A stretch of 64,000 bases of DNA, from the NCBI GenBank assembly GCA_016183325.1, contig JACPEV010000009.1, positions 1,303 through 65,302 on the forward strand, in the 5' to 3' direction. Below are positions 1 through 64,000 of this stretch, in pieces. The DNA comes from Candidatus Curtissbacteria bacterium. Its GTDB lineage: Bacteria; Patescibacteriota; Microgenomatia; Curtissbacterales; GWA2-41-24. How positions within the stretch are numbered: position 1 is the first letter of the stretch; each line of letters opens with the position of its first letter. The notes below the pieces were generated by a model that had not been told where the DNA came from, made no database searches, and saw only the letters and a program-made list of their open reading frames with translations. Both the position numbers and the translations under genes were made by a program.

Positions 1-1
1 T

Positions 2-199
2 CAATTCTACATTAGGACAACCGATGTTACGGGTGAAGCCACTCTCCCCGAAGGAACCGAAATGGTTATGCCCGGTGATAACATCAAAATGAAGGTAAAA
101 CTTATCGTTCCGGTTGCCATGGAAGAGGGCCTTAGATTTGCTATCCGCGAAGGCGGCCATACTGTCGGGGCCGGCGTGGTAAGCAAAATCATTGCCTAA
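2..199 (+). CDS. tuf: Elongation factor Tu, C-terminal fragment (5' end outside window)
   Basis: Frame-2 translation ...RPQFYFRTTDVTG...[17 protein letters not shown] is the conserved EF-Tu C-terminus; stop TAA 197-199. Confidence 0.9.
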
Positions 200-207
200 C
201 GGCAGCT

Positions 208-275
208 AATCCCCCCCCGCCTCGCTCGACGCGAGTCGAGGCGGGCAAGATTTGATCAAGGGGGATTTTTTTTGA
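208..275 (+). terminator. Putative intrinsic terminator after tuf: nested GC-rich hairpin plus T8 run
   Basis: aatccccc(208-215)/gggggatt(261-268) outer stem enclosing cccgcctcg/cgaggcggg inner stem; tttttttt 266-273. Confidence 0.5.
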
Positions 276-293
276 TATAATAACAAAGTTCTT

Positions 294-349
294 GGAGGTC
301 CGACCTCCGAAAACAGAGACACGACTAAGTTTTTAGAGGTCGGACCTCT
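294..349. repeat. Pair of related 15-nt palindromes (ggaggtccgacctcc / agaggtcggacctct)
   Basis: Each self-complementary; the second is flanked by a T-run and an A-run. Confidence 0.4.
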
Positions 350-540
350 AAAAAAAATTAGTTCGAGCGTAGTTTACACTGAGCGAAACCCTGTACCGGA
401 CGGTACGGGGCGAAGTCTTAGGGGTCGAGAACAACTATATATGAAATCAACAAGTTTAAGCTTCAAGCCTAACCGCTTAAGATAAAAAACTTCTCGACTC
501 ACTCTGCCGACTGGCTGATTCGCTCGACCGTTTGCTAAAC

Positions 541-660
541 TGTCATTCTGGGGAGTTCTGCTACTGGCAGAACGACACCGGAATCGATTCTGGACAAGCC
601 CTTCGATTACACTCAGGACAATTCAAGGGCAATGAGCAAAGTCGAATTGCCAGAATGACA
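541..660 (+). repeat. Inverted-repeat structured element, copy 1 (TIR tgtcattctgg ... ccagaatgaca), ~120 nt
   Basis: Perfect 11-bp terminal inverted repeats. Shares actgtcattctggggagt and gattctggNcaagcc with the copy at 4631-4701. Lies immediately upstream of ORF 701-1060. Confidence 0.6.
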
Positions 661-700
661 AAAATAAAAAAGGAGCACTTGCCAGAAAGGAGTGACATAG

Positions 701-1060
701 ATGTTACAACAAGAAAGAGTCAGAAATCTTAGAGAGAACCTTGATCTTGCAAATATAGAAAATACAAGATTAAGAGAACAACTGAGATTAGCAGAAGAAA
801 TTGGTCAAGTTGAGCGTCGAGGTCTATCAATACCGGAATCTGATGCTATAGTGAATTGGATTCAAGAAAACGAAGCAAGGCGAGTAAGAGTCGAAGGCAT
901 ACTCGATAAGACTTACGTTTATGAGCTGCCCGACAACCAAAAAATAGCATTACATCAAACCGACGGAACACATTATTTTAGCGGGATTACTGCTACAGAA
1001 AAGAGTGTTCAAAGTTTAGAAGAACTTGGAGTTCTCGAAAAGAAAGCTACAAGAAGTTGA
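701..1060 (+). CDS. Hypothetical protein (119 aa) between tuf and rpsJ
   Basis: ORF with RBS aaaggagtga upstream of the ATG; no recognisable motif; preceded by TIR element copy 1. Confidence 0.5.
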   Translation: MLQQERVRNLRENLDLANIENTRLREQLRLAEEIGQVERRGLSIPESDAIVNWIQENEARRVRVEGILDKTYVYELPDNQKIALHQTDGTHYFSGITATEKSVQSLEELGVLEKKATRS

Positions 1061-1201
1061 ACAAAAAACTAATAGCTAGTCGCCAATAGCCAATAGCTAA
1101 TTAAATAGCACATTAATAAACGGTTATCAGGTAATCGGGTAATCAGGATATTGGGAAAAATCCCGACAACCAGAAAACCTGATAGCCCGAAAACCTAAAT
1201 T

Positions 1202-1510
1202 ATGCCAAAAGGTAGAATTCGAGTCAGACTTAAAGCCTATGACGCACGAGTAATCGATGCGGCTTGTCGGGATATCATCAATACCGCACTTGGTACAGGC
1301 GCCAAAATCTCAGGCCCAATACCTTTGCCGACAAATATTCAAAGACTTACCGTTTTGACAAGCCCCCACACCGATAAAGACGCTCGTGAGCAATTTGAAA
1401 TGCGAGTTCACAAAAGATTAATCGATATTATTGAACCGACAAACAAAACCATTGACTCGCTGACTCATTTAGATTTACCAGCTGGAGTCGATATAGAACT
1501 TAAGATGTAA
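1202..1510 (+). CDS. rpsJ: 30S ribosomal protein S10
   Basis: [14 protein letters not shown]...GPIPLPT... classic S10. Confidence 0.95.
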
Positions 1511-1529
1511 ATCCGAAATCCGAAGTACG

Positions 1530-1880
1530 AAATCATTGTATGAAGAAATTAGTTACTGGAAATTAGAAAATTGTAATGGAAAGTAGAAAATAGAAAATGG
1601 ATAATAAATTATAACTATTTTCCAATCTCAATCTGCCATTTCCAATTTCCAGTTTCTAGAAACTATTTTCTAGAATACAGAATTGTTTCGAATTTCGATA
1701 TTCGAATTTCGAATTTTCAATAAATCTGGAGGTTGCAAAGCAAAATTTAATAACTAAATAGACCATTAACGATTAACAATAAACGATACACGTTAATTGG
1801 TGGGACGCCTGAAAACATCTAAGGAGCCCCGCCTTTTTGGTACGAAAACATAAGTTTATTAAGTAGTTTTAATAACGAGC
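1530..1880. repeat. Unusual 370-nt rpsJ-rplC spacer with long imperfect dyad symmetry and a tandem cgaatttcga motif
   Basis: ctggaaattagaaaat...ggaaagtagaaaatagaaaatgg mirrored by ccatttccaatttccagtttctag; cgaatttcgatattcgaatttcgaatttt. Confidence 0.4.
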
Positions 1881-2654
1881 ATGATAAATACATTGTTAGG
1901 TATCAAAAAAGAAATGTCGGCAAGATTCGATCGGTTTGGTCGACGACTGCCGGTGACAGAAATTTATGCCGAGCCCAACATAGTCGTTGTTCAAAAGGAT
2001 GGGAGAATCTTAATTGGAGCTGGGCAAAAAAAGAGAGCCAGAAAAACCGAGAATGCCTTTGTTCAGGCAGCCGGTTTTGCGCCAAGGCTGGTTAAAGAAG
2101 TAAAAGTTGATCAACAAGAAATCAAGCCGGGAACTAAAGTCGATGTATCCATATTTGGACCGGGAGACGAAGTCAAAATAACCGGAGTAACCAAGGGAAA
2201 GGGATTTACAGGCGTTGTCAAAAGATGGGGTTTTGCCGGAGGTCCGAAGACTCACGGACAAAGCGATCGTCATCGTGCACCAGGTTCAATCGGCCAAACC
2301 ACCACACCTGGCAGGGTTTATAAAGGCAAAAAGATGGCTGGCCATATGGGTGTAGCCAAATTAACAATTACGGGGCTTGAAGTCATAGAAGTGGATGCCA
2401 AAAGCAATCTACTTATTGTAAAAGGTTCGGTTCCTGGTGCCAGAAACGGTTATTTGGTAATCGAAAAAACGGGAAAAGTAAAGGGGTACACTCCGCCCCC
2501 TGAACCAAAAGAGGAGCCGGAAGAAGAAGTTAGATCAGAAAAGACTGCAACCGCTGAAAACGCTGAAAAGAACACTGAGAACACTGAAAATCCAGGAGGA
2601 TACCCCCGGAGTGAAGTCGAGGCGTTTCCTGGAAAACACCCCGGGGGTGAGTAA
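1881..2654 (+). CDS. rplC: 50S ribosomal protein L3 with ~45-aa C-terminal extension
   Basis: ...GKGFTGVVKRWGFAGGPKTHGQSDRHRAPGSIG... L3 core; extension ...ENAEKNTENTENPGGYPRSEVEAFPGKHPGGE. Confidence 0.95.
   Translation: MINTLLGIKKEMSARFDRFGRRLPVTEIYAEPNIVVVQKDGRILIGAGQKKRARKTENAFVQAAGFAPRLVKEVKVDQQEIKPGTKVDVSIFGPGDEVKITGVTKGKGFTGVVKRWGFAGGPKTHGQSDRHRAPGSIGQTTTPGRVYKGKKMAGHMGVAKLTITGLEVIEVDAKSNLLIVKGSVPGARNGYLVIEKTGKVKGYTPPPEPKEEPEEEVRSEKTATAENAEKNTENTENPGGYPRSEVEAFPGKHPGGE
2637..2649. repeat. In-frame palindrome caccccgggggtg (encodes HPGGE) in the rplC 3' end
   Basis: 17-nt acaccccgggggtgagt is identical to 17902-17918 in rplM; related cacccccggggtg at 48945 in purL. Confidence 0.6.
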
Positions 2655-2662
2655 AGACCGCA

Positions 2663-3481
2663 ATGTCAAACAAAAAGCAAAAAAGATCCAAAATCGCTAA
2701 GACCCGTATCAAAACCGGATCTAAAACCATAGATAAAAAAAAGATCACAGAAGGCACTGAAAATAAATTGAAGGCACAGAAAAGAACGGCTAAAAAATCA
2801 GCGCCCTCAAATATCTCAGTACCTTCAGTGATCACAAAACAATCAGGACCCTCAAAACTTGCAATCAAATCAGTATCCGCTAAAGTCTTTAATATGCAGG
2901 GTAGGGGCCTAGGTGTCGTTGCCCTCCCTAAAGCAATTTTTGGACATTTGCCAAATCAAAATTTACTTGCTCAAGCCATCAGGGTCTATGTGGCCAACAG
3001 TCATCCGCACACGGCTCACACTAAAACTCGAGCGGAAGTCGCCGGCGGAGGCACCAAACCTTGGCGCCAAAAAGGCACTGGCAGGGCTCGAGCCGGATCA
3101 ATCCGTTCACCGCTTTGGGTTGGTGGAGGCACGACTTTTGGTCCAAGGACAAAAGATACCAAGCTTTCACTGCCTAAAAAAATGAAGCATAAAGCATTAA
3201 TTGACGCGCTATCTGCAAAAGCTAAAGCTGGCGACATCAAAGTGATTTCAAATATTGAAAAAGTAGAGCCAAAAACCAAAAAGATTGCCACACTCTTGAA
3301 AAAGTTAGATGTTGGTAAAAATACTCTTCTTATTGTTTCCGAAAGAACCAAGAACGTTCATTTAGCCACACGTAACATCCCAAATATTAAAGTAGACATA
3401 CCTTCAAACCTAAACGCCTACGAAGTTACTAAAAATAATGACTTGTTAATCTCAAAGGAATCCCTACCCAAATTTAAATGA
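2663..3481 (+). CDS. rplD: 50S ribosomal protein L4 with Lys-rich ~75-aa N-terminal extension
   Basis: ...[42 protein letters not shown]... L4 core; start 9 nt after the rplC stop. Confidence 0.9.
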
Positions 3482-3801
3482 AACCAACTGACCTAATTAA
3501 AACATCAATCCTTTCCGAAAAAGCTTACAAGCAGATGGAAAATGGTATCTATACATTCTTGGTTGATAAGAGGTCAACCAAGAATCAAATAGTCAAAGCC
3601 GTCGAAAATCAATTCGCCGTTAATGTCATTCGGGTTAACGTATCTAAAAAATCTTTCAAGATGAAAAGAATTGGCAGGACTCGAAAACAAGCAAAAGTAG
3701 GCGGCGGCAAAAAAGCCATTGTCTATCTTAAAGCAGGCCAAAATATCGCAATTCTAAGTCCATCTAAAAAAGAAACTAAAAGCATTAAAAAGGAGAAATA
3801 A
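3478..3801 (+). CDS. rplW: 50S ribosomal protein L23
   Basis: L23-like sequence and operon position. Confidence 0.9.
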   Translation: MKPTDLIKTSILSEKAYKQMENGIYTFLVDKRSTKNQIVKAVENQFAVNVIRVNVSKKSFKMKRIGRTRKQAKVGGGKKAIVYLKAGQNIAILSPSKKETKSIKKEK

Positions 3802-4623
3802 ATGTTTAAAATTTCCAAACCCACAACTCCAGGACAAAGATTTAAATCGACTTTATCCTTCGACGAGATAACAAAAACCAAACCGGAAAAATCCTTAATC
3901 GCAAGGCTTAACAAGACAGCTGGTAGGTCGCTGGGAATTGTTACAGTCAGAGGAAAGGGGGGAGGTGCCAAACGAAATTTAAGATTTATAGATTTTAAAA
4001 GAGATAAAAGAGATGTCGTGGCAAAAGTAGCGGCGATTGAATACGATCCAAACAGATCTGCCAATATTGCTCTCCTTCACTATGTTGATGGAGAAAAAAG
4101 ATACATCCTATCCCCGGTTGGTCTTGCTGTTGGGCAGGAAGTTATCGCCAGCGAAAAAGCGCCAATTAAGACCGGTGATGCCCTGCCGCTTGGCAAAATG
4201 CCAGTTGGCACTGTCATTCATAATATTGAGCTTACGCCAGGTAGCGGTGGTCAAATTGTCAGATCTGCCGGCGTCGGTGCAATCGTTGCCGCCAGAGAAG
4301 GAGAATATGTCCACGTTAAACTTCCTTCAAAAGAGATTCGCAAGATTAGTGCTGCAAGTTTTGCCACAGTAGGTCAAGTTGGCAACGTTGATTGGAAAAA
4401 TATCAAAATCGGAAAAGCAGGAAGATCAAGACATATGGGTAAAAGGCCTAAAGTTCGAGGAGTTGCCATGGATCCAAGATCACATCCCCACGGTGGTGGA
4501 GAAGGCAGATCCGGCACGGGTATGCATCCCAAAACCAGAACAGGCAAACCTGCCATGGGCAAAAAAACCCGAAATCCCAACAAACCATCAAGTAGATTTA
4601 TTCTTGAGAGGAGAAAGAAATGA
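3802..4623 (+). CDS. rplB: 50S ribosomal protein L2
   Basis: ...[34 protein letters not shown]... L2. Confidence 0.95.
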
Positions 4624-4630
4624 TTTTTAC

Positions 4631-4701
4631 TGTCATTCTGGGGAGTGAAACGACTCCAGAATCAAAATACGAAAAAAGATTCTGGTCAAGCCAGAATGAC
4701 A
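4631..4701 (+). repeat. Inverted-repeat structured element, copy 2 (same TIRs as 541-660), 71 nt
   Basis: tgtcattctgg 4631-4641 and ccagaatgaca 4691-4701; starts 8 nt after the rplB stop; internal hairpins ggagt-gaaac-gactcc and tctggtcaagccaga. Confidence 0.6.
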
Positions 4702-4720
4702 ATAAACTAAAGGAGAAAAA

Positions 4721-5056
4721 ATGACAGCAGAGCATTTTAAGGACACTATTAATTACGACACTGTGAGGCTCAAAAATATAGACGCTGTGTATGAAAATAG
4801 TGCAGCTATTGCTCCGGAACGGACGATTTTAATTGCGACTGGGATTGATGGAGAAACAGATTATCAGTTTGAGAGATTAGCAAGGACTCACGAGGAGGCA
4901 CAAGAATATATTCAGAGTCAAAACGAGTCAGGCACAAGAATCATAGGTAGACCGGCCGACCCGTTAGCTGCTGAAGTTTGGAAGACAATTAGGTATTACG
5001 ACTTTGGTGTCGGAATTTGGAAGCAAATAGAAACATTAGAAAGGATGGATCAATGA
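4721..5056 (+). CDS. Hypothetical protein (111 aa) inserted between rplB and rpsS
   Basis: Strong RBS aaggagaaaaaATG; 4-nt ATGA overlap with the rpsS start; no recognisable motif. Confidence 0.55.
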
Positions 5057-5337
5057 GTAGATCGAGTAAGAAAGGTCCTTATGTAGATGCAAAGTTACTC
5101 AAAAAGGTCTTGAGCCAGAAGGAGTCTGGCAAGAAGGAGCCGATTAAAACTTGGGCAAGAGCCAGCCAAATTCCTCCGGAATTTGTCAACCACACATTCT
5201 CGGTGCATAACGGTCGCGTATTTATAAACGTTTTTGTGTCAGAAGGTATGGTCGGCCACAGACTTGGCGAATTTGCTCCGACCCGAGTTTTTAGAGGTCA
5301 CGGAAAGATTACAGAGAAAGCAAGAGCAAAGAAGTGA
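5053..5337 (+). CDS. rpsS: 30S ribosomal protein S19
   Basis: [12 protein letters not shown]...HNGR...[12 protein letters not shown]19; start chosen at the internal ATG matching the canonical S19 N-terminus. Confidence 0.9.
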
Positions 5338-5400
5338 TTAATCAATTAGTTATGAGAAGTATAGAACTAAACTACTCATTACTAAACTGCTCATAACAAA

Positions 5401-5844
5401 ATGATAGTTACCGCTACAGCTAAAAATGTCAGATTATCGCCCGAAAAGGCTCGTCTCGTCGTGGCGCAAATAAAAAAAATGAAGCCTTCCTATGCGATTG
5501 CAATTTTAGATCATGTTCACAAATCTTCATCACCAATTCTAAAAAAGGTGATCAAATCTGCCATTGCCAATGCTAAGAATAATTTCAATTTGGATGAGAA
5601 AACACTTACCTTTAAAGAAATTTTAGTTGGAAAAGGCCCGGTTTTTAAAAGATATAGAGCCGTCGCCAGAGGTAGAGCCCATTCTATTTTAAAGCGAACA
5701 AGCAATATAAAAGTGGTTTTAGAAGGAGAAAAAACAAAAGAGGTATCAAAAGTATCACAGGTACCAGAAGTATCACAGGACAAATCAAATATACGAGAAC
5801 GTATTTTTGATAAATCGAAAAGTAAAGATCAAAAATCAAAATGA
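5401..5844 (+). CDS. rplV: 50S ribosomal protein L22 with C-terminal extension partly encoded by a dispersed repeat
   Basis: L22 core ...RYRAVARGRAHSILKRTSNIKVVLEG...; tail ...NIRERIFDKSKSKDQKSK overlaps the repeat at 5783-5846. Confidence 0.9.
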   Translation: MIVTATAKNVRLSPEKARLVVAQIKKMKPSYAIAILDHVHKSSSPILKKVIKSAIANAKNNFNLDEKTLTFKEILVGKGPVFKRYRAVARGRAHSILKRTSNIKVVLEGEKTKEVSKVSQVPEVSQDKSNIRERIFDKSKSKDQKSK

Positions 5845-5846
5845 CA
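5783..5846. repeat. 62-nt dispersed repeat, copy 1 (diverged), containing the TTTT(T/C)GAT-AA-ATCGAAAA palindrome
   Basis: Aligns to 6589-6648 and 14445-14504. Confidence 0.6.
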
Positions 5847-5943
5847 AACCTATATTTATTGTTAGACTCATCACTCATCACTTACTCGCCTCGCTTCGCT
5901 CGCGAAGCGGGTCACTCATCACTACCGACCGAAGGGAGGTCTT

Positions 5944-6582
5944 GTGGGCCAAAAAGTTAATCCTATTGGTTTTAGATTAGGCAATGTTTATACATGGAGC
6001 TCTCGTTGGTTTGCCAAAAAAGGAAACTTCAGCCAGTATCTTCTGGAAGATCAAAAAATTAGAAAGTTTATTATGGATCATTTAAAAGCTGCTGGTGTCT
6101 CAAAAGTCGAAATTGAGCGTTCTTTCGATAAAAGAACTATTATCATTCATGTTTCAAGGCCAGGAGTTGCCATCGGTCGAGGCGGTACTGGCCACGAGCA
6201 ACTAAAGCTTAGTCTTGTAAAAATATTTAAAATCTCAGACCCTAATAAACTGGAAATAAAGTTCGAAGAAATTAAAAGTCCGGATCTAGATGCTTACCTA
6301 GTTGCCACAAACGTCGCAGACCAACTCGCAAAAAGACTCCCTTTCAGAAGAGTCATGAATCAAGCTCTTGAAAGAGTAAAAAGGTCAGGCGCAAAAGGTG
6401 TCAGGATTTCTACGGCTGGAAGATTAGGAGGTTCTGAAATTGCCAGGCGCGAAACTTTAAAGGATGGATCAATTCCACTGCACACCCTAAGAGCTCAGAT
6501 CGATTTTGCCAAAGTCGATGCCAAAGTTCCAAGAGCCGGCATCATCGGTGTTAAGGTCTGGATTAATAAGGGAGAATCATGA
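5944..6582 (+). CDS. rpsC: 30S ribosomal protein S3 (GTG start)
   Basis: MGQKVNPIGFRLG... S3; RBS gggagg. Confidence 0.95.
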   Translation: MGQKVNPIGFRLGNVYTWSSRWFAKKGNFSQYLLEDQKIRKFIMDHLKAAGVSKVEIERSFDKRTIIIHVSRPGVAIGRGGTGHEQLKLSLVKIFKISDPNKLEIKFEEIKSPDLDAYLVATNVADQLAKRLPFRRVMNQALERVKRSGAKGVRISTAGRLGGSEIARRETLKDGSIPLHTLRAQIDFAKVDAKVPRAGIIGVKVWINKGES

Positions 6583-6588
6583 TAAATC

Positions 6589-6648
6589 AAAAATCAAATA
6601 TACCAAAGCGTATTTTCGATAAATCGAAAAGCAAAAATCAAAATGACA
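6589..6648. repeat. 62-nt dispersed repeat, copy 2
   Basis: aaaaatcaaatataccaaagcgtattttcgataaatcgaaaagcaaaaatcaaaatgaca; near-identical to 14445-14504. Confidence 0.7.
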
Positions 6649-6765
6649 TGTAAAAATTTAAAAACTATAAAATCCAAAATTGTAGCTTGCTTTGCAAGTA
6701 CAATTTTGTCCATTAAGGGAAAGGGAATATTAAGGGAAAACCGCTAGGTTTGCCCTTAAAGTTAT

Positions 6766-7173
6766 ATGTTAGCTCCCAAAAGAGCAAAATATAGAAAACA
6801 ATTTAGAGATAAAAGAAGGGGTATTGCTACTCGTCGCACAACTTTGGCTTTTGGAGCATATGGGCTTAAAAGTCTGGAAAGTGCATGGATAACCGCAAGG
6901 CAAATAGAAGCGGCCAGGCGAGCAATGACTCATTACACCAAAAGAGGCGGACGCATCTGGATAAGAATTTTTCCGGATAAACCCGTTACTAAAAAACCGG
7001 CAGAAACAAGAATGGGTTCCGGTAAAGGTGATGTCAATGAGTATGTTTCTGTAGTCAAACCTGGAATGGTGCTTTTTGAAATGGGTGCAATTGACAGCCA
7101 AACTGCCCAGGAAGCTTTAAAACTTGCCGCTTTTAAGTTACCGATCAAAACAAAAATAATAACCAGAATATAA
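6766..7173 (+). CDS. rplP: 50S ribosomal protein L16
   Basis: [19 protein letters not shown]... L16. Confidence 0.95.
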
Positions 7174-7186
7174 ATTATTTGAAATT

Positions 7187-7402
7187 ATGAAAAAGAAAGA
7201 AAAAGAAGAACTAAAAGCTAAAAATACAAGTCAACTGAAAGAAATTCTAAAAGAAAAAGAAAAGGGGCTTATTGTTGATCAAATAGAGTTGAAAATGGGC
7301 AAAATTAAGAATGTTCATATTGTTCATAATAAGAAAAAGGATATTGCGACAGTTAAAACAATGCTAAAAGCCGCAATCTTTAAAGAACAACAAGAAAAAT
7401 AA
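7187..7402 (+). CDS. rpmC: 50S ribosomal protein L29
   Basis: Position between L16 and S17; L29-like helical Lys/Glu-rich sequence. Confidence 0.8.
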   Translation: MKKKEKEELKAKNTSQLKEILKEKEKGLIVDQIELKMGKIKNVHIVHNKKKDIATVKTMLKAAIFKEQQEK

Positions 7403-7408
7403 ATATCT

Positions 7409-7639
7409 ATGCCACAAATAAGGGTGGGAAAAGTTATTGGAACCAAAATGCAAAAAACAATAATTGTTGAAATTATGGGAGTGACAAAACACCCACTTTA
7501 TAAAAAACAAATTAAAAGGACTACCAGACTCAAAGTTCATGACGAATTGGGTGTTAAGGTAGGCCAAAAAGTAAAAATTCAAGAAACGAGACCAATTTCA
7601 AAAGATGTCCACTTTAAAACACTGGAGGTTGTGTCATAA
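7409..7639 (+). CDS. rpsQ: 30S ribosomal protein S17
   Basis: MPQIRVGKVIGTKMQKTIIVEI... S17. Confidence 0.9.
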   Translation: MPQIRVGKVIGTKMQKTIIVEIMGVTKHPLYKKQIKRTTRLKVHDELGVKVGQKVKIQETRPISKDVHFKTLEVVS

Positions 7640-8008
7640 ATGCTTGCCAGAAGATCACATTTAACAGTTGCAGACAATAGTGGCGCCAAAAGCTTAGTCG
7701 TAATAGGTTCAGAAAAGGGCTCTGGTAAAAGATTTATTCGACTTGGTGAAATTGCAACTTGTGTAGTCAAAGGAGCAGCTCCATTAGGTCAGGTAAAAGA
7801 TCATCAGATTGTTAAGGCGACAATTGTCAGGACTAAAAAAGAAACTCGGCGAGCCGATGGGTCATATATCAGATTTTCAGACAATGCCGCAGTTGTTTGT
7901 GATGATAATGGTATTCCGGCAGGAACCAGGATTTTCGGTCCGGTTGCCCAGGAGCTTAAACAAAAAGGTTTTACAAAAATTATTTCAATGGCTAAGGAGG
8001 TTTACTGA
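7640..8008 (+). CDS. rplN: 50S ribosomal protein L14
   Basis: ...LTVADNSGAK... L14. Confidence 0.95.
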   Translation: MLARRSHLTVADNSGAKSLVVIGSEKGSGKRFIRLGEIATCVVKGAAPLGQVKDHQIVKATIVRTKKETRRADGSYIRFSDNAAVVCDDNGIPAGTRIFGPVAQELKQKGFTKIISMAKEVY

Positions 8009-8314
8009 ATGTTTAAGTTTAAAATTGGAGACGAGGTAGTTGTGACGGCCGGTCGTGATAAAGGCAAAAGCGGCAAAGTCGAAAAAGTTCTTCTTTTTGA
8101 AAATAAATTAATTATTGCCGGAGTCAATATTTATAAAAGACATCGCAAGGTCACAAGAACCCAAGCCGCGGGAATTTACGAGATCGCCAGACCCATATCT
8201 CTTGCCAAGGTTGCCCTCGTTTGTCCCAAATGCGGCAAAACGACCAGAGTAGGTTTTAAATCCGAAGGGAATAAGAAAAATAGGATCTGCAAAAAATGCA
8301 AAGGAGTAATATGA
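8009..8314 (+). CDS. rplX: 50S ribosomal protein L24 with C-terminal 4-Cys zinc-ribbon tail
   Basis: KOW core KIGDEVVVTAGRDKGKSGKV; tail CPKCGK...CKKCKG. Confidence 0.9.
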   Translation: MFKFKIGDEVVVTAGRDKGKSGKVEKVLLFENKLIIAGVNIYKRHRKVTRTQAAGIYEIARPISLAKVALVCPKCGKTTRVGFKSEGNKKNRICKKCKGVI

Positions 8315-8859
8315 CAAACATAATCTCGAAATATCAAGATGAGGTTTTAACCAAGTTAAAACAAGAATTCAATCTTAAAAATGACCTTTCTGTTCCAAGA
8401 CTTGCAAAAATTGTCATAAATTCGGGCGTAGCGGAGGGAATTACCAATAAAGAAGTCGTTGGCAAAGTTCAAGAACAACTAGAAAAAATTTCTGGCCAAA
8501 GACCTAAAATCACTCATGCCAAAAAAGCCATTTCTACTTTTAAATTAAAGAAAAACGACCCTATTGGTGTAATGGTAACTCTTCGAGGTACAAGAGCGTG
8601 GCATTTTCTCGAAAAGTTGATTAATATTGTCGTTCCAAGGATGCGTGATTTTCGAGGACTCGCTCAGGAAAACTTTGATAAGTTTGGTAACTATAGTTTG
8701 GGAATATCAGAACAAATCATTTTTCCAGAAATCGACTATAGCAAAATTGATAAGATTAGAGGTTTAGTAATTACGATCGTTTTCAAAAATAGTGACAAGC
8801 AAAAATCTCAAAGAGTCATGGAACTTTTAGGCGTACCTTTTAAAAAAGGAGATAATTAG
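8311..8859 (+). CDS. rplE: 50S ribosomal protein L5
   Basis: L5 sequence; ATG overlaps the rplX TGA (ATGA); RBS aaaggag. Confidence 0.9.
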   Translation: MTNIISKYQDEVLTKLKQEFNLKNDLSVPRLAKIVINSGVAEGITNKEVVGKVQEQLEKISGQRPKITHAKKAISTFKLKKNDPIGVMVTLRGTRAWHFLEKLINIVVPRMRDFRGLAQENFDKFGNYSLGISEQIIFPEIDYSKIDKIRGLVITIVFKNSDKQKSQRVMELLGVPFKKGDN

Positions 8860-8891
8860 ATATAAAAATTTCTGCCCAGTAATCTAAGAAA

Positions 8892-9077
8892 ATGGCCAAA
8901 AAATCAAAAATTGTAAAAAATGATAAAAAACAAAAATATGAAGTCCGTCACAGAAATCGATGCCGACTCTGCGGTCGACCAAGAGGTTATTTGCGTAAAT
9001 TTGGGATTTGTCGATTGTGTTTCCGAGATTTAGCTCATCGTGGAGAAATTCCGGGAGTTAAAAAAGCATCATGGTAA
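8892..9077 (+). CDS. rpsN: 30S ribosomal protein S14, zinc-binding type Z
   Basis: 61 aa with CRLCGRP...CRLCFR. Confidence 0.9.
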
Positions 9078-9167
9078 TTAAAAAGATTACACAGATCTAT
9101 AGCGGATTACCACAGATTATCCGCGCAAATCCGCCATCAATCCGCGGTAATCATACAAAGGAGTCAA

Positions 9168-9542
9168 ATGGATCCAGTTGCTGACATGCTGACTATTATC
9201 AAAAATGGATATATGGCTAAAAAACCAGAAGTTTTTGTGACATATTCCAAGTTTAAACTTGCCATAGCAAGTATTTTGGAAAAAGAAGAATTTATTGGCA
9301 AGGTAGAAAAACAAGATGCCAAAATTAAAATTAGCCTCTTGTATCAAAATCAAAAACCCAAAGTTACACAGATCAAGAGAATTTCTAAATTGGGTCTTAG
9401 GATTTATACCAGAAGCAAAAACATAAAAAATATTAAAGGTGGAAAAGGTTTAGTCATTGTCTCAACATCCCAAGGCGTCATGAATGCAAAAGAAGCAAAA
9501 TCAAAAAATCTGGGAGGAGAGATCATCTGCCAATTATGGTAG
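9168..9542 (+). CDS. rpsH: 30S ribosomal protein S8
   Basis: MDPVADMLTIIKNG... S8. Confidence 0.9.
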   Translation: MDPVADMLTIIKNGYMAKKPEVFVTYSKFKLAIASILEKEEFIGKVEKQDAKIKISLLYQNQKPKVTQIKRISKLGLRIYTRSKNIKNIKGGKGLVIVSTSQGVMNAKEAKSKNLGGEIICQLW

Positions 9543-9551
9543 AAAAGACGT

Positions 9552-10103
9552 ATGTCCAAAATCGGTAATCAACCTATTTTAATTCCTAAAGATGTAAAAG
9601 TGATCGTCAATGATTCACAGGTGAGTGTTAGCGGTCCCAAAGGTGATTTAACTTTTCACCTTCATAATCAGGTTTCAGTAAAAGTAGAAGATGACAAAAT
9701 GAAAATTATTAGAATATCTGAAAGTAAATTCGCAAAATCTCTTCACGGTTTAACCAGAAGTCTTATTGCCAATATGGTGAAGGGAGTAACTGAAGGTCAC
9801 CAAAAAACTTTAGAATTAGTTGGTGTTGGTTATAGAGCCGCCAAACAAGGTGAAAATTTAACTCTAAGCGTGGGTTATTCGCATCCTGTTGTTATAGAAC
9901 ACATCCCAGGAATTCAAATTGAAACAAAAGAAAATAAAATCACTGTTTCGGGAATTGATAAAGCTCTTGTTGGTGAAGTGGCTGCCAAAATTAGAAGAGT
10001 TAGACCGCCCGAGCCTTATAAAGGTAAAGGGATTAAATATGTTGAAGAAATTATTAAGCGTAAGGCTGGTAAAACTGTTAAAACTGCCCAGGGTGCAATA
10101 TGA
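9552..10103 (+). CDS. rplF: 50S ribosomal protein L6
   Basis: L6 sequence and position. Confidence 0.9.
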   Translation: MSKIGNQPILIPKDVKVIVNDSQVSVSGPKGDLTFHLHNQVSVKVEDDKMKIIRISESKFAKSLHGLTRSLIANMVKGVTEGHQKTLELVGVGYRAAKQGENLTLSVGYSHPVVIEHIPGIQIETKENKITVSGIDKALVGEVAAKIRRVRPPEPYKGKGIKYVEEIIKRKAGKTVKTAQGAI

Positions 10104-10456
10104 AAAACGTCAAACTATCTCATAGAAAAATAAGACACCAAAGACTGAGAAAAAAAATTACAGGGAACTCTCAAGTTCCCAGACTTGTAGTCTTTCGTTC
10201 TAATAAACATATTTACGCTCAAATTATCGATGATACCCAAGGGAAAACTTTAATTGCCACCACCGATCTTTCAAAGCCAAAAAAAGTGGGAAAAATCACC
10301 AAAATTGAGAAATCGTTTCAAGCAGGAGAAAATTTAGCTAAAGCTGCCATCAAAAAAAATATTAAAAAAGTTGTTTTTGACAGGGCCGGTTATCACTTTC
10401 ATGGTAGAGTTAAATCTCTGGCCGAAGGGGCCCGAAAAGGAGGACTGCTTTTTTAA
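10100..10456 (+). CDS. rplR: 50S ribosomal protein L18
   Basis: L18 sequence and position. Confidence 0.9.
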   Translation: MKNVKLSHRKIRHQRLRKKITGNSQVPRLVVFRSNKHIYAQIIDDTQGKTLIATTDLSKPKKVGKITKIEKSFQAGENLAKAAIKKNIKKVVFDRAGYHFHGRVKSLAEGARKGGLLF

Positions 10457-10915
10457 ATGTACCAGCAAAATTTTCAATCATCACAAATTAAAGAATTTGA
10501 AGAAAAAGTCGTTCAGGTTAATCGTATTTCAAAAAAAACCACCGGGGGCAATAAATTTGGTTTTTCAACTATTGTAGTTGTCGGAGACAAAAAAGGAAGA
10601 GTTGGTGTTGGTTTAGGTAAAGCTCCCGATGTTGCTTCAGCCATTAGAAAAGGCGCCAGTTACGCCAAAAAGCATTTGATTACAGTTCCTATCGTCAAGG
10701 GCACTATCCCCTACGATATTTTAATCAAAAGAGGTGCCGCCAGAGTACTTTTAAAACCAGCAAGAGAAGGATCTGGAATTATTGCTGGTGGCGCTGTTCG
10801 GGCAGTTGTCGAAGCAGCTGGTATCAGAAACATTTCAAGTAAAGTCCTGGGAACCAAAAATCAAGCTTCAAATGTATATGCCACTCTAGAAGCATTAAGA
10901 AGTCTTAAAACATGA
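10457..10915 (+). CDS. rpsE: 30S ribosomal protein S5
   Basis: ...GGNKFGFSTIVVVGDKKGRVGVGLGKA... S5; followed directly by rplO with no L30 gene. Confidence 0.95.
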   Translation: MYQQNFQSSQIKEFEEKVVQVNRISKKTTGGNKFGFSTIVVVGDKKGRVGVGLGKAPDVASAIRKGASYAKKHLITVPIVKGTIPYDILIKRGAARVLLKPAREGSGIIAGGAVRAVVEAAGIRNISSKVLGTKNQASNVYATLEALRSLKT

Positions 10916-11364
10916 AACTTAACACTTTACCAAAAATAGTTGAAAGATCATCAAAAAGAGTCGGACGGGGTCCCGGATCAGGTAGAGGAAAAACTTCTGG
11001 TCGCGGTACCAAGGGCCAAAATGCCAGAAACAAACTGCCGATCACCCATGCACACTTTGAGGGAGGTCAAAGACCCCTGTTTAAAAGACTTCCTTATAAA
11101 AGAGGTAAAGGTAATCCCAAAATTTCTAAAAAGCCAATTATTGTCAATTTAGAAGTACTCAATCTTCTACCCAAAACTATTTCCAATATTGATCTCGATA
11201 CTCTTGCCAAATTTGGCATTGTTAAAGCCCAGGACGCCAAAAGTTACGGAGTCAAGATTTTAGGCGATGGCAATTTACAAAGACCCATGGTTATAAATCT
11301 TCCAACTTCCAAAAGTGCTGCTCAAAAAATCGCCAAATCCGGCGGCAAGGTAATTAAGTCATGA
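10912..11364 (+). CDS. rplO: 50S ribosomal protein L15
   Basis: ...[21 protein letters not shown]... L15. Confidence 0.9.
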
Positions 11365-12644
11365 ACAGTTATCTACAAATATTACTCAAAGTTTTTAAAG
11401 TTAAAGACTTAAGAAGGAAAATTCTTTTCAGTGCTCTTATCTTTCTAGTTTTTAGAATTTTTGCTCATGTGCCTGTTCCAGGTGTGGATCTCGAATCTTT
11501 AAGAAGGTTATTTCAAGAAAGCCAACTTTTGTCTCTACTGGATCTCTTTTCGGGCGGTACTCTCGCAAACTTTTCAGTTATGTCACTGGGACTTAACCCC
11601 TATATTAATGCCAGCATTATTATGCAACTGCTGCAATTAGTTTTTCCCAAACTGGAGGAGTTAGCCAAAGAAGGAGAATCCGGTCGCGAAAAAATCAATC
11701 AATATACTCGTTACTTAACTGTACCTTTAACTGTTATCCAAGCTTTTGGAATGTACATATTACTTCAAAATTCCCAAATTATTAATCAAGTTACTCCCAT
11801 AACTCTTATTTCCATTGTTATGTCTATGACAGCGGGCACTATACTCCTGATGTGGTTAGGTGAACTTATTTCCGAAAAAGGCATCGGTAATGGCATTTCC
11901 ATGGTAATCTTTGCGGGTATAGTCGGCAGGCTCCCCGTAGGGCTGGCCCAGACAGTTTCAATTCTAGACCCTTCGCAAATTAGAAATATTCTAATTTTTA
12001 TCGCTATGGCCCTGATTGTAATTGTTTCAATTGTCACTGTTACAGAAGCAAGACGTCCAATTCAGATTCAATACGCCAGACGGGGGGAAAACCCAACCGG
12101 CCCTACAAGCTATATTCCATTGCGAGTTAATCAGGCCGGAGTAATTCCTATCATTTTTGCAGTTTCGCTAATCCTTCTTCCCACAACTTTTGCTAGATTT
12201 TTTGAAACTTCTCCAAATGTTGCCATTGCCAATATTGCCCAAAATGTTCAAAGAATCTTTAATCCTGAAGGAATTTTGTACAACTTAAATTACTTTTTGT
12301 TAGTAGTTGCCTTTACTTACTTTTACACCACAGTCGCTTTTAATACCAAACAATTATCCGAGATGCTCATGAAACAAGGGGGTTTTATTTCAGGTATAAG
12401 ACCGGGATCACCGACTAAATCTTTTCTGGATTATGTCTCTCTTAGAGTGACCTTATTTGGCGCAATTTTTTTGGGATTAATTGCCATACTGCCCTCTATT
12501 GGCCAAAGCCTAACCGGAGTAACCACTCTTTTAATTGGCGGTACAGGTCTTTTGATCGTGGTTTCAGTCGTACTTGAGACGACTAAACAAATTGAATCTC
12601 ACCTAGTTATGAAAGACTACGATACCTTTTTGAGAAAAAGATAA
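11361..12644 (+). CDS. secY: Preprotein translocase SecY
   Basis: 427-aa polytopic protein with SecY motifs at the canonical position. Confidence 0.9.
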
Positions 12645-12647
12645 ATT

Positions 12648-13211
12648 ATGAAGTTAATATTTTTAGGCAGTCAAGGTTCCGGCAAGTCTACACAGGCAAA
12701 AATGCTTGCCCAGAAACTGGGCATACCCGCCATCGAAATGGGCCAGCTTTTACGAGAAAAGGCCAAGAAAAATGATATAGAAGCAGGAGAAATTAGGCAA
12801 GCTATTCAGACGGGTAATCTCGTCCCAGACGTCATTACTGTAAGAACTTTACAGGAAAGAATTTCACGCCCCGATTGCCAAAGCGGCTATGTTCTGGATG
12901 GTTACCCTAGAAACTATGCTCAGCTCGAAGGCTTAGATGACGACATAGATGTTGTTTTCGATATCAAAGTCTCCGATCAAGAAGGGATTAAAAGACTAAT
13001 CGATCGTTCTCGACATGACGACAGTCTAGAAGTTATTACCAGAAGGTTAGCCATTTTTCATAAAGAAACTGAACCGTTACTAGCTTACTTTAGAAATAAA
13101 GGGATTCTTGAAGAGGTAGATGGCGCAAGAAGTATCGAAGAAATTCACCAGGATGTTGTTAAAAGAATCGAAAAATATAAAACAAAGGACCATGCAAACA
13201 GTAAAATCTAA
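12648..13211 (+). CDS. adk: Adenylate kinase
   Basis: GSQGSGKSTQAK P-loop; canonical position after secY. Confidence 0.9.
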   Translation: MKLIFLGSQGSGKSTQAKMLAQKLGIPAIEMGQLLREKAKKNDIEAGEIRQAIQTGNLVPDVITVRTLQERISRPDCQSGYVLDGYPRNYAQLEGLDDDIDVVFDIKVSDQEGIKRLIDRSRHDDSLEVITRRLAIFHKETEPLLAYFRNKGILEEVDGARSIEEIHQDVVKRIEKYKTKDHANSKI

Positions 13212-13941
13212 AAAGGAGATTGAACTGATGAAAATTTCTGGAAAAATCTGCGCAGAAGCTTTAAAAAAGGTAATCGAGAATATTAAAGTAGGAGTTAGCG
13301 GTAAATATTTAGATGAAATTGCCGCCTACGAAATTAAAAAAAGAAAAGCCAGCCCGTCTTTTGTAACTGTGGGCGATTATAAGTGGACAATTTGCACAAC
13401 TATTAATAATCAAGTAGTTCATGGGATACCAAGCGACAGAATTTTAAAAAACGCTGATATTTTGGGAATTGATATCGGAGCGATCTATAAAGGTTATCAC
13501 AGTGATATGGCCATCTCGCTTGGCGTGGGTCAAATTACAGAAAGTGCCAAGCGATTTTTAGAGGTAGGGCAACAGACTTTAAAAGCCGCCATCAAACAAG
13601 CCAGAGTCGGTCAAAAAATTGGCGATATTTCCCAGACTATCCAGCATGGTGTTGAGGCCGTCGGCTATTCAGTCGTTAAAAGCCTAACGGGTCACGGAAT
13701 CGGCCGTCAGCTTCATGAAGATCCAATGGTCCCATGTTTTGGCAAAAAAAATACCGGTCAAAAAATCCTAGAAAATATGGTATTGGCAATCGAGGTCATT
13801 TACGCACAAGGTTCGGGAGAGGTTAAATTGGAAAAAGATGGATGGACCATCTCCACAGTTGATGGGTCACTCGGAGGACTATTTGAACAGACCGTCGCTG
13901 TCACTAAAAACGGCCCTATAGTCTTGACGCCCTACCTATGA
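13192..13941 (+). CDS. map: Methionine aminopeptidase type I
   Basis: N-terminus KSKKEIELMKISGKICAEAL aligns to the MAP start; overlaps the adk end by 20 nt. Confidence 0.85.
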   Translation: MQTVKSKKEIELMKISGKICAEALKKVIENIKVGVSGKYLDEIAAYEIKKRKASPSFVTVGDYKWTICTTINNQVVHGIPSDRILKNADILGIDIGAIYKGYHSDMAISLGVGQITESAKRFLEVGQQTLKAAIKQARVGQKIGDISQTIQHGVEAVGYSVVKSLTGHGIGRQLHEDPMVPCFGKKNTGQKILENMVLAIEVIYAQGSGEVKLEKDGWTISTVDGSLGGLFEQTVAVTKNGPIVLTPYL

Positions 13942-14076
13942 GCCTGTTACAATATTCGAATGTTTACGAATGAGAATAATCCGAATAAATCCGAATATTC
14001 AGTTACGAGTTTGAAATTGTACCCCATTGTCACATTAGGATAAATTCGGACTATTACTATTCGGATATATTAGAAT

Positions 14077-14319
14077 ATGTTAAAACCCGGCGTAATTGAA
14101 GTTGAAGGTGAAGTCACAGAGGCCCTGCCAAATACAATGTTTCGAGTGGCCGTAGCACCCGGTCAGCTCCCAAGTATTGAAGAGCAAAAAATTGTTCTAT
14201 GTCACCTCTCTGGTAAAATGCGCATTAACTATGTCCGCATATTGCCCGGAGACAAAGTCAGAGTTGAAATGACACCTTACGATTTAACCAAAGGAAGGAT
14301 AACCTTTAGATATAGATGA
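14077..14319 (+). CDS. infA: Translation initiation factor IF-1 (with ~9-aa insertion)
   Basis: ...[18 protein letters not shown]...[36 protein letters not shown]. Confidence 0.9.
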
Positions 14320-14320
14320 T

Positions 14321-14434
14321 ATGAAAGTACAAGCTTCAATAAAGAAACGTTGCATAAACTGCAAAATTATAAAAAGAAAGGGGAGACTGTACGTTATTTG
14401 TACCAATCCCCGTCATAAACAACGACAAGGATGA
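14321..14434 (+). CDS. rpmJ: 50S ribosomal protein L36 (37 aa; absent from the ORF track)
   Basis: Manual translation [37 protein letters not shown]. Confidence 0.85.
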
Positions 14435-14444
14435 TAGTTAATTT

Positions 14445-14504
14445 AAAAATCAAATATACCAAAGCGTATTTTCGATAAATCGAAAAGCAAAAATCAAAAT
14501 GACA
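14445..14504. repeat. 62-nt dispersed repeat, copy 3
   Basis: Near-identical to 6589-6648; followed by ttccattttccattttcaattttcca. Confidence 0.7.
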
Positions 14505-14565
14505 AGCAAAAACTTTCCATTTTCCATTTTCAATTTTCCATTAACTGCGACTGAAAGGAGCTATT

Positions 14566-14988
14566 GTGGCTAGAATCGCAGGAGTAGATTTGCCAAACGA
14601 AAAAAGAATTGAAGCCGCCTTGCCCTATATTTTTGGTATTGGCCCGACGCTGGCCAAAAAAATAATCGTTGATGCCAATATCGATCCTAATAAAAGAACT
14701 AAAAATTTATCAGAAGAAGAACTCGGCAAACTTCAGAGGAAAGTTGAAGAATACAGGGTAGAAGGGGATTTAAGACGCGAAATTCAGGGAAATATTAAAA
14801 GATTGCAAGAAATTGGGTCTTATAGAGGCATAAGACACGCCAAAAACCTGCCCGCCCGCGGCCAAAGAACAAGGACAAATGCCAGAACCAAAAGAGGCAA
14901 AAGAATAACTATCGGTACCATTAGAAAAGACGTTGTTCAAAAGACAGAAACTACACCAGCCAGAGAGCCAGCAGGGGAGAAAAAGTAG
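14566..14988 (+). CDS. rpsM: 30S ribosomal protein S13 (GTG start)
   Basis: [26 protein letters not shown]... S13. Confidence 0.9.
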
Positions 14989-15384
14989 ATGGCAAAAAAT
15001 ACCAAAAAGCCTAAGAAAAATACTGAAGAAAAGGTAATCTCAGGTCGTGGACGGGCCTATGTTACCGCAACTTTTAACAACACACTTGTAACCATAACTG
15101 ACACAATTGGCAACACTCTCGTATGGGGATCAGCTGGCGCCGCCGGATTTAAGGGTGCCAGAAAATCGACCCCTTACGCCGCTACAACTGCTGTCGAGCA
15201 AGTAGCCAGACGTGCAAAACAAAAAGGTATAGAAAGTATAGAGGTCTACATAAAAGGTCCAGGACCGGGAAGGGACGGAGCAATTCGTGCGTTTAAGTCA
15301 GCAGGAATCGATATTGCAATGATTGCCGACGTCACGCCAATTCCTCACAATGGTCCGAGAGCCAGTAAAAGGAGACGCGTATAA
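14989..15384 (+). CDS. rpsK: 30S ribosomal protein S11
   Basis: S11 sequence and position. Confidence 0.9.
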
Positions 15385-15992
15385 TGGCACGTTATACAGG
15401 ACCAAAACATAAACTCTGTCGAGCAGAAGGTGTTGCACTTTGTGGATCACCTAAATGTCCTGTCATTAGAAAAAACGCTGGACCACCGGGACAACATGGT
15501 CAAAAGGGTCGAAGAAAACCTTCAGAATATAGAGTCCAACTTAGAGAAAAGCAAAAGGTTAAAAGGATGTACGGAGTTTTAGAAAGACAATTTAAAAAAT
15601 ATTACACAAATGCTGCTGCAAGTTCGAAAGCCACGGGCGAAGCCCTTCTGGCAATTTTAGAAACTAGACTTGATAATGTTATCTATAAATTAAATTTAGC
15701 CAAAAGCCTTTCACAAGCAAGACAATTAGTTTCTCATGGCCATGTATTTGTCAATAATAAAAAAGTGACTATTCCTTCTTATAATGTTAAAATTGGCGAT
15801 ATTATTTCGCTGTCGGCAAAAGCTTCAAACTTTGATTTCATCCAAAAATTACAAGAAGAGACAAAAAACGAAAAATTACCTGTTTGGCTGGCTAAAAAAG
15901 CAACTGTAGGCAAAATTGTAAGTTCGCCAAAACGTGAAGATTTAACTACCGATGTCAACGAGAAACTAATCGTGGAATACTATTCTAGATAA
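15384..15992 (+). CDS. rpsD: 30S ribosomal protein S4
   Basis: [26 protein letters not shown]... S4. Confidence 0.9.
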   Translation: MARYTGPKHKLCRAEGVALCGSPKCPVIRKNAGPPGQHGQKGRRKPSEYRVQLREKQKVKRMYGVLERQFKKYYTNAAASSKATGEALLAILETRLDNVIYKLNLAKSLSQARQLVSHGHVFVNNKKVTIPSYNVKIGDIISLSAKASNFDFIQKLQEETKNEKLPVWLAKKATVGKIVSSPKREDLTTDVNEKLIVEYYSR

Positions 15993-16068
15993 TATGGAAA
16001 AAAATAAGGAAGAGGAATACTAAGGGGAAACCGAAAGTGTCCCCTTAGATTTAAAGGAGGTGAAATAA

Positions 16069-16989
16069 ATGCTCGATTTATCACAAGTTGAAGTCGAAAC
16101 AGAAAAAGAAACTGCTGATTTTGGTAGATTTGTAATCAAGCCACTAGATCAAGGCTATGGCCATACCATTGGCAATACTTTACGACGGGTTCTTTTGACA
16201 TCAATTCCGGGGGCAGCTATTACTCAAGTTAAAATTGCTCAAGTTCGACACCAGTTCTCATCTGTCCCAGGTATGTCCGAAGATGTAGTTGAGTTGATTT
16301 TGAATCTCAAAAAAATTAGATTAAAAATTTCAAGCGACAAACCAGTTAAATTGCTCTTAGATCAAAAAGGCCCAAAAATTGTTTTAGCAAAAGACATAGA
16401 GAAAGCAGCAGGGGTTGAAATCGTCAATGATGATCTTGTTTTAGCTCACCTTTCGGACGCGAAATCTAAATTAAGCGCCCGACTAGTTGCCGAAAATGGC
16501 ACTGGTTACTCGCTGGCAGATGAAAGAAAAACTGGCGAAATAGGTGTTATTCCAATTGATGCAAATTTTTCATCGGTTGTTCGAGTTAACTACAAAGTAG
16601 AAGCGACACGCGTCGGTAGATTGACGAGTTATGACAAATTAACGATTGAAATCACTACTGATAAAACGATTAAATCATCAGAAGCCCTAAAAAAAGCGGC
16701 TAAAATTTTAGTCGATCATTTTATGACAGTCTATCAACCGCAAACTGGTGGTGTTAAAAAGACTAAAGTTGACCAAAGTCCGCCAAGCGAGGATGTCCTT
16801 AAAACTTCTCTGGAAGAATTAGATTTACCGGTACGCCTTACTAACAGTCTCAAATCTGGGAAAATTGAAACTATCGGGGATTTTTTACAAAAAGACAGAA
16901 AAGACCTTCTAAAGATGAAGAATATGGGACCAAAATCAGTAAGCCTAGTTGAAGAGAAGCTTTTAGAAAAGGGGATTAAAATAAAGTGA
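16069..16989 (+). CDS. rpoA: DNA-directed RNA polymerase subunit alpha
   Basis: 306 aa, RpoA N- and C-terminal domains, canonical position. Confidence 0.9.
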   Translation: MLDLSQVEVETEKETADFGRFVIKPLDQGYGHTIGNTLRRVLLTSIPGAAITQVKIAQVRHQFSSVPGMSEDVVELILNLKKIRLKISSDKPVKLLLDQKGPKIVLAKDIEKAAGVEIVNDDLVLAHLSDAKSKLSARLVAENGTGYSLADERKTGEIGVIPIDANFSSVVRVNYKVEATRVGRLTSYDKLTIEITTDKTIKSSEALKKAAKILVDHFMTVYQPQTGGVKKTKVDQSPPSEDVLKTSLEELDLPVRLTNSLKSGKIETIGDFLQKDRKDLLKMKNMGPKSVSLVEEKLLEKGIKIK

Positions 16990-17480
16990 AACACAAAGTA
17001 TCAGGCCAAAAACTAGGGCGCGACACCAGCGGTAGAAAAGCCTTGTTAAGAAATTTGGCAAGTGAACTTGTTGCAAAAGGCGCAATTATTACAACCTTAG
17101 CAAAGGCTAAATTTGCGCGCCCTTACATAGAAAAACTTGTAACTTCAGCAAAGATTAATCGGCTCACGAAACACAGAAGTCTCGAATCGCGACTTACACA
17201 CCAAGCATTTATTAGACTCCAAAGTGAAATTGGCCCCGGTTTTAGAAGTAGGGCTGGAGGTTACACCAGAATTATAAAATTAGGCATCAGAAAAGGTGAC
17301 GCTGCTCCGCTTGCAAGACTGGAGTTTCTGCAATGGGAAAAGACCCCAACCGCTAAAGTGCAAAAGTCACCAAGAAAAACCATCAATCGGCGTAAATCCG
17401 CTATAAACTTGTCCCGAGCGCCACTAGTGAGCGAAGTCGAACTGAAGTCGAGGAATCAGCGCTCATCTGCGAAATTATGA
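16986..17480 (+). CDS. rplQ: 50S ribosomal protein L17 with C-terminal extension (GTG start)
   Basis: L17 core; basic tail ...KVQKSPRKTINRRKSAINLSRAPLVSEVELKSRNQRSSAKL. Confidence 0.85.
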   Translation: MKHKVSGQKLGRDTSGRKALLRNLASELVAKGAIITTLAKAKFARPYIEKLVTSAKINRLTKHRSLESRLTHQAFIRLQSEIGPGFRSRAGGYTRIIKLGIRKGDAAPLARLEFLQWEKTPTAKVQKSPRKTINRRKSAINLSRAPLVSEVELKSRNQRSSAKL

Positions 17481-17974
17481 AAAACGTTAAACCAAAAGAT
17501 ATAAAGCGAAATTGGCATTTACTTGATGCCAAAAATAAGATTTTAGGCAGACTTGCCTCAGAAATCTCTCTAATTTTAATGGGTAAAAACAAAAGTTATT
17601 ACACACCATATTTAGACACAGGAGACTATGTAGTTGTCATCAATGCAAAAGAAATTGTATTTTCTGGAAAAAAAGAAAGACAAAAACAATATTGGCATCA
17701 TAGCCAATATCCAGGAGGGATGCATGTAAAATCAGTTTCAGTCCTGAGAAATAAAAAACCAGAAGAGCTAATAAGACACGCAGTTGGCGGTATGATTCCA
17801 AAAACCAAACTTGGCAAAGATATGATGAAAAAACTTTTTATTTTTTCAAATAGTAATCATCCATATCAAGACAAATTTGCAACCACTGAAAAACCAGATG
17901 AACACCCCGGGGGTGAGTCAGGATCAAAGATGCATGCTAAATCGGGACCACCCCCAGCGGTTGCAATAAAATGA
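17477..17974 (+). CDS. rplM: 50S ribosomal protein L13 with C-terminal extension containing the HPGGE palindrome
   Basis: L13 core; tail ...KPDEHPGGESGSKMHAKSGPPPAVAIK. Confidence 0.9.
   Translation: MKNVKPKDIKRNWHLLDAKNKILGRLASEISLILMGKNKSYYTPYLDTGDYVVVINAKEIVFSGKKERQKQYWHHSQYPGGMHVKSVSVLRNKKPEELIRHAVGGMIPKTKLGKDMMKKLFIFSNSNHPYQDKFATTEKPDEHPGGESGSKMHAKSGPPPAVAIK
17904..17916. repeat. In-frame palindrome caccccgggggtg in the rplM 3' end
   Basis: Identical 17-mer to 2635-2651. Confidence 0.6.
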
Positions 17975-18438
17975 AACCAGAATCCAAAAACTCTTCGAGT
18001 CTGAGCCTCGGAGTCGAAGACCTCAGAGCCGGAGGCCAGAAATCAAAAACCAGCTATATCAGTGCTCATGGGAACAGGAAACAGGCAGTTGCCAGGATTA
18101 GGTTGTTTAAAGGAAAAGGCGAGACCGTTGTCAATGAAAAACCTATCGAAACATATTTCCCACAAGAAGTTGATAAAATTGTCTGGCAAAAACCCTTTTT
18201 AGTAACTAAATCGCAAGGCCAATACTATGCCACCATTAAAGTTAGTGGCTCTGGCAAAAGGAGTCAACTAGATGCCATTGCCCTTGGTATTTCAAGAGCT
18301 CTTGTCATGCAGGAAGAAAGTTTTCGCCCAATTCTTAGAAAAGCTGGTCTTCTAACTCGCGATTCCAGAAAAAAAGAACGCCGCAAATACGGAAGAGCAC
18401 AGAAGGCACGTAAAGGGAAACAAAGCCCCAAACGATAA
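17971..18438 (+). CDS. rpsI: 30S ribosomal protein S9 with N-terminal extension
   Basis: S9 C-terminus ...RKKERRKYGRAQKARKGKQSPKR; N-terminal ~25 aa encoded by a GC-rich near-palindrome. Confidence 0.85.
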   Translation: MKPESKNSSSLSLGVEDLRAGGQKSKTSYISAHGNRKQAVARIRLFKGKGETVVNEKPIETYFPQEVDKIVWQKPFLVTKSQGQYYATIKVSGSGKRSQLDAIALGISRALVMQEESFRPILRKAGLLTRDSRKKERRKYGRAQKARKGKQSPKR

Positions 18439-18500
18439 TCTTCCGGCAATTCTCCTGATAATATTATTTAATTATTAATCGTGTGCAAGTATAATTATCT

Positions 18501-19430
18501 ATGTTGAAAGAGCCCATCCTAAAAGTTGAAAATTTGGTCAAACTTTTTGGCACGTTTCAAGCTCTCGATAGTATTTCTTTTTCCATTCCAAGAGGAAAAA
18601 TCATCGGACTTCTGGGACCAAACGGCGCGGGTAAAACCACTACAATTAATATACTTCTTGGAATTACATTGCAAAACAGCGGTTCTATTAAATATTTTGG
18701 CAAAAATTTTTCCGAAAATAGACAATTTTGCCTGCAAAAAATAAATTTCACGTCTTCGTTTAATACTCTTCAAAGCAGGATTTCTGTCCGGGAAAATTTA
18801 ATAGTTTTTGCTCATTTATACGAAGTTACAAATCCCGAAAAGAAAATAAAGGAACTCACAAGCTATTTTGAAATCGAAGATTTAATCAATCAAAAATTCA
18901 ATGATTTATCAGCAGGTCAAAAAACGCGAGTTAACATAACCAAAGCACTCATCAACGATCCGGAAATTATCTTGATGGACGAACCAACAGCTTCACTCGA
19001 CCCGGATATTGCAGATAAAACCTTGTCCCTCATCGAAGATTTAAAAAAAGATAAAAAACTCTCCATACTTTACACAAGTCATAACATGAGCGAGGTTACC
19101 AGAATTTGTGATCAAGTAATTTTTCTCGACAGAGGTAAAATTGTTGCTCAAGACACACCGTTAGGACTAACGAAACGTATCCAAAAATCCCAATTAAGAT
19201 TAACTTTCGATGGCAATAAAAATAAACTTGAGAAATATTTAAATTCCCAAAAACTTCATTTTTCATTCGCAAAAAATAATGTCGTCGTCGTAAATACTCC
19301 AGAAAAACAAATTCCAAAAATAATATTTGGAATCGCAAACGAAGGAATCTGGATTACCGATATAGAAATTAAAAAACCTACACTGGAAGATTTCTTTTTG
19401 CAAATGGCCAGAGGTAAAAATGTCGACTGA
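18501..19430 (+). CDS. ABC transporter ATP-binding protein
   Basis: Walker A GPNGAGKTT, signature LSAGQKTR, Walker B ILMDEP. Confidence 0.85.
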   Translation: MLKEPILKVENLVKLFGTFQALDSISFSIPRGKIIGLLGPNGAGKTTTINILLGITLQNSGSIKYFGKNFSENRQFCLQKINFTSSFNTLQSRISVRENLIVFAHLYEVTNPEKKIKELTSYFEIEDLINQKFNDLSAGQKTRVNITKALINDPEIILMDEPTASLDPDIADKTLSLIEDLKKDKKLSILYTSHNMSEVTRICDQVIFLDRGKIVAQDTPLGLTKRIQKSQLRLTFDGNKNKLEKYLNSQKLHFSFAKNNVVVVNTPEKQIPKIIFGIANEGIWITDIEIKKPTLEDFFLQMARGKNVD

Positions 19431-20208
19431 TCGCATAAAAGCTATTCTTCTATCGGAGTTTTTTATAACAAAAAGATCCCTTGAGGTAATTATGGATCTA
19501 TTCTTCTTCTCGCTGATGGCCACAATCGTTTTCGGTTTCGTCTCGGTTTTCTTAGCAAGTTCCATCGACTCTACTGCTGCTCATTACCTTTTTCTCGGCA
19601 TAATACTTATGGAAGTTATTCGCGTTACCCAATACTCGATTTCGGTTTCAGCCCTTTGGGAAGTTTGGTCGAGAAATCTCAGCAATGTATTCATCACCCC
19701 TTTATCGCTCAAAGAATACCTTTTCGCTCTTTTTTTGTCCGGTGCTGCTAAATCACTTTTAACATTTACAGCAATCTCATTAATATCAACGCTCATTTTT
19801 AAGTTCAATATCTTCTCAGCATGTTTTCATAATCTTGCATTATATTTTGTAAATCTAACTATTTTTTCTTGGTCGATAGGCTTGTTCATTTTAGGTTTTA
19901 TTTTCCGTTTTGGAACCAGAATTCAAGCTCTTGCCTGGGGATTGATTTTTTTAGTTCAGCCCTTAACCGCCGCGTTTTTTCCAGTCAATATTTTACCGAG
20001 TCCACTACAAGTAATTGCTTACTCACTTCCGCCAACTTACATCTTCGAAGCTGCTCGGGGAAATTTGGAAAATCCTTCAGTTAATTGGAATTTAATAGGA
20101 ATGGCAGCAGCACTTAATATTTTCTATTTTGCCCTCGCCCTTTGGTTTTTCAACATTATGTTTAAAAAATCAAAACAAACCGGCCAATTCGCAAAACTAG
20201 AAGGGTAG
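19420..20208 (+). CDS. ABC-2 type transporter permease
   Basis: ~6-TM hydrophobic protein overlapping the ATPase gene. Confidence 0.75.
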   Translation: MSTDRIKAILLSEFFITKRSLEVIMDLFFFSLMATIVFGFVSVFLASSIDSTAAHYLFLGIILMEVIRVTQYSISVSALWEVWSRNLSNVFITPLSLKEYLFALFLSGAAKSLLTFTAISLISTLIFKFNIFSACFHNLALYFVNLTIFSWSIGLFILGFIFRFGTRIQALAWGLIFLVQPLTAAFFPVNILPSPLQVIAYSLPPTYIFEAARGNLENPSVNWNLIGMAAALNIFYFALALWFFNIMFKKSKQTGQFAKLEG

Positions 20209-20379
20209 CAAATCGACAATATTGGACGCTTATCCTGAGAAAATCGAAGGGAACTTCGAACAATTTTGTCTCAAATTACAGTTAGTGTCAAAGATTTTGA
20301 TTTTCTTTCGAGAAGCTGCCTAAAAGATTAATAACAGTTTTCTATATCCTTTTATCTATTAAAAATAATTTTGTCTTTT

Positions 20380-20661
20380 TTATACTTCTGTTATTTTACC
20401 CCTTTGTCTCAATATTTGTAGATATTCATTATTAGAAAGATCACATCTTTTGTAATCATTTAATCGTGTAATGCTTAAACCTAGTTGTTTTGCTATGAGT
20501 GGTATATCTTTATCCTTTATTCCTGAATGGGAGCGTTTGGTTTTAAGTATGTATTTATTTCGATAAAAAATGTGATAAAAATAATGGTCGTTAGTATCTT
20601 CTTCTACTGTAAAAACTTCTTTTAGTTTAGTAATTATCTGATTAAAATCATGGATTCTCAT
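20380..20661 (-). CDS. HicA-like putative toxin (93 aa)
   Basis: KRSHSGIKDKDIPLIAKQLGLS resembles the HicA/YcfA ...H...GTLksIlKQaGL C-terminal signature; last gene of a 3-gene minus-strand operon. Confidence 0.4.
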   Translation of the reverse strand: MRIHDFNQIITKLKEVFTVEEDTNDHYFYHIFYRNKYILKTKRSHSGIKDKDIPLIAKQLGLSITRLNDYKRCDLSNNEYLQILRQRGKITEV

Positions 20662-21044
20662 TACCTTACGTTTTCAAGATAGTCTCTTAAAAATTCCCAA
20701 TACTTCACAGCAGAAGGTCCAAGACGATTTTCACCCACATCTTTTAACTTTTTATACAATAAAGCAATTTGCAACTTAATATTAGCGAGTGCTTTTTCCA
20801 AATCTTTGTCTCTTGCCCATAATTCAAGCTCATTTTGTTCAACATAATAATCTTCTCCGTCGAAATTTACGTTGAAATATATGGGTTTATGTAAAAGTAA
20901 GTTGGAGTCCAGACTATAGATAGAATTAATACCTGCGATTGCTATGTCTGGGGCAATAAATTTAGGCGTACTATTAGATAAAGTTCCGACGCTGTAAATC
21001 CACTGACTGAACTCGTCGGATTTTTTAGTATAATTTATGTCCAT
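20661..21044 (-). CDS. HicB/UPF0150-like domain protein (putative antitoxin partner, 127 aa)
   Basis: HKPIYFNVNFDGEDYYVEQNELELWARDKDLEKALANIKLQIALL matches the HicB N-domain pattern kYpvv..e.d.GgY.a.vPdLpGc...G.TleEAlen.keAi; 1-nt start/stop overlap with the downstream gene. Confidence 0.4.
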   Translation of the reverse strand: MDINYTKKSDEFSQWIYSVGTLSNSTPKFIAPDIAIAGINSIYSLDSNLLLHKPIYFNVNFDGEDYYVEQNELELWARDKDLEKALANIKLQIALLYKKLKDVGENRLGPSAVKYWEFLRDYLENVR

Positions 21045-21046
21045 GG

Positions 21047-21334
21047 TTATTTATCCTCCTTTTTTTCCAGCTGGCTCCTAAGAGCTTCTAGAAATGCTTT
21101 TGCGATTTCTAAAGGTAAAACTATCTCTGACAACACTGGAATTCTTGTTTCTTTCTCTTTTTTTATTTTTTCTAATTCCCCTGGGTTAGCTGGTGGTTTT
21201 AGATCACAAAATTTTATAGATACATCTAAACCAGTTTTTGTTACCTCAACGTAGTTTGAATAAATACGCTGACTTCCGTCTGGGCGGTAAGCGATAATTT
21301 TTAATGGTACAGGCTGTTCATTTTTATTGGCCAT
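21047..21334 (-). CDS. DUF3467-like small protein (95 aa)
   Basis: YSNYVEVTKTGLDVSIKFCDL ... RIPVLSEIVLPLEIAKAFLEALRSQLEK fits the DUF3467 pattern from memory; first gene of the 3-gene operon. Confidence 0.35.
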   Translation of the reverse strand: MANKNEQPVPLKIIAYRPDGSQRIYSNYVEVTKTGLDVSIKFCDLKPPANPGELEKIKKEKETRIPVLSEIVLPLEIAKAFLEALRSQLEKKEDK

Positions 21335-21492
21335 ATCTCCCTTTTAGTCTGACCGAAAGATACCACAGTTGCAACAACTACTTCAAGAAGGGATCATTTT
21401 AACAACTCACATCCACTTCCGATGTGAACCAGCTTTGCACATCGGCAATTAATTACGAATCCAAAGTCGACAATACTGCACGAACTTCGAAT

Positions 21493-21612
21493 TTAAATAA
21501 TTGGTCGACCGAATTTTATTAAATTTTCTTTCTTTTCTCTTCGCCATTTTTTGATTTGAGCTTCCCTTTGTCTTGCTTTTTTCAGTGTAGGATATTCTTT
21601 ATATACGAGTCC
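21493..21612 (-). pseudogene. C-terminal remnant (~39 aa) of a small GIY-YIG (UPF0213-type) nuclease gene
   Basis: GLVYKEYPTLKKARQREAQIKKWRREKKENLIKFGRPII matches the GIY-YIG C-terminus (ELVYyEef.tkseAlkrEkqiKkWsRaKKeaLI). The upstream in-frame sequence is tRNA-derived (GSSPASPT); no GIY...YIG N-terminal half in any frame. Confidence 0.5.
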
Positions 21613-21615
21613 AAA

Positions 21616-21668
21616 AGTCGGAGAGGCGGGACTCGAACCCGCGACCCCCAGACCCCCAGCCTGGTGTG
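21616..21668 (-). other. tRNA-like 3' fragment (anticodon arm CCAGG-CTGGGGG-TCTGG, canonical T-arm GCGGGTTCGAGTCCCGC, 3' acceptor strand) with no 5' acceptor/D-arm
   Basis: Minus-strand reading ...CCAGGCTGGGGGTCTGGGGGTCGCGGGTTCGAGTCCCGCCTCTCCGA; no complementary GGAGAGG within 150 nt. Confidence 0.35.
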
Positions 21669-21671
21669 CTA

Positions 21672-21734
21672 GCCTCAGCCAAAGGCTGATCGTCCTCTGG
21701 ACAAAACTGTCAGCCAAAGGCTGATCGTCCTCTG
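21672..21734. repeat. Tandem duplication of a 28-nt unit (tcagccaaaggctgatcgtcctctggac x2, 7-nt spacer)
   Basis: Exact copies at 21672-21699 and 21707-21734, adjacent to the tRNA-like fragment. Confidence 0.8.
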
Positions 21735-21766
21735 GACGAAACTGGAAACAACAAATCTTGCTAAAT

Positions 21767-21843
21767 ATGTCGGGGTACTCGGTTCCGCCCCGAGGACCTC
21801 ACGCACCCCATGCGTGCGCTCTGCCTATCTGAGCTATACCCCG
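21767..21843 (-). tRNA. tRNA-Pro (anticodon GGG); T-loop non-canonical (GGCGGAA)
   Basis: Minus strand CGGGGTA-TA-GCTC-AGATAGGCA-GAGC-G-CACGC-ATGGGGT-GCGTG-AGGTC-CTCGG-GGCGGAA-CCGAG-TACCCCG-A; 7-bp acceptor, 4-bp D, 5-bp anticodon and 5-bp T stems all pair; no encoded CCA. Confidence 0.7.
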
Positions 21844-21959
21844 AACAGAATGAGGGGTATATCAGACGTAGTGCTGATTTACCCCGTCTTGGTAAAGAGG
21901 ATTATATTTTATCACTAAACGTTTGACAATAAAATCTGCCCCATTTCATAATTAAAATA

Positions 21960-22200
21960 ATAACTCATGTTACGCAAACTTCCTTGTCATTCCCATGAAA
22001 ATGGGAATCTATATGCATAAAGAGTCGGGATTCCCGCTCTGGAATTAATAAATTCCGAGTCGTAGACTTACGCGGGAATGACAATGCGTAAGGTGAGATA
22101 ATAACTATGACGATACGAATCATCGTAGTTAAAGTTCGGCTGACCTTACCCCACTTTGGTAACAGATGATGATAGTCTTCAGATAAAAAGGGCAAAGTTC
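21960..22200. other. Highly structured ~240-nt noncoding region between tRNA-Pro and recA (multiple gggaat/attccc inverted repeats)
   Basis: ttacgca...ttgtcattccc (21963-21995) pairs with gggaatgacaa tgcgtaa (22073-22090); internal palindromes ggaattaataaattcc and acgatacgaatcatcgt; only a spurious 76-aa antisense ORF. Confidence 0.4.
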
Positions 22201-22266
22201 GGTACTTGTATTTTTAGCTAATCTATAGTAAAACTAGTCTGAATTCACACTGCCCAGATCTTGTCA

Positions 22267-23337
22267 ATGACAGTCTCCGATGCCAAAAAGCAAGCCATTT
22301 TAACTGCCATTTCCCAAATCGAAAAAGCCTACGGAAAGGGTTCCATCATGAAGATGGGCGAACATATTGGCAAATTAGATGTCGAAGTTTTGAGTACCGG
22401 TGTCTTACCGGTTGATTTGGCTCTGGGAGTTGGCGGTCTGCCAAGGGGCCGAATTATTGAAATATTCGGACCGGAAGCATCCGGTAAAACCACTTTAACA
22501 CTCTCGCTAATTGCTCAAGCGCAAAAAAACGGAGGTACCGCAGCTTTAATCGATGCCGAACACGCCCTCGACCCTCTTTGGGCTCAAAAGGTTGGCGTAA
22601 ACCTTGATGATCTTTTGATTTCTCAGCCGGATACTGGTGAACAGGCACTGGAAATCGCCGAAACCTTAATTCGCTCGGGTGCGGTAGATGCTATAGTAGT
22701 TGATTCTGTTGCGGCCCTAGTTCCCAGGGCAGAAATTGAAGGCGAGATGGGTGATTCCATGATGGGTGTTCAGGCAAGGTTAATGTCTCAAGCTCTAAGA
22801 AAATTAACAGGGGCAATTTCCAAATCCAAAACAGTTGCCATCTTCACCAATCAACTAAGAGAAAAAATAGGAGTTATGTTTGGTAATCCTGAAACTACTC
22901 CGGGTGGCCGTGCTCTTAAGTTTTACTCATCTGTCCGGCTCGACACCAGGAAGATCGAGAACATAAAAGAAGGAGATCGCGTAATCGGGTCACGTCATCG
23001 TGTCAAGGTCGTCAAGAATAAAGTCGCACCCCCATTTAGAATAGCTGAATTTGATATCACAGGCGAGGAAGGAATCTCCAGAGAAGGTGGTCTTCTGGAC
23101 GTTGCATTAGAACTTGGTTTAGTTACAAAATCTGGAGCGTTCTTCAGGTGGAACTCAAAACTCATTGGCCAGGGGAGAGAAAGCGCAAAGGCTTATTTTA
23201 CAGAACACAAAAAAGAGGCTCAAAGTCTTGAAAAAGAAATCTGGGCCAAGGTTAAAAAAGGTCTTCCCCAAAAACCTGTTGTGACAAATTCAGAATCCGA
23301 AGACGAGGGAATCCTGGAAGAGATAGTTGCTGCCTAA
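22267..23337 (+). CDS. recA: Recombinase RecA
   Basis: GPEASGKTT Walker A and full-length RecA similarity; ATG at 22267 preferred over TTG at 22261. Confidence 0.95.
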
Positions 23338-24001
23338 AGTGCCGCAAATTACTGCAATCGAACCTCAGAAATCGTCTAAAAGACGAAAAAGCCGCTTCAA
23401 CATTTACCTCGACGGTAATTTCGCCTTCGCCGTTGATGAAAACACTCTCGTCAAAAATAACCTTCGGATTAATCAGCAAATCACGCAAGAGCAAGTCGAA
23501 AAGTTACTAAAAGAGACTGTTCTTTCCAAATTCCAAGATTTAGCTCTCAGGTTTTTATCATACCGCCAAAGGAGCGAGAAAGAAGTCAGAGATTATCTCA
23601 CGAACAAAATCGCCAAAAAGGAAAATATTAAATATCAGGAAGCTAAAGAAAGCCCCTTAATAGAAAAAATCATCTCCAAGTTAAGAAGATACAATTATCT
23701 CAATGATCGCCAGTTTGCCAAATGGTGGATTGCCGCGAGAAAATTTCGTCCAAAAGGATTAAATTTAATCAAGCTTGAACTTATCAAAAAAGGTATTGAC
23801 AAGGATATAATAGAAGAAGTTCTAAGTGGCTCAGGCAGTCAACTCGAACTGGCCCAAATTGCCCTCACAAAAAAAATCAAAAAATTCCAAAAATTACCAC
23901 CTATCGAGTTGAAAAAGAGAGTCTATCAGTACTTATCAAATCGAGGTTTTGATTACGACACTATTAGGCAGGTGTTTGCACATTTAGTCAAAAAGTTGTA
24001 G
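23327..24001 (+). CDS. recX: RecX-like regulatory protein
   Basis: Overlaps the recA 3' end; N-terminal [14 protein letters not shown]...AFAV and helical repeats typical of RecX. Confidence 0.7.
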
Positions 24002-24107
24002 AATTTAGTGTAGGAAAACTGAAGATTAAGAAGTAAGTTTTTAAAGATGACATATTTAGTCACAACCGAGTCTGGCTCGGTCGCAACTTTCTTCAAAAAC
24101 TTGATTC

Positions 24108-24135
24108 AAGCCTAATTTAGGCTTTTTCTTCTTGC
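24108..24135 (+). terminator. Rho-independent terminator after recX
   Basis: aagcc-taattta-ggctt hairpin followed by tttttcttctt. Confidence 0.6.
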
Positions 24136-24151
24136 GGTTTTCCAAATACAA

Positions 24152-25687
24152 ATGGCTATAATGGACGTTTTTAAAGACCAGTCAAATAAAAGACGGGGTC
24201 AAAGGAACCAAAGTTCAAATCAAGACTTTTCAAACAGGTCAAAGAAAGTCGTGGTTTCCGTGGGCAGACAAAATCCAAGACCCCAGCCACCGCAAGATTA
24301 TCAATCTTCACGGGAAATTATCCAGGATGCCCGTGATGAAGCGTTCAGGATTAAAAAAGCCGTCGAGGAGGAAGCTGCCAAAATCCGCCAAGAATCTTTG
24401 GAACTGGAAAAGAGAATTGCTCAAAAAGAAGAAACAATTTACTCAAAACTTTCACAACTTGAGAACAGTGAAAAAGAAATAGAGAGATATAAACAAGCCC
24501 TCACAAAAAAAGAACAAGAAATTGAAACACTTCGGGATAATCTCATTAAGGAATTAGAGAAAGTTGGTTCTCTGACGCGAGAGGAAGCGAAAAAACTGAT
24601 TTTAGAAAATCTGGAAAGTCATCTCAAGGATGATGTTGCCAAAAAAATAAAAGAGGCAGAAGAGGAAATCAAAGCAACAAGTCAACAAAAAGCTAAAGAC
24701 ATCATCGCCAACGCCATGATTGCAGGAGCAACAGATTGGGTTGCCGAGTACACTGTTTCAACAGTTAAGTTGGAATCGGATGAAATGAAAGGCCGCATAA
24801 TTGGAAAAGAGGGCCGTAATATTCGAGCGTTTGAGTTGGCAACCGGTGTTGATGTTGAACTCGATAGCGAAATCCCCAACGAAGTTAGGCTTTCTTCTTT
24901 TGATCCTATAAGACGCGAAGTTGCCAGGATTGCCCTTGAGATGCTGGTCAAAGATGCCCGTATTCAACCAACCAGAATCGAACAGCTGGTTCAAAAAGCA
25001 AAACAGATGGTTCAGAGTGATATGTCCGAAGCCGGTCGTCGGGCTGCCCAGAGCTTGGGACTCTACAATTTACCCCAGGAAGCCTTAGATACTTTAGGTC
25101 GCCTTAAATTCCGCTATTCTTATGGCCAAAATCAACTGATCGCTGCAGTCGAAACAGGTAGTATCGCCAAAAAACTTGCAGAGGAGTTAGGGGCTAAAAT
25201 GATAGTTTGTGCTACAGGTGGCCTATTCCATGATATCGGCAAGACTCAAGTTGACAAAGAAGGTACGCATGTTGAGTTGGGAGTTGAACTTGCCAAAAAA
25301 TGGAATTTCCCGAAAGCAATTATCGACTGTATCGCTCAGCACCACGAAGACGAACCATTCACCAGCATCGAATCGATTGTTGTACACTTATCAGATGCGG
25401 TTTCCGGCGCAAGACCAGGTGCTCGCCATGAACCGGTGGAAGAGTATATTAAAAGACTGGGAAACATTGAAAAAGTCGCCACAAGTTTTTCCGGTGTTGA
25501 AAAAGCATACGCAATTCAAGCGGGGAGAGAAATTAGGGTAATTGTCAAGCCTGACATCATTGATGATTCTAGCATTGTTAAGCTTGCTCACGATATTAGA
25601 GAAAAATTGGAAAAAGAATTAACTTATCCCGGCCAAATTATGGTCACGGTTATTCGCGAAACCCGGGCAGTCGATATTGCCAAATGA
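24152..25687 (+). CDS. rny: Ribonuclease Y (KH + HD domains)
   Basis: KH motif IIGKEGRNIRAFELATGVDVELD; HD motif FHDIGK...HHE; long N-terminal coiled coil. Confidence 0.85.
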   Translation: MAIMDVFKDQSNKRRGQRNQSSNQDFSNRSKKVVVSVGRQNPRPQPPQDYQSSREIIQDARDEAFRIKKAVEEEAAKIRQESLELEKRIAQKEETIYSKLSQLENSEKEIERYKQALTKKEQEIETLRDNLIKELEKVGSLTREEAKKLILENLESHLKDDVAKKIKEAEEEIKATSQQKAKDIIANAMIAGATDWVAEYTVSTVKLESDEMKGRIIGKEGRNIRAFELATGVDVELDSEIPNEVRLSSFDPIRREVARIALEMLVKDARIQPTRIEQLVQKAKQMVQSDMSEAGRRAAQSLGLYNLPQEALDTLGRLKFRYSYGQNQLIAAVETGSIAKKLAEELGAKMIVCATGGLFHDIGKTQVDKEGTHVELGVELAKKWNFPKAIIDCIAQHHEDEPFTSIESIVVHLSDAVSGARPGARHEPVEEYIKRLGNIEKVATSFSGVEKAYAIQAGREIRVIVKPDIIDDSSIVKLAHDIREKLEKELTYPGQIMVTVIRETRAVDIAK

Positions 25688-25694
25688 ATCGCAT

Positions 25695-25722
25695 TTGACA
25701 AAATCAATCTTTAGATTATAAT
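25695..25722 (+). promoter_or_regulatory. Consensus sigma-70-like promoter (TTGACA-16 nt-TATAAT) upstream of hup
   Basis: ttgaca 25695-25700, tataat 25717-25722. Confidence 0.6.
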
Positions 25723-25787
25723 AACAATCAATAATTCTTATTCGGATACATTGGGATTATTAATAATTCGGATAAATTCGTATTTAA

Positions 25788-26060
25788 ATGACCAAAAACG
25801 AACTCATCGAAAAAGTAGCCAAAAAAGTGGGTCTCACTAAAAAGGCCGCATTTGAAGCTGTTAACGCAGTGTTTGGCAATATCAAAGAAGGACTCGCCAA
25901 AGGTGACAAAATTGTCATTTCCGGGTTCGGAACATTCAAAGTGAGATCCAGAGCAACACGAACAGGAAGGAATCCGCAAACCGGCTCATCAATCAAAATT
26001 GCCGGCCACAAACTCCCAGGCTTCACCGCCGGCAAAACCCTTAAGAGATTAATCAAGTAA
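25788..26060 (+). CDS. hup: DNA-binding protein HU
   Basis: MTKNELIEKVAKKVGLTKKAAFEAVNAVF...GFGTFKVRSRATRTGRNPQTG... HU. Confidence 0.95.
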   Translation: MTKNELIEKVAKKVGLTKKAAFEAVNAVFGNIKEGLAKGDKIVISGFGTFKVRSRATRTGRNPQTGSSIKIAGHKLPGFTAGKTLKRLIK

Positions 26061-26075
26061 ACTATTTGAGGAATT

Positions 26076-26381
26076 TTAGGCCGCCTTTTTACCAAGGCGT
26101 TCTTGACGAAGCGCAAAGGCTAAAGCTGAATGTTCTGGAGTCAATTTTGTAACTGCCGGTTTATCCGAAAGTCCCGTTGACGATGGTGAACCTGTTCTGA
26201 TTGAGGTGACCTGCGGTGTCAGTATATCATCCTCCGGGACATCTACGATCCGACCGTCAGTTGCCTCAATTTCTTGCCTAATTGCCCTAATCTGTCCTGC
26301 AATATAAGCATCAGAACTTGGTGGTTCTGTTGTCTGACCACCAAGGATTCTCTCTTTGTTATTTACGTCGTGTTCAGGCAT
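26076..26381 (-). CDS. Hypothetical low-complexity protein (101 aa), convergent with hup
   Basis: ORF only; weak RBS; shares a bidirectional hairpin cgcctt...aaggcg with the hup 3' end. Confidence 0.3.
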   Translation of the reverse strand: MPEHDVNNKERILGGQTTEPPSSDAYIAGQIRAIRQEIEATDGRIVDVPEDDILTPQVTSIRTGSPSSTGLSDKPAVTKLTPEHSALAFALRQERLGKKAA

Positions 26382-26465
26382 ATTTCAGTTCTCTTTTTAT
26401 ATGCCGCACTATACAACTTTTGGGTCCCAAAGTCAACGAAAAATTTTATGCTAGAATTAAACAAC

Positions 26466-27446
26466 ATGGCCGTTATTGAGGTTAAAAATTTAACAAAAAT
26501 TTTTACCGTTTATCAAAAAGAACCAGGAATCTTGGGAACTTTCAAATCACTTTTTGGGCGCAAATACGAAGAGATCAAGGCAGTTGACAACATCTCTTTT
26601 TCGATCGAAGAAGGCGAACTGGTCGGTTTTATTGGTCCCAACGGCGCCGGCAAAACCACTACTCTCAAATGTCTCTCAGGCCTTCTTTATCCGACAGGCG
26701 GTGTTATCAACGTTTTGGGTTTCCAACCTTGGCGAAGAAAAGCTGATTTTCTCAAAAAAATCGCCTTTGTCATGGGACAGAAAAACCAGCTTTGGTGGGA
26801 TCTGCCCCCAATGGAAACTTTTGTTCTCAATAAAGAGATTTATGGACTGTCTGACGAAAAGTTTAAAAAAGTTCTGGGCGATCTGGTAGACCTTCTTGAC
26901 CTTTCTGACTTACTGAAAGTTCCGGTCAAAAAACTTTCGCTTGGTCAGCGCATGAAATGCGAACTGATTGCATCACTGCTTCATTCCCCTCAAGTGCTCT
27001 ATCTTGACGAACCCACAATAGGTTTAGATGTAGTTATGCAGAAAAAACTTCGCGATTTCATACGTGATTATAACCACAAGTATAAGGCAACCATAATGTT
27101 AACCAGCCATTATATGGCAGATGTCGAAGCGCTTGCCAGGCGAGTGATCATCATCAATCGCGGCAGGATCCTATTTGACGGCGATCTTACATCTCTTATC
27201 AAAAAACATGCACCTTATAAGCTCATAACTTTGGTTCTCAAAGAGCAAGTTGCCCGTCAGAAGTTTGAGAAACTAGGAAAAATTAAGAAATTTTCCTATC
27301 CAGAAGTTGTCCTCAAGGTCGAAAGTCATCTGTCCAATAAAATCGCAGCTAAAATCTTAGAGAATTTTCCAGTCGATGATTTAAATATTGAAGATGCCGA
27401 CATCGAAGAAGTTATTAGAGAAATCTTCCAATCTCAAAATGAATAA
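26466..27446 (+). CDS. ABC transporter ATP-binding protein (ATPase with C-terminal extra domain)
   Basis: GPNGAGKTTT, LSLGQRMK, LYLDEP; start taken at MAVIEVKNL (ATG 26466; alternative 26448); the long upstream ORF extension is judged spurious. Confidence 0.85.
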   Translation: MAVIEVKNLTKIFTVYQKEPGILGTFKSLFGRKYEEIKAVDNISFSIEEGELVGFIGPNGAGKTTTLKCLSGLLYPTGGVINVLGFQPWRRKADFLKKIAFVMGQKNQLWWDLPPMETFVLNKEIYGLSDEKFKKVLGDLVDLLDLSDLLKVPVKKLSLGQRMKCELIASLLHSPQVLYLDEPTIGLDVVMQKKLRDFIRDYNHKYKATIMLTSHYMADVEALARRVIIINRGRILFDGDLTSLIKKHAPYKLITLVLKEQVARQKFEKLGKIKKFSYPEVVLKVESHLSNKIAAKILENFPVDDLNIEDADIEEVIREIFQSQNE

Positions 27447-28233
27447 ATATTTTCAAGTTGCCAAAAATACTTGGGATGAAACAGTCAGTTACCGACTGAA
27501 TTTTGTGATGTGGCGCATTCGAGTTGTTTTACAAATAATCACCCTCTACTTTTTATGGCTTTCAATTTTACCAAAAGATACGACTTTTCTTGGTTACAAT
27601 CAGTCTCTTATGCTTACCTATATTCTTGGGACATCGCTTTTGGCAGCTTTTGTTCTTTCTTCAAGAAGCTACAGCGTCGGTGACGAAATCAATCAAGGCA
27701 ATCTCTCCAACTTTCTAATTAAACCCATTAATTATTTTCTTTATCATTTCGCCAGGGACGTCGGTGACAAATCCATGAACATTGTTTTTTCAATTTTCGA
27801 ACTTACAATTTTATTTCTTCTGCTGCGCCCACCCATTTTTATCCAAACCGATCCATTCTTTCTATTTTTGTTTCTGATATCAGCCATTTTGGCCTTACTT
27901 TTATATTTTTTCTTTAATTTTTTACTTGGTCTTGTCGGTTTCTGGAGCCCAGAAGTTTGGGCGCCAAGATTTATTTTCTTTATTGTTATTACCTTTTTTG
28001 CCGGGGGTCTTTTTCCACTAGATATTCTTCCAAAATCAGTATTTACTGTTTTTCAACTTTTGCCATTTCCTTATCTTCTATACTTTCCACTCAAAATTTA
28101 TTTAGGACAACTGCCACTTTTTGAAATTTTTAAAGGCCTGACAGTTTCGTTTATCTGGTTAATTTTAATGTATTTGTTAGTTAAATTTATCTGGAATGTA
28201 GGTCTTAAACTTTACACCGCTCAAGGACGATAA
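27439..28233 (+). CDS. ABC-2 family transporter permease 1
   Basis: Polytopic hydrophobic protein, overlaps the ATPase stop by 8 nt. Confidence 0.7.
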   Translation: MNKYFQVAKNTWDETVSYRLNFVMWRIRVVLQIITLYFLWLSILPKDTTFLGYNQSLMLTYILGTSLLAAFVLSSRSYSVGDEINQGNLSNFLIKPINYFLYHFARDVGDKSMNIVFSIFELTILFLLLRPPIFIQTDPFFLFLFLISAILALLLYFFFNFLLGLVGFWSPEVWAPRFIFFIVITFFAGGLFPLDILPKSVFTVFQLLPFPYLLYFPLKIYLGQLPLFEIFKGLTVSFIWLILMYLLVKFIWNVGLKLYTAQGR

Positions 28234-28274
28234 GAGGCGACACTACTGTCATCCTGAGCGAAGCGAAGGATCTC

Positions 28275-29060
28275 ATGTTAAAAAAATATTTCAAAATCTG
28301 GCTTTTGATGACAACTTGCGTTTCACAAATCGCTTTCCTTTCACGCTTTGGTGCAGTCTTGTTTATTATTGGCAAATTCCTACGCTTCGGATTCTTTTTA
28401 CTTTTTCTAATTATTCTAGAGACGCAAACCAAGGGCATCGAAGGTTATAATCTTTGGCAAGTGATATTTTTCTTTGCAACCTTCAATCTCATCGACACCC
28501 TACCTCAGCTATTCTTTCGTGAAGTTTATCGCTTTAGATCTTATGTTGTCTCGGGTCAATTTGATTTCTTTTTGACCAAACCGCTCTCACCACTTTTTAG
28601 ATCACTTCTTGGGGGAAGCGATATTTTAGATCTTTCGATGATTTTTATTGCAGTCGGTTTTATTGCACTCTCTGCCACTCGACTTGAGGGTATTACTGGT
28701 CTATCCATAATTTCTTATCTACTTTTGATTGCCAACGCTTTAGTAATTGCCATGGCACTGCACATTCTGGTTATCTCAGTTGGTGTTTTAACGACCGAAG
28801 TTGACAACACCATTATGCTTTATCGGGATATCACCCAAATGGGCCGCATTCCTGTGGATGTTTACCGCGAACCGCTAAGCTTCCTAATCACCTTTGTTAT
28901 ACCTGTCGGAGTTATGGCGACCTTCCCGGCCAAAGCTTTAATGGGACTGTTGACCTTGCAGTTTATGATGATTTCTTTTTTAATCAGCGGAATTTTACTG
29001 GCAGCAAGCCTTGCTTTTTGGAAGTTTTCCCTCAAAAACTACTCGTCGATATCTACTTAA
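28275..29060 (+). CDS. ABC-2 family transporter permease 2
   Basis: Polytopic hydrophobic protein, second permease of the ATPase+2-permease trio. Confidence 0.7.
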   Translation: MLKKYFKIWLLMTTCVSQIAFLSRFGAVLFIIGKFLRFGFFLLFLIILETQTKGIEGYNLWQVIFFFATFNLIDTLPQLFFREVYRFRSYVVSGQFDFFLTKPLSPLFRSLLGGSDILDLSMIFIAVGFIALSATRLEGITGLSIISYLLLIANALVIAMALHILVISVGVLTTEVDNTIMLYRDITQMGRIPVDVYREPLSFLITFVIPVGVMATFPAKALMGLLTLQFMMISFLISGILLAASLAFWKFSLKNYSSIST

Positions 29061-29078
29061 TTAAGCCCTCAAATTTAG

Positions 29079-29192
29079 GTAACTGTTCACCGTTACTGAC
29101 ACAACGCATATTGTTCGAGGCTGAAAGCCGAGAACTAAACTTCTCGCTCACGCTCGAAGAGTAATAACGTGTCAGCGATTGTGAACTCTTAC
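29079..29192 (+). repeat. 114-bp exact repeat, copy A (MITE-like; terminal inverted repeats gtaa-ctg-ttcac ... gtgaa-ctc-ttac)
   Basis: Identical base for base to 55393-55506; sits 10 nt upstream of dgkA. Confidence 0.85.
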
Positions 29193-29202
29193 AAATTTAG
29201 TT

Positions 29203-29604
29203 ATGGATAGAATCCGTGTTAAGATTATTGATATGGGACATAGAGATAGTTTCTTTAAGCATCAGATAGTCAGTTTTTCTTATGCTATCGAAGGAATCAT
29301 TTATAGCTTTAAAAAAGGTACTCATTTTAAAATCCAGACTCTGGCCGCAGTTGCGGCCGTAATTGCCGCAGTCATTTATAAAATTAGCTATATTGAATGG
29401 TTGACTATCATCCTTATCTCGTCAGCCATTCTGGCTGCCGAAGCGATCAACACGGGCATTGAAGAAACTGGCGATGTTTTGCATCCCGAACATCATCCTC
29501 GCGTCAAATTGGCCAAACACTGCGCCGCCGGCGGTGTCCTCATCCTATCCATCGCAGCAGTCATTATCGGAGCAATTATTTTCCTCCCAAAAATCTTCGT
29601 CTAA
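29203..29604 (+). CDS. dgkA: Diacylglycerol/undecaprenol kinase family protein (DgkA-like)
   Basis: ...EWLTIILISSAILAAEAINTGIEETGD...HPRVKLAKHCAAGGVLI... DgkA motifs. Confidence 0.75.
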   Translation: MDRIRVKIIDMGHRDSFFKHQIVSFSYAIEGIIYSFKKGTHFKIQTLAAVAAVIAAVIYKISYIEWLTIILISSAILAAEAINTGIEETGDVLHPEHHPRVKLAKHCAAGGVLILSIAAVIIGAIIFLPKIFV

Positions 29605-29706
29605 AACCCCACACCAAAAACACGCAATTGCGTAAAAATGGTACGGATCGAAATTGTTATTTTGTGATAAAATTTCTTATCAATTTAACAATGTAACAAT
29701 TTAGCA

Positions 29707-30882
29707 ATGAAAAATACTTTTTTCATCAAAACCTTTGGTTGTCAGCAAAATTTAGCCGATTCCCAGCGGATTGCAAGCTACTATCTTGCTCGCGGTTACC
29801 GTCAGACCAACACTATGGAGTCGGCAAGTGAAATTGTTATCAACACGTGCATGATTCGTCAAACCGCAGAGGACAAAGTTACGGGTCTTGTTAAAAATAT
29901 CTTAAAACAATCAGCTCTCCGAGCCAGAGGCTCTCTGAGCCGGAGGCCCAAAATTGTCATCACGGGCTGCATGGTGGGCATGGCTGTTCGCGACGAAACT
30001 GGCAAGTATTTAAAAGCCCTAAGAAAAAGAATGCCTGAAGTCGACGAGTTTTTACCCCTTGAGGAAGTTGGTTTCGATTATCCTGCCCTAAGAAATGATG
30101 TTACACATAGCTGGGTCCCGATCTCAAACGGTTGCAACAATTTCTGCACCTTTTGTGTCGTGCCCTTCACACGTGGTCGGGAAGTATCCCGTCCATTTGA
30201 GGACATAATCTCAGAAATCAAAGAATTAGCCAGCATTGGCTGCAGGGAAGTTACCTTACTCGGTCAAAACGTCAATTCCTATGGAGCCGACTTAGTAAAA
30301 AACTCAAAAGGCTACAAATTGCCAAATGGTAGGCTAGTCAAACCGGTAATGGTCAAACACTTGGGTCGTTATCGTATTCCGACGTTGTTTCCATATCTTT
30401 TGGAAGAAGTTTGCAAAATCAAAGGCATTAAGATCGTTAAGTTTATTTCCTCAAACCCTTGGGATTTTTCAGACGAACTAATTGATGTAATCACCAAAAA
30501 TAAAAAAATCGACAGAAATTTACACTTAGCAGTTCAGTCAGGAGATGACGGAGTTCTTAAAAGAATGAATAGATGGTACACGAGAGAAGAATATATTAAT
30601 CTGGTTAAAAAAATTAAATCAAAAATCAAAGGTGCTCAAATATCAACAGATATTATTGTTGGCTTTCCAGGCGAGACGGAAGACCAATTTAAAAATATTA
30701 TCAAACTCGCCAAAGAAGCAAACTTTGCCTATGCTTATGTCTCCAAATATTCCCAACGTCCCAATACTGCTGCAACCAAAGCTTTTCCGGATGATATTCC
30801 CCATACTGAAAAAGAACGTCGCTTCCACATTGTTGATCAGCTCATCAACCACAAGGGCAATCCCCGCTCAGCAGTTCACTGA
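29707..30882 (+). CDS. MiaB/RimO-family radical SAM methylthiotransferase (no obvious C-terminal TRAM domain)
   Basis: N-terminal MTTase domain FIKTFGCQQN; radical SAM CNNFCTFCVVP. Confidence 0.8.
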   Translation: MKNTFFIKTFGCQQNLADSQRIASYYLARGYRQTNTMESASEIVINTCMIRQTAEDKVTGLVKNILKQSALRARGSLSRRPKIVITGCMVGMAVRDETGKYLKALRKRMPEVDEFLPLEEVGFDYPALRNDVTHSWVPISNGCNNFCTFCVVPFTRGREVSRPFEDIISEIKELASIGCREVTLLGQNVNSYGADLVKNSKGYKLPNGRLVKPVMVKHLGRYRIPTLFPYLLEEVCKIKGIKIVKFISSNPWDFSDELIDVITKNKKIDRNLHLAVQSGDDGVLKRMNRWYTREEYINLVKKIKSKIKGAQISTDIIVGFPGETEDQFKNIIKLAKEANFAYAYVSKYSQRPNTAATKAFPDDIPHTEKERRFHIVDQLINHKGNPRSAVH

Positions 30883-30967
30883 ATTCGAATGTATCCGAAT
30901 GTAATTACTCCGAATGAATCCTAATATTCGGATAAATTAGGATTATTTAAATTCGGATGTATTCGGA

Positions 30968-32305
30968 TCATCTCCACGTCGGAAGCCACATATATTTATC
31001 TATCGCAGCTACTTCAATCGGCCAACCAGAGGAAATTGGATAAAAATAGAAGAAAACAACAGCCACCAGAATTAAAAATATCAACACCAAATATTTCGCT
31101 CTACTTTTGTAAATTTGAAAAAGTGCCACTCCTAAAGCTATCGCCAAAAATGGAAGAGATGGAAGATAGTGGTGTAAAAAAAGTATCCTTGGGGTAAAAA
31201 CGAATGGTAGCCAAAAGATAAAGTATCCCAGAAGTATCAGTAAATATTTCTTTTCTCTTTCCGCAATCAACCGCCCTACAATATAAGAAATAGCCACTAA
31301 TCCTGCCCAAAAAATTAAAGGATTTCCAAGCGCATAAATATAACCGGCTTTTTCTCCCGCTTCGCCGCGAGGCGAGCGAGGCGAGCCGTATTGCTCGTAA
31401 GAAAAATACACGGGGCGTATATCAAGCGCCCAAGGGCAAAAAGTTTTTGGGCCACTGAGCCCTTTGGGAGCACAAAAAATCGGTGTCGTTGCGTACGAAT
31501 GCTCAAGATCTCCTCGACTTTGATACCACCAAATTTGTTGGTGCAAGTTATAAAATTGTTTAAAAGTGTAACCTTGAAGCCAAAATTGGCTGTAAGACAG
31601 AAGGTAAATCACTCCCGGGATAATAAATAAACTCAAAATTTTAGGGCTCACTAGCTTCTGCTTGAAATCATCCCAGAAGATATAAATAAAAAGAGCCAAT
31701 ATTGCCCAGAAACCTGTCCATTTAGTTGCAATCGAAAAACCTAAAAATAGACTCGTTAAAAATAAGAGAACTGATCTTTTCTTAACACCTCCGAGGTGGC
31801 TGAAGGACTCCTCGGAGGTGGACCTTACATAAAGAGCAGCAAAAATAAACGACATTAATACAAAAAATGTCACAAAAACGTCATTCATCGTAATGCGGCT
31901 CATGACAAATGTTAAATTTTCAAACGCTATAACAGTGGCAGCAAAAATCGCAACCACCGGCCCAAATAACAAATTAGCAAGAACAAAAGTTGCGCCAATT
32001 ATGCCTGTGCCAAAAATAGCACTTGGCAACCTCCACCCAAATGGCACGTCACCGAAAATCTTGATCGACCCCGCCTGAATCAACTTTGCCAGCGGTGGAT
32101 GCAGCCAATCATAAGCGGTTCCCTCTTTAGGTGCTGGAGAAAAAGGATCATAAGGCGCCGGATTATTGTCAGCGTAAGCTTTCGCCGTCACCGCATGATA
32201 AACTTCGTCAAAGTAGTAGTGACTGGGCTCTGTCAATCGGAATAAACGGATCGCCAAGGAAAAAACTGTCAAAAATATAAGAAGAACAAAAATTATTCTA
32301 TTCAT
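30968..32305 (-). CDS. GT-C fold glycosyltransferase, PMT/GT39-like membrane protein
   Basis: N-terminal YYFDEVYHAVTAKAY...YDWLHPPLAKLIQAGSIKIFG (DE motif); contains an in-frame palindromic insert at 31786-31820. Confidence 0.7.
   Translation of the reverse strand: MNRIIFVLLIFLTVFSLAIRLFRLTEPSHYYFDEVYHAVTAKAYADNNPAPYDPFSPAPKEGTAYDWLHPPLAKLIQAGSIKIFGDVPFGWRLPSAIFGTGIIGATFVLANLLFGPVVAIFAATVIAFENLTFVMSRITMNDVFVTFFVLMSFIFAALYVRSTSEESFSHLGGVKKRSVLLFLTSLFLGFSIATKWTGFWAILALFIYIFWDDFKQKLVSPKILSLFIIPGVIYLLSYSQFWLQGYTFKQFYNLHQQIWWYQSRGDLEHSYATTPIFCAPKGLSGPKTFCPWALDIRPVYFSYEQYGSPRSPRGEAGEKAGYIYALGNPLIFWAGLVAISYIVGRLIAEREKKYLLILLGYFIFWLPFVFTPRILFLHHYLPSLPFLAIALGVALFQIYKSRAKYLVLIFLILVAVVFFYFYPISSGWPIEVAAIDKYMWLPTWR
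31786..31820. repeat. In-frame inverted-repeat mini-element cacctccgaggagtcc...cacctcggaggtg (minus-strand orientation) inside the GT39-like gene
   Basis: Same arms as the element at 41806-41887 in miaA; encodes STSEESFSHLGGV. Confidence 0.7.
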
Positions 32306-32312
32306 CTTAAAT

Positions 32313-34010
32313 TTAAAAATTTGGTCTCAATCTCAATATTAATAAAATCATTAAAACAATTAAAGAAGCAATACTGATACTATTACCAATATTTCGAATA
32401 GGAGTATTTTTAAAAATCAATTTTATGTTATGGGTCCCTTTTTCGATGTAAAAATTGATCAACCCATGTTTATCTTTAGATAAGGGGGTTTCTTTATTGT
32501 CGATATATAGCTTCCAACCAGGGAAATAAAAAGTATTAGCTCGAATTTGTGCAGTTTGAAAACTAGTGATGTTTGCTGAATATAAAAGGTTATCTTTTCG
32601 TATGTTAGTAATGCTGCTTGATAAACTATCATCTTCAAAAAATGGATGAGTCCATGCAGGGCCACGATTTTCAATAAGTTTAAGTAGCTGATAGTAAGAT
32701 TGTCTAGGCGGCCCAAATTCAGTTTCTGGGAATAGTCCAGAATTAGTCTTAATCATAGTTATATAATCTACGTCTGTAAAAGAAAAACGTGTTGTTATTA
32801 CTTTTGAATACGGCCAATATAAAAATAAAGATAACACAATTATTACAAACGAAAACATTAATTGAAACTTCTTAATTATGACCACAATTATTGAAACTAG
32901 AGCGGCAACTGCAAATGTGGCAATTTCGAGAAACCTCCAAGGGAAGATAATAAATTTCAAGAAAGAAAAGACTTCATAAATTGAAGAGGAGGCCTTCGTT
33001 ATAAAATAAATAGAGGCCATGAAAATAATTAATAAGAAAATCCCCAGGGAGATTAAATGATTCGTGGGCTTACTTCTGATTTTAGATTTATTTATAACTA
33101 ATAAAAAAATGAACACAATTGGTATTACTATATGAACAAGACCTAACTGAAAAGACATAGAATTTTCTTGATTTGATGGAACAGCAAAATGATATTGCCA
33201 CTTCGAATAAATAATTGATTTCAGTGAAGGATAACCATTATCGAAATGATAAGCATTAGAAATATTTGTAAATTTGTTTTCTAAAATTGCCGGTATCCAG
33301 AAAAAAGCAGCCAAACCAAGTCCAAGTACAAAAACATAAATACTATTTATAAAAAACTTTAAATTAGCCTTAAGTCTTAGTTGCAAATAAAACGCGTAAA
33401 TAAAATATAAACCAGCCCCGATTAAAGACATGATATTATGGTTAAGAATAAACAGCATCCAAACTACACTGGTCCATAATGGAAATGTCTTTTGTTTCGA
33501 ATTATAAGCACAAGTTATCAAATAAAATAAGATTGGGAAAAAAAGAAAAGAAGTCGTCTCGCCAAGAGCCCCTCTTATAAAAATATCGGTAAATTGGTAG
33601 GGGGCCCATAAATATAATGTACTTCCAACTAAGGCAGCGAGGTCATTCTTCAAAAGTTTTTTAAGAAATAATAAAGAGAATATTCCTGAGAGTATATATC
33701 CAATACCAAATACCCCCTTAATGCTTGATTGATATGAAAAACCTAAAGAATGAAGAAGACTCCCTACATAATAGGGAAGGTTATAATTTAAAATAAATAC
33801 AGGTGATCCATAACCAGCCATCCATGTTGGAAGCCACCTTACAGGAAACTGCCCATCTCTAAGTGCTTCATTAAAATGGGCAAGCCGCATAATATGGGTA
33901 AATCCATCATGAGTATCAAAAAAACCAGGAAGAAAAAGTTCACGGATACCAATCAATGAAACTATTACTATTATTAAAAGTGGAACTAATATTCCTTGTG
34001 TGTTTTTCAC
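32313..34010 (-). CDS. Large polytopic membrane protein (565 aa), putative GT-C-like
   Basis: FFDTHDGFTHIMRLAHFNEALRDGQFPVRWLPTWMAGYGSP... plus >10 predicted TM segments. Confidence 0.6.
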   Translation of the reverse strand: MKNTQGILVPLLIIVIVSLIGIRELFLPGFFDTHDGFTHIMRLAHFNEALRDGQFPVRWLPTWMAGYGSPVFILNYNLPYYVGSLLHSLGFSYQSSIKGVFGIGYILSGIFSLLFLKKLLKNDLAALVGSTLYLWAPYQFTDIFIRGALGETTSFLFFPILFYLITCAYNSKQKTFPLWTSVVWMLFILNHNIMSLIGAGLYFIYAFYLQLRLKANLKFFINSIYVFVLGLGLAAFFWIPAILENKFTNISNAYHFDNGYPSLKSIIYSKWQYHFAVPSNQENSMSFQLGLVHIVIPIVFIFLLVINKSKIRSKPTNHLISLGIFLLIIFMASIYFITKASSSIYEVFSFLKFIIFPWRFLEIATFAVAALVSIIVVIIKKFQLMFSFVIIVLSLFLYWPYSKVITTRFSFTDVDYITMIKTNSGLFPETEFGPPRQSYYQLLKLIENRGPAWTHPFFEDDSLSSSITNIRKDNLLYSANITSFQTAQIRANTFYFPGWKLYIDNKETPLSKDKHGLINFYIEKGTHNIKLIFKNTPIRNIGNSISIASLIVLMILLILRLRPNF

Positions 34011-34149
34011 AATAGAATTGATATAAATTTTCTCTAAATCAGTTTATCAGGATGGCTTATCTAGATCAAAAAACAGTTGTTATACTCTTAAAAAAAATGG
34101 TTAAAGTTGCTGTTAACTTCGATGGTTTAGCCCAACCATTTAATTTATA

Positions 34150-36078
34150 ATGGATTTAATGCTATTAACTATTTTAGTGATTATAATTACGGTTTTTTTT
34201 GGATATGCTATTTTAAGTCTTTTCGCAACGCAATTGAGATTCAACGAAAAAATAGCTTCTAGTTTTATAATTGGAATCTCGTTATATTCATTATTAACCT
34301 TTTTGATTGCGAATGTCTTTAAGTTAAGTTTTTTAACTATTTTTTTCTCTACAACAATTGTTGTCTTATTTGCGGTAGTAATTTTGGTAAAAAGAAAATC
34401 CTATTATTTCAAAGATTTTTTAACATCTCATGAGCAAATAAAAAATTTTTTGAAAAACAAGTATTTACTATTCACTTTTATTTTTTTCACCATTCTTTTT
34501 TCTAAAATTTTTTACCAAACTTTCGTTCCTGAAAAAGCCGGCTTTTATGCAGGTTCACTAGGATTTTGGGGTGATGGCGCTTTGCATCTCACATTGATTA
34601 ACTCCTTTTTTAAAGGAGATAATTTTTGGCCCCAACAACCACTTTTTGCAGGTGTTAAATTAAGCTATCCGTTTTTACCGGACTTCACCAGTAGTATTTT
34701 CCTAAAGTTGGGAAGTTCAGTGCGCACTGCTATAGCACTTCCTTCTGTACTATTACTTTCCGCATCAATCTTGCTTCTCTACTCGATTTTCCATCAAATA
34801 ACTAAATCTAAGCTTGCCGCTTCTCTAGCAATCTTCATAATATTTTTCCTTGGCGGTTTAGGTTTTATCTACTTCTTCGAGGATTTGGTCAGGACCAATT
34901 TCGCATTTTCTACATTTGCATATCCTCCAAGAGAATACACATCGATGGGAAACGAGAAAGGTATCCACTACATTAATCTAATTACATCTCCTATAGTTTC
35001 TCAAAGAGCCTTTTTATTTGGTTTTCCTCTGATTTTGGTAATTTATATGGTCTTAAGAGAGGCTTTGGAAAAGTTAGACGTAAAACAATTTATTTTCGCT
35101 GGTCTATTAGTAGGTGTTCTGCCATTTATACACAGTCACACTCTTCTGACCTTGGGAATTGCGTTGCCTGTATTTGCTTTAGTTAACCTAATTAATAGGC
35201 CAAAGTCCGAAATAAAAAAGCTCTTTTTATTGTGGACCATTTTTGGAATAATCGCTGCTGCTCTAATTGTCCCACAACTTTTATTGTTTTTTCCCCGGGA
35301 CATCTCGGTTAACACTCTGCGGTTTCAATTTGGCTGGATGGCTCATGTTAAAAATGACAATATTTTTTGGTTTTGGATCAAAAATACTGGCCTTTTAATA
35401 CCTTTAATTATATTGTCTCCAATAGTTTTAGGAAAACAGAAATTTATCAAACTCTTTAAGTTTTATTTGCCATTTTTGGGAATTTTCATTGTTGCAAATT
35501 TTATTATATTCCAACCCTTAGAATACGATAACAGTAAAGTTTTTAACTATTGGTATATTTTTTCCGCACCGCTTGCTGCAACAGTAATTATAAACTTTTT
35601 AAAGAGGAATTCACTGTTTAAAATTATTGGGGTGGTTCTTTTTATCGTCCTTATCTTATCAGGTTTTTTAGATGTTTGGCGCTTGAATAATTATCAAGAG
35701 AACAGAATTCTAATGTTTGATAATGAAAGTATTAAACTTGCTGATTTTGTTTCTATTCATACTGAACCAAGATCAATTTTTGTTACGGCCATTCAACACA
35801 ATCATTCTGTCTTAGCTCTTGCAGGAAGAAGGGTTTTAGTTGGTTACACTGGATGGTTGTGGACTTACAGTATTAACTATGGTCCACGTGAGCAAGATGT
35901 CAGAATGATCTATCAAGGGGGCAATCTATCCCAAAACTTACTTAATAAATATAGCGTTAATTATCTTGTTATCGGGCCAGTAGAGAGTTCGCAGTTTCAA
36001 ATAAATGAACAATTTTTCGAGCAAAATTTCGCCCGTATTTACTCAACGCCTGCGTATCGAGTTTATAAAATATCATGA
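34150..36078 (+). CDS. Large polytopic membrane protein, paralog family member 1 (642 aa)
   Basis: Shares N-terminal W.DG.H....SF.KGDNFWPQQPLFAG..LSYPFL and C-terminal LAGRRVLVGYTGWLW...GPREQDV motifs with 37455-39251 and 39294-41201. Confidence 0.7.
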   Translation: MDLMLLTILVIIITVFFGYAILSLFATQLRFNEKIASSFIIGISLYSLLTFLIANVFKLSFLTIFFSTTIVVLFAVVILVKRKSYYFKDFLTSHEQIKNFLKNKYLLFTFIFFTILFSKIFYQTFVPEKAGFYAGSLGFWGDGALHLTLINSFFKGDNFWPQQPLFAGVKLSYPFLPDFTSSIFLKLGSSVRTAIALPSVLLLSASILLLYSIFHQITKSKLAASLAIFIIFFLGGLGFIYFFEDLVRTNFAFSTFAYPPREYTSMGNEKGIHYINLITSPIVSQRAFLFGFPLILVIYMVLREALEKLDVKQFIFAGLLVGVLPFIHSHTLLTLGIALPVFALVNLINRPKSEIKKLFLLWTIFGIIAAALIVPQLLLFFPRDISVNTLRFQFGWMAHVKNDNIFWFWIKNTGLLIPLIILSPIVLGKQKFIKLFKFYLPFLGIFIVANFIIFQPLEYDNSKVFNYWYIFSAPLAATVIINFLKRNSLFKIIGVVLFIVLILSGFLDVWRLNNYQENRILMFDNESIKLADFVSIHTEPRSIFVTAIQHNHSVLALAGRRVLVGYTGWLWTYSINYGPREQDVRMIYQGGNLSQNLLNKYSVNYLVIGPVESSQFQINEQFFEQNFARIYSTPAYRVYKIS

Positions 36079-36100
36079 GAATTAAAACTTTATCTTTTTA

Positions 36101-37463
36101 ATGCGTACAACTTTATTCACCATTTTGCTGTTGTTGATTACAATTTTAGGTTTAATTCTACGATTTTTAGATTATGACAAATTCCCTCCATTTGATGCCA
36201 CTAAGGATGAATTCTTTTATTCTTGGGCAGGGATGTCTTTAATTCAAACGGGTACTCCAAAATCTTGGTCAATATTTAACGCATATCCAGATGGAGAACT
36301 TGTTTATAAATGGGGTACATGGTATAGGTTAGTTTCTCCTTGGTTAGATAAACCTCCGTTATATTCTTTAATTACTGGTTCATGGGTTTTATTAAATGGT
36401 GCAAGAGATCTATTCGATGTACGTCTATCCATCTTGAGAGTTATCCTTATTTTTTAAAGTTTTTTCACTATTTTCTTAACCGGTATATTAGCTAAAAAAA
36501 TTTTCTCGCCAACAGTCGGAATTCTTGCCTCATTGCTATATGCATTCACTCCGACCATAGTAATATCTAATCGTCTTTCACTTACTGAAAACTTACTAAC
36601 ACCGCTCTCTCTTCTTACTCTTTGGTTTTTCTCCCAAAATCAACAGGGGATATGGTCAAAAATCAAACCTTGGGTCGTCGGATTGACTTGCGGCTTGGCT
36701 CTCATCTCCAAAAATATCGCCATCACCTTGCCAGCTGTCTTAATCTGGTTGCTTTTCGAGAAAAAACAATGGCGTAATTTATTAATCATTGCTGCATTTT
36801 CTTTATTCTTTGCCTTAATCCATCCCCTTATCGGTCTTTATTACAATTGGGATCTTTATCTTGCAGTCTTGGCCGATTATGGAAAGGCCCACAGTCTGGG
36901 ATTACCCAAGCTAGTTACTACTCTCTTCAGATTCCCCGTCATTGGCCATAAAGAAGCCATTTTCCTAGATGGATCCATACTCGCAGGCTATATTCTTTTT
37001 TTTCAGTTCGCCGTTTTGGCTAAAAGGCAAATTAGAAGATATGAATCTTAAACTACTGTTAGCTTTTCCCTTTGCTACTCTGGTTCTCCTTTCAGAATTA
37101 GAAGGCGGAAAGACCTTTTTCGGTTGGCACCTATTTCCTCTATTTCCGTTTCTCTCGATACTTCTGGCCAAAGCCTTTTACGATCTCTGGCAAAATCCCA
37201 ATTTATTAAAATCATTGTTTTTCTATCTAATTCTCGGCTCATCAACGGTCCGCTTTTTTCTACTCTTGACACTCCAATCTCAAAAATCATGGCAATGGAT
37301 TTTAGGGACGTTGTTGGTAATTTTAATTGTTGGATTTTTCCCGAAAACTGCCTATCGACGAATTGTCTTACTGGCTTACTTTATGGTGTTTTTCGTTGTC
37401 AATGTTTTAGTAGTCATCAATCTAAACCAAATTTATCCCAGCTATCCGCAACCCTTAGAGTAA
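36101..37463 (+). pseudogene. Disrupted PMT/GT-C-like glycosyltransferase gene (in-frame TAA at 36455-36457, then a frameshift near 36970-37050)
   Basis: ORFs 36101-36457 and 36533-37051 are in the same frame, separated by one stop with continuous sense on both sides. Third piece 36969-37463 is in another frame; T8 homopolymer at ~36998. Confidence 0.55.
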
Positions 37464-39251
37464 GAGAACTAAGTATTTCTGATTCTGGTAGACTTTTTTG
37501 AACTGTTGTGGAGCTTCGAAGTTATATTTATCGACGGGAATTACTATGTATTTAACAGGTACCTCCAAATTACCAATCTGCGAAAAATTACCAGCTAAAA
37601 TTTGATTAACTTCTTGTTCCCGCTTACCATAATCAATTCCATGAACCCAAAGATGTCCGGGATAACCGATGTAAACTAAACGTCCAGCCAATCCAGAAAT
37701 TGGGTTGACAGGAGTTGGTTCAACTATAAACACGTCACGAGTATTGGTGTTTGATTTTGCCCAATTGGCAAGATCAATATCCCAATTGTCATAAAGTACG
37801 TATCTATTTTTTAATTGCAATTCTAAAGATAAAGATCCGCTGGCGATAGAGATCAGGATAATTACTCCGGCAGTGACCTTTGCGACTAGTCCCTTTTGGG
37901 CAAGTTTTGCAAGCAAAAATCCAGTCAAAATCACAAAAAACAAGAAAGACCACGATAAAAGCTTTATATTATCCCAATCCCAAGGCTGAAAAATCACCAA
38001 ATTGGCGATTATAAAAACCACAAAAGCAGGAATAAAGAATATTTTTTGATCACGCTTTACAAACCAAAACCCCAGTATTGCCAAAGGAATTGTCAAAAAC
38101 GTATTTTTAAGCCAAAAGACTAGAATATTTTCATCCCCATTTTGCCAACCCAGACTTGTATGCAAGAATTGACTAACTTGATGATTTGTAAAAAACAAAA
38201 ATAAAAAGGGGACCATCGTCGCAACAGCCACCAAACCCATTGAAGAAAAATCAACAAATGCTTTTTTGAAATTTTGTCGCATTGACCAGACAGCAAAGAT
38301 TGCACTAACAATTGAGAAGAAAATAAAAGAGTGTGTATGCCAGAAAGGCAAAGATCCCAAAATCAGACCGTTAATCAACAAAAGCTTTCTATCCTTTGGC
38401 CCGAAATATTCCATGAAATTTGAAAACATCAAAAGCCCTAAGAAAAGCCCCGGCAAAAAACTTCTCTCAGACAATACAAGTCCTGTCAAGATATTGCGAA
38501 AGTATAAATTATATTGGGCATTATCAGTATAATCTTTTGTCAAAAATTGCCAAAAGCCTCCACCTTGAGTACCCCATTCATTTAAAAAGAAAATTACGCC
38601 AACACCCCAACCCAAAAATAAAATCAAAAGTGAGATCACAAAACCTATATCCGAAGTAAATTTTCTACAAATCTGATAGAAGAGAACCAAAAATCCTATC
38701 AAAAACAAAATCTGTGGTAAGGAAAATGCTAAATTGAAATTTAAACCGGCGATTTTTAGTGTTGACGAAAGTAAATCATTGGCAAATGGATAAACTAAAA
38801 TGCGGCCTGCAAAAAGAGGATTCTGGATTGGAAACTCACCGGTTGTCAGTCGTGAAGTATAGGCGGCATGCAGAGCCGAGTCTCCATACATCCCACCGCC
38901 ACCAGTTTTTAATCCAACGCTTGTTGCAGCCAGGGTTTGGGTCAGCCAAATATAAGCCAATAACATCGTTGTAACTGCGGTGACTGCCAAAAATACTGGC
39001 GAAATTTCGCCAAAATCGTTCTTCGGTTTAAACTTCACAAAAATTGTCAATGCCAAGATTCCTGCCACAATCAGTGCTACAATAACCCCATTGAATAAAC
39101 CTAGAAAAAAAGAAAAAAGCAGCGCAAGCTCGCCAAAAACAAAAAGACCTAAAGCCGGTGCCACCAATAACCTGTATGGCCAGCCAAAATTTTTAGGCAA
39201 AATAGGGACAAATCCTATCCCCAAGGCCGCAATAGCCAAAAGCAAAAGCAT
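37455..39251 (-). CDS. Large polytopic membrane protein, paralog family member 2 (598 aa)
   Basis: Motifs PIQNPLFAGRILVYPF and LAGRLVYIGYPGHLWVHGIDYGKREQEV. Confidence 0.7.
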   Translation of the reverse strand: MLLLLAIAALGIGFVPILPKNFGWPYRLLVAPALGLFVFGELALLFSFFLGLFNGVIVALIVAGILALTIFVKFKPKNDFGEISPVFLAVTAVTTMLLAYIWLTQTLAATSVGLKTGGGGMYGDSALHAAYTSRLTTGEFPIQNPLFAGRILVYPFANDLLSSTLKIAGLNFNLAFSLPQILFLIGFLVLFYQICRKFTSDIGFVISLLILFLGWGVGVIFFLNEWGTQGGGFWQFLTKDYTDNAQYNLYFRNILTGLVLSERSFLPGLFLGLLMFSNFMEYFGPKDRKLLLINGLILGSLPFWHTHSFIFFSIVSAIFAVWSMRQNFKKAFVDFSSMGLVAVATMVPFLFLFFTNHQVSQFLHTSLGWQNGDENILVFWLKNTFLTIPLAILGFWFVKRDQKIFFIPAFVVFIIANLVIFQPWDWDNIKLLSWSFLFFVILTGFLLAKLAQKGLVAKVTAGVIILISIASGSLSLELQLKNRYVLYDNWDIDLANWAKSNTNTRDVFIVEPTPVNPISGLAGRLVYIGYPGHLWVHGIDYGKREQEVNQILAGNFSQIGNLEVPVKYIVIPVDKYNFEAPQQFKKVYQNQKYLVLLL

Positions 39252-39293
39252 GATATTAGTATATTTAGTATATAGAGTACAATACTTGCAGTC

Positions 39294-41201
39294 ATGGGCT
39301 CAATTTTTTTGCTTCTCTCCTCATTTATCTCTGGCCTGGCAACTTTAGAATTAACCCAGATTGTTTTGCCTTGGCCAGTGCGTGCTGTTTTTGCCACCGT
39401 TTTAGGTCTTATTATTAATACTTTAGCCATCTTTTTAGTTTCTCTATTTGTAAAATTTAATCTGATCAGTGTCCTGGTAACAATCTTTTTAATTTCTTTG
39501 CCTTCATTAATTTATTTAATTAAAAAATCTTCGTTTCAAAATATTATTGAAGATAATCTGGATATTAAAAAGAATTGGCAGATAATTTTAGGATTTTCGA
39601 TCATTACAATTTTTTTAATTTTAATTTTTAGCAAATCTATTTTCGTCAATTCCAGTGGCATCATCGCAGGCAACCGTCTCGTTTGGACCGATTGGCCAGT
39701 CCACATAGCCATCATTACATCGTTTGTGAAAGGTGATAATTTCCCGCCCCAGAACCCATTATATGCAGGCCAACTTATCTCCTATCCTTTCCTCTCAAAT
39801 TTTCTCTCAAGTGTCTTGCAGATTTTAGGCGCTAGCCTAAAAACCTCTCTGGTTCTTCCGGGCATACTTCTTGGACTGTCGGCAATAACAACCGTCTATT
39901 TTTTGGGGATTCTCTTAACAGCCCAAAAACAGATGGCCATCACAGGACTTTTGATCGGCGTTTTTTGGGGAGGATTGGGATTTTTATATTACGCTGTCGA
40001 CCTGCTTTCATCACCCAATTTTATTGAAACACTCAAGTTTCCTCCAATAGAGTACACTTTTTATCATCTCAAAAATTTATGGTTTTTCTCATTTTTGTAC
40101 TCTGAACTTTTACCTCAAAGGGCTTTCCTCTTTGGCCTGCCAATGTTTTTTATGGCACTGATACTCTTGATTCTTGGATTATCCCACCATAAAAAGACCT
40201 ATTTACTAGTCGCTGGTTATTTGGTTGGCATCATGCCCTTTTTCCATATGCATTCTTATCTTAGCTTCTTACTTTTCAGTGTTATTTTTATTCCGCTTGC
40301 GCAAGTTACCAGTTTAAAAAAAAATGGCCAAACTTCGACCAAAAGACAACTAATCTATGTCATTATTTATTTTGCCCTGCCCATCATTGGTCTTGGTTTA
40401 ATTCAACTCCCGTTTTTGCTTTCAATTAATTTAAATCAAACTTTTGGTTTTAACTGGGGCTGGATGAAAGAGCAAGAAAACTTTTTTTTATTTTGGTTTA
40501 AAAATACCGGATTCTTCTGGCCTCTATGGCTCTTTGCAATTTTCAAAACCAAATTAAATCAACTTGTCAAAAATGTGGCCATTGCCTCAGCAATTTTATT
40601 TATACTACCTAATATTTTTCGCTTTGCTCCCTGGCCCTATGACAATCTAAAAATTATGACTTATTGGTATTTAATCGGCGCTTTTTTAGTTGCCATTGCC
40701 CTAGTAGAAATCTACAAAAAAGGTCTTTCGGGGAAAATTTTGGCCATCGCTCTTTTTATTTCTCTGACTGCATCAGGAGCAATCGAGGTTTTTCGAATTT
40801 TCAATACCCCAAAAACTCAAATTCCTCTTTGGTCCTCAAAGGACATCGAACTTTCAAACTCTATCATTAAAAATACCGAAGCAGAGTCAGTAATCTTAAC
40901 CGCCGCCGTCCACGATCATCCCGTAACTGCCCTTGCTGGCAGAAAAATCATCATTGGTTTTCCCGGCAACGCCTGGTCATGGGGACTTGCCGATTGGTCA
41001 CAAAGAGAAGCAGATGTTAGAACCATCCTCAAGGGTGATGCCATTTATGCTCCTTATCTTCTTGCCAAATATAAAGTCAACTATGTCCTGATCAGTCCTC
41101 GAGAAAGATATTTTGAACCGGGTTTAAATGAACAGTACTTTCAAGAGAAATTTACCTTTGTCATTGGCGATTCTGATTACAAATTGTTTAAAGTCCCATG
41201 A
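39294..41201 (+). CDS. Large polytopic membrane protein, paralog family member 3 (635 aa)
   Basis: Motifs PPQNPLYAGQLISYPFL and LAGRKIIIGFPGNAWSWGLADWSQREADV. Confidence 0.7.
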   Translation: MGSIFLLLSSFISGLATLELTQIVLPWPVRAVFATVLGLIINTLAIFLVSLFVKFNLISVLVTIFLISLPSLIYLIKKSSFQNIIEDNLDIKKNWQIILGFSIITIFLILIFSKSIFVNSSGIIAGNRLVWTDWPVHIAIITSFVKGDNFPPQNPLYAGQLISYPFLSNFLSSVLQILGASLKTSLVLPGILLGLSAITTVYFLGILLTAQKQMAITGLLIGVFWGGLGFLYYAVDLLSSPNFIETLKFPPIEYTFYHLKNLWFFSFLYSELLPQRAFLFGLPMFFMALILLILGLSHHKKTYLLVAGYLVGIMPFFHMHSYLSFLLFSVIFIPLAQVTSLKKNGQTSTKRQLIYVIIYFALPIIGLGLIQLPFLLSINLNQTFGFNWGWMKEQENFFLFWFKNTGFFWPLWLFAIFKTKLNQLVKNVAIASAILFILPNIFRFAPWPYDNLKIMTYWYLIGAFLVAIALVEIYKKGLSGKILAIALFISLTASGAIEVFRIFNTPKTQIPLWSSKDIELSNSIIKNTEAESVILTAAVHDHPVTALAGRKIIIGFPGNAWSWGLADWSQREADVRTILKGDAIYAPYLLAKYKVNYVLISPRERYFEPGLNEQYFQEKFTFVIGDSDYKLFKVP

Positions 41202-42271
41202 AAAGAGTGCTTGTAATTTATGGCCCTACCGCAACCGGCAAGACTGATCTGGCTATTTCTTTAGCCAAAAAATTTAATGGAGAAATAATTTCTGCAGATT
41301 CTAGACAAGTCTATAGAGGTTTGGATATTGGCACAGGCAAAGTATCAATTCAAAAGTTAAGCGATCCAGCAATTCAGAAGTTCGAAAGCTTCTGGGTTGT
41401 AGATGGTGTCAGAATTCACGGTTTCGATCTGGTAGGATCACCCGTTCACGAACCCGGCTTGCAGAATTATTCCAAGCCGGGTTCGGAAGCTTTGGTTCGA
41501 TTTTCCGCCGCTGATTTCTTAAAATTTGCATCTACTACGATGATTCGAATCATTGAACAAAACAAATTACCTATTGTAGTAGGCGGGACGGGATTTTATA
41601 TTAAGACTTTAACTAGCGGTGTTGATACAATCGGAATTCCGGCAAATCCCGTACTACGTCGACAACTTGCTGATTTGTCAGTTGGCGAGCTTTATCAAAA
41701 ATTCGAATCGATCGATCCAAATCGCGCCAGATCAATGAACAGATCGGATCGTGCTAACCCTCGCCGGCTGATTCGTGCCATTGAAATCGCAATTCATAAG
41801 TCGTTCACCTCCGAGGAGTCCCCTTCGACTACTTCGACTACGCTCAGTACAAGTTCACTCAGGGCAAGCGAGCCCACCTCGGAGGTGAACACGAGCTACC
41901 AACTACCCGCTACCAGCTACTTACTCCTCGGTCTAACCGCCCCCAACAATTTCCTCTACCAGCGAGCCGATTGGTGGCTCGATCAGCAGCTTGCCCATGG
42001 CATGATCGAAGAAGTCCAAAAATTACTCGATCACAAAATTAACCCAATTTGGCTTGATAGCTTAGGACTTGAATATCGCTGGCTTTCTCGATACTTACTG
42101 AGGAAGATAAGTTTTAAAGAAGCTGTCGCCAGACTTAAAGGCGACACTCACAGTTTTATCAGACGCCAAAAAACCTGGTTTAGAAAGTTTAAAAACATCC
42201 AACTTTTTGATATCTCAAAAGACAATTGGCAAAAAGAGTTAGAAAAGAAACTTCAGCTTTGGTATCATTAA
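41198..42271 (+). CDS. miaA: tRNA dimethylallyltransferase with ~35-aa low-complexity in-frame insertion
   Basis: GPTATGKTDLAI P-loop, ADSRQVYRGLDIGT; insertion ...SFTSEESPSTTSTTLSTSSLRASEPTSEVNT... encoded by a palindromic element. Confidence 0.85.
   Translation: MKRVLVIYGPTATGKTDLAISLAKKFNGEIISADSRQVYRGLDIGTGKVSIQKLSDPAIQKFESFWVVDGVRIHGFDLVGSPVHEPGLQNYSKPGSEALVRFSAADFLKFASTTMIRIIEQNKLPIVVGGTGFYIKTLTSGVDTIGIPANPVLRRQLADLSVGELYQKFESIDPNRARSMNRSDRANPRRLIRAIEIAIHKSFTSEESPSTTSTTLSTSSLRASEPTSEVNTSYQLPATSYLLLGLTAPNNFLYQRADWWLDQQLAHGMIEEVQKLLDHKINPIWLDSLGLEYRWLSRYLLRKISFKEAVARLKGDTHSFIRRQKTWFRKFKNIQLFDISKDNWQKELEKKLQLWYH
41806..41887. repeat. In-frame inverted-repeat mini-element cacctccgaggagtcc...(53 nt)...cacctcggaggtg inside miaA
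   Basis: Perfect 11-bp inverted arms cacctccgagg / cctcggaggtg; internal tandem cttcgacta x2; same arms as 31786-31820. Confidence 0.7.
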
Positions 42272-42275
42272 GCTG

Positions 42276-43307
42276 ATGGCCGAAGACCAATCGCCTACCA
42301 GAATCGAAATTTCCTATAAAACTATTGTTTTTACCGTCGCCGTTCTTATCGGTCTATGGTTTTTGATCCAAATCCGCGATATTATCATTCTTATTTTTCT
42401 TTCGATTATCTTGCTTTCCGCTCTTTTAAAGCCAGTTGATTGGCTGAACGCAAAAGGTATTCCGAGAGTTCTATCAGCAATATTAGTTTACATCGTTTTA
42501 ATTGCTCTTTTATCATTCACTATCGGTATTATCTTCCCCCCACTTATTGACCAGACTTCAGAATTCGTATCAAAACTCCCTACAATTGCGCTTGCCATCA
42601 ATGATTTTCTAATTTTCAACAAGATCCCCGTGGAAGATATTTCTCGGGTTCTCGTTAATCAAATAAACGTAATCACCGGCAATGTTCTTGCCATATCATC
42701 TGCCATATTCGGAAGCATATTTTTACTTTTAACACTTTTTGTATTCACCTTTTACCTACTTTTGGAATGGAAAAATTTCGTAAGACTTATTGCGTCTCCT
42801 TTTTCTGGCAAACAAGAAAAAGTCGTTTCAAGTATCATTACCAAGGTTGAAAACGGTCTAGGAAGATGGTTGAGAGGTCAACTCTCCCTGTCTTTGATTA
42901 TAGGGATCCTCACTTACATTGGTCTGAGAATTTTAGGTATTCCATACGCTCTCCCACTTGCGCTGATTGCTGGAATTTTAGAAATTATCCCGATTATCGG
43001 TCCGATTATCTCCGCGATACCAGCAGTCTTAGTCGGATTGACTATTTCACCATTCTTAGCCCTTGCTGCGGCTGCACTTTTTTTTATAATTCAACAACTG
43101 GAAAATAATCTGATTGTTCCGATGGTTATGTCAAAAGTTGTCGGTATTCAACCACCGGTTGTCATTATTGCTCTTTTAATAGGTTCCAAACTTGCTGGGG
43201 TTGGAGGAGCCTTTTTGGCAGTCCCAATAATCGTCACAGTTAAAATAGTCGTAAATGAAATTTTGGGCCAGGATCAAAAACTAGAAGACGATCTTAAAGA
43301 AGATTAG
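42276..43307 (+). CDS. AI-2E family transporter (UPF0118/PerM-like)
   Basis: 8-TM architecture with typical AI-2E N- and C-terminal regions. Confidence 0.7.
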   Translation: MAEDQSPTRIEISYKTIVFTVAVLIGLWFLIQIRDIIILIFLSIILLSALLKPVDWLNAKGIPRVLSAILVYIVLIALLSFTIGIIFPPLIDQTSEFVSKLPTIALAINDFLIFNKIPVEDISRVLVNQINVITGNVLAISSAIFGSIFLLLTLFVFTFYLLLEWKNFVRLIASPFSGKQEKVVSSIITKVENGLGRWLRGQLSLSLIIGILTYIGLRILGIPYALPLALIAGILEIIPIIGPIISAIPAVLVGLTISPFLALAAAALFFIIQQLENNLIVPMVMSKVVGIQPPVVIIALLIGSKLAGVGGAFLAVPIIVTVKIVVNEILGQDQKLEDDLKED

Positions 43308-43374
43308 AAACAGCTTCTCGCCAATTTTGAAAAATTACCCATTTCTGGTAAAATATATGTTGCTTTTGGGAAGA

Positions 43375-43715
43375 AGAACGATCGCCCCGTACCATACGGT
43401 ACGGGGAGGAAAGTCCAGACAGCAGGAAGCAAAGGATCCCGCGTAAGCGGGGACTAGAAATAGCTGGTGTCTTGGCTCTTTACCCGCATGCGGAGCCAAG
43501 AACAGGTCTTGAGTTTACAAGACTTGAGAGCAACAGAGACGAGCGGGAGTGAAACGGGCAATCCTACTTGCTGCAACCCAGATTTGAACCGATCTAGCCA
43601 TAGGCTGGTCAGTCTTTGGCTAATGACCATGCTTCCGGGAGGTTCAGAGTAGGGGCATCCTGTTAAAAACCAGGACGAAGTGGCTAATTCGTCATTTCGA
43701 GATAGATGATCGTAA
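43375..43715 (+). ncRNA. rnpB: Probable RNase P RNA
   Basis: ccccgtacc-ata-cggtacgggg hairpin followed by GGAGGAAAGTCCAG (P4 5'-strand-like); ...GCAACAGAGAC...GTGAAACGGGC...; ~340 nt of hairpins with only a spurious 61-aa ORF. Confidence 0.5.
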
Positions 43716-43815
43716 AAACCAAGTCTGACTTGGTAAAACAGAATCTGGCTTACATCTTCCCAAAAGCATTTTTAAAGAATTTGACTAATTTTGTCAAAGG
43801 TGTAATCATATTTGT

Positions 43816-44016
43816 ATGGCCAAGAAATCTGCTCTCAAGGCCGCAAAAAGTAATCCTCTTTCCCAATTCTTAATTGCCGCAACAGTTGTTATAGTTCTTA
43901 TAGCTTCATACGAAGCCGCCACCCAAAATGATTTCACGAAAATTGCTCCAACTCAACTTTTCTTGATTGCCGGCGTTTTAGGTGTCTTGGGTCTTTATCT
44001 TAAAGACGAAAAGTAA
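43816..44016 (+). CDS. Small membrane protein (66 aa, 2 predicted TM)
   Basis: ORF with hydrophobic segments; no motif. Confidence 0.35.
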   Translation: MAKKSALKAAKSNPLSQFLIAATVVIVLIASYEAATQNDFTKIAPTQLFLIAGVLGVLGLYLKDEK

Positions 44017-44272
44017 AACCTAATTTGACGGAATTGACACTTTAACCATAATCAAGTATATTAACTTCAGCTATACGTATATGAGTGGCCCAGAAGGCAG
44101 CAACCAAACCCAATTCGAAATTGGCCCAACTCCAGTTCTACCCCGAAAAATATCTTCGGTCCCAAGAGGATTCGTGTTTGTCAATACCTTTTTATCTCCT
44201 GATATGGAAACTCCACGTCCACCACCCGATGCTGTTGAAGCAATAGAAAAACGTTTAAGTTAACTCTTGCGC

Positions 44273-44959
44273 GTGGTAAAAATTCCGATTGCTATTATGA
44301 TTGGAGCCGGTTCAAAGTTGCCTGCTCTCATCAAAGCGGCCAAAAGCCCCCAAAGCAGATTTTATATTAGCTTAGTAGTCAGCCACAGGAGTTTTTCTCC
44401 TGGAATCAAATACGCTCTTTTCAAAAAGATTCCGGCAATCTATTTTAAACTTCCAGATTATAGAAAAAGATTGTTTAATGGCTCAAAAAAAGCCAGAGCC
44501 GATTATATGAAGCGCCTCGGCTGGTTTATCTCCCAGCGAGAATATTTTCCCAAATTACTCGTCTTTGCCGGTTGGGATTTAGTCATGGATAAAAATTTCT
44601 TTAGTTTTTTCAAAGCGAAATTCGGCAATGGCTATGCTGCAATCAATCTTCATCCCGCCCTCCTGCCGCAAGAAAATGAAGGCGCCAAGATTAAACTTCC
44701 AGACGGTTCTTTCACCCCGATAATCAAAGGCGAACAACAAGAAGTTTTAAAAACAGTCATTGCCAAAAAACTTACTTATTTTGGCCCAACCGTTCATTTC
44801 ATGGTTCCGGTACAGTTCGACACCGGCGAGGTTATAAAAAGGGCATTTATTAAAATCGCAAGTGGCCAATCCCCCGAATCTTTGCGCAAAAAACTGATGC
44901 CGCAAGAAGACAGAATTTTAACAGAATCGATAAACGAAGTCATATCTAAATATTTGTAA
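44273..44959 (+). CDS. purN: Phosphoribosylglycinamide formyltransferase-like (PurN-like, with insertion)
   Basis: IPIAIMIGAGSKLPALIKAA N-terminus; NLHPALLP; TVHFMVPVQFDTGEVI; start placed at GTG 44273 (uncertain). Confidence 0.65.
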   Translation: MVKIPIAIMIGAGSKLPALIKAAKSPQSRFYISLVVSHRSFSPGIKYALFKKIPAIYFKLPDYRKRLFNGSKKARADYMKRLGWFISQREYFPKLLVFAGWDLVMDKNFFSFFKAKFGNGYAAINLHPALLPQENEGAKIKLPDGSFTPIIKGEQQEVLKTVIAKKLTYFGPTVHFMVPVQFDTGEVIKRAFIKIASGQSPESLRKKLMPQEDRILTESINEVISKYL

Positions 44960-44969
44960 ATCATAAACT

Positions 44970-46289
44970 ATGAACACTAAAGCGACTGTTTTAATTGTAG
45001 ACGGAGGAGGACGCGGCTCAGTTCTTGTTTATAAATATGCAAGAAGTCCACATGTTGGCAAAATCATAGCAGTTCCCGGCAACGATCTTATGGTAGAACT
45101 TACCCCAAAACCCGTGCAGATTTTTAAGGATATCAAAACTACCGATTTAAAAGAAATAATAAGAATTTGTCAACAGCACCACGTAGATTTAATTGATATC
45201 GCCCAGGATGATGCAATCGCCCAAGGTCTTACTGATGTTTTAAAAAAAGAAAATTTTAAAGTGCTTGGGCCCACCCGAGCGGCTGGCCAAATCGAGTGGG
45301 ATAAAGCTTGGGCGCGAAATTTTATGGTAGATTTTAATATCCCCTCACCCAAATTTAAAGTTTGTTTCACAGAACAGGAAGGAATTGATTTTATAAAATC
45401 TCAAAAAGAAAGCCAGTGGTTTATTAAAGCATCAGGCTTAGTTGCTGGCAAAGGTGCCCTTTATGCCAGGAATAATCAAGAAGCCCAAGAAAATATCACC
45501 AAGATGAAAACTTTTGGCATAAAAGGCCAAACTTATTTGATAGAAAAATGCCTTTACGGAGAAGAATTCTCCTCATTTGCCTTAGTCGATGGCCAAGACT
45601 TCCAAATTTTAGGTCACGCACAAGATCACAAAACGGTTTTTAACAATAATCTGGGTCCAAATACTGGTGGCATGGGTTGCTCCTCACCACCAATGGCCAT
45701 AACTAATAAAATAGCAGAACAAATAAAAATTATTTTTAAAAAAACATTAAAAGGACTAGCACTATTAAAAAGGCCATATCGGGGAATTCTCTATTTGGGT
45801 GGCATTATAGATAAAAACGGCAAAGTTTATGTTATTGAATTTAATGCCAGGTGGGGGGATCCTGAAGCTCAAGTAGTTCTGCCTCAAATTAAAAACGATT
45901 TTTACGAAATTGCCAAAGCGACCATTGAAAAGAAATTTTCCAAAATAAAATTAAAAAGAGATAAACTTTATCGGATAGCTGTCACGGCCGCGGCATCGGG
46001 TTACCCAATTGACTCCAGTCAAGCGCAAAATAAGCAAATTTTTGGTTTAGAAAAAATTTTCAAAAATAAAGATATTCAGATTTTCGGCGCCGGGATAAGG
46101 AAAATCAAGAAAAAATATTATGTAGCGGGCGGACGCCTTTTAACCATAGTCGCCAAAGCGCCCAATGTTGCACTGGCACGTCAAAAAGCCTACAATGCTC
46201 TTTCTCTTATTTTTATTGAAAGCAATAACCTTCACTATAGAACAGACATTGGTTATCGTGATTTAGAAAGACTTTACGAGGGATCGTAA
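44970..46289 (+). CDS. purD: Phosphoribosylamine--glycine ligase
   Basis: MNTKATVLIVDGGGRGS...; ATP-grasp architecture. Confidence 0.85.
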   Translation: MNTKATVLIVDGGGRGSVLVYKYARSPHVGKIIAVPGNDLMVELTPKPVQIFKDIKTTDLKEIIRICQQHHVDLIDIAQDDAIAQGLTDVLKKENFKVLGPTRAAGQIEWDKAWARNFMVDFNIPSPKFKVCFTEQEGIDFIKSQKESQWFIKASGLVAGKGALYARNNQEAQENITKMKTFGIKGQTYLIEKCLYGEEFSSFALVDGQDFQILGHAQDHKTVFNNNLGPNTGGMGCSSPPMAITNKIAEQIKIIFKKTLKGLALLKRPYRGILYLGGIIDKNGKVYVIEFNARWGDPEAQVVLPQIKNDFYEIAKATIEKKFSKIKLKRDKLYRIAVTAAASGYPIDSSQAQNKQIFGLEKIFKNKDIQIFGAGIRKIKKKYYVAGGRLLTIVAKAPNVALARQKAYNALSLIFIESNNLHYRTDIGYRDLERLYEGS

Positions 46290-46292
46290 ATT

Positions 46293-49202
46293 ATGATTCA
46301 CCAAATAAGTATTACCGCAAAAAGCAAGAAAGATCCTCTAGGGCAGGATTTACTCGCCGAGATTAAAAGAACACTGGGGATTAACAATATTAAAAACATA
46401 AGAACAGCCAAAATTTACAGACTTCAAGGTGTAAGCTTAAAAAAAGCCCAAGAATTTACCCAAAAAGTTTTATTCGAGCCGATTGATCAAGTAATGTCTT
46501 TTGACAAACCATTATTCAATGATGCTGGTCAAAAAATTGAGGTCGCCTACAAACTTGGGGTTATGAATCCTGAAGTTGGATCGCTACTTAAGTCGGCAAT
46601 TGACCTTGGTATCAATCTGGAAGCGGCGGACGCTTCTCGTCAGTACGCTTTTTATGGAGGTCTGACAAAGGAACAACTTGCAGAGATTGCCGTCAGACTT
46701 TTAGTTAACAAAACTGTTGAGCAAATCATCGAAAAACCTCCGAAAAATCTTATTATCACTGGCAAGGTCCAAAAAACAGAAAAAATTCTGATCAGAAATA
46801 TGAACGATAGTCAACTAGTAAAGCTTTCAAAAGACAAGCTATTTCTCAACTTAGAAGAAATGAAAGTAATACAAAATTATTTTAAAAAAATAAAAAGGGA
46901 TCCTACCGATTGTGAAATTGAAGTTCTTGCCCAAACATGGAGCGAACATTGTGTGCATAAAACTTTCAAAGCCAAACTCATTGTCGATGGCAAAGTCAAA
47001 AAACCGTTAATTGAGAGGATTAAGGCAACTATCAAAAACAACCCCAAAATTGTAGTCTCCGCTTTTGTCGACAATGCCGGTGTCATCGATTTTTATGACG
47101 GTTTTGCCATAAACGGCAAAGTCGAAACTCACAATTCTCCATCAGCAATCGAACCTTATGGTGGGGCAATGACCGGTTCCGGAGGTGTTTTTCGCGACAT
47201 CCTTGGGACTGGGCAAGGAGCAAAAGTTGTCGCATCAACCGACATTTTTTGTTTTGCGCCTCCCAATACGTCTTCAAAATTAATTCCCCCGGGCTGTCTT
47301 CCTCCGGACTATCTTTTAAGAAAGGTTGTTGCCGGCGTTCGAGATTACGGGAATAGAGTTGGCATTCCCACCAACAACGGGTCAGTCCATTTTCATCAAG
47401 ATTTTCGTGCCAAGCCCACAGTTGCCGCAGGCGCTTACGGCATTGTTCCCAAAAAACAAGCAAAAAAACAATGGCCCAAAAAGGGTGATCTTATTTTGAC
47501 TATTGGAGGCCGAACTGGTCGTGATGGTATCCATGGCGCTACTTTTTCTTCAGGCGAAATGACCGACCGCACAATTTCAGTTTCCGGCTCGGCAGTTCAG
47601 ATCGGCAACGCTATTGAAGAAAAAAGAATGATCGATGCCATCCTGACACTTCGTCAAAATGGTTTAGTCAGAACATTAACCGACTGCGGCGCCGGCGGTT
47701 ACTCATCGGCAGTTGGCGAAATGGGCCAAAAAATTGGCGCCCGAGTTTATCTTGAAAAAGTTCTTCTCAAATATACTGGTCTTGCTCCTTGGGAAATATT
47801 TCTTTCCGAATCGCAAGAGCGCATGGTACTTTGTGTTTCGCCCCGTCAGATTAAAAAAGTTAAAGAAATTTGCCAACTTTACAACGTCGAAGTAACCGCA
47901 ATCGGCAAGTTTGACGGTTCAAAAAGGCTTAAGGTTCTTTATAAAGATCAAGTAGTTTGCGATCTTGCGATGAAATTTTTACATGAAGGTCTTCCTCAAA
48001 GAAAAATGATAGGAACGACCGCAAAAAAACAAATCAAAGAAAAATTACCGGCAAAAAATATCGACCTTGAAAATATCTGGCAAAAGATCATGTCTCATGG
48101 CAATGTTTGCTCAAAAGAGCCAATAGTAAGAATGTATGATCATACAGTCCAAGGCACAAGCTCCCTGCCACCTCTTTGCGGGGTCAATCAGGATGCTCCA
48201 AATGACGGAGCAGTTATTCGCCCTATTTTAAAAAAACCATATGGCCTGGTTATAACTCACGGATTGAATCCCTCCCTGAATAAAATCGATCCTTATAAAG
48301 GCAGTATTTGGGCGATACTTGAAGCGGTATCAAACTATGTTGCAGTCGGTGGCAATTTAAAGGACGCTGCCTTAATAGACAATTTTATCTGGTCATTTCC
48401 AGACGAAAAAAGTCTTGCCGATTTGGACAAATCGGTTGATGCTTGTATCAAAATGGCCAAAATTTTAAAAATGCCTTTCGTTTCCGGCAAAGACAGTCTT
48501 TCATCAACGTACAGATTTAGAGATGGCCGAATTTTAAAAATTCCACCTGTTCTTTTAATTTCCGTTTTTGGAAAAATTCCTGATGTCAACAAAACCGTCA
48601 GCTCTGACTTTAAGAAAATTGGATCTACAATAGTTTTAGTTGGCAAACCGGATATCAATAACCTTGGTGGCACAGTTTACTTTGATCTAACAGACTCAAC
48701 GAGTCCCAATGTTTCAAGTCCTGATCTTCAACCTACAACAAAAGTTCTTTCGACAATCACTTCAGTGATTCGAAACGGTGAAGTAATGTCTGTCCATGAT
48801 ATTTCTGAAGGAGGACTTGCAGGATCACTCGCCGAAATGTGCTTTGGGGGTGATTGTGGAGCTAAGATCGATTTAGCTAACATTAAAAATTATCAAAAAA
48901 TTCGCTATAGCAAAAAAATGGAAAATAGTGTCAATGTAACCGACACCCCCGGGGTGGGCAAAACAAGACCGGACTTTATTTTATTTAATGAAACCCCAGG
49001 AACCTTTTTGGTAGAAGTGGCAAATCCCCAACTTGCTCAAAAACTTTTTGCCAAAGTCCCTCACTATATTCTTGGACAGACCATAGCAGATCAATCAATT
49101 ATCGTCGCGCAGGGATCTAAAAAAATTGTCAGAATTGATGTCGGTAAACTTAAACAATCGTGGCAAAAGCCAATGAAAGAAATATTTCATTATGAAGCCT
49201 AA
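46293..49202 (+). CDS. purL: Phosphoribosylformylglycinamidine synthase, PurS-like N-terminal domain fused to PurL
   Basis: 969 aa; N-terminal ~80 aa PurS-like, then PurL AIR-synthase-related domains (VEXHNSPSAIEPYGGA, DCGAGG). Confidence 0.85.
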   Translation: MIHQISITAKSKKDPLGQDLLAEIKRTLGINNIKNIRTAKIYRLQGVSLKKAQEFTQKVLFEPIDQVMSFDKPLFNDAGQKIEVAYKLGVMNPEVGSLLKSAIDLGINLEAADASRQYAFYGGLTKEQLAEIAVRLLVNKTVEQIIEKPPKNLIITGKVQKTEKILIRNMNDSQLVKLSKDKLFLNLEEMKVIQNYFKKIKRDPTDCEIEVLAQTWSEHCVHKTFKAKLIVDGKVKKPLIERIKATIKNNPKIVVSAFVDNAGVIDFYDGFAINGKVETHNSPSAIEPYGGAMTGSGGVFRDILGTGQGAKVVASTDIFCFAPPNTSSKLIPPGCLPPDYLLRKVVAGVRDYGNRVGIPTNNGSVHFHQDFRAKPTVAAGAYGIVPKKQAKKQWPKKGDLILTIGGRTGRDGIHGATFSSGEMTDRTISVSGSAVQIGNAIEEKRMIDAILTLRQNGLVRTLTDCGAGGYSSAVGEMGQKIGARVYLEKVLLKYTGLAPWEIFLSESQERMVLCVSPRQIKKVKEICQLYNVEVTAIGKFDGSKRLKVLYKDQVVCDLAMKFLHEGLPQRKMIGTTAKKQIKEKLPAKNIDLENIWQKIMSHGNVCSKEPIVRMYDHTVQGTSSLPPLCGVNQDAPNDGAVIRPILKKPYGLVITHGLNPSLNKIDPYKGSIWAILEAVSNYVAVGGNLKDAALIDNFIWSFPDEKSLADLDKSVDACIKMAKILKMPFVSGKDSLSSTYRFRDGRILKIPPVLLISVFGKIPDVNKTVSSDFKKIGSTIVLVGKPDINNLGGTVYFDLTDSTSPNVSSPDLQPTTKVLSTITSVIRNGEVMSVHDISEGGLAGSLAEMCFGGDCGAKIDLANIKNYQKIRYSKKMENSVNVTDTPGVGKTRPDFILFNETPGTFLVEVANPQLAQKLFAKVPHYILGQTIADQSIIVAQGSKKIVRIDVGKLKQSWQKPMKEIFHYEA
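48945..48958. repeat. In-frame palindrome cacccccggggtgg inside purL
   Basis: Third member of the caccccgggggtg family (encodes DTPGVG). Confidence 0.5.
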
Positions 49203-50016
49203 AGTTTGTATTTTAAGAACCGACGGTACCAATTGCGATGAAGAGCTCTTTTATGCCTTTGAGAAATTTGGCGCCGCTCCCCAGTATGTCCACGTCAATC
49301 AGCTAAGAGCTAAAAGCAAAAAGCTAAAGGCATTCCAGATTCTGGCCCTTCCCGGCGGTTTTTCTTATGGAGATGATGTCGCCTCCGGCAAAATTCTGGC
49401 TGTTGAGTTGATTTCATACCTCAAAGATCAACTTCAGGAATTTATCAGCAAAAATGGACTTGTGATCGGCATTTGTAATGGTTTTCAAACACTCGTGCGA
49501 ACTGGCCTTTTGCCATTTGGCCATTTAGGCAAGATGGAGGCAACTCTTGCCCAAAACGAAAGCGGTCATTTTGAATGTCGCTGGATCAGATTAAAAATCG
49601 AAAAAAGCCGCTGCCCCTTTTTAAATCTCTATCTCAAACCGGGTTTGCCTACGTATTCCAAACCCGGTTTGGATAATGGTTTGGAAAATGGCGTCTTTGA
49701 ATTGGCCGTTAATCATGGTGAAGGTCGCTTTTTCGCCAACAATGAAACAATTGCAACAATGGAACAATCAAATCTCGTTGTGTTTCGCTACGTTGATGGA
49801 AAAGGTAAACCAACTGGGCATTATCCCGAGAATCCCAATGGTTCAATCAACGCTATCGCTGGAGTCTGTGATCCAACCGGTAGAATCTTAGGCTTGATGC
49901 CCCATCCCGAAAAATTCGTCGACATTACTCAATACCCAAACTGGCGCCGGGGAAAAGTGACCGAACCCCATGGAGCCTTTATCTTTAAACAACTGATAAG
50001 ATTTGCCACTGTCTGA
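49192..50016 (+). CDS. purQ: Phosphoribosylformylglycinamidine synthase, glutamine amidotransferase subunit
   Basis: MKPKVCILRTDGTNCDEE...; GIC catalytic cysteine; overlaps the purL stop. Confidence 0.85.
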   Translation: MKPKVCILRTDGTNCDEELFYAFEKFGAAPQYVHVNQLRAKSKKLKAFQILALPGGFSYGDDVASGKILAVELISYLKDQLQEFISKNGLVIGICNGFQTLVRTGLLPFGHLGKMEATLAQNESGHFECRWIRLKIEKSRCPFLNLYLKPGLPTYSKPGLDNGLENGVFELAVNHGEGRFFANNETIATMEQSNLVVFRYVDGKGKPTGHYPENPNGSINAIAGVCDPTGRILGLMPHPEKFVDITQYPNWRRGKVTEPHGAFIFKQLIRFATV

Positions 50017-50044
50017 TACTATGATTTAAATCATTAGAACAAAC

Positions 50045-51145
50045 ATGAATAAGAAAATCACTTATTCCCAAGTTGGCGATGATTACGACACCAAAGATCC
50101 CATCAAAAAAATGGCCCAATTTTTCGCCCGCCAAACCATTATTAAAGATAAATCAGGATTTGTAGAACTGTCCAGCACTCGTGGAGAGTCGGCATTCGTT
50201 TGGCAGCAAGATGGTGTTTTTATGGCTTCCGTTGTTGAAGGCCTTGGTACCAAAAATCTCGTTGCCGACGACATGCGAAAAATCACAGGTAAAACTTACT
50301 ACGATGTCATCGGTCATGATACCGTCGCCACCATCATCAATGATTTGATTACCGTCGGTGCCAAACCTCGCGTTATCCATGCTTATTGGGCAATTGAGGA
50401 TAACAGTTGGCTCCAAGATCACCAGCGTATGACGGATTTTATTACCGGTTGGCGAGATGCTTGCAAAATTTCAATGGCCACATGGGGAGGAGGAGAAACA
50501 CCAACATTAAAAGGGGTTATAGAAAAAGACACAGTGGATCTTGGGGGATCAGCTATTGGAGTAATAGAAGACAAAAAAAGATTGATTACAGATAAAAAAC
50601 TAAAAGCGGGGGATAGAATAGTATTTCTTAAAAGTAACGGTATCAATTGCAACGGCCTATCTCTTGCCCGCGCCGTTGCCAAAAAGTTTCCGAAAGGTTA
50701 CGCCACAAAAATGTCCGATGGTCAGGTGTACGGAGAGGCACTTCTTACCAAAACCAATATCTACGCCAAACTAATTCAAGATTTACTAAATGCCGGCATT
50801 GATATCCATTATATTTCCAACATCACAGGTCACGGACTTAGAAAAATTATGAGGGCAAGAAGCAATTTTACTTATGTAATCGAGAAACTTTTTGAGCCCC
50901 AAGAAGTTTTCCTTTTTACCCAAAAACATGCCAACTTAACGGACGACGAAATATATCAAACACTCAACATGGGTCAGGATTATGCAATATTTCTTTCCCC
51001 AAAAGATATTAAAAAAGCACAGGAAATTATCGCTAAAAATAAATCCCAAAGTCTCGACGCAGGTTATGTTAAAGTCGGTCCCCGCCAAGTCAAAATCCTT
51101 CAAAAAAACATCACCTACAAATCAGAAACCTTAGATTTACGATAA
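50045..51145 (+). CDS. purM: Phosphoribosylformylglycinamidine cyclo-ligase (AIR synthase)-like
   Basis: AIR synthase-related N- and C-domains. Confidence 0.75.
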   Translation: MNKKITYSQVGDDYDTKDPIKKMAQFFARQTIIKDKSGFVELSSTRGESAFVWQQDGVFMASVVEGLGTKNLVADDMRKITGKTYYDVIGHDTVATIINDLITVGAKPRVIHAYWAIEDNSWLQDHQRMTDFITGWRDACKISMATWGGGETPTLKGVIEKDTVDLGGSAIGVIEDKKRLITDKKLKAGDRIVFLKSNGINCNGLSLARAVAKKFPKGYATKMSDGQVYGEALLTKTNIYAKLIQDLLNAGIDIHYISNITGHGLRKIMRARSNFTYVIEKLFEPQEVFLFTQKHANLTDDEIYQTLNMGQDYAIFLSPKDIKKAQEIIAKNKSQSLDAGYVKVGPRQVKILQKNITYKSETLDLR

Positions 51146-51162
51146 TGTGCTAAAGTACACCT

Positions 51163-51444
51163 ATGAAGAGCAAGCTGGCTAAAAAACAAAGAGAAAAAAT
51201 CATGAAACAATTTGGGGGTAGGATGCCCACCAAAGAAGAGATTTTCGAAAAGATCAAAGCCTCACAAGAGAGAATGATGCAAGCATTAGCGGGAGCTGCA
51301 AGAACCGCTCCCGACGATCCCGAGACAAGAAAACAGCTTTTAGAAGTTATCGAAAGAGCCTCAAAACTCAGGGGCAAAATCTATGAGCAAGTTTTAAAAG
51401 AAAAACCACCAAAAATCCGCGAAAACCCCGACGAATCAAACTAA
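51163..51444 (+). CDS. Hypothetical protein (93 aa)
   Basis: ORF only. Confidence 0.4.
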   Translation: MKSKLAKKQREKIMKQFGGRMPTKEEIFEKIKASQERMMQALAGAARTAPDDPETRKQLLEVIERASKLRGKIYEQVLKEKPPKIRENPDESN

Positions 51445-51506
51445 ATTTTATTCAGACTTCTATACCTAATCAAGGATAGCTTATTGTAAATCTGAAACTT
51501 ATGAAC

Positions 51507-51540
51507 CATCACACTCGATGACATATCACAGAGCGTGATG
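51507..51540. promoter_or_regulatory. 34-bp imperfect palindrome overlapping the putative promoter (-10 ttataat at 51541-51547) of the PaaX-like gene
   Basis: ccatcacactcgatgacatatcacagagcgtgatg; related copy immediately after the gene stop. Confidence 0.5.
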
Positions 51541-51564
51541 TTATAATCCGATCTGCAGAACATT

Positions 51565-52140
51565 ATGAAAGTAGATCCAAAACGAAAAGAAGTTTTAACA
51601 ATGTTAGGTCTTGGTGTATTTCTTTCCGTAAGCATTATCTTCCCGGGACTACCGTTAATAACTAAAAAAATTCTCGACATCGCGCAAGAAGAAGAAATAA
51701 GGAAAAAGCAAAAAGATTGGGATAAATTCAACTTATGGCGCCTTCGGCAGTTAATAAAAAGGATGCAGGATTCAAAATATATTGAAATCAAAGAAGAAAA
51801 TGGAATTCCAATTATCAAAATAACACAAAAAGGTAAAAACAAGCTCTTGAGTTATGATTTGGAAAAGTTAAAGCTCAATGAAACTAAATGGGATGGTAGA
51901 TGGAGACTGATTATATATGACGTTCAAAAATCAAAAAGGGCAAACAGTGAAACATTCAGAAGAGCATTGTTGAGGTTGAACTTACTAAAATTACAAAAAA
52001 GCGTCTACTTGACACCATTTAAATGCGAGGACGAAATTGAATATCTCAGATTACTTTTTGATATAGGTAAAGAAGTACAAATTTTGACTGTAGGAAGCTT
52101 GGAAAACGAATCTGCCTACAGACGCTACTTCGGAATCTAA
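51565..52140 (+). CDS. PaaX-family-like transcriptional regulator (wHTH + PaaX_C-like domain)
   Basis: WDGRWRLIIYDVQKSKRANSETFRRALLRLNLLKLQKSVYLTPF resembles the PaaX C-domain (WdGrW.lv.yslPe..R..R..lrr.L.w.GFg.l..gvWisP); N-terminal KEVLTMLGLGVF... and YIEIKEENGIPIIKITQKGKNKL resemble a winged helix. Confidence 0.5.
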   Translation: MKVDPKRKEVLTMLGLGVFLSVSIIFPGLPLITKKILDIAQEEEIRKKQKDWDKFNLWRLRQLIKRMQDSKYIEIKEENGIPIIKITQKGKNKLLSYDLEKLKLNETKWDGRWRLIIYDVQKSKRANSETFRRALLRLNLLKLQKSVYLTPFKCEDEIEYLRLLFDIGKEVQILTVGSLENESAYRRYFGI

Positions 52141-52141
52141 C

Positions 52142-52179
52142 ACCATCACACTCCGTGATATGTCACAATACGTGATGGT
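52142..52179. promoter_or_regulatory. 38-bp imperfect palindrome immediately after the PaaX-like gene stop (second copy of the operator-like element, or a terminator hairpin)
   Basis: accatcacactccgtgatatgtcacaatacgtgatggt; shares the ccatcacactc and cgtgatg arms with 51507-51540, with an inverted core. Confidence 0.5.
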
Positions 52180-52240
52180 ATTGTGATTGACGTTTTTCGG
52201 CAATGACGCCCTAGAAGTCACAAGGAAAGTAAATTAAACC

Positions 52241-52702
52241 TTAGTTGTTATTTACCAAACACTTTTCAAACCTTATTTTCTCATCAGCCGTCAATACAGA
52301 AGTATTTTCGGCAACAATCAAATTCTTAATGGAAGTATCTGAGAGCGCATTTTTGACACAGGCAATATTAACTCTTCCCACTCTCGGAATATTTGCTTCA
52401 GTCGGCTGCTGTTTTTCAGCCTGTTGTTGTTCTTGTGCTTGTGGTTGTTGAACTTGTCCATCTTTGATTTGTCCAGTTCCAGCCCCATTTGCACCTAAAA
52501 CTTTGTTAAAAGTGCCGTTTCTAAAGTTTTGAATAACAAAGATGGAAAGTGATCCTCCTAAAAAGATCCAAATTGCCATCGATAAAACCATCATCAAAAC
52601 AAATATTCTCCTGAAAAATGGAAGCAGATTTAGTCTAAAAGAAGTTTTAGATATCGCCTTTAATCTTTTTTGAAATTTTTTTAACAATTTCTCTGCCTTC
52701 AT
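52241..52702 (-). CDS. Membrane-anchored small protein, paralog A (153 aa; TM anchor, Gln-rich linker, 2-Cys C-terminal domain)
   Basis: Paralog of 54446-54853: IPRVGRVNIACVKNALSDTSIKNLI...ADEKIRFEKCLV vs LSGIGKVKVDCVQSALSSDSIQKMV...DEEKAKLEPCIL. Confidence 0.55.
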   Translation of the reverse strand: MKAEKLLKKFQKRLKAISKTSFRLNLLPFFRRIFVLMMVLSMAIWIFLGGSLSIFVIQNFRNGTFNKVLGANGAGTGQIKDGQVQQPQAQEQQQAEKQQPTEANIPRVGRVNIACVKNALSDTSIKNLIVAENTSVLTADEKIRFEKCLVNNN

Positions 52703-52867
52703 AAAACTCGGGCAGAAGAAAATCTAGGAGTTGCAACACTCTATCAGAAACTATTTCATTCGTCAAATATGCTTGTTTTCCTGATATTTTCAAGAATATT
52801 AGGATAAAATTTATTATGGACAATTAGCCTGAAAGTCACACAGATGATTTAAAGAAAAAGTGCCAAG

Positions 52868-53167
52868 CTAAGTCAAATGGAATGTGAACTGTTGATAAAA
52901 ATCTATCCTTTCATTTTCAACACTATCCGTCTTTCTGTGCATCACATGGACAATCTCGAGATCATTCGGGTTTATTATCAAATCAGCTTCCTCTTTAGCC
53001 TCCCGGCAGATTGCAACGGTTGCCGATTCATCACCATTTAGATGTCCGGAAACCAAAGTATAATTGCCGTCCTCCCATCCCGTATTAAAACGTCTGAGCA
53101 AAAGTATCTTATTATTCCGGGCTAAGATTAAAAATACTGCAGGAATTAATTTAAATCTACTAGGCAT
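52868..53167 (-). CDS. NUDIX hydrolase, truncated (99 aa)
   Basis: Nudix box GHLNGDESATVAICREAKEEAD; too short for a full NUDIX domain. Confidence 0.5.
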   Translation of the reverse strand: MPSRFKLIPAVFLILARNNKILLLRRFNTGWEDGNYTLVSGHLNGDESATVAICREAKEEADLIINPNDLEIVHVMHRKTDSVENERIDFYQQFTFHLT

Positions 53168-53292
53168 ATAAATGCGGTCGTAATACTTTATAAAGGGAAT
53201 AAGGCATCACTGCCATTTATTAGTTCTTTATAAATATTATCGTTCAGGTCAACCTAAAAAGGAGCACAACCACAGTTCTTATTTATTCAGAA

Positions 53293-53655
53293 TTATATCT
53301 TAATCGCTTTGCCAACAAAATCATCAGGATCTTTACCGGAAATAAAATTTGTGACAAGTTTATCTATTTCCTCATTCGATAATTGAGATTCAATTCCTAA
53401 AATACCTGGTTTTCCTATTTTCACCAATTTCTTAAAATCTTTAAGATTAACCGTCAGGACGAATCTGTTTTCCTCTATTGCTTTCTGGTAAATTTCTTTG
53501 TCCTCAGCTTGAATTGGTAAGTGGCAATCATGAACAGAATGAGAAACGTTTGCCTTTTTTGAAAGTTTTGGAAATTGCCCAGGTTTTGCAAAAGCCGAAT
53601 CTAATAGAATTCTGAATTTTCTTGGGTGCCTTTTGGGGGTTTTATTTCTGCGCAA
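53293..53655 (-). CDS. DUF5615-like protein (PIN-like putative toxin of the DUF433/DUF5615 pair)
   Basis: FRILLDSAFAKP...HSVHDC...EDKEIYQKAIEENRFVLTVNLKDFKKL fits the DUF5615 pattern. Confidence 0.55.
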   Translation of the reverse strand: MRRNKTPKRHPRKFRILLDSAFAKPGQFPKLSKKANVSHSVHDCHLPIQAEDKEIYQKAIEENRFVLTVNLKDFKKLVKIGKPGILGIESQLSNEEIDKLVTNFISGKDPDDFVGKAIKI

Positions 53656-53983
53656 GTTGCTTTTGGTAATAAGTAAAGATCGTCAGCAAATCTTTTTTAG
53701 TTAGATCGAGATATGGGTAGTCTTCCTTGAAGTCTTTTATTTTGTATCCCTGAACATAAAGCGCCACAATACGCGCAATAGGAATCCTTGTCCCCTTAAT
53801 TACCGGTTGTCCTCCTAAAATTCTTGGATTAGTCTGAATAATGTCTGGCATAGTAATATTATACACGCAACTTGCAACCATCTGCTGGCCGACTTTTTCG
53901 GATTTTTCTAAAGCTGATAATTTTTGTCTTCTGAGGCAGCCGTTATCAGTTCTCTGGTTTTGGCTACCCGGCTCAGTGGGCAA
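53642..53983 (-). CDS. DUF433-like protein (putative antitoxin partner); true start probably internal (~53851 or ~53881)
   Basis: NPRILGGQPVIKGTRIPIARIVALYVQGYKIKDFKEDYPYLDLTKKDLLTIFTYY fits DUF433; 14-nt overlap with the downstream DUF5615 gene. Confidence 0.55.
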   Translation of the reverse strand: MPTEPGSQNQRTDNGCLRRQKLSALEKSEKVGQQMVASCVYNITMPDIIQTNPRILGGQPVIKGTRIPIARIVALYVQGYKIKDFKEDYPYLDLTKKDLLTIFTYYQKQLAQK

Positions 53984-54046
53984 TTGTCAAAAATAAAAGA
54001 GAAATATATCAGATTGTTCTGAAAACAAAGCTGATATAATTAACCC

Positions 54047-54460
54047 ATGGCAAATTCGCAAAAACCAAACGTCGAAGAGCTCAAGAACAAGCTCACGCCC
54101 GAGCAATATAACATTTGTTTCTTAAAAGGCACGGAGCCTCCGTTTAGCGGAAAGTACACTGACAACTTTGACAAAGGCATATATCACTGCGTCGTTTGCG
54201 ACACGCCGCTTTTCTACTCGACTGCCAAATTCCACTCCGATTCCGGCTGGCCAAGCTTTGATCGACCCATCGACAAAAAAAACATTAAATACGAAAAAGA
54301 CTCAAGTCTTGGCATGGAAAGGACCGAAATTATCTGCAAAACTTGTGGCGCACATTTGGGCCATGTTTTTGACGATGGCCCAACCGCAACGAAAAAAAGA
54401 TATTGCATCAATTCCCTGGCACTGGACTTTAGAGAAGAAAATTTATTAGCTAGAGGGTGA
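54047..54460 (+). CDS. msrB: Peptide methionine sulfoxide reductase MsrB
   Basis: CxxC...CxxC zinc site, GWPSF and RYCINS motifs. Confidence 0.9.
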   Translation: MANSQKPNVEELKNKLTPEQYNICFLKGTEPPFSGKYTDNFDKGIYHCVVCDTPLFYSTAKFHSDSGWPSFDRPIDKKNIKYEKDSSLGMERTEIICKTCGAHLGHVFDDGPTATKKRYCINSLALDFREENLLARG

Positions 54461-54853
54461 AGGGCTTGCGGCTTTTTCCAAGATACAAGGCTCAAGCTTT
54501 GCTTTTTCCTCGTCAGTCAAAGAATTCGTGCTACCCTCTTGAACCATTTTTTGTATCGAATCGGAACTCAAAGCGCTTTGAACACAATCAACTTTTACCT
54601 TGCCAATTCCCGACAAATTTACCTCAGATGGCACTTGTTGTGAGACCGCTTGTTGTTGGGGACCAGTTGAGTTGAAAATTTCTTGATATGCGCCCTGGCG
54701 CAAATTTGCATAGATAGAAAGCAAAACGAAAATGCCAACGACGATCCAGATTAAATGAAATATCAATGACAAAAATCTATCGACTGCCCAAAGTAACGGT
54801 TTTTTATGCGGCGCTGGTTCTGACACAATTTCTTTAACTGTATTTCTTGCCAT
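54446..54853 (-). CDS. Membrane-anchored small protein, paralog B (135 aa)
   Basis: See 52241-52702; same architecture and conserved Cys pair. Confidence 0.55.
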   Translation of the reverse strand: MARNTVKEIVSEPAPHKKPLLWAVDRFLSLIFHLIWIVVGIFVLLSIYANLRQGAYQEIFNSTGPQQQAVSQQVPSEVNLSGIGKVKVDCVQSALSSDSIQKMVQEGSTNSLTDEEKAKLEPCILEKAASPSPSS

Positions 54854-54910
54854 ATTCCTGAAAGCCTAAACTATTAAAGAATTAAAATCAAGTCCCAAAT
54901 TTCCAGAAAT

Positions 54911-55348
54911 TTACAAAATATAGGGGATGAATTTTTTGGTTTTATTTTTATAATCCGCATATTCCGGATGCTTGGCGATCAACATTACCTCTTCCATGTC
55001 TGCCTTTAGATTTAAAACATAAATCAAAAATAACCAGATCAAAAACGATTCTAATCTCAACTGAGAAAGCACCAATCCCAGCCCCATCACAACCATCCCC
55101 GTATACATTGGATGACGCACGTATCTATACAAACCCTTTTGTTGGAAAGTTCGGCCTTCTCTCGGTTCCGGGTAAGGAGAATATGACTTAATACCGATAT
55201 TAAAAAATCCGGCCACTAAAATCCCGGCTCCCAAACCAAAAATCAAAGACAGTACTAGATCTTTGGCAATATTGCCTAAATCTCCCAGAAAGAAAAGCAA
55301 CCCCAAAAATATTACCTGAAGATAGATAATCCAACGATTATCGTGCAT
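54911..55348 (-). CDS. Isoprenylcysteine carboxyl methyltransferase (ICMT/PEMT) family membrane protein
   Basis: YRYVRHPMYTGMVVMGLGL ICMT signature; 4 TM segments. Confidence 0.7.
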   Translation of the reverse strand: MHDNRWIIYLQVIFLGLLFFLGDLGNIAKDLVLSLIFGLGAGILVAGFFNIGIKSYSPYPEPREGRTFQQKGLYRYVRHPMYTGMVVMGLGLVLSQLRLESFLIWLFLIYVLNLKADMEEVMLIAKHPEYADYKNKTKKFIPYIL

Positions 55349-55392
55349 TTGTCTCCTAGAAAAACAATATCACAGGAATTTGCCCATAACAA

Positions 55393-55506
55393 GTAACTGT
55401 TCACCGTTACTGACACAACGCATATTGTTCGAGGCTGAAAGCCGAGAACTAAACTTCTCGCTCACGCTCGAAGAGTAATAACGTGTCAGCGATTGTGAAC
55501 TCTTAC
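55393..55506 (+). repeat. 114-bp exact repeat, copy B
   Basis: Identical to 29079-29192; 51 nt upstream of purP-1. Confidence 0.85.
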
Positions 55507-55557
55507 CATAACAACTCAAACTTTGCAATTTGGCGAAAATGTGTTTAAAATACGTCA

Positions 55558-56571
55558 ATGGCGGGCCGTTTAAGCTACAAAATAGCAACATTAGGTTCGC
55601 ACTCCGCGCTCCAAATCTTAAAAGGCGCCAAGGATGAGGGGTTCCAAACTCTCCTTGTCGCGACTCCAGGCCGTCTTTCTCTCTATAAACGCTTCAAATT
55701 TATAGACAAAATTATTCAGATCTCCTCTTATTCAGATTTCCCAAAAATCGAAAAACAACTCATTGCCGAAAACGCGGTCATTGTTCCACACGGCTCATTT
55801 GTTGCATATTTAGGCATCGATGAAAATAAAAAAATAAATGTTCCCTATTTTGGTAATAAAGCTGTTTTGGATTGGGAATCGGACAGACTTAAACAACGCT
55901 ATTGGTTAGAAAGTGCCAATGTCCCCGTTCCCCGAAGATTTACTCACCCCAGCGATATAGATGTTCCTGTCTTGGTTAAGTCTTACGGCGCTGCCGGTGG
56001 CCATGGTTATTTTTTCGCCAAAAATAAAGGAGAGTTTAAACAAAAAATCAAAAGTTTTAAAGCCAAAAATTACATCATTCAGGAATATGTCATTGGTGTT
56101 TCAGCTTACATCCATTACTTTTACTCTCCACTAACACAAAAACTTGAAATTCTCTCAATCGATAGGCGTTATGAAACCAATGTCGACTCTCTCGGCAGGA
56201 TTCCTTCTCACAATCAGCAAGGGCTTGGCATTGAACCTTCTTTTGTAGTTGTCGGCAATAGCCCGCTGGTTCTGCGCGAATCACTTTTGGTTGATGCTTT
56301 TGAAATGGGTGAGCGTACGATTGCTGCCTCCAAAAAATTAATGAAAGGTGGACTTTGGGGACCGTTTTGTCTTGAGGCCATAATTACCCCAGCTCAAGAA
56401 TTTTTCGTCATCGAAATTTCCTGCCGCATTGTTGCCGGCACAAACTTATTCATCAACGGTTCACCATACTCCTCACTATACTGGGACAAAGAAGTTTCCA
56501 CCGGTCGAAGAATCGCTATGGAAATTAAAGATGCGATAAAGAAACGGTTACTGAGTAAAATTTTAAATTAG
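55558..56571 (+). CDS. purP: Archaeal-type FAICAR synthetase (PurP, formate-dependent ATP-grasp), paralog 1
   Basis: IATLGSHSALQILKGAKDEGF...VPHGSFVAYLG...FGN...HYFYSP...IDRRYETN...GPFCLE close to characterised archaeal PurP. Confidence 0.8.
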   Translation: MAGRLSYKIATLGSHSALQILKGAKDEGFQTLLVATPGRLSLYKRFKFIDKIIQISSYSDFPKIEKQLIAENAVIVPHGSFVAYLGIDENKKINVPYFGNKAVLDWESDRLKQRYWLESANVPVPRRFTHPSDIDVPVLVKSYGAAGGHGYFFAKNKGEFKQKIKSFKAKNYIIQEYVIGVSAYIHYFYSPLTQKLEILSIDRRYETNVDSLGRIPSHNQQGLGIEPSFVVVGNSPLVLRESLLVDAFEMGERTIAASKKLMKGGLWGPFCLEAIITPAQEFFVIEISCRIVAGTNLFINGSPYSSLYWDKEVSTGRRIAMEIKDAIKKRLLSKILN

Positions 56572-56646
56572 CGGTAAGTTCTCACTGGCGTTCGAACAAT
56601 AACCTGCTAGTTATTCTTCGAAAGAGAGAAGTTACACAACAAATCT

Positions 56647-57927
56647 ATGGCCAGTAAAAGTTTGAAAAATTGGCAGGGCATAGCTTGTGTCATCGGTTTA
56701 GATTTTGGTGATTCAGGTAAAGGTCGGCTTATTGACGATCTTGCCCAAAATGCCCATATTGTTGCCAGATTTAACGGTGGGTCAAACGCCGGCCATACCG
56801 TAAGAAATCAATTTGGCGCGTTCGCCCTGCACATGATTCCTTCAGGAATCTTTAACCAGAAAGCGACTTGCATCATTGGCAGGGGAGTCGCAGTCGATCT
56901 TGAATCTCTCATTGACGATGAATTTCAACAGTTGAAAAAAGTGGGCGTTTCCTGGAAAAATTTAATCATTGACGATCAGGCAACTTTAACTATGCCCTGG
57001 CATAAGCTAAAGGATGGAATTCGCGAAAATTACCGAAAAACAAAAATCGGAACGGTTGGTAAGGGCATTGGACCAACTTATGCCGATAGAGTCGAAAGAT
57101 CAGGATTGCGAGTTTACGATTTGATTGCCAAAGATTTCAGAGAAAAACTGGCAGATGAGTTATCGTTTCAAAATAAATTTTTTAACTTAAAATTAAAATT
57201 TGAAAATATATTTAGTCAGTACGCAAAATATGCCACCATCATCAAATCCCATGTAGCAACTACTATTCCCGTCATTAAGAAAGCTAAAAAAGATGGCAAA
57301 AATATTTTATTTGAAGGAGCCCAAGGGTACTTTTTAGACATTGATTCGGGTACTTATCCGTATGTTACATCATCTAGTACCGGGGTTTTAGGCATTTGGC
57401 GATCTTTTGATATTCACCCCTTCGACATCAATCAAGTCGTAGGAATTACCAAAGCTTATTTGACAAGAGTAGGAGCAGGCCCGATGCCCACAAAAATCAA
57501 CTCTCACGAGAAAGAAACCATCATCGAAAAAGGCACGGAATTTGGAACAACCTCCGGCAGGGTAAGGGATCCGGGCTGGTTGGATTTGGTATTAATAAAG
57601 CATGCAGTCGCCGCCAATAAAGTAAACAGTCTTGCCCTAACGAAACTAGATATTTTATCCGGCTTTAAGAATATAAAAATTTGCATCGGCTACAAAATTG
57701 CAAGTCAAGTTGCCAATTATGTATCAGGCGATGCAACTTCACTTGAAAAGTGCCAGCCCCAATATGAAGTGCTTCCAGGATGGCGCCAAGATATTTCAAA
57801 AGCTAGAAATTTTAAAGACCTTCCAAAAAATGCCAAGAACTATATAAAATTTATTGAAAAATTTACGCAAGTACCGGTCAATATTATTGGAGTCGGGCCA
57901 GAAAGGGAGCAAGCAATTTATGTCTAA
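56647..57927 (+). CDS. purA: Adenylosuccinate synthetase
   Basis: GLDFGDSGKGRLIDDL...NGGSNAGHTV... PurA. Confidence 0.9.
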   Translation: MASKSLKNWQGIACVIGLDFGDSGKGRLIDDLAQNAHIVARFNGGSNAGHTVRNQFGAFALHMIPSGIFNQKATCIIGRGVAVDLESLIDDEFQQLKKVGVSWKNLIIDDQATLTMPWHKLKDGIRENYRKTKIGTVGKGIGPTYADRVERSGLRVYDLIAKDFREKLADELSFQNKFFNLKLKFENIFSQYAKYATIIKSHVATTIPVIKKAKKDGKNILFEGAQGYFLDIDSGTYPYVTSSSTGVLGIWRSFDIHPFDINQVVGITKAYLTRVGAGPMPTKINSHEKETIIEKGTEFGTTSGRVRDPGWLDLVLIKHAVAANKVNSLALTKLDILSGFKNIKICIGYKIASQVANYVSGDATSLEKCQPQYEVLPGWRQDISKARNFKDLPKNAKNYIKFIEKFTQVPVNIIGVGPEREQAIYV

Positions 57928-59194
57928 AATGTACAAAACGCAAAATTATTCTTCGAGCGAATCCGCCAACTGGCGGAGAAGTCGAGAAACTACCTCTGAA
58001 AATATAATAAATTTTAAGGTAAGTTCTCGACCTGCCCCGTACCGTATGGTAACGGGGCAAGCTCGAACAATAACGGTAGCTGTTTTGGGGAGCCACTCTG
58101 CTCTAGATGTCTGCCGAGGTGCCAAGGACGAGGGTTTAAAGACTTTAGTCATCGCAGAATATGGGCGCGACAAAACTTACGCAGAGTATTTTAAAACTAG
58201 AAGTCCTTCGACAAGCTCAGGACGATCTTCGATCGGTTGCGTTGATGAAGTTTTGTATGTTGATAAATTTAAAGATATTCTTTTGCCAAAAATTCAGAAG
58301 ATCTTAAAATCAAAAAATAGCATTTTCATCCCCCATCGTTCCTTTGAAGTCTATATCAACGATTATGACGCCATCGAAAACGACTTTAAAATTCCCATAT
58401 TTGGAAATCGTAAACTTCTGAGAATAGAAGAAAGGTCCGAAAAACCAAATCAATATGACCTTTTGAAACAAACCGGTATTAAGTACCCAAAAACATTTAA
58501 AGATCCAAAAGATATTGATACTATTGTTATTGTTAAAGTAAACGAAAAAGAAAGAAAGTACGAAAGAGCCTTTTTCCTTGCAAGCACTCGCAAGCAGTAT
58601 CAGTCCGAGTCAGAAAGGTTAATTAAAGCAGGAGTTATTACTAAAAAAGATCTGAATGCCGCAATAATTGAAGAATTTATTTTAGGAGTCCAAGTTAATT
58701 TCAACTTCTTCTATTCTCCAATTAGTCGTCGACTCGAATTAGTTGGAACAGATACCAGAAGACAAACTGATATAGAAGGAATTTTAAGATTGCCTGTTGA
58801 CAGACAAAAGGAAATTCTTGAAATGAAGACTAGAGCTGGAAATAAAAAAATCAATCCTCAGTGGGAAGAAGCGGGGCACATTGCTGTCACTACTTTGGAA
58901 TCCTTACTTGAGCCTGCTTTCGAAATCGGAGAAAAGTTTATCAAAGCGGCCCGACAGATGGTTCCACCCGGCGTCATCGGTCCATTCAGTCTGCAATCAG
59001 TCATCACTCCCGGCCCGCCTAAAAAGGAAATTGTTGTTTTTGATGTTTCTCCAAGAGTGCCCGGCTCCCCAGGTATATCAAGCACTCCCTACAGCGCTTA
59101 TTTGTGGGGTCAATCCGTCAGCATGGGTCGTCGAGTTGCCATGGAAATTAAAAATGCAATCTTTAGAAAAAAACTGAATAAAATATTGACTTAA
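57920..59194 (+). CDS. PurP-family ATP-grasp protein, paralog 2
   Basis: VAVLGSHSALDVCRGAKDEGL...IPHRSFEVYI...FGNR...NFFYSP...TDTRRQTD...GPFSLQ; start chosen at ATG 57920 (RBS aagggag), overlapping the purA stop. Confidence 0.75.
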   Translation: MSKMYKTQNYSSSESANWRRSRETTSENIINFKVSSRPAPYRMVTGQARTITVAVLGSHSALDVCRGAKDEGLKTLVIAEYGRDKTYAEYFKTRSPSTSSGRSSIGCVDEVLYVDKFKDILLPKIQKILKSKNSIFIPHRSFEVYINDYDAIENDFKIPIFGNRKLLRIEERSEKPNQYDLLKQTGIKYPKTFKDPKDIDTIVIVKVNEKERKYERAFFLASTRKQYQSESERLIKAGVITKKDLNAAIIEEFILGVQVNFNFFYSPISRRLELVGTDTRRQTDIEGILRLPVDRQKEILEMKTRAGNKKINPQWEEAGHIAVTTLESLLEPAFEIGEKFIKAARQMVPPGVIGPFSLQSVITPGPPKKEIVVFDVSPRVPGSPGISSTPYSAYLWGQSVSMGRRVAMEIKNAIFRKKLNKILT

Positions 59195-59247
59195 AATATC
59201 ACATTTTTCGCCATGGCGGTTTTTATGATGAAATTATATTTAAATTT

Positions 59248-60642
59248 ATGAATCAAAAGATCAATTTTGGAACTTACCAATCACCATTTTCCTGGCGTTA
59301 TGGTTCAGATGAGATGCGATCACTATTCTCCGAGGTAAATCGCCGCAAAACTTGGCGCAAAGTCTGGGTAGCTCTCGCCCGCGCCCAATCAAAATTTGGT
59401 CTAGTTACAGGCCGCCAACTCCAAGATCTTATCAAAAACCAGAACAATATAGACATTCAAAAGGCACACGAGATAGAAGCAAGAATCAAGCACGATCTAA
59501 TGGCAGAAATTAAAACCTATGCCGCTCAATCTGGTGCAGCCGGAGCCAAGATTCATCTCGGCGCCACCTCTGCCGATATTGAAGATAATGCCGATGTTAT
59601 TAATTTCCGAATATCGCTGGCAATTATAGAAAAAAAATTAAAAGATTTACTTCGCGAATTTTCCCAAAAAATTGACGAAAATAAAAACCTTGTTTGCATG
59701 GCCTATACTCATTTGCAGCCAGCCGAACCGACCACTCTGGGATACCGTTTTTGTCTTTATGCTCAAGATCTGCTTTTAGATCTGAAATTATTGTCGTATA
59801 TCAGAAGTCAAATGAAAGGTAAAGGCATCAAAGGCGCGGTTGGAACATCTGCAAGTTACGTTTCTCTACTGGGTCAAAAAGCCAAAGACATGGAAAGAAT
59901 GGTCCTCAAAGAATTGCAAATAGAAGCTTTTGATGTTACCGGCCAGGTTTACCCAAGAAAAATCGACTACCTAATTTTAACGGCTCTTGCCAGCATTGCA
60001 CAAAGTCTTTATAAATTTGCTTTTGACCTTCGAATCATGCAATCCCCGGGTTTTGGCGAGCTCCAAGAACCATTTGGGGCTAGTCAAGTCGGTTCTTCTG
60101 CCATGCCGCATAAAAGAAATCCCCAAACTTCAGAGCGAATTTGTTCAATTAGCCGTTTCGTCAATTCATTAACTCATGTTGCTTGGGAGAACGCCGCCAA
60201 CTCGCTACTTGAAAGGACCTTAGATGATTCAGCCAGTCGCAGAATTATTATTCCACAGGCATTTTTGGCAACTGATGAAATTCTGGCTCATATGATTTTA
60301 ATTGTTAGAGATCTAAAAATTAACAAAAGAAACGTTCAAAGAAACTTGGAAATCTATGGACCTTTCGCTGGCAGCGAAAATATTATGATGCAATCAGTTA
60401 AAAACGGAGCCGATCGGCAAGAAATCCACGAAGCAATTCGACAAGTTTCCATGAAAGCTTGGGAAAAAGTAGGAGAAGGACACGCTAACCCCTTGGTAGA
60501 CTTGCTTAAACGCAATAAAATGATAACTAAATTTGTTAATCCCGACCAAATTGCCCAACTTATTAATCCTGCCAAACATATTGGATTTGCTAAAGATAAG
60601 TGCCTCTCATTTCTTAAGGAACTAAATAAACAATTACTATGA
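59248..60642 (+). CDS. purB: Adenylosuccinate lyase
   Basis: Fumarate lyase signature GSSAMPHKRNP. Confidence 0.9.
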   Translation: MNQKINFGTYQSPFSWRYGSDEMRSLFSEVNRRKTWRKVWVALARAQSKFGLVTGRQLQDLIKNQNNIDIQKAHEIEARIKHDLMAEIKTYAAQSGAAGAKIHLGATSADIEDNADVINFRISLAIIEKKLKDLLREFSQKIDENKNLVCMAYTHLQPAEPTTLGYRFCLYAQDLLLDLKLLSYIRSQMKGKGIKGAVGTSASYVSLLGQKAKDMERMVLKELQIEAFDVTGQVYPRKIDYLILTALASIAQSLYKFAFDLRIMQSPGFGELQEPFGASQVGSSAMPHKRNPQTSERICSISRFVNSLTHVAWENAANSLLERTLDDSASRRIIIPQAFLATDEILAHMILIVRDLKINKRNVQRNLEIYGPFAGSENIMMQSVKNGADRQEIHEAIRQVSMKAWEKVGEGHANPLVDLLKRNKMITKFVNPDQIAQLINPAKHIGFAKDKCLSFLKELNKQLL

Positions 60643-61187
60643 AAAAACTTGTCGGTATTTTAATGGGTTCTGATACAGATCTAGAGGTCGTCTCCGAAGC
60701 AGCTAAAATTTTGGATGAGTTACAGATATCGTACGAAATATCCGTGCTCTCAACCCACCGAGCCCCAGAAGAAACGGCAAAGTATGCTAAACTTGCCAAG
60801 GGAAAAGGTCTTAAAGTATTAATTGCAGCAGCAGGCGGAGCAGCCGCGCTACCCGGATCTGTAGCTTCTCAAACTACTCTTCCTGTAATCGGTATCCCCA
60901 TAAAAGCCAAATCTCTGGATGGTATTGATTCCCTTCTTTCTATTTCTCAAATGCCCCCCGGCGTCCCAGTTGCTACAGTTGGTGTAAATGCGGCTAAAAA
61001 TGCCGGCATCTTAGCTGCCCAGATTTTGGCACTTTCCGATACTAAAATCGCCGGAAAAGTCGAAGATTATAAAGAAAAGTTGAGACACGAAGTACTTTCG
61101 AAAAATTCCAAGATTCAAAAACTCGGCTGGGATAAATATCTGAAAGATAAAACTGCAACCACTGAAGGTACTGAAAATAGAACATGA
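60639..61187 (+). CDS. purE: AIR carboxylase / N5-CAIR mutase catalytic subunit
   Basis: GILMGSDTDL...AAGGAAALPG... PurE. Confidence 0.85.
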   Translation: MKKLVGILMGSDTDLEVVSEAAKILDELQISYEISVLSTHRAPEETAKYAKLAKGKGLKVLIAAAGGAAALPGSVASQTTLPVIGIPIKAKSLDGIDSLLSISQMPPGVPVATVGVNAAKNAGILAAQILALSDTKIAGKVEDYKEKLRHEVLSKNSKIQKLGWDKYLKDKTATTEGTENRT

Positions 61188-61239
61188 GATCACTGAGGCT
61201 AATAAAACATTCAGTGTTTCCAGTGGTTGCTTAAGTTCA

Positions 61240-62229
61240 GTGTTATCAGTGGTTACAATGATAGACAAAAAAACTATTTTAGAAAATATTCCCGAAGCAA
61301 TAGACAAAATCGCTTATCCAAAACTCGGCAGGCGAAACAGCGGAAAAGTCCGCGATTGGTACATTAGAAATAACCTTCGCATCCTGATTACCACAGATCG
61401 CGTTTCTGCTTTCGATAAAGTTGTAGGAACAGTTCCTTTCCGTGGCGCTGTCTTAAATAAGCTTTCCCAATTTTGGTTTGAAAAAACCAGAGATATTGTT
61501 GCCAATCATATGATTGGTATAACCGACCCGAATGTCATGCTCGTTTCCGAATGCCAAGCATTGCCAGTGGAAGTAATTGTTAGGGGACATATCACGGGTG
61601 TTACGCAAACCTCAATCTGGAAAATGTATTCGGAAGGTCAAAGAATTATCTATGGCATTAAATTTCCAGAAGGTCTTGTTAAAAATCAAAAGCTAAAAAA
61701 ACCTGTTATTACTCCAACAACAAGAGCGACTGGTCCTGGCGGACATGATGAACCAATTACCGCAGCCGAAATCATCAAGAAAAAACTTGTACCTCCAAAT
61801 ATTTGGAGACAGATCGAAAAAGTTGCCCGCGATCTTTTCGAAAGAGGAACCAAGATTTGTCAAAAAGGCGGCTTTATTTTAGCGGATACTAAGTATGAAT
61901 TTGGTCTCTCCAAAAATGGCAAACTTACTTTGATAGACGAAATTCATACTCCTGATAGCAGCCGGCTTTGGCTGAAAAAAACCTACAGAGAAAGATTCAA
62001 AAAAGGCCAAGAAGTTGAAAACTACGATAAGGAAATTATGCGCATTTGGTTTAAAGAACGAGGATATAGTGGAAAGGGTAAAGCGCCGGAAATACCCGAC
62101 AGTCTCAAGGTCCAAATTGCCACCCGCTATATGGAGGTTTATGAAAAGATAACTGGAGAAAAATTTATAATTGATTTGAAAGTTCCACCAAAAGAAAGAA
62201 TTTTAGAAAATCTTTCGATGCTCATATAA
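61240..62229 (+). CDS. purC: SAICAR synthetase
   Basis: ...GKVRDWY...ILITTDRVSAFD... long-form SAICAR synthase. Confidence 0.8.
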   Translation: MLSVVTMIDKKTILENIPEAIDKIAYPKLGRRNSGKVRDWYIRNNLRILITTDRVSAFDKVVGTVPFRGAVLNKLSQFWFEKTRDIVANHMIGITDPNVMLVSECQALPVEVIVRGHITGVTQTSIWKMYSEGQRIIYGIKFPEGLVKNQKLKKPVITPTTRATGPGGHDEPITAAEIIKKKLVPPNIWRQIEKVARDLFERGTKICQKGGFILADTKYEFGLSKNGKLTLIDEIHTPDSSRLWLKKTYRERFKKGQEVENYDKEIMRIWFKERGYSGKGKAPEIPDSLKVQIATRYMEVYEKITGEKFIIDLKVPPKERILENLSMLI

Positions 62230-63819
62230 ATGATTATAGTCGTTAACTTTGGTGGTCAATTTGCTCACCTGATCGCAAGAAGAATCAGAAATTTGGGTGT
62301 CAAAAGTGAATTAGTTCCACCTGATATTTCTCCAAAAAATCTTATTAAACTTTCTCCGCAGGCAGTTATTTTTTCTGGCAGTCCTTCTTCTGTTTACGAA
62401 AATAACGCTCCCAAAATAAGTCCCCAAATTTACAATTTAAATTTACCAATTCTAGGAATCTGTTACGGTCAGCAATTAATAGCCCATCAACTTGGAGGCA
62501 AAGTTTCATCACATGATGCTAAACAATTCGGAAAAGAAATATTAAAAATAAAAAAGTCATCGCTCTTTTCAGGTCTTTCCTCACCTCAAACAGTTTGGTT
62601 TTCCCATGGAGATCAGGTGGATAAACTATCACCAGGTTTTGAAACAATTGCCTCTACAACAAATGCCAAAATTGCCGCCATGCAAAATTCAGCAAAAAAT
62701 ATTTACGGCATCCAATTTCATGCCGAAGTTGTCCATACTCCAAATGGCCAAAAAATCCTTGAAAATTTTCTTTTTAAAATAGCCAAGGCCAAAAAAGATT
62801 GGAAGCTAGACTTTGTCAAAGAAAATTTAATCAAAAATCTCAAAAAAGAAATATCCAATCAAAAAGTCTTAATGGCGATTTCTGGAGGAGTTGATTCTCT
62901 TGTTGCGGCATCGATTTTAACAGAAGCGATTGGTAAAAATTTACTGCTTGTATTTATCGATACAGGACTATTAAGAAAATACGATATCCCTGATCTGAAG
63001 GCTACAGTAAAAACACAAAAATTTAATAATTTAAAAATTGTAGACGCGCAAGAAAGGTTTCTTAGTGCATTAAAGGGAATTACCGATCCAGAAAAAAAAC
63101 GCCAGGTTATCGCCAGGATCTATTTTGAAGTTCTCACAGAAGAAGCTAAAAAGTTAGGGAATCTTAATTTTCTTGCCCAAGGCACCATCTATCCCGATAG
63201 AATCGAATCGGGAAAGCCCTCAAAACATGCCGATAAAATCAAAAGCCATCACAACGTCACATTGCCGCAAGGTTTAAAACTAAAAATAATAGAACCACTC
63301 GCCGAATTTTATAAAGATGAAGTTAGAAAAATCGGCAAACTTTTAAATATCCCAAGCGGATTTCTAGATCGCCATCCCTTTCCCGGCCCTGGTCTGGCAA
63401 TTAGAATTTTGGGAGAAGTAACAGAGGAGAGATTGAAAATATTAAGGGAAGCAGATGAGATTTTTATCAGCGAATTAAAAAGATATGAACAAGGTGCATA
63501 TAATAAGGAAGTTTCACTTCGGTCAACTTCCTTGCGGTCCTCCCGAGTCGGACTCGGTGCGGGCCTAAAGGTAGGACAAGCGTTTGCCGCTCTTTTCCCG
63601 GTAAAGTCAGTGGGAGTAATGGGCGATAGCAGAACTTATTCTTATATAATTTCTCTAAGAGCCGTCGACACAGTCGATTTCATGACCGCAGACTGGTCTA
63701 AGTTACCAAACGAATTGTTAGAAAAAGTATCTACGAGAATCGTCAATGAAGTTCGAGGAGTCAACCGCGTCGTTTATGACATCACCCAAAAACCCCCGGC
63801 AACCATAGAGTATGAGTAA
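62230..63819 (+). CDS. guaA: GMP synthase (glutamine-hydrolysing) with ~21-aa in-frame palindromic insertion
   Basis: GATase ILGICYGQQ; PP-loop SGGVDS; C-terminal ...VGVMGDSRTYSYIISLRAV...PPATIEYE; insertion EVSLRSTSLRSSRVGLGAGLK. Confidence 0.9.
   Translation: MIIVVNFGGQFAHLIARRIRNLGVKSELVPPDISPKNLIKLSPQAVIFSGSPSSVYENNAPKISPQIYNLNLPILGICYGQQLIAHQLGGKVSSHDAKQFGKEILKIKKSSLFSGLSSPQTVWFSHGDQVDKLSPGFETIASTTNAKIAAMQNSAKNIYGIQFHAEVVHTPNGQKILENFLFKIAKAKKDWKLDFVKENLIKNLKKEISNQKVLMAISGGVDSLVAASILTEAIGKNLLLVFIDTGLLRKYDIPDLKATVKTQKFNNLKIVDAQERFLSALKGITDPEKKRQVIARIYFEVLTEEAKKLGNLNFLAQGTIYPDRIESGKPSKHADKIKSHHNVTLPQGLKLKIIEPLAEFYKDEVRKIGKLLNIPSGFLDRHPFPGPGLAIRILGEVTEERLKILREADEIFISELKRYEQGAYNKEVSLRSTSLRSSRVGLGAGLKVGQAFAALFPVKSVGVMGDSRTYSYIISLRAVDTVDFMTADWSKLPNELLEKVSTRIVNEVRGVNRVVYDITQKPPATIEYE
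63505..63572. repeat. GC-rich palindromic in-frame insertion in guaA (core ccgagtcggactcgg)
   Basis: The well-characterised E. coli GuaA has LYDKVSQAF contiguous at this point, as recalled from memory; here 63 nt of palindromic GC-rich sequence intervene. Confidence 0.55.
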
Positions 63820-63851
63820 GTCTTGACAATAAGTAACTTATAAGTTACCAT

Positions 63852-64000
63852 ATGAAAAAGAATATATTTTTAGATAAAAATGCCGAAAAGGAACTAAGAG
63901 AATTTGATGAGGAAGTACAGTTGGAGTTTGAAGCGTATTTTAAAATATTGGAAATAGAGGGTAAACTGGATTTTCCCTCAGCTAGAAAAGTTACTAAAGA
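63852..64000 (+). CDS. Gp49/RelE-HigB-like toxin family protein, 5' fragment (runs off window)
   Basis: MKKNIFLDKNAEKELREFDEEVQLEFEAYFKILEIEGKLDFPSARKVTK resembles the phage Gp49-like / HigB N-terminus. Confidence 0.45.
   Translation, partial: MKKNIFLDKNAEKELREFDEEVQLEFEAYFKILEIEGKLDFPSARKVTK

Follow-up and report, generated by a model that had tools for sequence, protein, structure and literature searches.

Between miaB and miaA, a member of Candidatus Curtissbacteria carries a dense block of large polytopic membrane proteins, which raises two questions: to which families do these proteins belong, and what might they do together? We analysed the block within a window of 64,000 nucleotides, the whole stretch of DNA under study. 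Positions 30968-41201 form a block of about 10 kb holding five intact genes and one broken gene for GT-C-type membrane glycosyltransferases, which belong to four families. A first-pass annotation had reported open reading frames of 445, 565, 642, 598 and 635 aa on both strands, and all five are present. The features of the locus are:

29203-29604, plus strand: small membrane kinase of the DAGK_prokar family (Pfam PF01219, 99.4 bits)
29707-30882, plus strand: miaB, left boundary of the conserved locus (Pfam Radical_SAM and UPF0004)
30968-32305, minus strand: gene A, 445 aa, PMT-type (GT39-like) GT-C without MIR domains
32313-34010, minus strand: gene B, 565 aa, PF10131 (PTPS_related)/YfhO-like GT-C
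34150-36078, plus strand: gene C, 642 aa, first member of an unnamed GT-C-fold family
36101-37463, plus strand: PMT_2-type (ArnT-like) GT-C pseudogene with a TAA codon and a frameshift; KDEFFYSW motif
37455-39251, minus strand: gene D, 598 aa, second member of the unnamed family
39294-41201, plus strand: gene E, 635 aa, third member of the unnamed family
41198-42271, plus strand: miaA, right boundary of the conserved locus (Pfam IPPT)

Both boundary genes score above their NCBIfam cutoffs, miaB in the MiaB/RimO subfamily (344.6 bits, cutoff 251 bits) and miaA as the miaA equivalog (161.6 bits, cutoff 148.65 bits). The start codon of miaA overlaps the stop codon of gene E, and genes D and E form a divergent pair whose start codons are separated by 42 bp. 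The same gene order between miaB and miaA is found in several other Curtissbacteria. The same four families also cluster in Gottesmanbacteria, at a locus with other genomic surroundings. By BLAST, the five intact proteins fall into three families that cannot be aligned with one another.

Gene A scores above threshold for two Pfam domains, with 73.7 bits for PMT against a cutoff of 22.7 and 65.9 bits for PMT_4TMC against 32.4. The DExYHA motif of PMT/GT39 type that had been read in this protein is indeed there, as YFDEVYHA; it includes the loop-1 motif FDEVYH, and F32, D33 and E34 are invariant in a 16-sequence alignment (A6). The two domains and the loop-1 DE motif are shared with the GT39 enzymes, represented by yeast Pmt1-Pmt2 (PDB 6p25), to which the sequence match is weak, and by actinobacterial Pmt. 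Bacterial Pmt enzymes have no MIR domains, and gene A resembles them in this respect. Its orthologs in two other loci (L001 and L004) are 62-66% identical, and it scores 5.5e-79 against an HMM of the PMT genes that flank relatives of genes C, D and E in other phyla. Gene A is a distant member of the protein O-mannosyltransferases, with a putative specificity for mannose, since it reaches 72.7 bits against the corresponding NCBIfam equivalog (NF058602), whose cutoff is 800.

The stretch at 36101-37463 had been taken for a sixth, disrupted copy of the family of genes C, D and E. The disruption is real, but the family assignment has to be changed: this is a separate PMT_2-type gene. Its intact syntenic orthologs in related Curtissbacteria (420-461 aa) carry PF13231, and the pseudogene aligns with them over its full length at 45% and 41% identity. 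Like these orthologs, it resembles the PMT_2/ArnT-like (GT83-like) enzymes and has a DE motif after TM1; its middle fragment scores 25.2 bits against Pfam PMT_2, just below the cutoff of 26.1, and also hits GT87. Unlike functional genes of this type, the copy is inactivated by two lesions: a nonsense codon, TAA, stands in frame at 36455-36457 in place of the Leu of the ortholog, and a homopolymer of eight T (T8, 36996-37003) carries a +1 frameshift. With both repaired in silico, the gene encodes a protein of 453 aa. The two lesions are also present in an independently assembled Logan contig (L089), which matches over 12,557 bp at 100% identity and makes assembly errors unlikely, although the Logan assembly may share the same or related samples. 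The PMT_2 genes located downstream of C/D/E-family genes in Acidobacteriota are no more than distant relatives of the pseudogene.

Gene B falls just under two Pfam cutoffs, scoring 27.0 bits for YfhO (PF09586; cutoff 28.5) and 26.1 for PTPS_related (PF10131; cutoff 26.4). The precomputed annotation of an identical database protein lists both families, and most of 120 listed homologs of gene B carry PF10131. An AF2 model of the protein (pLDDT 91.2) has PglB, STT3, Emb, Pmt4, ArnT and AftD as its top Foldseek matches, with seven GT-C structures at E<=1e-3 and probability 1.0; gene B is thus modelled as a GT-C fold. Its N-terminal motif is HDGxxH, and the family has an invariant aspartate (D35) after the first TM helix, at the position corresponding to D133 of the C/D/E family. 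An extracytoplasmic beta-sandwich at about residues 458-533, whose model matches accessory domains of glycoside hydrolases in Foldseek, precedes the final TM helix (537-561).

Genes C, D and E do carry the N- and C-terminal motifs that had been quoted for the 642-, 598- and 635-aa proteins. They were also described as close paralogs, which they are not: their pairwise identity is 26-32% (BLAST), and each of the three belongs to a clade of its own that also contains relatives from elsewhere. They are ancient paralogs of one large unnamed GT-C-fold family, with the motif set WxDxxxH, GDNFPPQNP, YPF, HxH and PWxYDNxK (as written in gene E). Recent duplication was rejected because identity is low, the clades differ and the genes have one-to-one orthologs in other Curtissbacteria, 51-67% identical for D (L001/L004) and 52-64% for E. 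Some Curtissbacteria loci lack gene C, but it is not unique to this genome, as a 77% identical ortholog occupies the same position in Curtissbacteria RBG_13_35_7. Gene C has a lower GC3 (0.30) than A, D, E, miaB and miaA, which range over 0.35-0.41.

In the Pfam scan, no model covers C, D or E. The C/D/E profile likewise has no significant match to a Pfam model or to the sequence of a solved structure in the PDB, and a Pfam scan of 44 family members returned scattered sub-threshold hits to DUF2298, DUF6798, PMT_2 and Dpy19. PDB sequence searches with E, B and this profile returned nothing, or spurious matches of a short C-terminal stretch to triosephosphate isomerase. Another polytopic family that has yet to be characterised, DUF2298/Chlor_Arch_YYY (PF10060, TIGR03662), occurs in Chloroflexi and Archaea. 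C and E score 33.1 and 34.9 bits against TIGR03662, most strongly over its C-terminal part (E about 1e-8), and 2 of the 44 members match DUF2298 at E<=0.01. The C/D/E family is distinct from DUF2298, because 33-35 bits compare with a cutoff of 300 and most members have no match. Aligned by hhalign, the C/D/E profile (A2) is related to that of gene B and PF10131 (A3) with a probability of 92.5% (E 4.7e-7), and PF10131 belongs to the Pfam GT-C clan CL0111 (PMC7801869). A DxxxH motif opening the first outer loop is common to the two families. Against the PMT profile the match is weak (probability 14.7%), and we therefore claim no direct homology of C/D/E to PMT.

The AF2 model of gene E (pLDDT 94.1, pTM 0.93) has 19 Foldseek matches in the PDB at E<=1e-3, all of them GT-C enzymes with probability 1.0. 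With either model, E or B, all significant PDB matches are of this type (DPY19, STT3, PglB, AftA, ArnT, Emb, Pmt4), at 10-14% identity and with modest TM-scores of 0.4-0.55. Both models have the overall fold of the GT-C_A structures (DPY19 7zlh, STT3 6ezn/8age, PglB 3rce/5ogl, AftA 8if8, ArnT 5f15), together with a C-terminal domain that prediction places outside the membrane and that is alpha/beta in gene E. Unlike those structures, gene E has three extra N-terminal TM helices before a predicted 11-TM core, a motif set of its own and no detectable sequence homology in the PDB. Taken with the profile link to PF10131, the model indicates a GT-C fold for the C/D/E family. The large polytopic proteins might instead be transporters or permeases, given that C, D and E have about 14 TM helices and no Pfam assignment. 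We regard this as extremely improbable: transporters appear in the Foldseek lists of B and E only at E>0.1 with a probability of <=0.16, against the 19 and 7 GT-C structures retrieved with E and B, and the C/D/E profile is linked to a member of the GT-C clan. Pfam and Foldseek thus bear out the initial description of all six genes as GT-C-like polytopic membrane glycosyltransferases, with no placement in transporter families.

Twenty columns are invariant across the 44 diverse family members, C, D and E included. The conserved residues (E numbering: D133, H137, Y164-P165-F166, R276, H318, D450-N451-K453, R550 and R571) all lie on the predicted outer face, in loops and helix ends opposite the K/R-rich loops, and D133 and H137 fall within a predicted outer loop (114-181) after TM1 of the core, which makes D133 a candidate counterpart of the catalytic Asp of PglB or ArnT. 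The family comprises about 6,300 sequence clusters, bacterial as well as archaeal and spread over many phyla, among them free-living Acidobacteriota, Chloroflexota, Dormibacterota, anammox bacteria and some archaea; most phyla carrying it are free-living. In 53 of 84 loci the C/D/E-family gene has a PMT or PMT_2 gene no more than 500 bp away, often with overlapping frames. PMT_2 follows directly downstream in 36 of 53 loci and PMT directly precedes upstream in 15 of 37; many of the adjacency cases come from related Acidobacteriota and are non-independent. One protein (P0162) has a C/D/E-family part fused to a PMT_2 domain, a single case that may be a gene-calling or frameshift artefact. Neighbours in other phyla include an LCP-family gene and PA14 domains, and one family member (P0164) itself ends in a C-terminal PA14 domain; PA14 is commonly a carbohydrate-binding module. 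Literature searches on GT-C or PMT proteins in CPR/Patescibacteria returned nothing.

Because of the repeated adjacency to PMT and PMT_2 and the one fusion, the C/D/E family most likely shares a pathway with the PMT-type enzyme, in which it could extend or complement O-glycosylation, whether the target is a wall polymer or proteins that are secreted or on the surface. A stricter form of this idea, which we put forward tentatively and at less than even chances, is that C, D and E are dedicated partners of PMT/PMT_2, either for a chain-extending second step in a widespread prokaryotic route of O-glycosylation or as subunits of a heteromeric GT-C complex, and that Microgenomates brought four GT-C families together in a module for building their surface glycans. 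The same tight adjacency, overlapping frames and fusion would also fit non-catalytic GT-C-fold partners (a scaffold, or acceptor- or lipid-binding proteins) complexed with PMT/PMT_2, as in Pmt1-Pmt2 or EmbA-EmbB-like pairs with one inactive partner, and C, D and E have no sequence-level match to characterised enzymes. We hold this to be improbable, given the 20 residues invariant across phyla, the Asp/His pair at the canonical position after core TM1 and several invariant charged residues on the modelled outer face, a pattern typical of an active site. Moreover, the family stands alone in some genomes, as in the Wildermuthbacteria (CPR) locus L095, and D/E pairs occur without an adjacent PMT gene. 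The divergent D/E pair recurs in loci L009-L011 and L094.

What, then, would enzymes of these four families do together? We consider it probable that the block is a conserved module of extracytoplasmic GT-C glycosyltransferases that depend on lipid-linked sugars. A role in surface or protein glycosylation is our best inference from the sequences, and the cluster most likely glycosylates surface molecules outside the membrane with polyprenyl-phosphate sugars; the analysis shows the gene content, the fold, the conserved residues with their predicted sides, the synteny and the neighbourhoods, and for donor, acceptor, catalysis and step order we infer the following scheme. Cytoplasmic GT-A enzymes encoded elsewhere would attach sugars to undecaprenyl phosphate or a different polyprenyl phosphate, the lipid-sugar would be flipped across the membrane, and each GT-C would transfer its sugar to an acceptor outside by means of an acidic/His motif in the first outer loop, DExxH in A and DxxxH in B, C, D and E. 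The DAGK_prokar-family gene, which received no assignment in the NCBIfam scan, is also conserved upstream of the block in loci L001-L003. This family includes undecaprenol kinases, and the kinase might perhaps aid recycling of the lipid carrier. The sugar-donor synthesis genes sought in the window were not found there: a GT2 polyprenyl-phosphate glycosyltransferase, a flippase of GtrA type and a nucleotide-sugar gene are all missing from the ORFs scanned. The direct scan covered the window except eight shorter ORFs in a ribosomal-protein stretch (about 5.9-16 kb) and four in a purine block (about 44.3-51.1 kb), three of the latter being identified by synteny with L001-L004 alone.

The YfhO systems (B. 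subtilis YfhO, Listeria GtlB, streptococcal PgtC2 and S. mutans PgfM1/PgfM2), polytopic GT-Cs that act by outer-face transfer in monoderm-type bacteria, offer a comparison. With C55-P-sugars as donors, YfhO-type enzymes glycosylate teichoic acids and protein regions rich in Ser/Thr, and the S. mutans pgf operon has two such genes, PgfM1 and PgfM2 (PMC8035078, PMC12041528). Gene B hits the YfhO C-terminal region and PF10131, just below both cutoffs, and the C/D/E profile is related to the family of B. In contrast to the YfhO systems, neither locus nor window has a GT-A donor synthase, an epimerase or a GtrA flippase; six GT-C genes of four families stand together, and C, D and E have no YfhO Pfam match. 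The cluster could, on the other hand, decorate a wall polymer or glycolipid (teichoic-acid-like, secondary wall polysaccharide, S-layer anchor or lipoglycan) and not proteins, its GT-Cs adding different sugars or branches in the manner of mycobacterial Emb/Aft/PimE or Gram-positive YfhO/GtlB. The structural neighbours AftA, Emb and ArnT are consistent with such a role, as are the beta-sandwich of B, the LCP-family gene and PA14 domains near relatives elsewhere, and the likeness of B to YfhO enzymes, which glycosylate lipoteichoic and wall teichoic acids (PMC8035078). Yet gene A is clearly PMT plus PMT_4TMC, whose characterised members O-mannosylate proteins according to the Pfam description, and the window has no polymer-synthesis genes; we judge a wall-polymer target possible, if on balance unlikely. 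It differs from the preferred explanation in the acceptor alone.

Returning to a lipid-linked-sugar-dependent glycosylation module, the expansion of one family that had been proposed for this block gives way to six genes of four families, with C, D and E ancient, represented by one-to-one orthologs and kept in a syntenic miaB-miaA locus. The suggested tie to an episymbiotic lifestyle fares no better, the C/D/E family being widespread in free-living phyla and the same families occurring in Gottesmanbacteria; a recent expansion linked to episymbiosis is not supported. GT-C enzymes build or decorate most extracytoplasmic glycoconjugates, and many GT-C families have no known function. The analysis defines a large GT-C-fold family beyond Pfam, with a clear motif set, a high-confidence model and recurrent PMT-type adjacency across many phyla; in other respects the cluster is unremarkable within an enzyme superfamily that is already known. 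For glycobiologists, it offers a testable hypothesis, namely that the C/D/E family provides partner or second-step enzymes of prokaryotic O-glycosylation. For the organism, five or six such genes kept in one block of a small CPR genome suggest that surface glycosylation is a significant investment.

The interval between miaB and miaA is occupied by five large intact ORFs, which a six-frame ORF list recovered at the lengths and positions of the first-pass annotation, and by a decayed gene:

Left of the cluster: ribosomal protein operon, secY, rpoA, recA/recX, RNase Y, ABC-2 transporter, DAGK_prokar-family kinase, miaB (directly adjoining)
30968-32305, minus strand: gene A, 445 aa
32313-34010, minus strand: gene B, 565 aa
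34150-36078, plus strand: gene C, 642 aa
Between 36101 and 37463: three ORF fragments of 118, 172 and 164 aa (pseudogene)
37455-39251, minus strand: gene D, 598 aa
39294-41201, plus strand: gene E, 635 aa
Right of the cluster: miaA (directly adjoining, its start overlapping the stop of E), AI-2E transporter, purine genes

Firstly, we assigned genes A and B. Gene A matches the Pfam models PMT (73.7 bits, cutoff 22.7) and PMT_4TMC (65.9 bits, cutoff 32.4), and is matched directly, if weakly, by yeast Pmt1 and Pmt2. Its YFDEVYHA sequence is the PMT/GT39-type DExYHA motif noticed earlier, and F32-D33-E34 is invariant in an alignment of gene A with 15 relatives. Since it scores 72.7 against the NCBIfam protein O-mannosyltransferase equivalog, whose cutoff of 800 is not reached, gene A is a distant PMT. 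Gene B falls slightly below the Pfam cutoffs for YfhO and for PF10131 (PTPS_related), a member of the Pfam GT-C clan of unknown function (PMC7801869). The precomputed annotation of a protein identical to gene B gives both YfhO and PF10131, and PF10131 recurs in most of the 120 homologs listed for it. The AF2 model of gene B (pLDDT 91.2, from 34 homologs) has significant PDB matches to PglB and STT3, then to Emb, Pmt4, ArnT and AftD; its C-terminal end forms a beta-sandwich followed by a final TM helix.

Secondly, we analysed genes C, D and E, each of which contains the N- and C-terminal motifs, W.DG.H among them, on which they had first been grouped. E is 100% identical to HYU92_03185, an NCBI protein from a Candidatus Curtissbacteria MAG, which places the source of the window among the CPR/Microgenomates bacteria. 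None of the three matches Pfam, and their sole database matches are sub-threshold, to TIGR03662 Chlor_Arch_YYY. The structural model of E (pLDDT 94.1, pTM 0.93, from 44 homologs) upheld the earlier GT-C assignment: all 19 Foldseek matches at E≤1e-3 are GT-C enzymes (DPY19, STT3, AftA, PglB, ArnT), with TM-scores of about 0.4-0.55 and 10-13% identity, while transporters, the competing assignment, are confined to E>0.1 and a probability of at most 0.11. In profile-profile comparisons, the C/D/E profile matched that of the B/PF10131 family at a probability of 92.5% (E 4.7e-7) and that of PMT at 14.7%, which is not significant. The predicted fold and the PF10131 link thus place C, D and E in the GT-C superfamily. 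As membership tests excluded them from DUF2298/Chlor_Arch_YYY and from all the Pfam models tried, the most apt label for them is an unnamed family inside this known superfamily.

The three genes had been described as close paralogs produced by a family expansion. A recent expansion is contradicted by their pairwise identity of 26-32% and by a neighbour-joining tree with 50 relatives, in which they fall into three separate clades, each shared with proteins of other genomes; C, D and E are old paralogs. No significant BLAST similarity was detected between A, B and the C/D/E group. The start codons of the divergent genes D and E lie 42 bp apart (39252-39293), with a gap of 38 bp in L001, another Curtissbacteria locus, and similar gaps in relatives, so that any promoter or regulatory region shared by the two would have to be extremely compact.

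The sequence at 36101-37463 is indeed disrupted, as first proposed, but it does not belong to the C/D/E family: it aligns over the full length of an intact 460-aa PMT_2-type protein found at the same position in the Curtissbacteria locus L004, with 45% identity in one frame and 41% in another. The first lesion is an in-frame TAA (36455-36457) in place of a leucine of the ortholog, after which the same frame resumes, and the second is a +1 slip in a T8 run (36996-37003). Repairing both in silico yields a protein of 453 aa that contains the motif KDEFFYSW. The lesions are unlikely to be assembler artefacts, since both recur in a Logan contig independently assembled from run SRR12113422, which is 100% identical to the window across 12,557 bp. 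As both are single-base events in an otherwise well-conserved sequence, inactivation was probably recent. A, B and the pseudogene each add a new member to a known GT-C family.

Outside the cluster, the window consists of core genome. Sugar-donor genes, which might have been looked for near the cluster, were not found: a scan of the window, leaving aside 12 ORFs of at least 150 aa in the ribosomal-protein and purine blocks, returned no GT2, GtrA or nucleotide-sugar gene. The adjoining MiaA (41198-42271) carries a Ser/Thr-rich low-complexity insert at about 41795-41930, KSFTSEESPSTTSTTLSTSSLRASEPTSEVNTSYQLPATSY, which cuts its NCBIfam match into two stretches and is unusual in a cytoplasmic tRNA-modifying enzyme. 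Two paralogous ATP-grasp genes inside the purine operon (55558-56571 and 57854-59194) combine DUF1246 and DUF1297, domains that mark archaeal-type PurP (FAICAR synthetase), so the late purine step of this CPR bacterium may be of archaeal style. Between the ABC transporter and recA, three small back-to-back ORFs of 93, 127 and 95 aa (20380-21334, minus strand) form an island amid an otherwise plus-strand core region, with reversed AT skew; the 93-aa ORF, the one scanned, has no NCBIfam match, and the island is possibly a small insertion of a mobile or toxin-antitoxin-like kind. Two small overlapping ORFs of 120 and 113 aa (53293-53983, minus strand) also lack NCBIfam matches; the second carries GGQPVIKGTRIPI, a DUF433-like motif that would point to a pair of the toxin-antitoxin type. 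Two small single-TM proteins (52241-52702 and 54446-54853, both minus strand) share a C-terminal two-cysteine motif, V..V.C V..ALS..SI ... T.EEK...E.C; they are paralogs of each other and are probably secreted or anchored.

Thirdly, we compared the locus with its counterparts. In other Curtissbacteria the order from miaB is PMT (minus), a GT-C gene of 502-553 aa (minus), an intact PMT_2 gene (plus), D-type (minus), E-type (plus) and miaA, and the orthologs of A, D and E share 51-67% identity with the genes of the window. What occupies the second slot varies: a B ortholog (43%) in L004 and L005, an unrelated PMT_2-like gene in L001. C is absent from these loci, and is found at the same position in Curtissbacteria RBG_13_35_7 (L092:8024-9958), where it is 77% identical and the genes on either side are 59-63% identical. 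GC3 is 0.25 in B and 0.30 in C (32313-36078), against 0.35-0.41 in their neighbours, a hint that the B-C segment is the mobile or recombining part of the locus; together with the high identity of the C ortholog, it suggests recombination or transfer between Curtissbacteria lineages. A still larger GT-C cluster lies on a Gottesmanbacteria contig (L094:1-11881), in a different genomic context without flanking miaB or miaA; it comprises three PMT_2 genes, a B-family gene (E 3e-184), a divergent D-like/E-like pair, a 95-aa ORF and a PMT gene. All four GT-C families of the window thus cluster again there, so that the block is a recurrent functional module in Microgenomates and not inherited synteny alone.

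The C/D/E family extends well beyond this group. Its profile retrieved 6,329 clusters at E≤1e-3 (2,590 at E≤1e-30) from 1.84 billion representative proteins, and the family is present in at least 514 loci of GTDB species genomes. It was found, among others, in Acidobacteriota (Pyrinomonadaceae, Blastocatellia), Chloroflexota, Dormibacterota, Kuenenia, Brocadia, Omnitrophota, Heliobacteria, Desulfobacteraceae, Pseudonocardiaceae and several CPR groups, and among archaea in Bathyarchaeia and one Nitrosopolaris archaeon. An alignment of 44 diverse members has 20 invariant columns, all of which, according to the TM helices of the model and the positive-inside rule, would lie in outer loops or outer helix ends, with the C-terminal domain also outside. 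Some members begin near profile position 95-100, so the three N-terminal helices of E are an optional extension. One member, P0164 (852 aa), has a C-terminal PA14 domain on the family module.

In these genomes, the family is often paired with PMT-type genes. The ORF directly downstream of the family gene encodes a PMT_2 protein in 36 of 53 fetched loci and the ORF directly upstream a PMT protein in 15 of 37 (14 also with PMT_4TMC), and local HMMs placed a PMT or PMT_2 gene no more than 500 bp away, on the same strand in nearly all cases, in 53 of 84 non-redundant loci; many loci in these counts come from related Acidobacteriota, and ORF starts were called mechanically. Gene A matches an HMM of the upstream PMT genes at 5.5e-79, so its pairing in the window is of the same kind. 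In P0162 (1135 aa) the family module is fused to a PMT_2 domain, a single case that could be an artefact such as a merged gene call.

In characterised GT-C systems, a membrane-associated GT-A makes a C55-P-sugar, which a flippase carries to the other side and from which a GT-C transfers the sugar outside the membrane (PMC8035078). By analogy, we propose that each enzyme of the cluster would take its sugar from a polyprenyl-phosphate donor and place it on an acceptor outside the cytoplasm, either protein or wall polymer. Among the substrates glycosylated by YfhO-family enzymes are teichoic acids and, in streptococci, also disordered, Ser/Thr-rich stretches of proteins associated with the membrane; two such GT-Cs are encoded in the S. 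mutans pgf operon (PMC12041528). Because genes of the C/D/E family accompany PMT-type genes, the family most likely belongs to the same pathway, where it would either carry out a second step or serve as partner in a complex. We found no open-access text on this family or on GT-C clusters in CPR bacteria. The proposal of a diversifying expansion serving episymbiosis is left unsupported, given that C, D and E are ancient paralogs, that the locus has been conserved and that free-living phyla commonly carry the family. The glycosyltransferase cluster is thus real and conserved and for the most part ordinary; the main gains from it are that a large uncharacterised GT-C family is now defined and that this family is associated with PMT-type genes across phyla.

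What the first reader, a model, noticed from the sequence alone, without database searches (positions are those of the whole stretch)
41806..41887. RPE-like in-frame palindromic mini-element shared by miaA and a GT39-like gene
Seen directly: cacctccgaggagtcc ... cacctcggaggtg, with perfect 11-bp inverted arms, lies inside miaA on the + strand (53-nt spacer, containing tandem cttcgacta x2). The same motif lies inside the PMT/GT39-like gene on the minus strand (31786-31820, 6-nt spacer). Both copies are in-frame and both encode a TSEES-containing Ser/Thr-rich peptide (miaA ...SFTSEESPSTTSTTLSTSSLRASEPTSEVNT...; GT39 ...STSEESFSHLGGV...). MiaA is ~40 aa longer than usual because of it. This resembles Rickettsia palindromic elements that insert in-frame into ORFs (established phenomenon; the analogy here is inference).
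Basis: partly seen in the sequence, partly recalled or inferred. Interest (0 to 1): 0.75.

Follow-up and report, generated by a model that had tools for sequence, protein, structure and literature searches.

The report
Palindromic mini-repeats inside bacterial genes
Two housekeeping genes of an uncultured Curtissbacteria (CPR) bacterium carry copies of the same tiny GC-rich hairpin-forming repeat, read through in frame as floppy surface loops; this extends a phenomenon known from Rickettsia and from REP elements to a new bacterial group.

Summary
CACCTCCGAGGAGTCC…CCACCTCGGAGGTG occurs twice, in frame: in miaA (41803-41890, +) and in a GT39/PMT gene (31786-31820, -). The 11-mer gives 6 hits against 0.37 expected, and both copies fold far better than shuffles (z about -5).

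About 110 of 120 GT39 orthologs lack the insert; seven carry it at the same codon. In MiaA the element sits in a hypervariable linker. About 15 of 120 orthologs carry it there, with the arms identical at nucleotide level although synonymous sites are saturated.

The same arms occur in frame in unrelated genes (atpG-, rarA-, pth-, glyS- and purL-like) of several CPR lineages. AlphaFold gives low confidence only at MiaA's two palindromic inserts.

Three more GC-rich insert types sit in window genes (two clean hairpins, two weaker); most insertions relative to close orthologs are of this kind.

The 11-nt core ACCTCSGAGGT also forms hairpins that bracket Y1/RAYT transposase genes in Chloroflexota and Ignavibacteria. 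CPR genomes encode RAYTs, but none was found next to this element.

Verdict: a REP/RPE-like intragenic palindromic repeat family, a new variant of a known kind. RAYT mobilisation is inferred. The nucleotide conservation at orthologous sites is unexplained.

The parts
41803..41890 (+). F1 copy A: an 88-nt palindromic element inside miaA. It has 14-nt perfect arms (41803-41816 and 41877-41890) and a 60-nt loop, and encodes FTSEESPSTTSTTLSTSSLRASEPTSEVN.
   Evidence: (I20) show the sequence and arms. One search gives -39.1 kcal/mol, z -5.0. One search gives pLDDT below 50 for residues 206-233.
41825..41842 (+). Tandem 9-mer CTTCGACTA x2 inside the loop of copy A. It is part of a 27-nt loop expansion relative to the orthologous copy in L084.
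   Evidence: L084 reads TCCCCTTCGACTTCACTCAGGGCAAGC where the window has 27 extra bases.
31786..31820 (-). F1 copy B: a 35-nt element inside the GT39/PMT gene with 11-nt perfect arms. On the coding strand it reads CACCTCCGAGGAGTCCTTCAGCCACCTCGGAGGTG and encodes TSEESFSHLGG. The second arm is read in a different frame from that in miaA.
   Evidence: Searches show the sequence and arms. One search gives -21.6 kcal/mol, z -5.0. Searches show it is absent from about 110 of 120 orthologs and from syntenic L210.
41198..42271 (+). Host gene miaA (tRNA dimethylallyltransferase, 357 aa). F1 lies in the linker between helix 188-204 and strand 240-247.
   Evidence: Pfam IPPT; 100% identical to an NCBI Curtissbacteria MiaA; PDB MiaA homologs.
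30968..32305 (-). Host gene: GT39/PMT-family glycosyltransferase (445 aa). F1 lies in a short Lys/Arg-rich loop between hydrophobic segments.
   Evidence: (PF02366, PF13231, PF16192).
41449..41485 (+). Sister family F2 in miaA: CGAACCCGGCTTG-n11-CAAGCCGGGTTCG, encoding HEPGLQNYSKPGS. It accounts for 17 of MiaA's extra residues.
   Evidence: One search shows the repeat. One search shows the insertion relative to L210 and L087. One search gives -23.3 kcal/mol, z -7.6. One search gives pLDDT below 50 for residues 89-98.
49635..49671 (+). Second F2 copy: CAAACCGGGTTTG-n11-CAAACCCGGTTTG, in the purQ-like ORF 49192-50013, encoding KPGLPTYSKPGL.
   Evidence: One search shows the repeat. One search gives -18.6 kcal/mol, z -5.3. 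One search shows a +17-aa insertion relative to the L081 ortholog (69% identity).
29912..29948 (+). Sister family F3 in the miaB-like radical-SAM gene (29707-30882): GC-rich imperfect palindrome CTCTCCGAGCCAGAGGCTCTCTGAGCCGGAGG, encoding ALRARGSLSRR. Variant palindromes occupy the same site in L081 and L087; L210 has none. A related copy is at 17993-18044.
   Evidence: One search gives -19.8 kcal/mol, z only -1.8.
31352..31392 (-). Sister family F4 in the same GT39 gene: an 80% GC insert encoding GSPRSPRGEA. Related GC-rich sequences are at 5888-5915 and 215-245.
   Evidence: (+10 aa relative to L210, L081 and L087), and 47 (z -1.35, a weak fold).

Best explanation
F1 is a family of very short (35-88 nt), GC-rich, non-coding-origin palindromic repeats. 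They are REP-like in size and shape and RPE-like in behaviour. Copies have been placed into permissive loops of protein-coding genes in an AT-rich (39% GC) Curtissbacteria genome and are translated in frame.

Anatomy (shown): two 13-nt arms, CACCTC-C-GAGG(T/A)G and CACCTC-G-GAGGTG. The arms are inverted repeats of each other, and each is itself nearly palindromic. They flank a loop that varies from 5 to 60 nt and grows by local duplication or by nested palindromes. The arms contain no stop codon in any of the six frames. Copies are read as TSEE/TSEV, HLRG/HLGG or PPR/PRR, depending on phase and orientation.

Persistence (inferred): only copies that keep the frame and land in disordered surface loops survive selection.

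Spread (inferred, about 40% confidence for this step): copies are made in trans by a hairpin-recognising HUH/Y1 tyrosine transposase of the RAYT type acting on single-stranded DNA.

Function (inferred): the protein segments themselves probably have none.
For: Shown directly:
- The repeat is non-random and folds strongly.
- GT39: about 110 of 120 orthologs are empty at the site. Seven carry F1 or a decayed form at the same codon, and they are interleaved with empty relatives at distance 0.13-0.14. Syntenic L210 is empty, and the insert is 39 nt.
- The identity lies in the DNA, not the protein. The second arm is read as PTSEV in miaA and as HLGG in GT39.
- The arms are 29-30/30 nt identical in five MiaA lineages whose 4-fold-type third positions are only 35-47% identical.
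- The three arm variants seen all keep pairing: G.T in L086 and L087, and a compensatory T-A in L211.
- Fourteen copies with the same arms occur in Curtiss-, Davies-, Roizman-, Beckwith- and Saccharibacteria MAGs and in 38-42% GC MAGs labelled Gammaproteobacteria. Twelve of the 14 lie inside open frames of 137-907 aa, with the frame kept on both sides. I read the hosts from flanking residues as AtpG, RarA, Pth, GlyRS and PurL-like; they were not run through a domain search.
- Three Daviesbacteria copies in different proteins also share loop sequence.
- The AF2 model of MiaA has mean pLDDT 81, and the only segments below 50 are 89-98 and 206-233. These are the two palindromic inserts.
- Census against close orthologs: of the insertions of 4 aa or more in window proteins relative to L210, five events are GC-rich palindrome-like inserts, though the F3 and F4 folds are not significant (z -1.8 and -1.35). 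The remainder are an N-terminal start-codon difference, LTSHE in a 32%-identity pair, and LSDP. A PurQ F2 insertion appears relative to L081.

For the RAYT step:
- The identical 11-nt core ACCTCSGAGGT forms 29-33-nt hairpins that bracket Y1_Tnp genes on both sides in L109, L203 and L190, and lie next to them in L098 and L165.
- CPR genomes encode RAYT-like genes bracketed by their own hairpins (L068, L213, L216).
- The RAYT search returned 2639 homologs, and several of the named ones are labelled Patescibacteria.
- Intragenic REPs and RPEs are an established phenomenon (PMC3733652).
Against: - No RAYT or other transposase was found in the window or in any held locus that carries F1. The CPR RAYTs I could inspect are flanked by different, AT-richer hairpins, and those showed no dispersed copies in 7-20 kb.
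- No target-site duplication and no GTAG/CGTC tag were seen.
- Copy number is known only for 64 kb (two elements).
- A purely selfish, neutral element should decay at orthologous sites. Instead the arms are conserved beyond synonymous saturation, so something else must act: selection, gene conversion or site-specific re-insertion.
- The same sites are occupied by other palindrome families in other lineages, which a random-insertion model explains only through strong permissiveness filtering.
- Translation of the insert is inferred from frame conservation, not observed.
Confidence: 0.62

Rival explanations
1. F1 is a functional nucleic-acid signal rather than a selfish repeat. The hairpin, or its 13-bp palindromic arms, would be kept by selection as a binding or processing site. 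Candidates are a dimeric DNA-binding protein, an RNase or RNA-binding protein site in the mRNA, a DNA-uptake-type signal in these probably competent CPR cells, or a structure that masks the strong internal Shine-Dalgarno-like GGAGGTG by pairing it with the anti-SD-like CACCTCC.
For: - The arms are identical at nucleotide level at the orthologous MiaA site in five lineages with saturated synonymous sites.
- The variants seen keep pairing.
- Each arm is itself a 13-bp palindrome with an odd C/G centre, as are the arms of F2 (second copy) and of the hairpin at 295-348. This geometry is typical of dimer-binding sites.
- The same arms are kept across several CPR classes.
- The arms contain exact SD and anti-SD strings (read directly from the sequence).
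Against: - Density is low: 4 arms in 64 kb. By my recollection, known uptake sequences occur about once per kb.
- Most orthologs of both genes do without it.
- Decayed copies exist (P0126 STSQESKSTSKV, P0233 STSKESKPTFEV, P0005).
- Hosts are unrelated housekeeping genes with no common theme.
- No start codon follows the SD-like arm in miaA.
- The element is absent from 789 kb of other Microgenomates loci.
Confidence: 0.2
2. F1 is an ancestral, protein-level feature: a Ser/Thr/Glu-rich flexible linker inherited vertically and lost in many lineages. It would resemble the GT39 segment by convergence on low-complexity sequence.
For: About 15 of 120 MiaA orthologs carry an F1-type peptide (TSEES...PTSEV, TSEV...TSEV or decayed forms) at the same position. 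The segment is a disordered linker.
Against: - There are 16 + 14 nt of exact identity between unlinked genes.
- The second arm is translated in a different frame in GT39 (HLGG against TSEV).
- All ten third-codon positions of the arms except one are invariant, while flanking synonymous sites are 35-47% identical.
- The same DNA occurs in all three frames in unrelated proteins of other lineages.
- The distribution is patchy on both trees.
Confidence: 0.04
3. The hairpins arise locally and repeatedly by template switching or slippage at structure-prone linkers, next to heptamer arrays. Similarity between sites would then reflect mutational convergence or gene conversion rather than transposition.
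For: - The MiaA linker is full of slippage products: (GTATCAA)x4 in L210, CTACCAG-type heptamers after F1 in the window, and a 9-mer tandem plus a 27-nt expansion inside the F1 loop.
- Compensatory variants occupy the same site in the MiaB-like gene.
- No target-site duplication or transposase was found.
Against: Local processes cannot produce the same 13-nt arms, and in Daviesbacteria similar loops, in unrelated genes of different classes of bacteria. Nor can they produce the near-identical 34-35-nt element shared by the window GT39 gene and by L140 and L176.
Confidence: 0.1

Closest known systems
Rickettsia palindromic elements (RPE-1 to RPE-8). The original description (Ogata et al. 2000, Science) is cited from memory; the link of RPE-4/6 to CGTC-tagged REPs comes from PMC3733652.
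   Same: - Dispersed palindromic repeats that sit in frame inside conserved housekeeping ORFs of a small-genome bacterium.
- Orthologs without the insert exist.
- The inserts map to surface or disordered loops.
- No transposase is attached and no target duplication is seen.
   Different: - F1 is 35-88 nt, against roughly 100-150 nt for RPE-1 (from memory).
- No sequence relation was seen (not formally aligned), and the phylum differs (CPR/Patescibacteria).
- F1 arms are themselves palindromic and carry no CGTC tag.
- F1 arms stay identical at orthologous sites across deep divergence.
REP/REPIN elements and their RAYT (Y1/HUH) transposases, including the intragenic REPs described by Di Nocera et al. 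2013 (PMC3733652).
   Same: - A hairpin repeat with a stem of 11-14 bp.
- Multiple families occur in one genome.
- Some REPs lie entirely within ORFs and encode 20-30 residues in linkers or loops.
- The 11-nt core ACCTCSGAGGT of F1 is exactly the core of hairpins that bracket RAYT genes in Chloroflexota and Ignavibacteriaceae.
- CPR genomes have RAYTs bracketed by hairpins.
   Different: - There is no GTAG or CGTC tag.
- No RAYT was found next to any F1 copy.
- F1 is predominantly intragenic: 12 of 14 genome-scan copies and both window copies, whereas REPs are mostly extragenic.
- The F1 loop can reach 60 nt.
GC clusters and 'byp' elements of yeast mitochondria (cited from memory; related papers were listed but not read).
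   Same: GC-rich palindromic mini-elements that spread in an AT-rich compact genome and can sit inside coding sequence.
   Different: Byps are skipped by the ribosome and need not keep the frame. All F1 copies in ORFs keep the frame and lack stops, which argues that they are read through. The genetic system is organellar and the sequences are unrelated.
Small dispersed repeats and heptamer STRR arrays of cyanobacteria (Elhai et al. 2008), cited from memory. The paper is not in the searchable library; it is cited by papers listed.
   Same: - Very small (about 20-30 nt) hairpin repeats that nest inside other repeats.
- They co-occur with heptamer tandem arrays, as in the MiaA linker here.
   Different: The cyanobacterial elements are mainly intergenic and have a different sequence. 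No in-frame coding habit has been described for them, to my knowledge.

Membership tests
RPE (Rickettsia palindromic elements) | Dispersed palindromic repeat present in several copies | tested here: met
   There are two copies in 64 kb, copies at orthologous sites in relatives, and 14 copies in other genes and genomes.
RPE (Rickettsia palindromic elements) | In-frame insertion in conserved ORFs, with orthologs that lack it | tested here: met
   For GT39, about 110 of 120 orthologs are empty and syntenic L210 is empty. The MiaA minimal linkers are about 6-8 aa, against 15-44 aa with F1.
RPE (Rickettsia palindromic elements) | Insert lies at the protein surface, away from the core fold | tested here: met
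   In the AF2 model the only segments with pLDDT below 50 are the two inserts, both between secondary-structure elements. This is a model only, not a solved structure.
RPE (Rickettsia palindromic elements) | Sequence and length of an RPE family (about 100-150 bp consensus, Rickettsia lineage) | tested here: not met
   F1 is 35-88 nt and the host is Curtissbacteria. No formal alignment to RPE consensus sequences was possible because they were not available in the tools.
REP / REPIN with RAYT | Short hairpin repeat (stem 5-13 bp, loop 2-20 nt; Table 1 of PMC3733652) | tested here: met
   Copy B has an 11-bp stem and a 13-nt loop. Copy A exceeds the loop range at 60 nt.
REP / REPIN with RAYT | GTAG or CGTC tetranucleotide tag at one end | tested here: not met
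   The flanks of all copies were read and show no conserved GTAG or CGTC. The ends are C...G.
REP / REPIN with RAYT | Cognate RAYT gene bracketed by the same hairpins in the same genome | tested here: inconclusive
   No RAYT lies in the window or in the held F1 loci, but only 8-64 kb per genome was available. The same core brackets RAYTs in other phyla. CPR RAYTs exist with other hairpins.
REP / REPIN with RAYT | Predominantly extragenic location | tested here: not met
   Both window copies and 12 of 14 scan copies lie inside long ORFs.
MITE | Terminal inverted repeats plus a target-site duplication, derived from an IS | tested here: not met
   Terminal inverted repeats are present, but no direct duplication flanks any copy and no parent IS was found.
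DNA uptake sequences (DUS/USS) | Very high genomic density (about 1 per kb, from memory) of one short motif | tested here: not met
   There are 4 arms in 64 kb and none in 789 kb of other Microgenomates loci.

The most novel reading that the evidence does not exclude
F1 and its sister palindromes are not passive junk. They would be the visible output of an active system conserved across several CPR lineages: for example a vertically inherited RAYT-like enzyme, or a hairpin-binding factor. That system would keep re-writing or maintaining specific GC-rich hairpins at a limited set of permissive linker sites in housekeeping genes and structural RNAs. This would explain three things: the arms stay identical at orthologous sites after synonymous saturation, different palindrome families alternate at the same codon in different lineages, and the RNase P P3 helix shares its sequence with intragenic copies.
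Probability: 0.18. Interest if true: 0.8.

Novelty: new variant of a known kind. Interest (0 to 1): 0.55.

Why it matters
CPR/Patescibacteria genomes are usually described as streamlined and poor in mobile DNA (my general knowledge). Here a 64-kb stretch carries at least six GC-rich palindrome-like inserts inside conserved genes, and the same repeat recurs in frame in housekeeping genes of several CPR lineages.

This matters in four ways:
- It gives a concrete source of lineage-specific protein loops in these organisms.
- It is a caution for alignment, annotation and assembly: one independent assembly breaks inside the element.
- It offers a tractable case for the old question of how RPE/REP-type hairpins get into ORFs and stay there. 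The shared core with RAYT-flanked REPs gives a testable enzyme candidate.
- The nucleotide conservation at orthologous sites is not predicted by the neutral selfish-DNA view.

Tried and rejected
- Rfam at gathering threshold found nothing in the window and no family over the non-CPR hairpins, so no known RNA family covers the element.
- A literature search for the motif strings returned only unrelated primer hits. Searches for CPR plus palindromic or MITE terms returned nothing relevant.
- The metagenome scan with MiaA brought mostly distant relatives (at most 55% identity) without the motif. It served only as a negative control of 789 kb.
- I tried to list all host proteins through the peptide STSEES(K/E)PTSEV.
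- I scanned the C-termini of 120 CPR RAYT homologs for F1-encoded peptides. The candidate 'STSDVEH' (P0288) turned out to be encoded by a different, AT-rich hairpin, ATGTTCAACATCCGATGTTGAACAT, so no F1-RAYT pair was found.
- I looked for target-site duplications around all copies and found none.
- Rejected readings: an intron, intein or bypass element, because the frame is always kept, there are no stops, and the element is too short; a terminator, because no T-run follows; an assembly artefact, because a second assembly is identical and ENA, JGI and Logan assemblies carry the orthologous copies.
Full report
**Source and observation.** MiaA from the window is 100% identical to an NCBI protein of 'Candidatus Curtissbacteria bacterium' on a 66-kb contig. 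The window is 38.8% GC.

- Copy A lies in miaA (41198-42271, +). It has a perfect 14-nt inverted repeat, GTTCACCTCCGAGG and CCTCGGAGGTGAAC, at 41803-41816 and 41877-41890.
- Copy B lies in a GT39/PMT gene (30968-32305, -) at 31786-31820, with perfect 11-nt arms.
- On the coding strands both begin with CACCTCCGAGGAGTCC and end with CCACCTCGGAGGTG.
- The 11-mer with up to 1 mismatch gives 6 hits against 0.37 expected.
- GC-rich perfect inverted repeats number 5 against 0.37 in shuffles.
- Both copies fold about 5 sd better than shuffles.
- A Logan assembly is 100% identical over 29164-41850 and stops inside the loop of copy A.

**GT39: a clear insertion.** Among 120 orthologs at 58-68% identity, about 110 have a short loop (LYVK-xx-xx-LLLTS).
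- Only the window protein and P0122, P0123, P0124 and P0146 carry the element at that codon. P0126 and P0233 carry decayed versions. P0132 carries a different palindrome-derived peptide at the same place.
- The syntenic locus L210, on a 467-kb contig with the same gene order, is empty. The window has 13 extra residues (39 nt).
- On an NJ tree, filled and empty proteins are interleaved at distances of 0.13-0.14. For example, filled P0146 sits next to empty P0209.
- So there were several gains at one site, or many precise losses.

**MiaA: a hot-spot linker.** The stretch between RAIEIA and TxYxLPxTxY is hypervariable.
- Minimal linkers are about 6-8 aa.
- Others are filled by F1 (TSEES[K/E]PTSEV, or TSEV...HTSEV), by heptamer arrays (KYQVSSIKYQ, which is (GTATCAA)x4 in L210; NQKPETRNQK), or by other palindrome-derived peptides (SHSGVATTTIESRS..SLRSRMT; LTPGVS..TPGVS).
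- About 15 of 120 orthologs carry F1-type or decayed F1-type peptides. They are scattered on the tree, though enriched near the window protein.
- In the window, L081 (two right arms), L084, L086 and L087, the arms are CACCTCCGAGGAGTC and CCCACCTCGGAGGTG. Only two single changes occur, and both give G.T.
- Third positions of conserved 4-fold-type codons in the same genes are only 35-47% identical.
- In the GT39 copy of L211 the outermost pair has changed on both sides, to TACCTCC and GGAGGTA.
- The window's loop is the L084 loop plus 27 nt of local duplication.
- MiaA is 38 aa longer than the L210 protein. F1 explains about half of that. A second palindrome at 41449-41485 explains 17 aa.

**The identity is in the nucleic acid, and the element is dispersed.** The second arm is read as PTSEV in miaA but as HLGG in GT39.
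- A scan of one genome per species with ACCTCCGAGG-N5-35-CCTCGGAGGT stopped at its 120-locus limit.
- Fourteen loci have the same C...G-bounded arms (CACCTCCGAGGTG ... CACCTCGGAGGTG) and are 34-47 nt long. They are three contigs of one Curtissbacteria MAG, three Daviesbacteria MAGs, Roizman-, Beckwith- and Saccharibacteria MAGs, and five 38-42% GC MAGs labelled Gammaproteobacteria or Pseudomonadales.
- Twelve of the 14 lie inside open frames of 137-907 aa that continue on both sides. I read these from flanking residues as AtpG-, RarA-, Pth-, GlyRS- and PurL-like proteins; no domain search was run. All three phases are used.
- L140 and L176 carry an element almost identical to copy B. Three Daviesbacteria copies in different proteins also share loop sequence.
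- The motif is absent from 789 kb of more distant Microgenomates loci.

**Structure.** With the 39-sequence alignment, AlphaFold2 gives mean pLDDT 81. The only segments below 50 are residues 89-98 and 206-233, both coil between secondary-structure elements. These are exactly the two palindromic inserts. Solved MiaA structures align on both sides of the linker.

**A wider population in the window.** I compared window proteins with their L210, L081 and L087 orthologs. Most internal insertions of 4 aa or more are GC-rich, palindrome-like segments:
- F3 in the MiaB-like gene. Variant palindromes occupy the same site in L081 and L087, with GAGCC/GGCTC changed to GAGTC/GACTC.
- F1 and F4 in GT39.
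- F2 and F1 in MiaA.
- F2 in the PurQ-like gene.

F2 folds very well (z -7.6 and -5.3). F3 and F4 fold only weakly (z -1.8 and -1.35).

The arms of F1, of the second F2 copy and of the intergenic hairpin at 295-348 are each 13-bp palindromes with a C or G centre.

**Link to REP/RAYT.** Most scan hits outside CPR are 29-33-nt hairpins of the form AGACCTCCGAGGTyTTnAArACCTCGGAGGTCT. They come from Chloroflexota, Desulfobacterales, Thiotrichaceae, Methylococcaceae, Ignavibacteria and cyanobacteria, often with several per MAG. No Rfam family covers them.
- The most recurrent neighbouring protein is a Y1_Tnp (IS200-like) protein.
- The hairpins bracket this gene on both sides in L109, L203 and L190, and adjoin it in L098 and L165. 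This is the REP-RAYT arrangement described in PMC3733652.
- A CPR contig in hand (L068) encodes a RAYT-like protein bracketed by ATGTGCAACAC-CGA-GTGTTGCACAT hairpins.
- Its homologs number 2639, several named Patescibacteria and one named 'REP-associated tyrosine transposase'.
- L213 and L216 show the same arrangement with co-varying hairpins, and the gene keeps its chromosomal position between L068 and L213.
RAYT mobilisation of F1 is therefore an inference from the shared 11-nt core and from the presence of RAYTs in the group.

**Interpretation.**
- Shown: a dispersed palindromic repeat sits in frame, in permissive loops of conserved genes, with empty orthologs, and is shared across CPR lineages.
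- Inferred: it is translated, because the frame is always kept, there are no stops, and the arms are stop-free in all six frames.
- Inferred: it persists because only loop-located, in-frame copies survive.
- Inferred, more weakly: it is copied by a RAYT-type enzyme.
- Not explained by a neutral selfish model: the arms are identical at orthologous sites after synonymous saturation, and different palindrome families alternate at the same codons.
- These two points keep a functional-signal reading, or an active site-directed process, alive. I give that about 0.2.

**Comparison with known kinds.** F1 works like RPEs and like the intragenic REPs of Di Nocera et al. (PMC3733652). It fails membership of both. 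It has no RPE length or lineage, no GTAG/CGTC tag, no adjacent RAYT found, and it is mostly intragenic. It also lacks the target duplication expected of a MITE. I found no description of such elements in CPR in the searchable literature. I rate it a new variant of a known kind, of moderate interest.

Noticed in passing
window 43366-43767 (+); also 389-410 and 58035-58056: An RNase P RNA (bacterial class A) scores 78 bits, below the gathering score of 100, so the default Rfam run missed it. Its P3 helix is CCCCGTACC-ATAC-GGTACGGGG. The same palindrome occurs inside ORF 57848-59191 (RPAPYRMVTGQAR) and at 389-410: 3 hits against 0.01 expected.
   Followed up: partly
window 21770-21843 (-) and 21626-21643 (-): I read the first as a tRNA with anticodon GGG (Pro). 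It has an odd T-loop (GGCGGAA). ARAGORN found no tRNA in the window, and the whole-window Rfam gathering run also missed it, although it scores 43 bits against a threshold of 29 when searched locally. A tmRNA-like 3' end lies just downstream, so an undetected ssrA gene may be there.
   Followed up: partly
window 289-354: An intergenic 66-nt hairpin (-36.8 kcal/mol) is built from two 13-bp palindromes, GAGGTCCGACCTC and GAGGTCGGACCTC. This is the same 'palindromic arms' design as F1, with the half-sites swapped.
   Followed up: partly
window 36101-37460 (+): Three consecutive short ORFs (118, 172 and 164 aa) each match part of one 453-aa PMT_2 glycosyltransferase of L210. This is a split or frameshifted gene. 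The same fragmentation appears in the Logan assembly L212.
   Followed up: partly
window 41891-41925; L210 MiaA linker (within 963-1922, -): Heptamer tandem arrays lie inside the MiaA linker: CTACCAG-type in the window and (GTATCAA)x4 in L210. They are read in all three phases (TSYQLPATSY; KYQVSSIKYQ) and recall cyanobacterial STRR heptamers.
   Followed up: partly
window 13953-14076, 25740-25783, 30882-30969: Inverted clusters of TATCCGAAT / ATTCGGATA lie in intergenic gaps, for example between the convergent miaB-like and GT39 genes. All five exact copies lie in these three spots. With 1 mismatch the motif is not enriched (24 against 18.9).
   Followed up: partly
L109 26-737; L203 1186-1842; L190 4592-5272 (also L098, L165): A cross-phylum REP family with core ACCTCSGAGGT brackets Y1_Tnp/RAYT genes in Chloroflexota, Anaerolineae and Ignavibacteriaceae MAGs. 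It occurs in many copies in Thiotrichaceae, Desulfobacterales and cyanobacterial MAGs. In L109 a degenerate copy lies inside the RAYT ORF itself (454-483). I found no description of it in my literature searches.
   Followed up: partly
L068 734-1399; L213 10001-10651: The CPR RAYT-like gene keeps the same chromosomal position (between thrS and dnaE) in two related genomes. Its flanking hairpins co-vary (GTGCAACAC/GTGTTGCAC against GTGCAAAAC/GTTTTGCAC). The 3' hairpin encodes the protein's C-terminus (VQHSVLH).
   Followed up: partly
L213 986-1023; L216 8279-8310: Other CPR genomes also carry GC-rich perfect hairpins inside ORFs: GAGACCCGCTCTCC-n10-GGAGAGCGGGTCTC in gatB, and CTCTTCCGGAG-n10-CTCCGGAAGAG in an LTD-domain gene. 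The habit may be general in the group.
   Followed up: no
window 63517-63592 and 17993-18044: Further GC-rich palindromic islands lie inside ORFs 62230-63816 (LRSTSLRSSRVGLGAG) and 17941-18435 (SSSLSLGVEDLRAGGQ). The latter shares CTCAGAGCCGGAGGCC with the F3 copy in the miaB-like gene. Orthologs were not compared.
   Followed up: no

Follow-up and report, generated by a model that had tools for sequence, protein, structure and literature searches.

[quoted passage not shown]

Results

Gene content of the locus

The window, by which we mean the whole 64,000-nucleotide (64 kb) stretch of DNA analyzed here, comes from a groundwater Candidatus Curtissbacteria bacterium and carries a pair of PurP genes located within a purine operon, the genes described below all lying on the + strand. 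PurP-A (55558..56571, 337 aa) and PurP-B (57920..59194) flank purA, as the initial annotation had stated, the adenylosuccinate synthase gene occupying 56647..57927 between them (Adenylsucc_synt, 506 bits; NF002223, 477 bits, above cut-off). The downstream part of the operon consists of purB (59248-60642), purE (60639-61187), purC (61240-62229), and guaA (62230-63819), each scoring above its Pfam/NCBIfam cut-offs. An upstream pur block (44267..51145) contains a divergent purN-like gene (44267-44959; 66 bits, under the TIGR00639 cut-off of 150) whose translation retains the N..H..D motif, purD (44970-46289), a purS-purL fusion (46293-49202), purQ as a separate GATase_5 gene (49192-50016), and purM (50045-51145). 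The fusion of a PurS-like domain to the N-terminus of PurL, noted previously from the translation, was borne out: the first 185 aa match Pfam PurS in two stretches at 28.8 bits (cut-off 22.2) and are followed by the linker, AIRS, and AIRS_C domains. PurS-PurL fusions of a comparable kind have been noted for archaea (PMC3261824).

Family and subfamily identity of the two PurP proteins

Both open reading frames match Pfam DUF1246 and DUF1297 in order (E 1e-40 to 1e-70), with 150 and 235 bits for PurP-A and 138 and 212 bits for PurP-B against gathering cut-offs of about 24-25 bits, which bears out the earlier assignment of both genes to the archaeal-type PurP family. The motifs on which that assignment had drawn are present, with small differences from the quoted forms (FGNK, DRRYETN, and GPFCLE in PurP-A; FGNR, TRRQTD, and GPFSLQ in PurP-B). 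The two copies are clearly diverged, as had been proposed, sharing 32% identity and falling into separate deep clades of an NJ tree, in which PurP-A joins the archaeal protein PF1517 and neither protein enters the MJ0136 clade. The best PDB match of PurP-A is likewise PF1517 (2r84, E 9.9e-109), with MjPurP second at 1.3e-93. The best scores against the NCBIfam PurP models, 399 for PurP-A and 283 for PurP-B, lie under the equivalog cut-offs of 556-603; by clade and by NCBIfam score, neither protein belongs to cluster Ia (MJ0136 type).

Residues were numbered after M. jannaschii PurP (Mj) and compared over 75 A-type and 79 B-type proteins. PurP-A has Asn at Mj258, the P-loop GAAGGHGYF, and a 12-residue loop (KSYGAAGGHGYF) in which the two K/R positions of (K/R)GG(K/R)G are Ala and His; Ala is found at position 161 in 49 of the 75 A-type proteins. 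PurP-B has His at Mj258 and a basic loop of 14 residues (KVNEKERKYERAFF), two residues longer, from which the glycines are gone. Asn258, the GG P-loop, and the 12-residue loop occur together in 75/75 A-type proteins, and His258 with the Arg-rich 14-residue loop in 79/79 B-type proteins, these being the differences that Brown 2011 used as diagnostics of cluster I versus cluster II. The formyl contacts His27 and Arg314, the AICAR-phosphate contacts Ser94 and Ser266, and Lys156 occur in both window proteins and are near-invariant over both sets. Other residues of the Mj enzyme are split between the types, with E199, Q297, G224, and G317 retained by the B type and N258, G93, the P-loop glycines, E230, E310, T319, and N320 by the A type. 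PurP-A and PurP-B are thus the known cluster Ib (PurP II) and cluster II (PurP III) pair and not unexplained paralogs.

Start codon of PurP-B and associated repeat elements

The ATG of PurP-B at 57920 overlaps the purA stop codon (ATGTCTAA) and is preceded by an AAGGGAG Shine-Dalgarno sequence; an overlapping start with a Shine-Dalgarno sequence is also found in six relatives (L001, L004-L007, and L009). The NCBI annotation places the start at 58046, giving a protein of 382 aa. Just 3' of the conserved start codon, and in frame with the 5' end of PurP-B, sits a structured 130-nt repeat element, E3 (57945..58074, + strand; RNA fold -59.7 kcal/mol), with inverted termini ATTATTCTTCGA / TCGAACAATAAC. 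A short copy of the same repeat family, E2 (56573..56621, + strand), lies in the spacer between PurP-A and purA, and the sequence GGTAAGTTCTC...TCGAACAATAAC is common to the two (2 matches against 0 expected). A related 62-nt palindromic repeat, E1 (55421..55482, no strand assigned; fold energy -20 kcal/mol), lies upstream of PurP-A and has an exact second copy at 29107-29168 (blastn, 62/62 identical). A ZTP or purine riboswitch was considered as the origin of these intergenic repeats and rejected, the repeats being dispersed palindromic elements; no Rfam family was found in the 64 kb window at gathering thresholds.

PurP-B has 61 residues ahead of GSHSAL compared with 9-39 in relatives, all of which are without E3, and the extra residues exist because E3 inserted in frame. 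The N-terminal extension that had been put at about 75 aa is therefore real but amounts to about 42 aa relative to orthologues, is unconserved in 13 homologues, and derives from E3. The Ser/Gly-rich insert, described alongside it as a second peculiarity of PurP-B, is likewise present but is a variable-length loop found in only some Microgenomates orthologues.

Pairing and distribution among relatives

The 80 best-matching species genomes were obtained by a profile search of genome contigs from a 9-sequence alignment, and their loci, read with ±10 kb flanks, belong to CPR, Chloroflexota, Dependentiae, and archaea. In 77 of the 80 loci the two PurP types are close neighbors with the same orientation; of the remaining three, two are truncated by contig ends and the third shows no A-type gene over a distance of about 5 kb. 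The second copy, which the initial annotation had left as a paralog of unexplained role, is accordingly one partner of an established pair. A- and B-type genes are directly adjacent in 58 cases, in many of which they overlap by 4 or 8 nt at the stop/start junction, and the A-purA-B order of the window recurs in L001-L010, L013, L088, and L089. No A-B fusion protein was found in the loci, where only long-ORF artefacts in GC-rich loci were encountered. The distance matrices of the two types correlate at r=0.87, a value attained by 0/999 Mantel permutations; the A and B types have co-evolved, and the pair has been both inherited and passed from lineage to lineage with its two genes kept together.

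Published surveys regard PurP as confined to archaea (PMC6486802), in which the cluster Ib and cluster II pair is known to co-occur (PMC3261824, PMC6486802), and our literature search found no report of PurP in CPR or Chloroflexi. The bacterial carriers of the pair are Microgenomates, Peribacteria, Gracilibacteria, Dependentiae, and Anaerolineae-type Chloroflexota, and in CPR, Chloroflexota, and Dependentiae the pair is embedded in pur operons. What is new is thus the bacterial member, the pair type itself being already known and described so far only in archaea.

Presence and loss of purH

A tblastn search of the 64 kb window with CPR PurH returned no purH, in agreement with the earlier remark that the cluster lacks this gene. 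Among the relatives, a full-length purH lies beside or between the PurP pair in 26/80 loci, operons with purH including those of Daviesbacteria, L015, and L081. In L015, L044, and L081, purH occupies the PurP-A/purA spacer, which is the slot of E2 in the window, and L081 is otherwise syntenic with the window. Curtissbacteria-type loci are without purH in the operon, and of the 120 best matches for CPR-type PurH, not one maps to the 677-kb or 527-kb contigs with an A-purA-B operon. The Curtissbacteria lineage has lost purH from the PurP-A/purA slot, and the lack of purH is a specific feature of operons of the Curtissbacteria type. A decayed transformylase domain in the PurH of pair-bearing CPR was considered and rejected, as these proteins retain the catalytic motifs (K66, Y104, D125, K137, KH..PCG, SN, and FFPF). 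Since intact purH stands alongside the pair in sister CPR, the presence of PurP alone implies no purH-less pathway, and the archaeal-like late pathway suggested earlier does not follow from PurP by itself. A lineage-specific comparison found no active-site changes of note in PurP-A or PurP-B accompanying the loss of purH.

Discussion

A co-operating formylation pair

We favor, with moderate confidence, a reading in which the PurP pair is a candidate co-operating system for the formate- and ATP-dependent formylation of AICAR. PurP-A and PurP-B would act jointly, probably as a hetero-oligomer, and would N-formylate AICAR to FAICAR independently of folate, using formate and ATP by way of a formyl-phosphate intermediate; the IMP formed would be supplied onward to the purA and guaA products of the same operon. 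[quoted passage not shown] The P. furiosus proteins PF1517 (cluster Ib) and PF0421 (cluster II) are each inactive alone in vitro (PMC3261824, PMC6486802); PF1517 binds ATP and AICAR, and a heterohexamer has been proposed in the literature. A mutual need of both proteins would account for the inactivity of each alone, and the near-universal pairing and co-evolution reported here form the strongest comparative argument so far for such a need. Against joint formylation, biochemical activity has never been shown for any cluster Ib or cluster II protein, and adjacency and co-evolution would be equally expected of two consecutive, non-interacting enzymes. In most CPR relatives the formate route would run parallel to an intact, folate-dependent PurH; given that an apparently intact PurH keeps all its catalytic motifs in 26 of the 80 operons, the pair would there be at least partly redundant or otherwise employed. 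In Curtissbacteria, after the loss of purH from its slot, the pair would be the operon's only candidate for the penultimate step. The PurN-like formyltransferase of the window also counts against joint formylation, since the host may have C1 chemistry of the folate type at its disposal.

The residues missing from PurP-B raise the prospect that PurP-A is the sole catalyst and that PurP-B is a pseudoenzyme serving as a structural or regulatory partner, or a gene retained through linkage. PurP-B is without the glycine-rich ATP-grasp P-loop and without N258, E230, T319, and N320, which are invariant in the A type and in the active Mj enzyme. It nonetheless keeps Lys156, Arg314, His27, and Glu199, and where the Mj enzyme has Glu310 it carries an invariant Asp; its identity across Microgenomates is 65-78%, with many invariant columns; and it is retained in 79/80 loci spanning two domains of life. 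This conservation and retention argue for a selected, probably ligand-binding function, and we regard a non-catalytic PurP-B as quite unlikely.

A catalytic PurP-B might instead acylate a different ribotide, of the aminoimidazole or the glycinamide kind, and fill a further gap in the operon as an analogue of PurK (acting on ATP, bicarbonate, and AIR) or of PurT (acting on ATP, formate, and GAR). The chemistry would be analogous, in that the 5-amino group of an aminoimidazole ribotide is attacked by an acyl-phosphate made by an ATP-grasp enzyme; the carboxamide-contacting residue is altered in PurP-B; and purE has no purK beside it in the cluster, NCBIfam profiles and the locus survey having found purK neither in the window nor in the 80 loci. 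The phyletic pattern runs the other way: purT or purN share operons with the B type, with no anticorrelation, most Crenarchaeota carry PurK in addition to the pair, and a PurN-like gene lies in the window itself. We rejected this role on phyletic grounds and consider it very improbable.

Joint formylation by both proteins is also to be weighed against a division of labor, in which PurP-A alone would be the formate-dependent FAICAR synthetase and PurP-B the missing IMP cyclohydrolase, or an ATP-assisted FAICAR cyclase. In PurP-B the formyl contacts (His27, Arg314) and those to the ribotide phosphate are intact, the carboxamide-contacting Asn258 is replaced by an invariant His, and several neighboring residues give way to charged ones (G93R, Y229R, E230Q, I255E). 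No IMP cyclohydrolase is known from Crenarchaeota and Pyrococci, which carry the pair, and such a division was raised by Brown 2011; the Curtissbacteria-type operons lost purH yet kept the other pathway genes, the 677-kb and 527-kb contigs being consistent with this loss. If the pair alone carried AICAR to IMP, this would account for the dispensability of purH in Curtissbacteria; thermal, non-enzymatic cyclization would offer no escape, as these are presumably cold-groundwater organisms. Several observations count against such a division: the full-length PurH found with the pair in about a third of loci; Archaeoglobus, which has the pair together with a stand-alone, experimentally active PurH2, so that a cyclohydrolase would be redundant there; the inactivity of PF1517 by itself as a FAICAR synthetase; and the loss of purH without active-site substitutions in either protein. 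We take the division of labor to be a serious but unlikely alternative, and it is equally doubtful that in Curtissbacteria the pair alone performs the conversion of AICAR to IMP, in which case the His258 cluster II protein would most plausibly be the IMP cyclohydrolase. Were this true, cluster II would supply the IMP cyclohydrolase still missing, after two decades, from the pathways of Crenarchaeota and Pyrococcus. The purH-bearing and purH-less operons offer a testable contrast for the function of the pair and for the source of IMP cyclohydrolase activity in organisms with the pair alone.

Comparison with known systems

PurP-A resembles PF1517 (P. furiosus, cluster Ib, PDB 2r84-2r87) in its domains, Asn258, P-loop glycines, and 12-residue loop, and, like PF1517, is partnered by a cluster II gene. 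It differs in that its host is a CPR bacterium, in that purA separates it from its partner, and in that Ala and His stand at the two basic positions of the (K/R)GG(K/R)G loop. PurP-B shares with PF0421 (P. furiosus, cluster II) His258, the longer, basic, glycine-less loop, and obligate co-occurrence with cluster Ib, and is set apart by its bacterial host, its lineage-specific in-frame repeat insertion, and its variable Ser-rich loop; no solved structure of the cluster II subfamily was found among the PDB matches. MJ0136 (cluster Ia, PDB 2r7k), the only characterized FAICAR synthetase, belongs to the same fold family as both window proteins, in which its formyl, phosphate, and ATP-lysine contacts are conserved; MJ0136 is, however, a single-gene homohexamer, whereas the window has two genes, each encoding part of its residue set. 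The bifunctional PurH (AICAR transformylase/IMP cyclohydrolase) serves the same pathway steps as those proposed for the pair but is folate-dependent, has a fold unrelated to that of PurP, and is absent from the window and from Curtissbacteria-type operons.

Subfamily identity of the two PurP proteins

PurP-A (55558–56571, +) and PurP-B (57920/58046–59194, +) both carry Pfam DUF1246 and DUF1297 with very strong E-values and match the NCBIfam PurP models under the equivalog cut-offs. The two-PurP feature is thus real and was correctly spotted in the initial annotation, as was the clear divergence of the two proteins: they share 32% identity over their full length and fall into separate deep clades of a neighbor-joining tree built from 50%-identity representatives, PurP-A with PF1517 of P. 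furiosus and the M. jannaschii enzyme (MjPurP, active as a homomer) in one and PurP-B in the other. Brown et al. 2011 (PMC3261824) defined cluster I by Asn258 (M. jannaschii numbering) and a (K/R)GG(K/R)G P-loop, and cluster II by His258 and a basic loop that is two residues longer and has lost the glycines. PurP-A combines Asn258 with the loop GAAGGHGYF, and PurP-B combines His258 with NEKERKYERAFF. The best solved relative of PurP-A is PF1517, a cluster Ib (PurP II) protein; that of PurP-B is MjPurP, by default, because no cluster II structure exists. Diagnostic residues, solved relatives, and tree clades together identify the pair, at the sequence level, as the known combination of cluster Ib and cluster II (Zhang's PurP II and III), and the second paralog, to which the initial annotation assigned no role, as its cluster II member. 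A PurP scan of one genome per species confirmed 594 loci; in the best 80, which were retained for analysis, 75/75 homologues of PurP-A (A-type) and 79/79 of PurP-B (B-type) fit the cluster I and cluster II diagnostics, respectively.

Organization of the purine gene cluster

The window is bacterial in content (a ribosomal-protein operon, SecY, RpoA with a bacterial alpha-CTD, RecA, and RNase Y), and its proteins have identical or nearly identical database matches annotated as Candidatus Curtissbacteria (Microgenomates, CPR). Its purine genes lie on the + strand in two blocks, with approximately 4.4 kb of unrelated genes between purM and PurP-A. The cluster starts with a purN-like gene (44267–44959, +), followed by purD (44970–46289), purS-purL (46293–49202), purQ (49192–50016), and purM (50045–51145), the last gene of the upstream block; the second block comprises PurP-A, purA (56647–57927), PurP-B and, 3′ of it, purB, purE, purC, and guaA. 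The reported fusion of a PurS-like domain to the PurL N-terminus was borne out by a Pfam PurS match (28.8 bits, in two stretches of residues 1–185). PurF, PurT, Prs, FolD, and GuaB gave no tblastn match within the 64 kb window.

The PurN-like protein is very divergent (66 bits vs. the TIGR00639 cut-off of 150; only 52 bits to Pfam Formyl_trans_N); a long insertion separates its HPALLP motif from the region of the catalytic Asp. Some relatives have purT or a purF-purN fusion in place of such a gene. purE is present (60639–61187, +), yet neither the window nor the pur operons of the best 80 loci showed a purK, as in the PurK-less archaea treated by Brown et al. 2011 (PMC3261824). Two unusually long ORFs of related loci, PurL-like in L041 (2382–6611, 1410 aa) and PurM-like in L044 (14122–16182, 687 aa), could represent further gene fusions or be artefacts of longest-ORF calling. 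Between purM and PurP-A, a 191-aa ORF (51565–52140, +) shows a borderline match to Cas2 (TIGR01573, 25.0 bits; cut-off 24.5) and a weak one to a PaaX regulator; no CRISPR array was noticed nearby. A bacterial class A RNase P RNA (43366–43767, +) occupies the ORF-free gap between an AI-2E transporter gene and purN; its full-length model match (78.4 bits, E 7.7e-24) is under the Rfam gathering score of 100 and was therefore missed by the default scan. Three large ORFs of ~600–640 aa without a Pfam match (34150–36078, +; 37455–39251, −; 39294–41201, +), two of them with weak Chlor_Arch_YYY domain matches, adjoin PMT/YfhO-type glycosyltransferase genes (30968–34010).

The 5′ end of PurP-B

Among Curtissbacteria relatives, the 3′ end of purA reads ATT TAT GTC TAA, with the PurP-B ATG embedded there (ATGTCTAA), preceded by a conserved Shine-Dalgarno sequence (AAAGGGGAG), and in the closest relatives only 9–12 residues separate this start from GSHSAL. 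The window has the same overlapping ATG (57920) and Shine-Dalgarno; 3′ of this ATG lies a 130-nt element (57945–58074) that is in frame, without stop codons, bounded by inverted termini, predicted to fold at −59.7 kcal/mol, and missing from every relative compared. The N-terminal extension previously put at ~75 aa is therefore real but shorter, a lineage-specific repeat-element insertion of ~42 aa rather than a domain. The NCBI start (58046) avoids the extension; both starts are candidates. Related copies lie at 56573–56621, in the PurP-A/purA spacer, and at 55421–55482, the latter duplicated exactly at 29107–29168 (62/62 nt identical); the four make up a family of short palindromic repeats with strong predicted secondary structure, of which none was found in related loci of other species. 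The Ser/Gly-rich stretch of PurP-B, described earlier as an insert, is present, as a loop of variable length found in some orthologues only.

purH and the PurP pair

As first annotated, the cluster lacks purH: tblastn with CPR PurH found no match within the 64 kb window. Full-length purH (MGS and AICARFT_IMPCHas domains) is nevertheless the most recurrent extra gene among the best 80 of 594 loci (26/80), in the orders A-B-purH-purB (Daviesbacteria), A-purH-purA-B (L015, L044, L081), and A-purH-B (L041, L082), and in the PurH proteins of pair-bearing loci neither domain has lost its catalytic residues. PurP therefore does not mark a purH-less pathway, contrary to the initial reading. L081 shares its upstream synteny with the window (RNase Y, miaA, AI-2E transporter) and has purH between A and purA, while no purH occurs within ±10 kb of the Curtissbacteria-type operon (window, L001–L010, L013, L088, L089), a pattern that shows purH to have been lost from this slot. 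None of the best 120 CPR-type PurH matches falls on the 677-kb or 527-kb contigs bearing such an operon, and it is plausible that purH is missing from the whole Curtissbacteria genome.

This loss favours the main rival to joint action of the pair, in which PurP-B would be the missing IMP cyclohydrolase, a role we consider unlikely given that the pair coexists with PurH or PurH2 elsewhere and that no active-site changes accompanying purH loss were seen in the PurP proteins. A PurK-like or PurT-like role for PurP-B was unsupported by phyletic patterns.

Distribution and probable joint function of the pair

Bacterial sources among the best 80 of 594 loci include CPR (Microgenomates, namely Curtiss-, Davies-, Woese-, and Levyibacteria; Peribacteria; Gracilibacteria; Parcubacteria), Dependentiae, and Chloroflexota (Anaerolineae, Ardenticatenales, Caldilineae), alongside archaea (DPANN, Methanosarcinales, and others). 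A published survey restricted PurP to archaea (PMC6486802), a statement that therefore no longer holds. A-type and B-type genes share a strand in 77/80 loci, the remainder being two cut by contig ends and one without an A-type gene within ~5 kb; 58 pairs have no gene between them, and the stop codon of the first often overlaps the start codon of the second; 14 are split only by purA and/or purH. Pairwise distances of A and B are correlated (r = 0.87, reached by 0/999 Mantel permutations), which together with the one-strand pairing shows that the two genes are passed on, by descent and by transfer, as one unit. In the B tree, Microgenomates group with Chloroflexota, and both Peribacteria and Gracilibacteria lie among the DPANN archaea, a topology that implies several inter-domain transfers. 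Many metagenome-assembled TPA entries titled 'uncultured Gammaproteobacteria' (L005, L008, L013–L016, L018, and others) have Microgenomates-type pur operons and PurP nested within Curtiss- and Daviesbacteria; this labelling seems to be either provisional or taxonomically mistaken. L078, entered as Desulfobacteria, clusters with Methanosarcinales, and its gene order is B-A, as in archaea.

The best-supported reading, which we hold to be somewhat more probable than its negation, is that PurP-A and PurP-B would act together in the formate- and ATP-dependent formylation of AICAR. Near-obligate pairing, signs of translational coupling, and co-evolution argue for it, as does the complementary retention of residues of the active homomeric enzyme: B keeps E199, Q297, G224, and G317, and A keeps N258, G93, the P-loop glycines, E230, E310, T319, and N320. 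This complementarity fits the published inactivity of cluster Ib and cluster II proteins alone in vitro (PMC3261824, PMC6486802) and the heterohexamer of the two proposed in the literature. Loci with and without purH offer a natural comparison that makes the pair's function experimentally approachable. The window pair is a bacterial member of an archaeal gene pair already described, whose clusters Ib and II always co-occur in archaea (PMC3261824, PMC6486802), and it is of moderate interest both for this comparison and in widening the taxonomic range of that pair.
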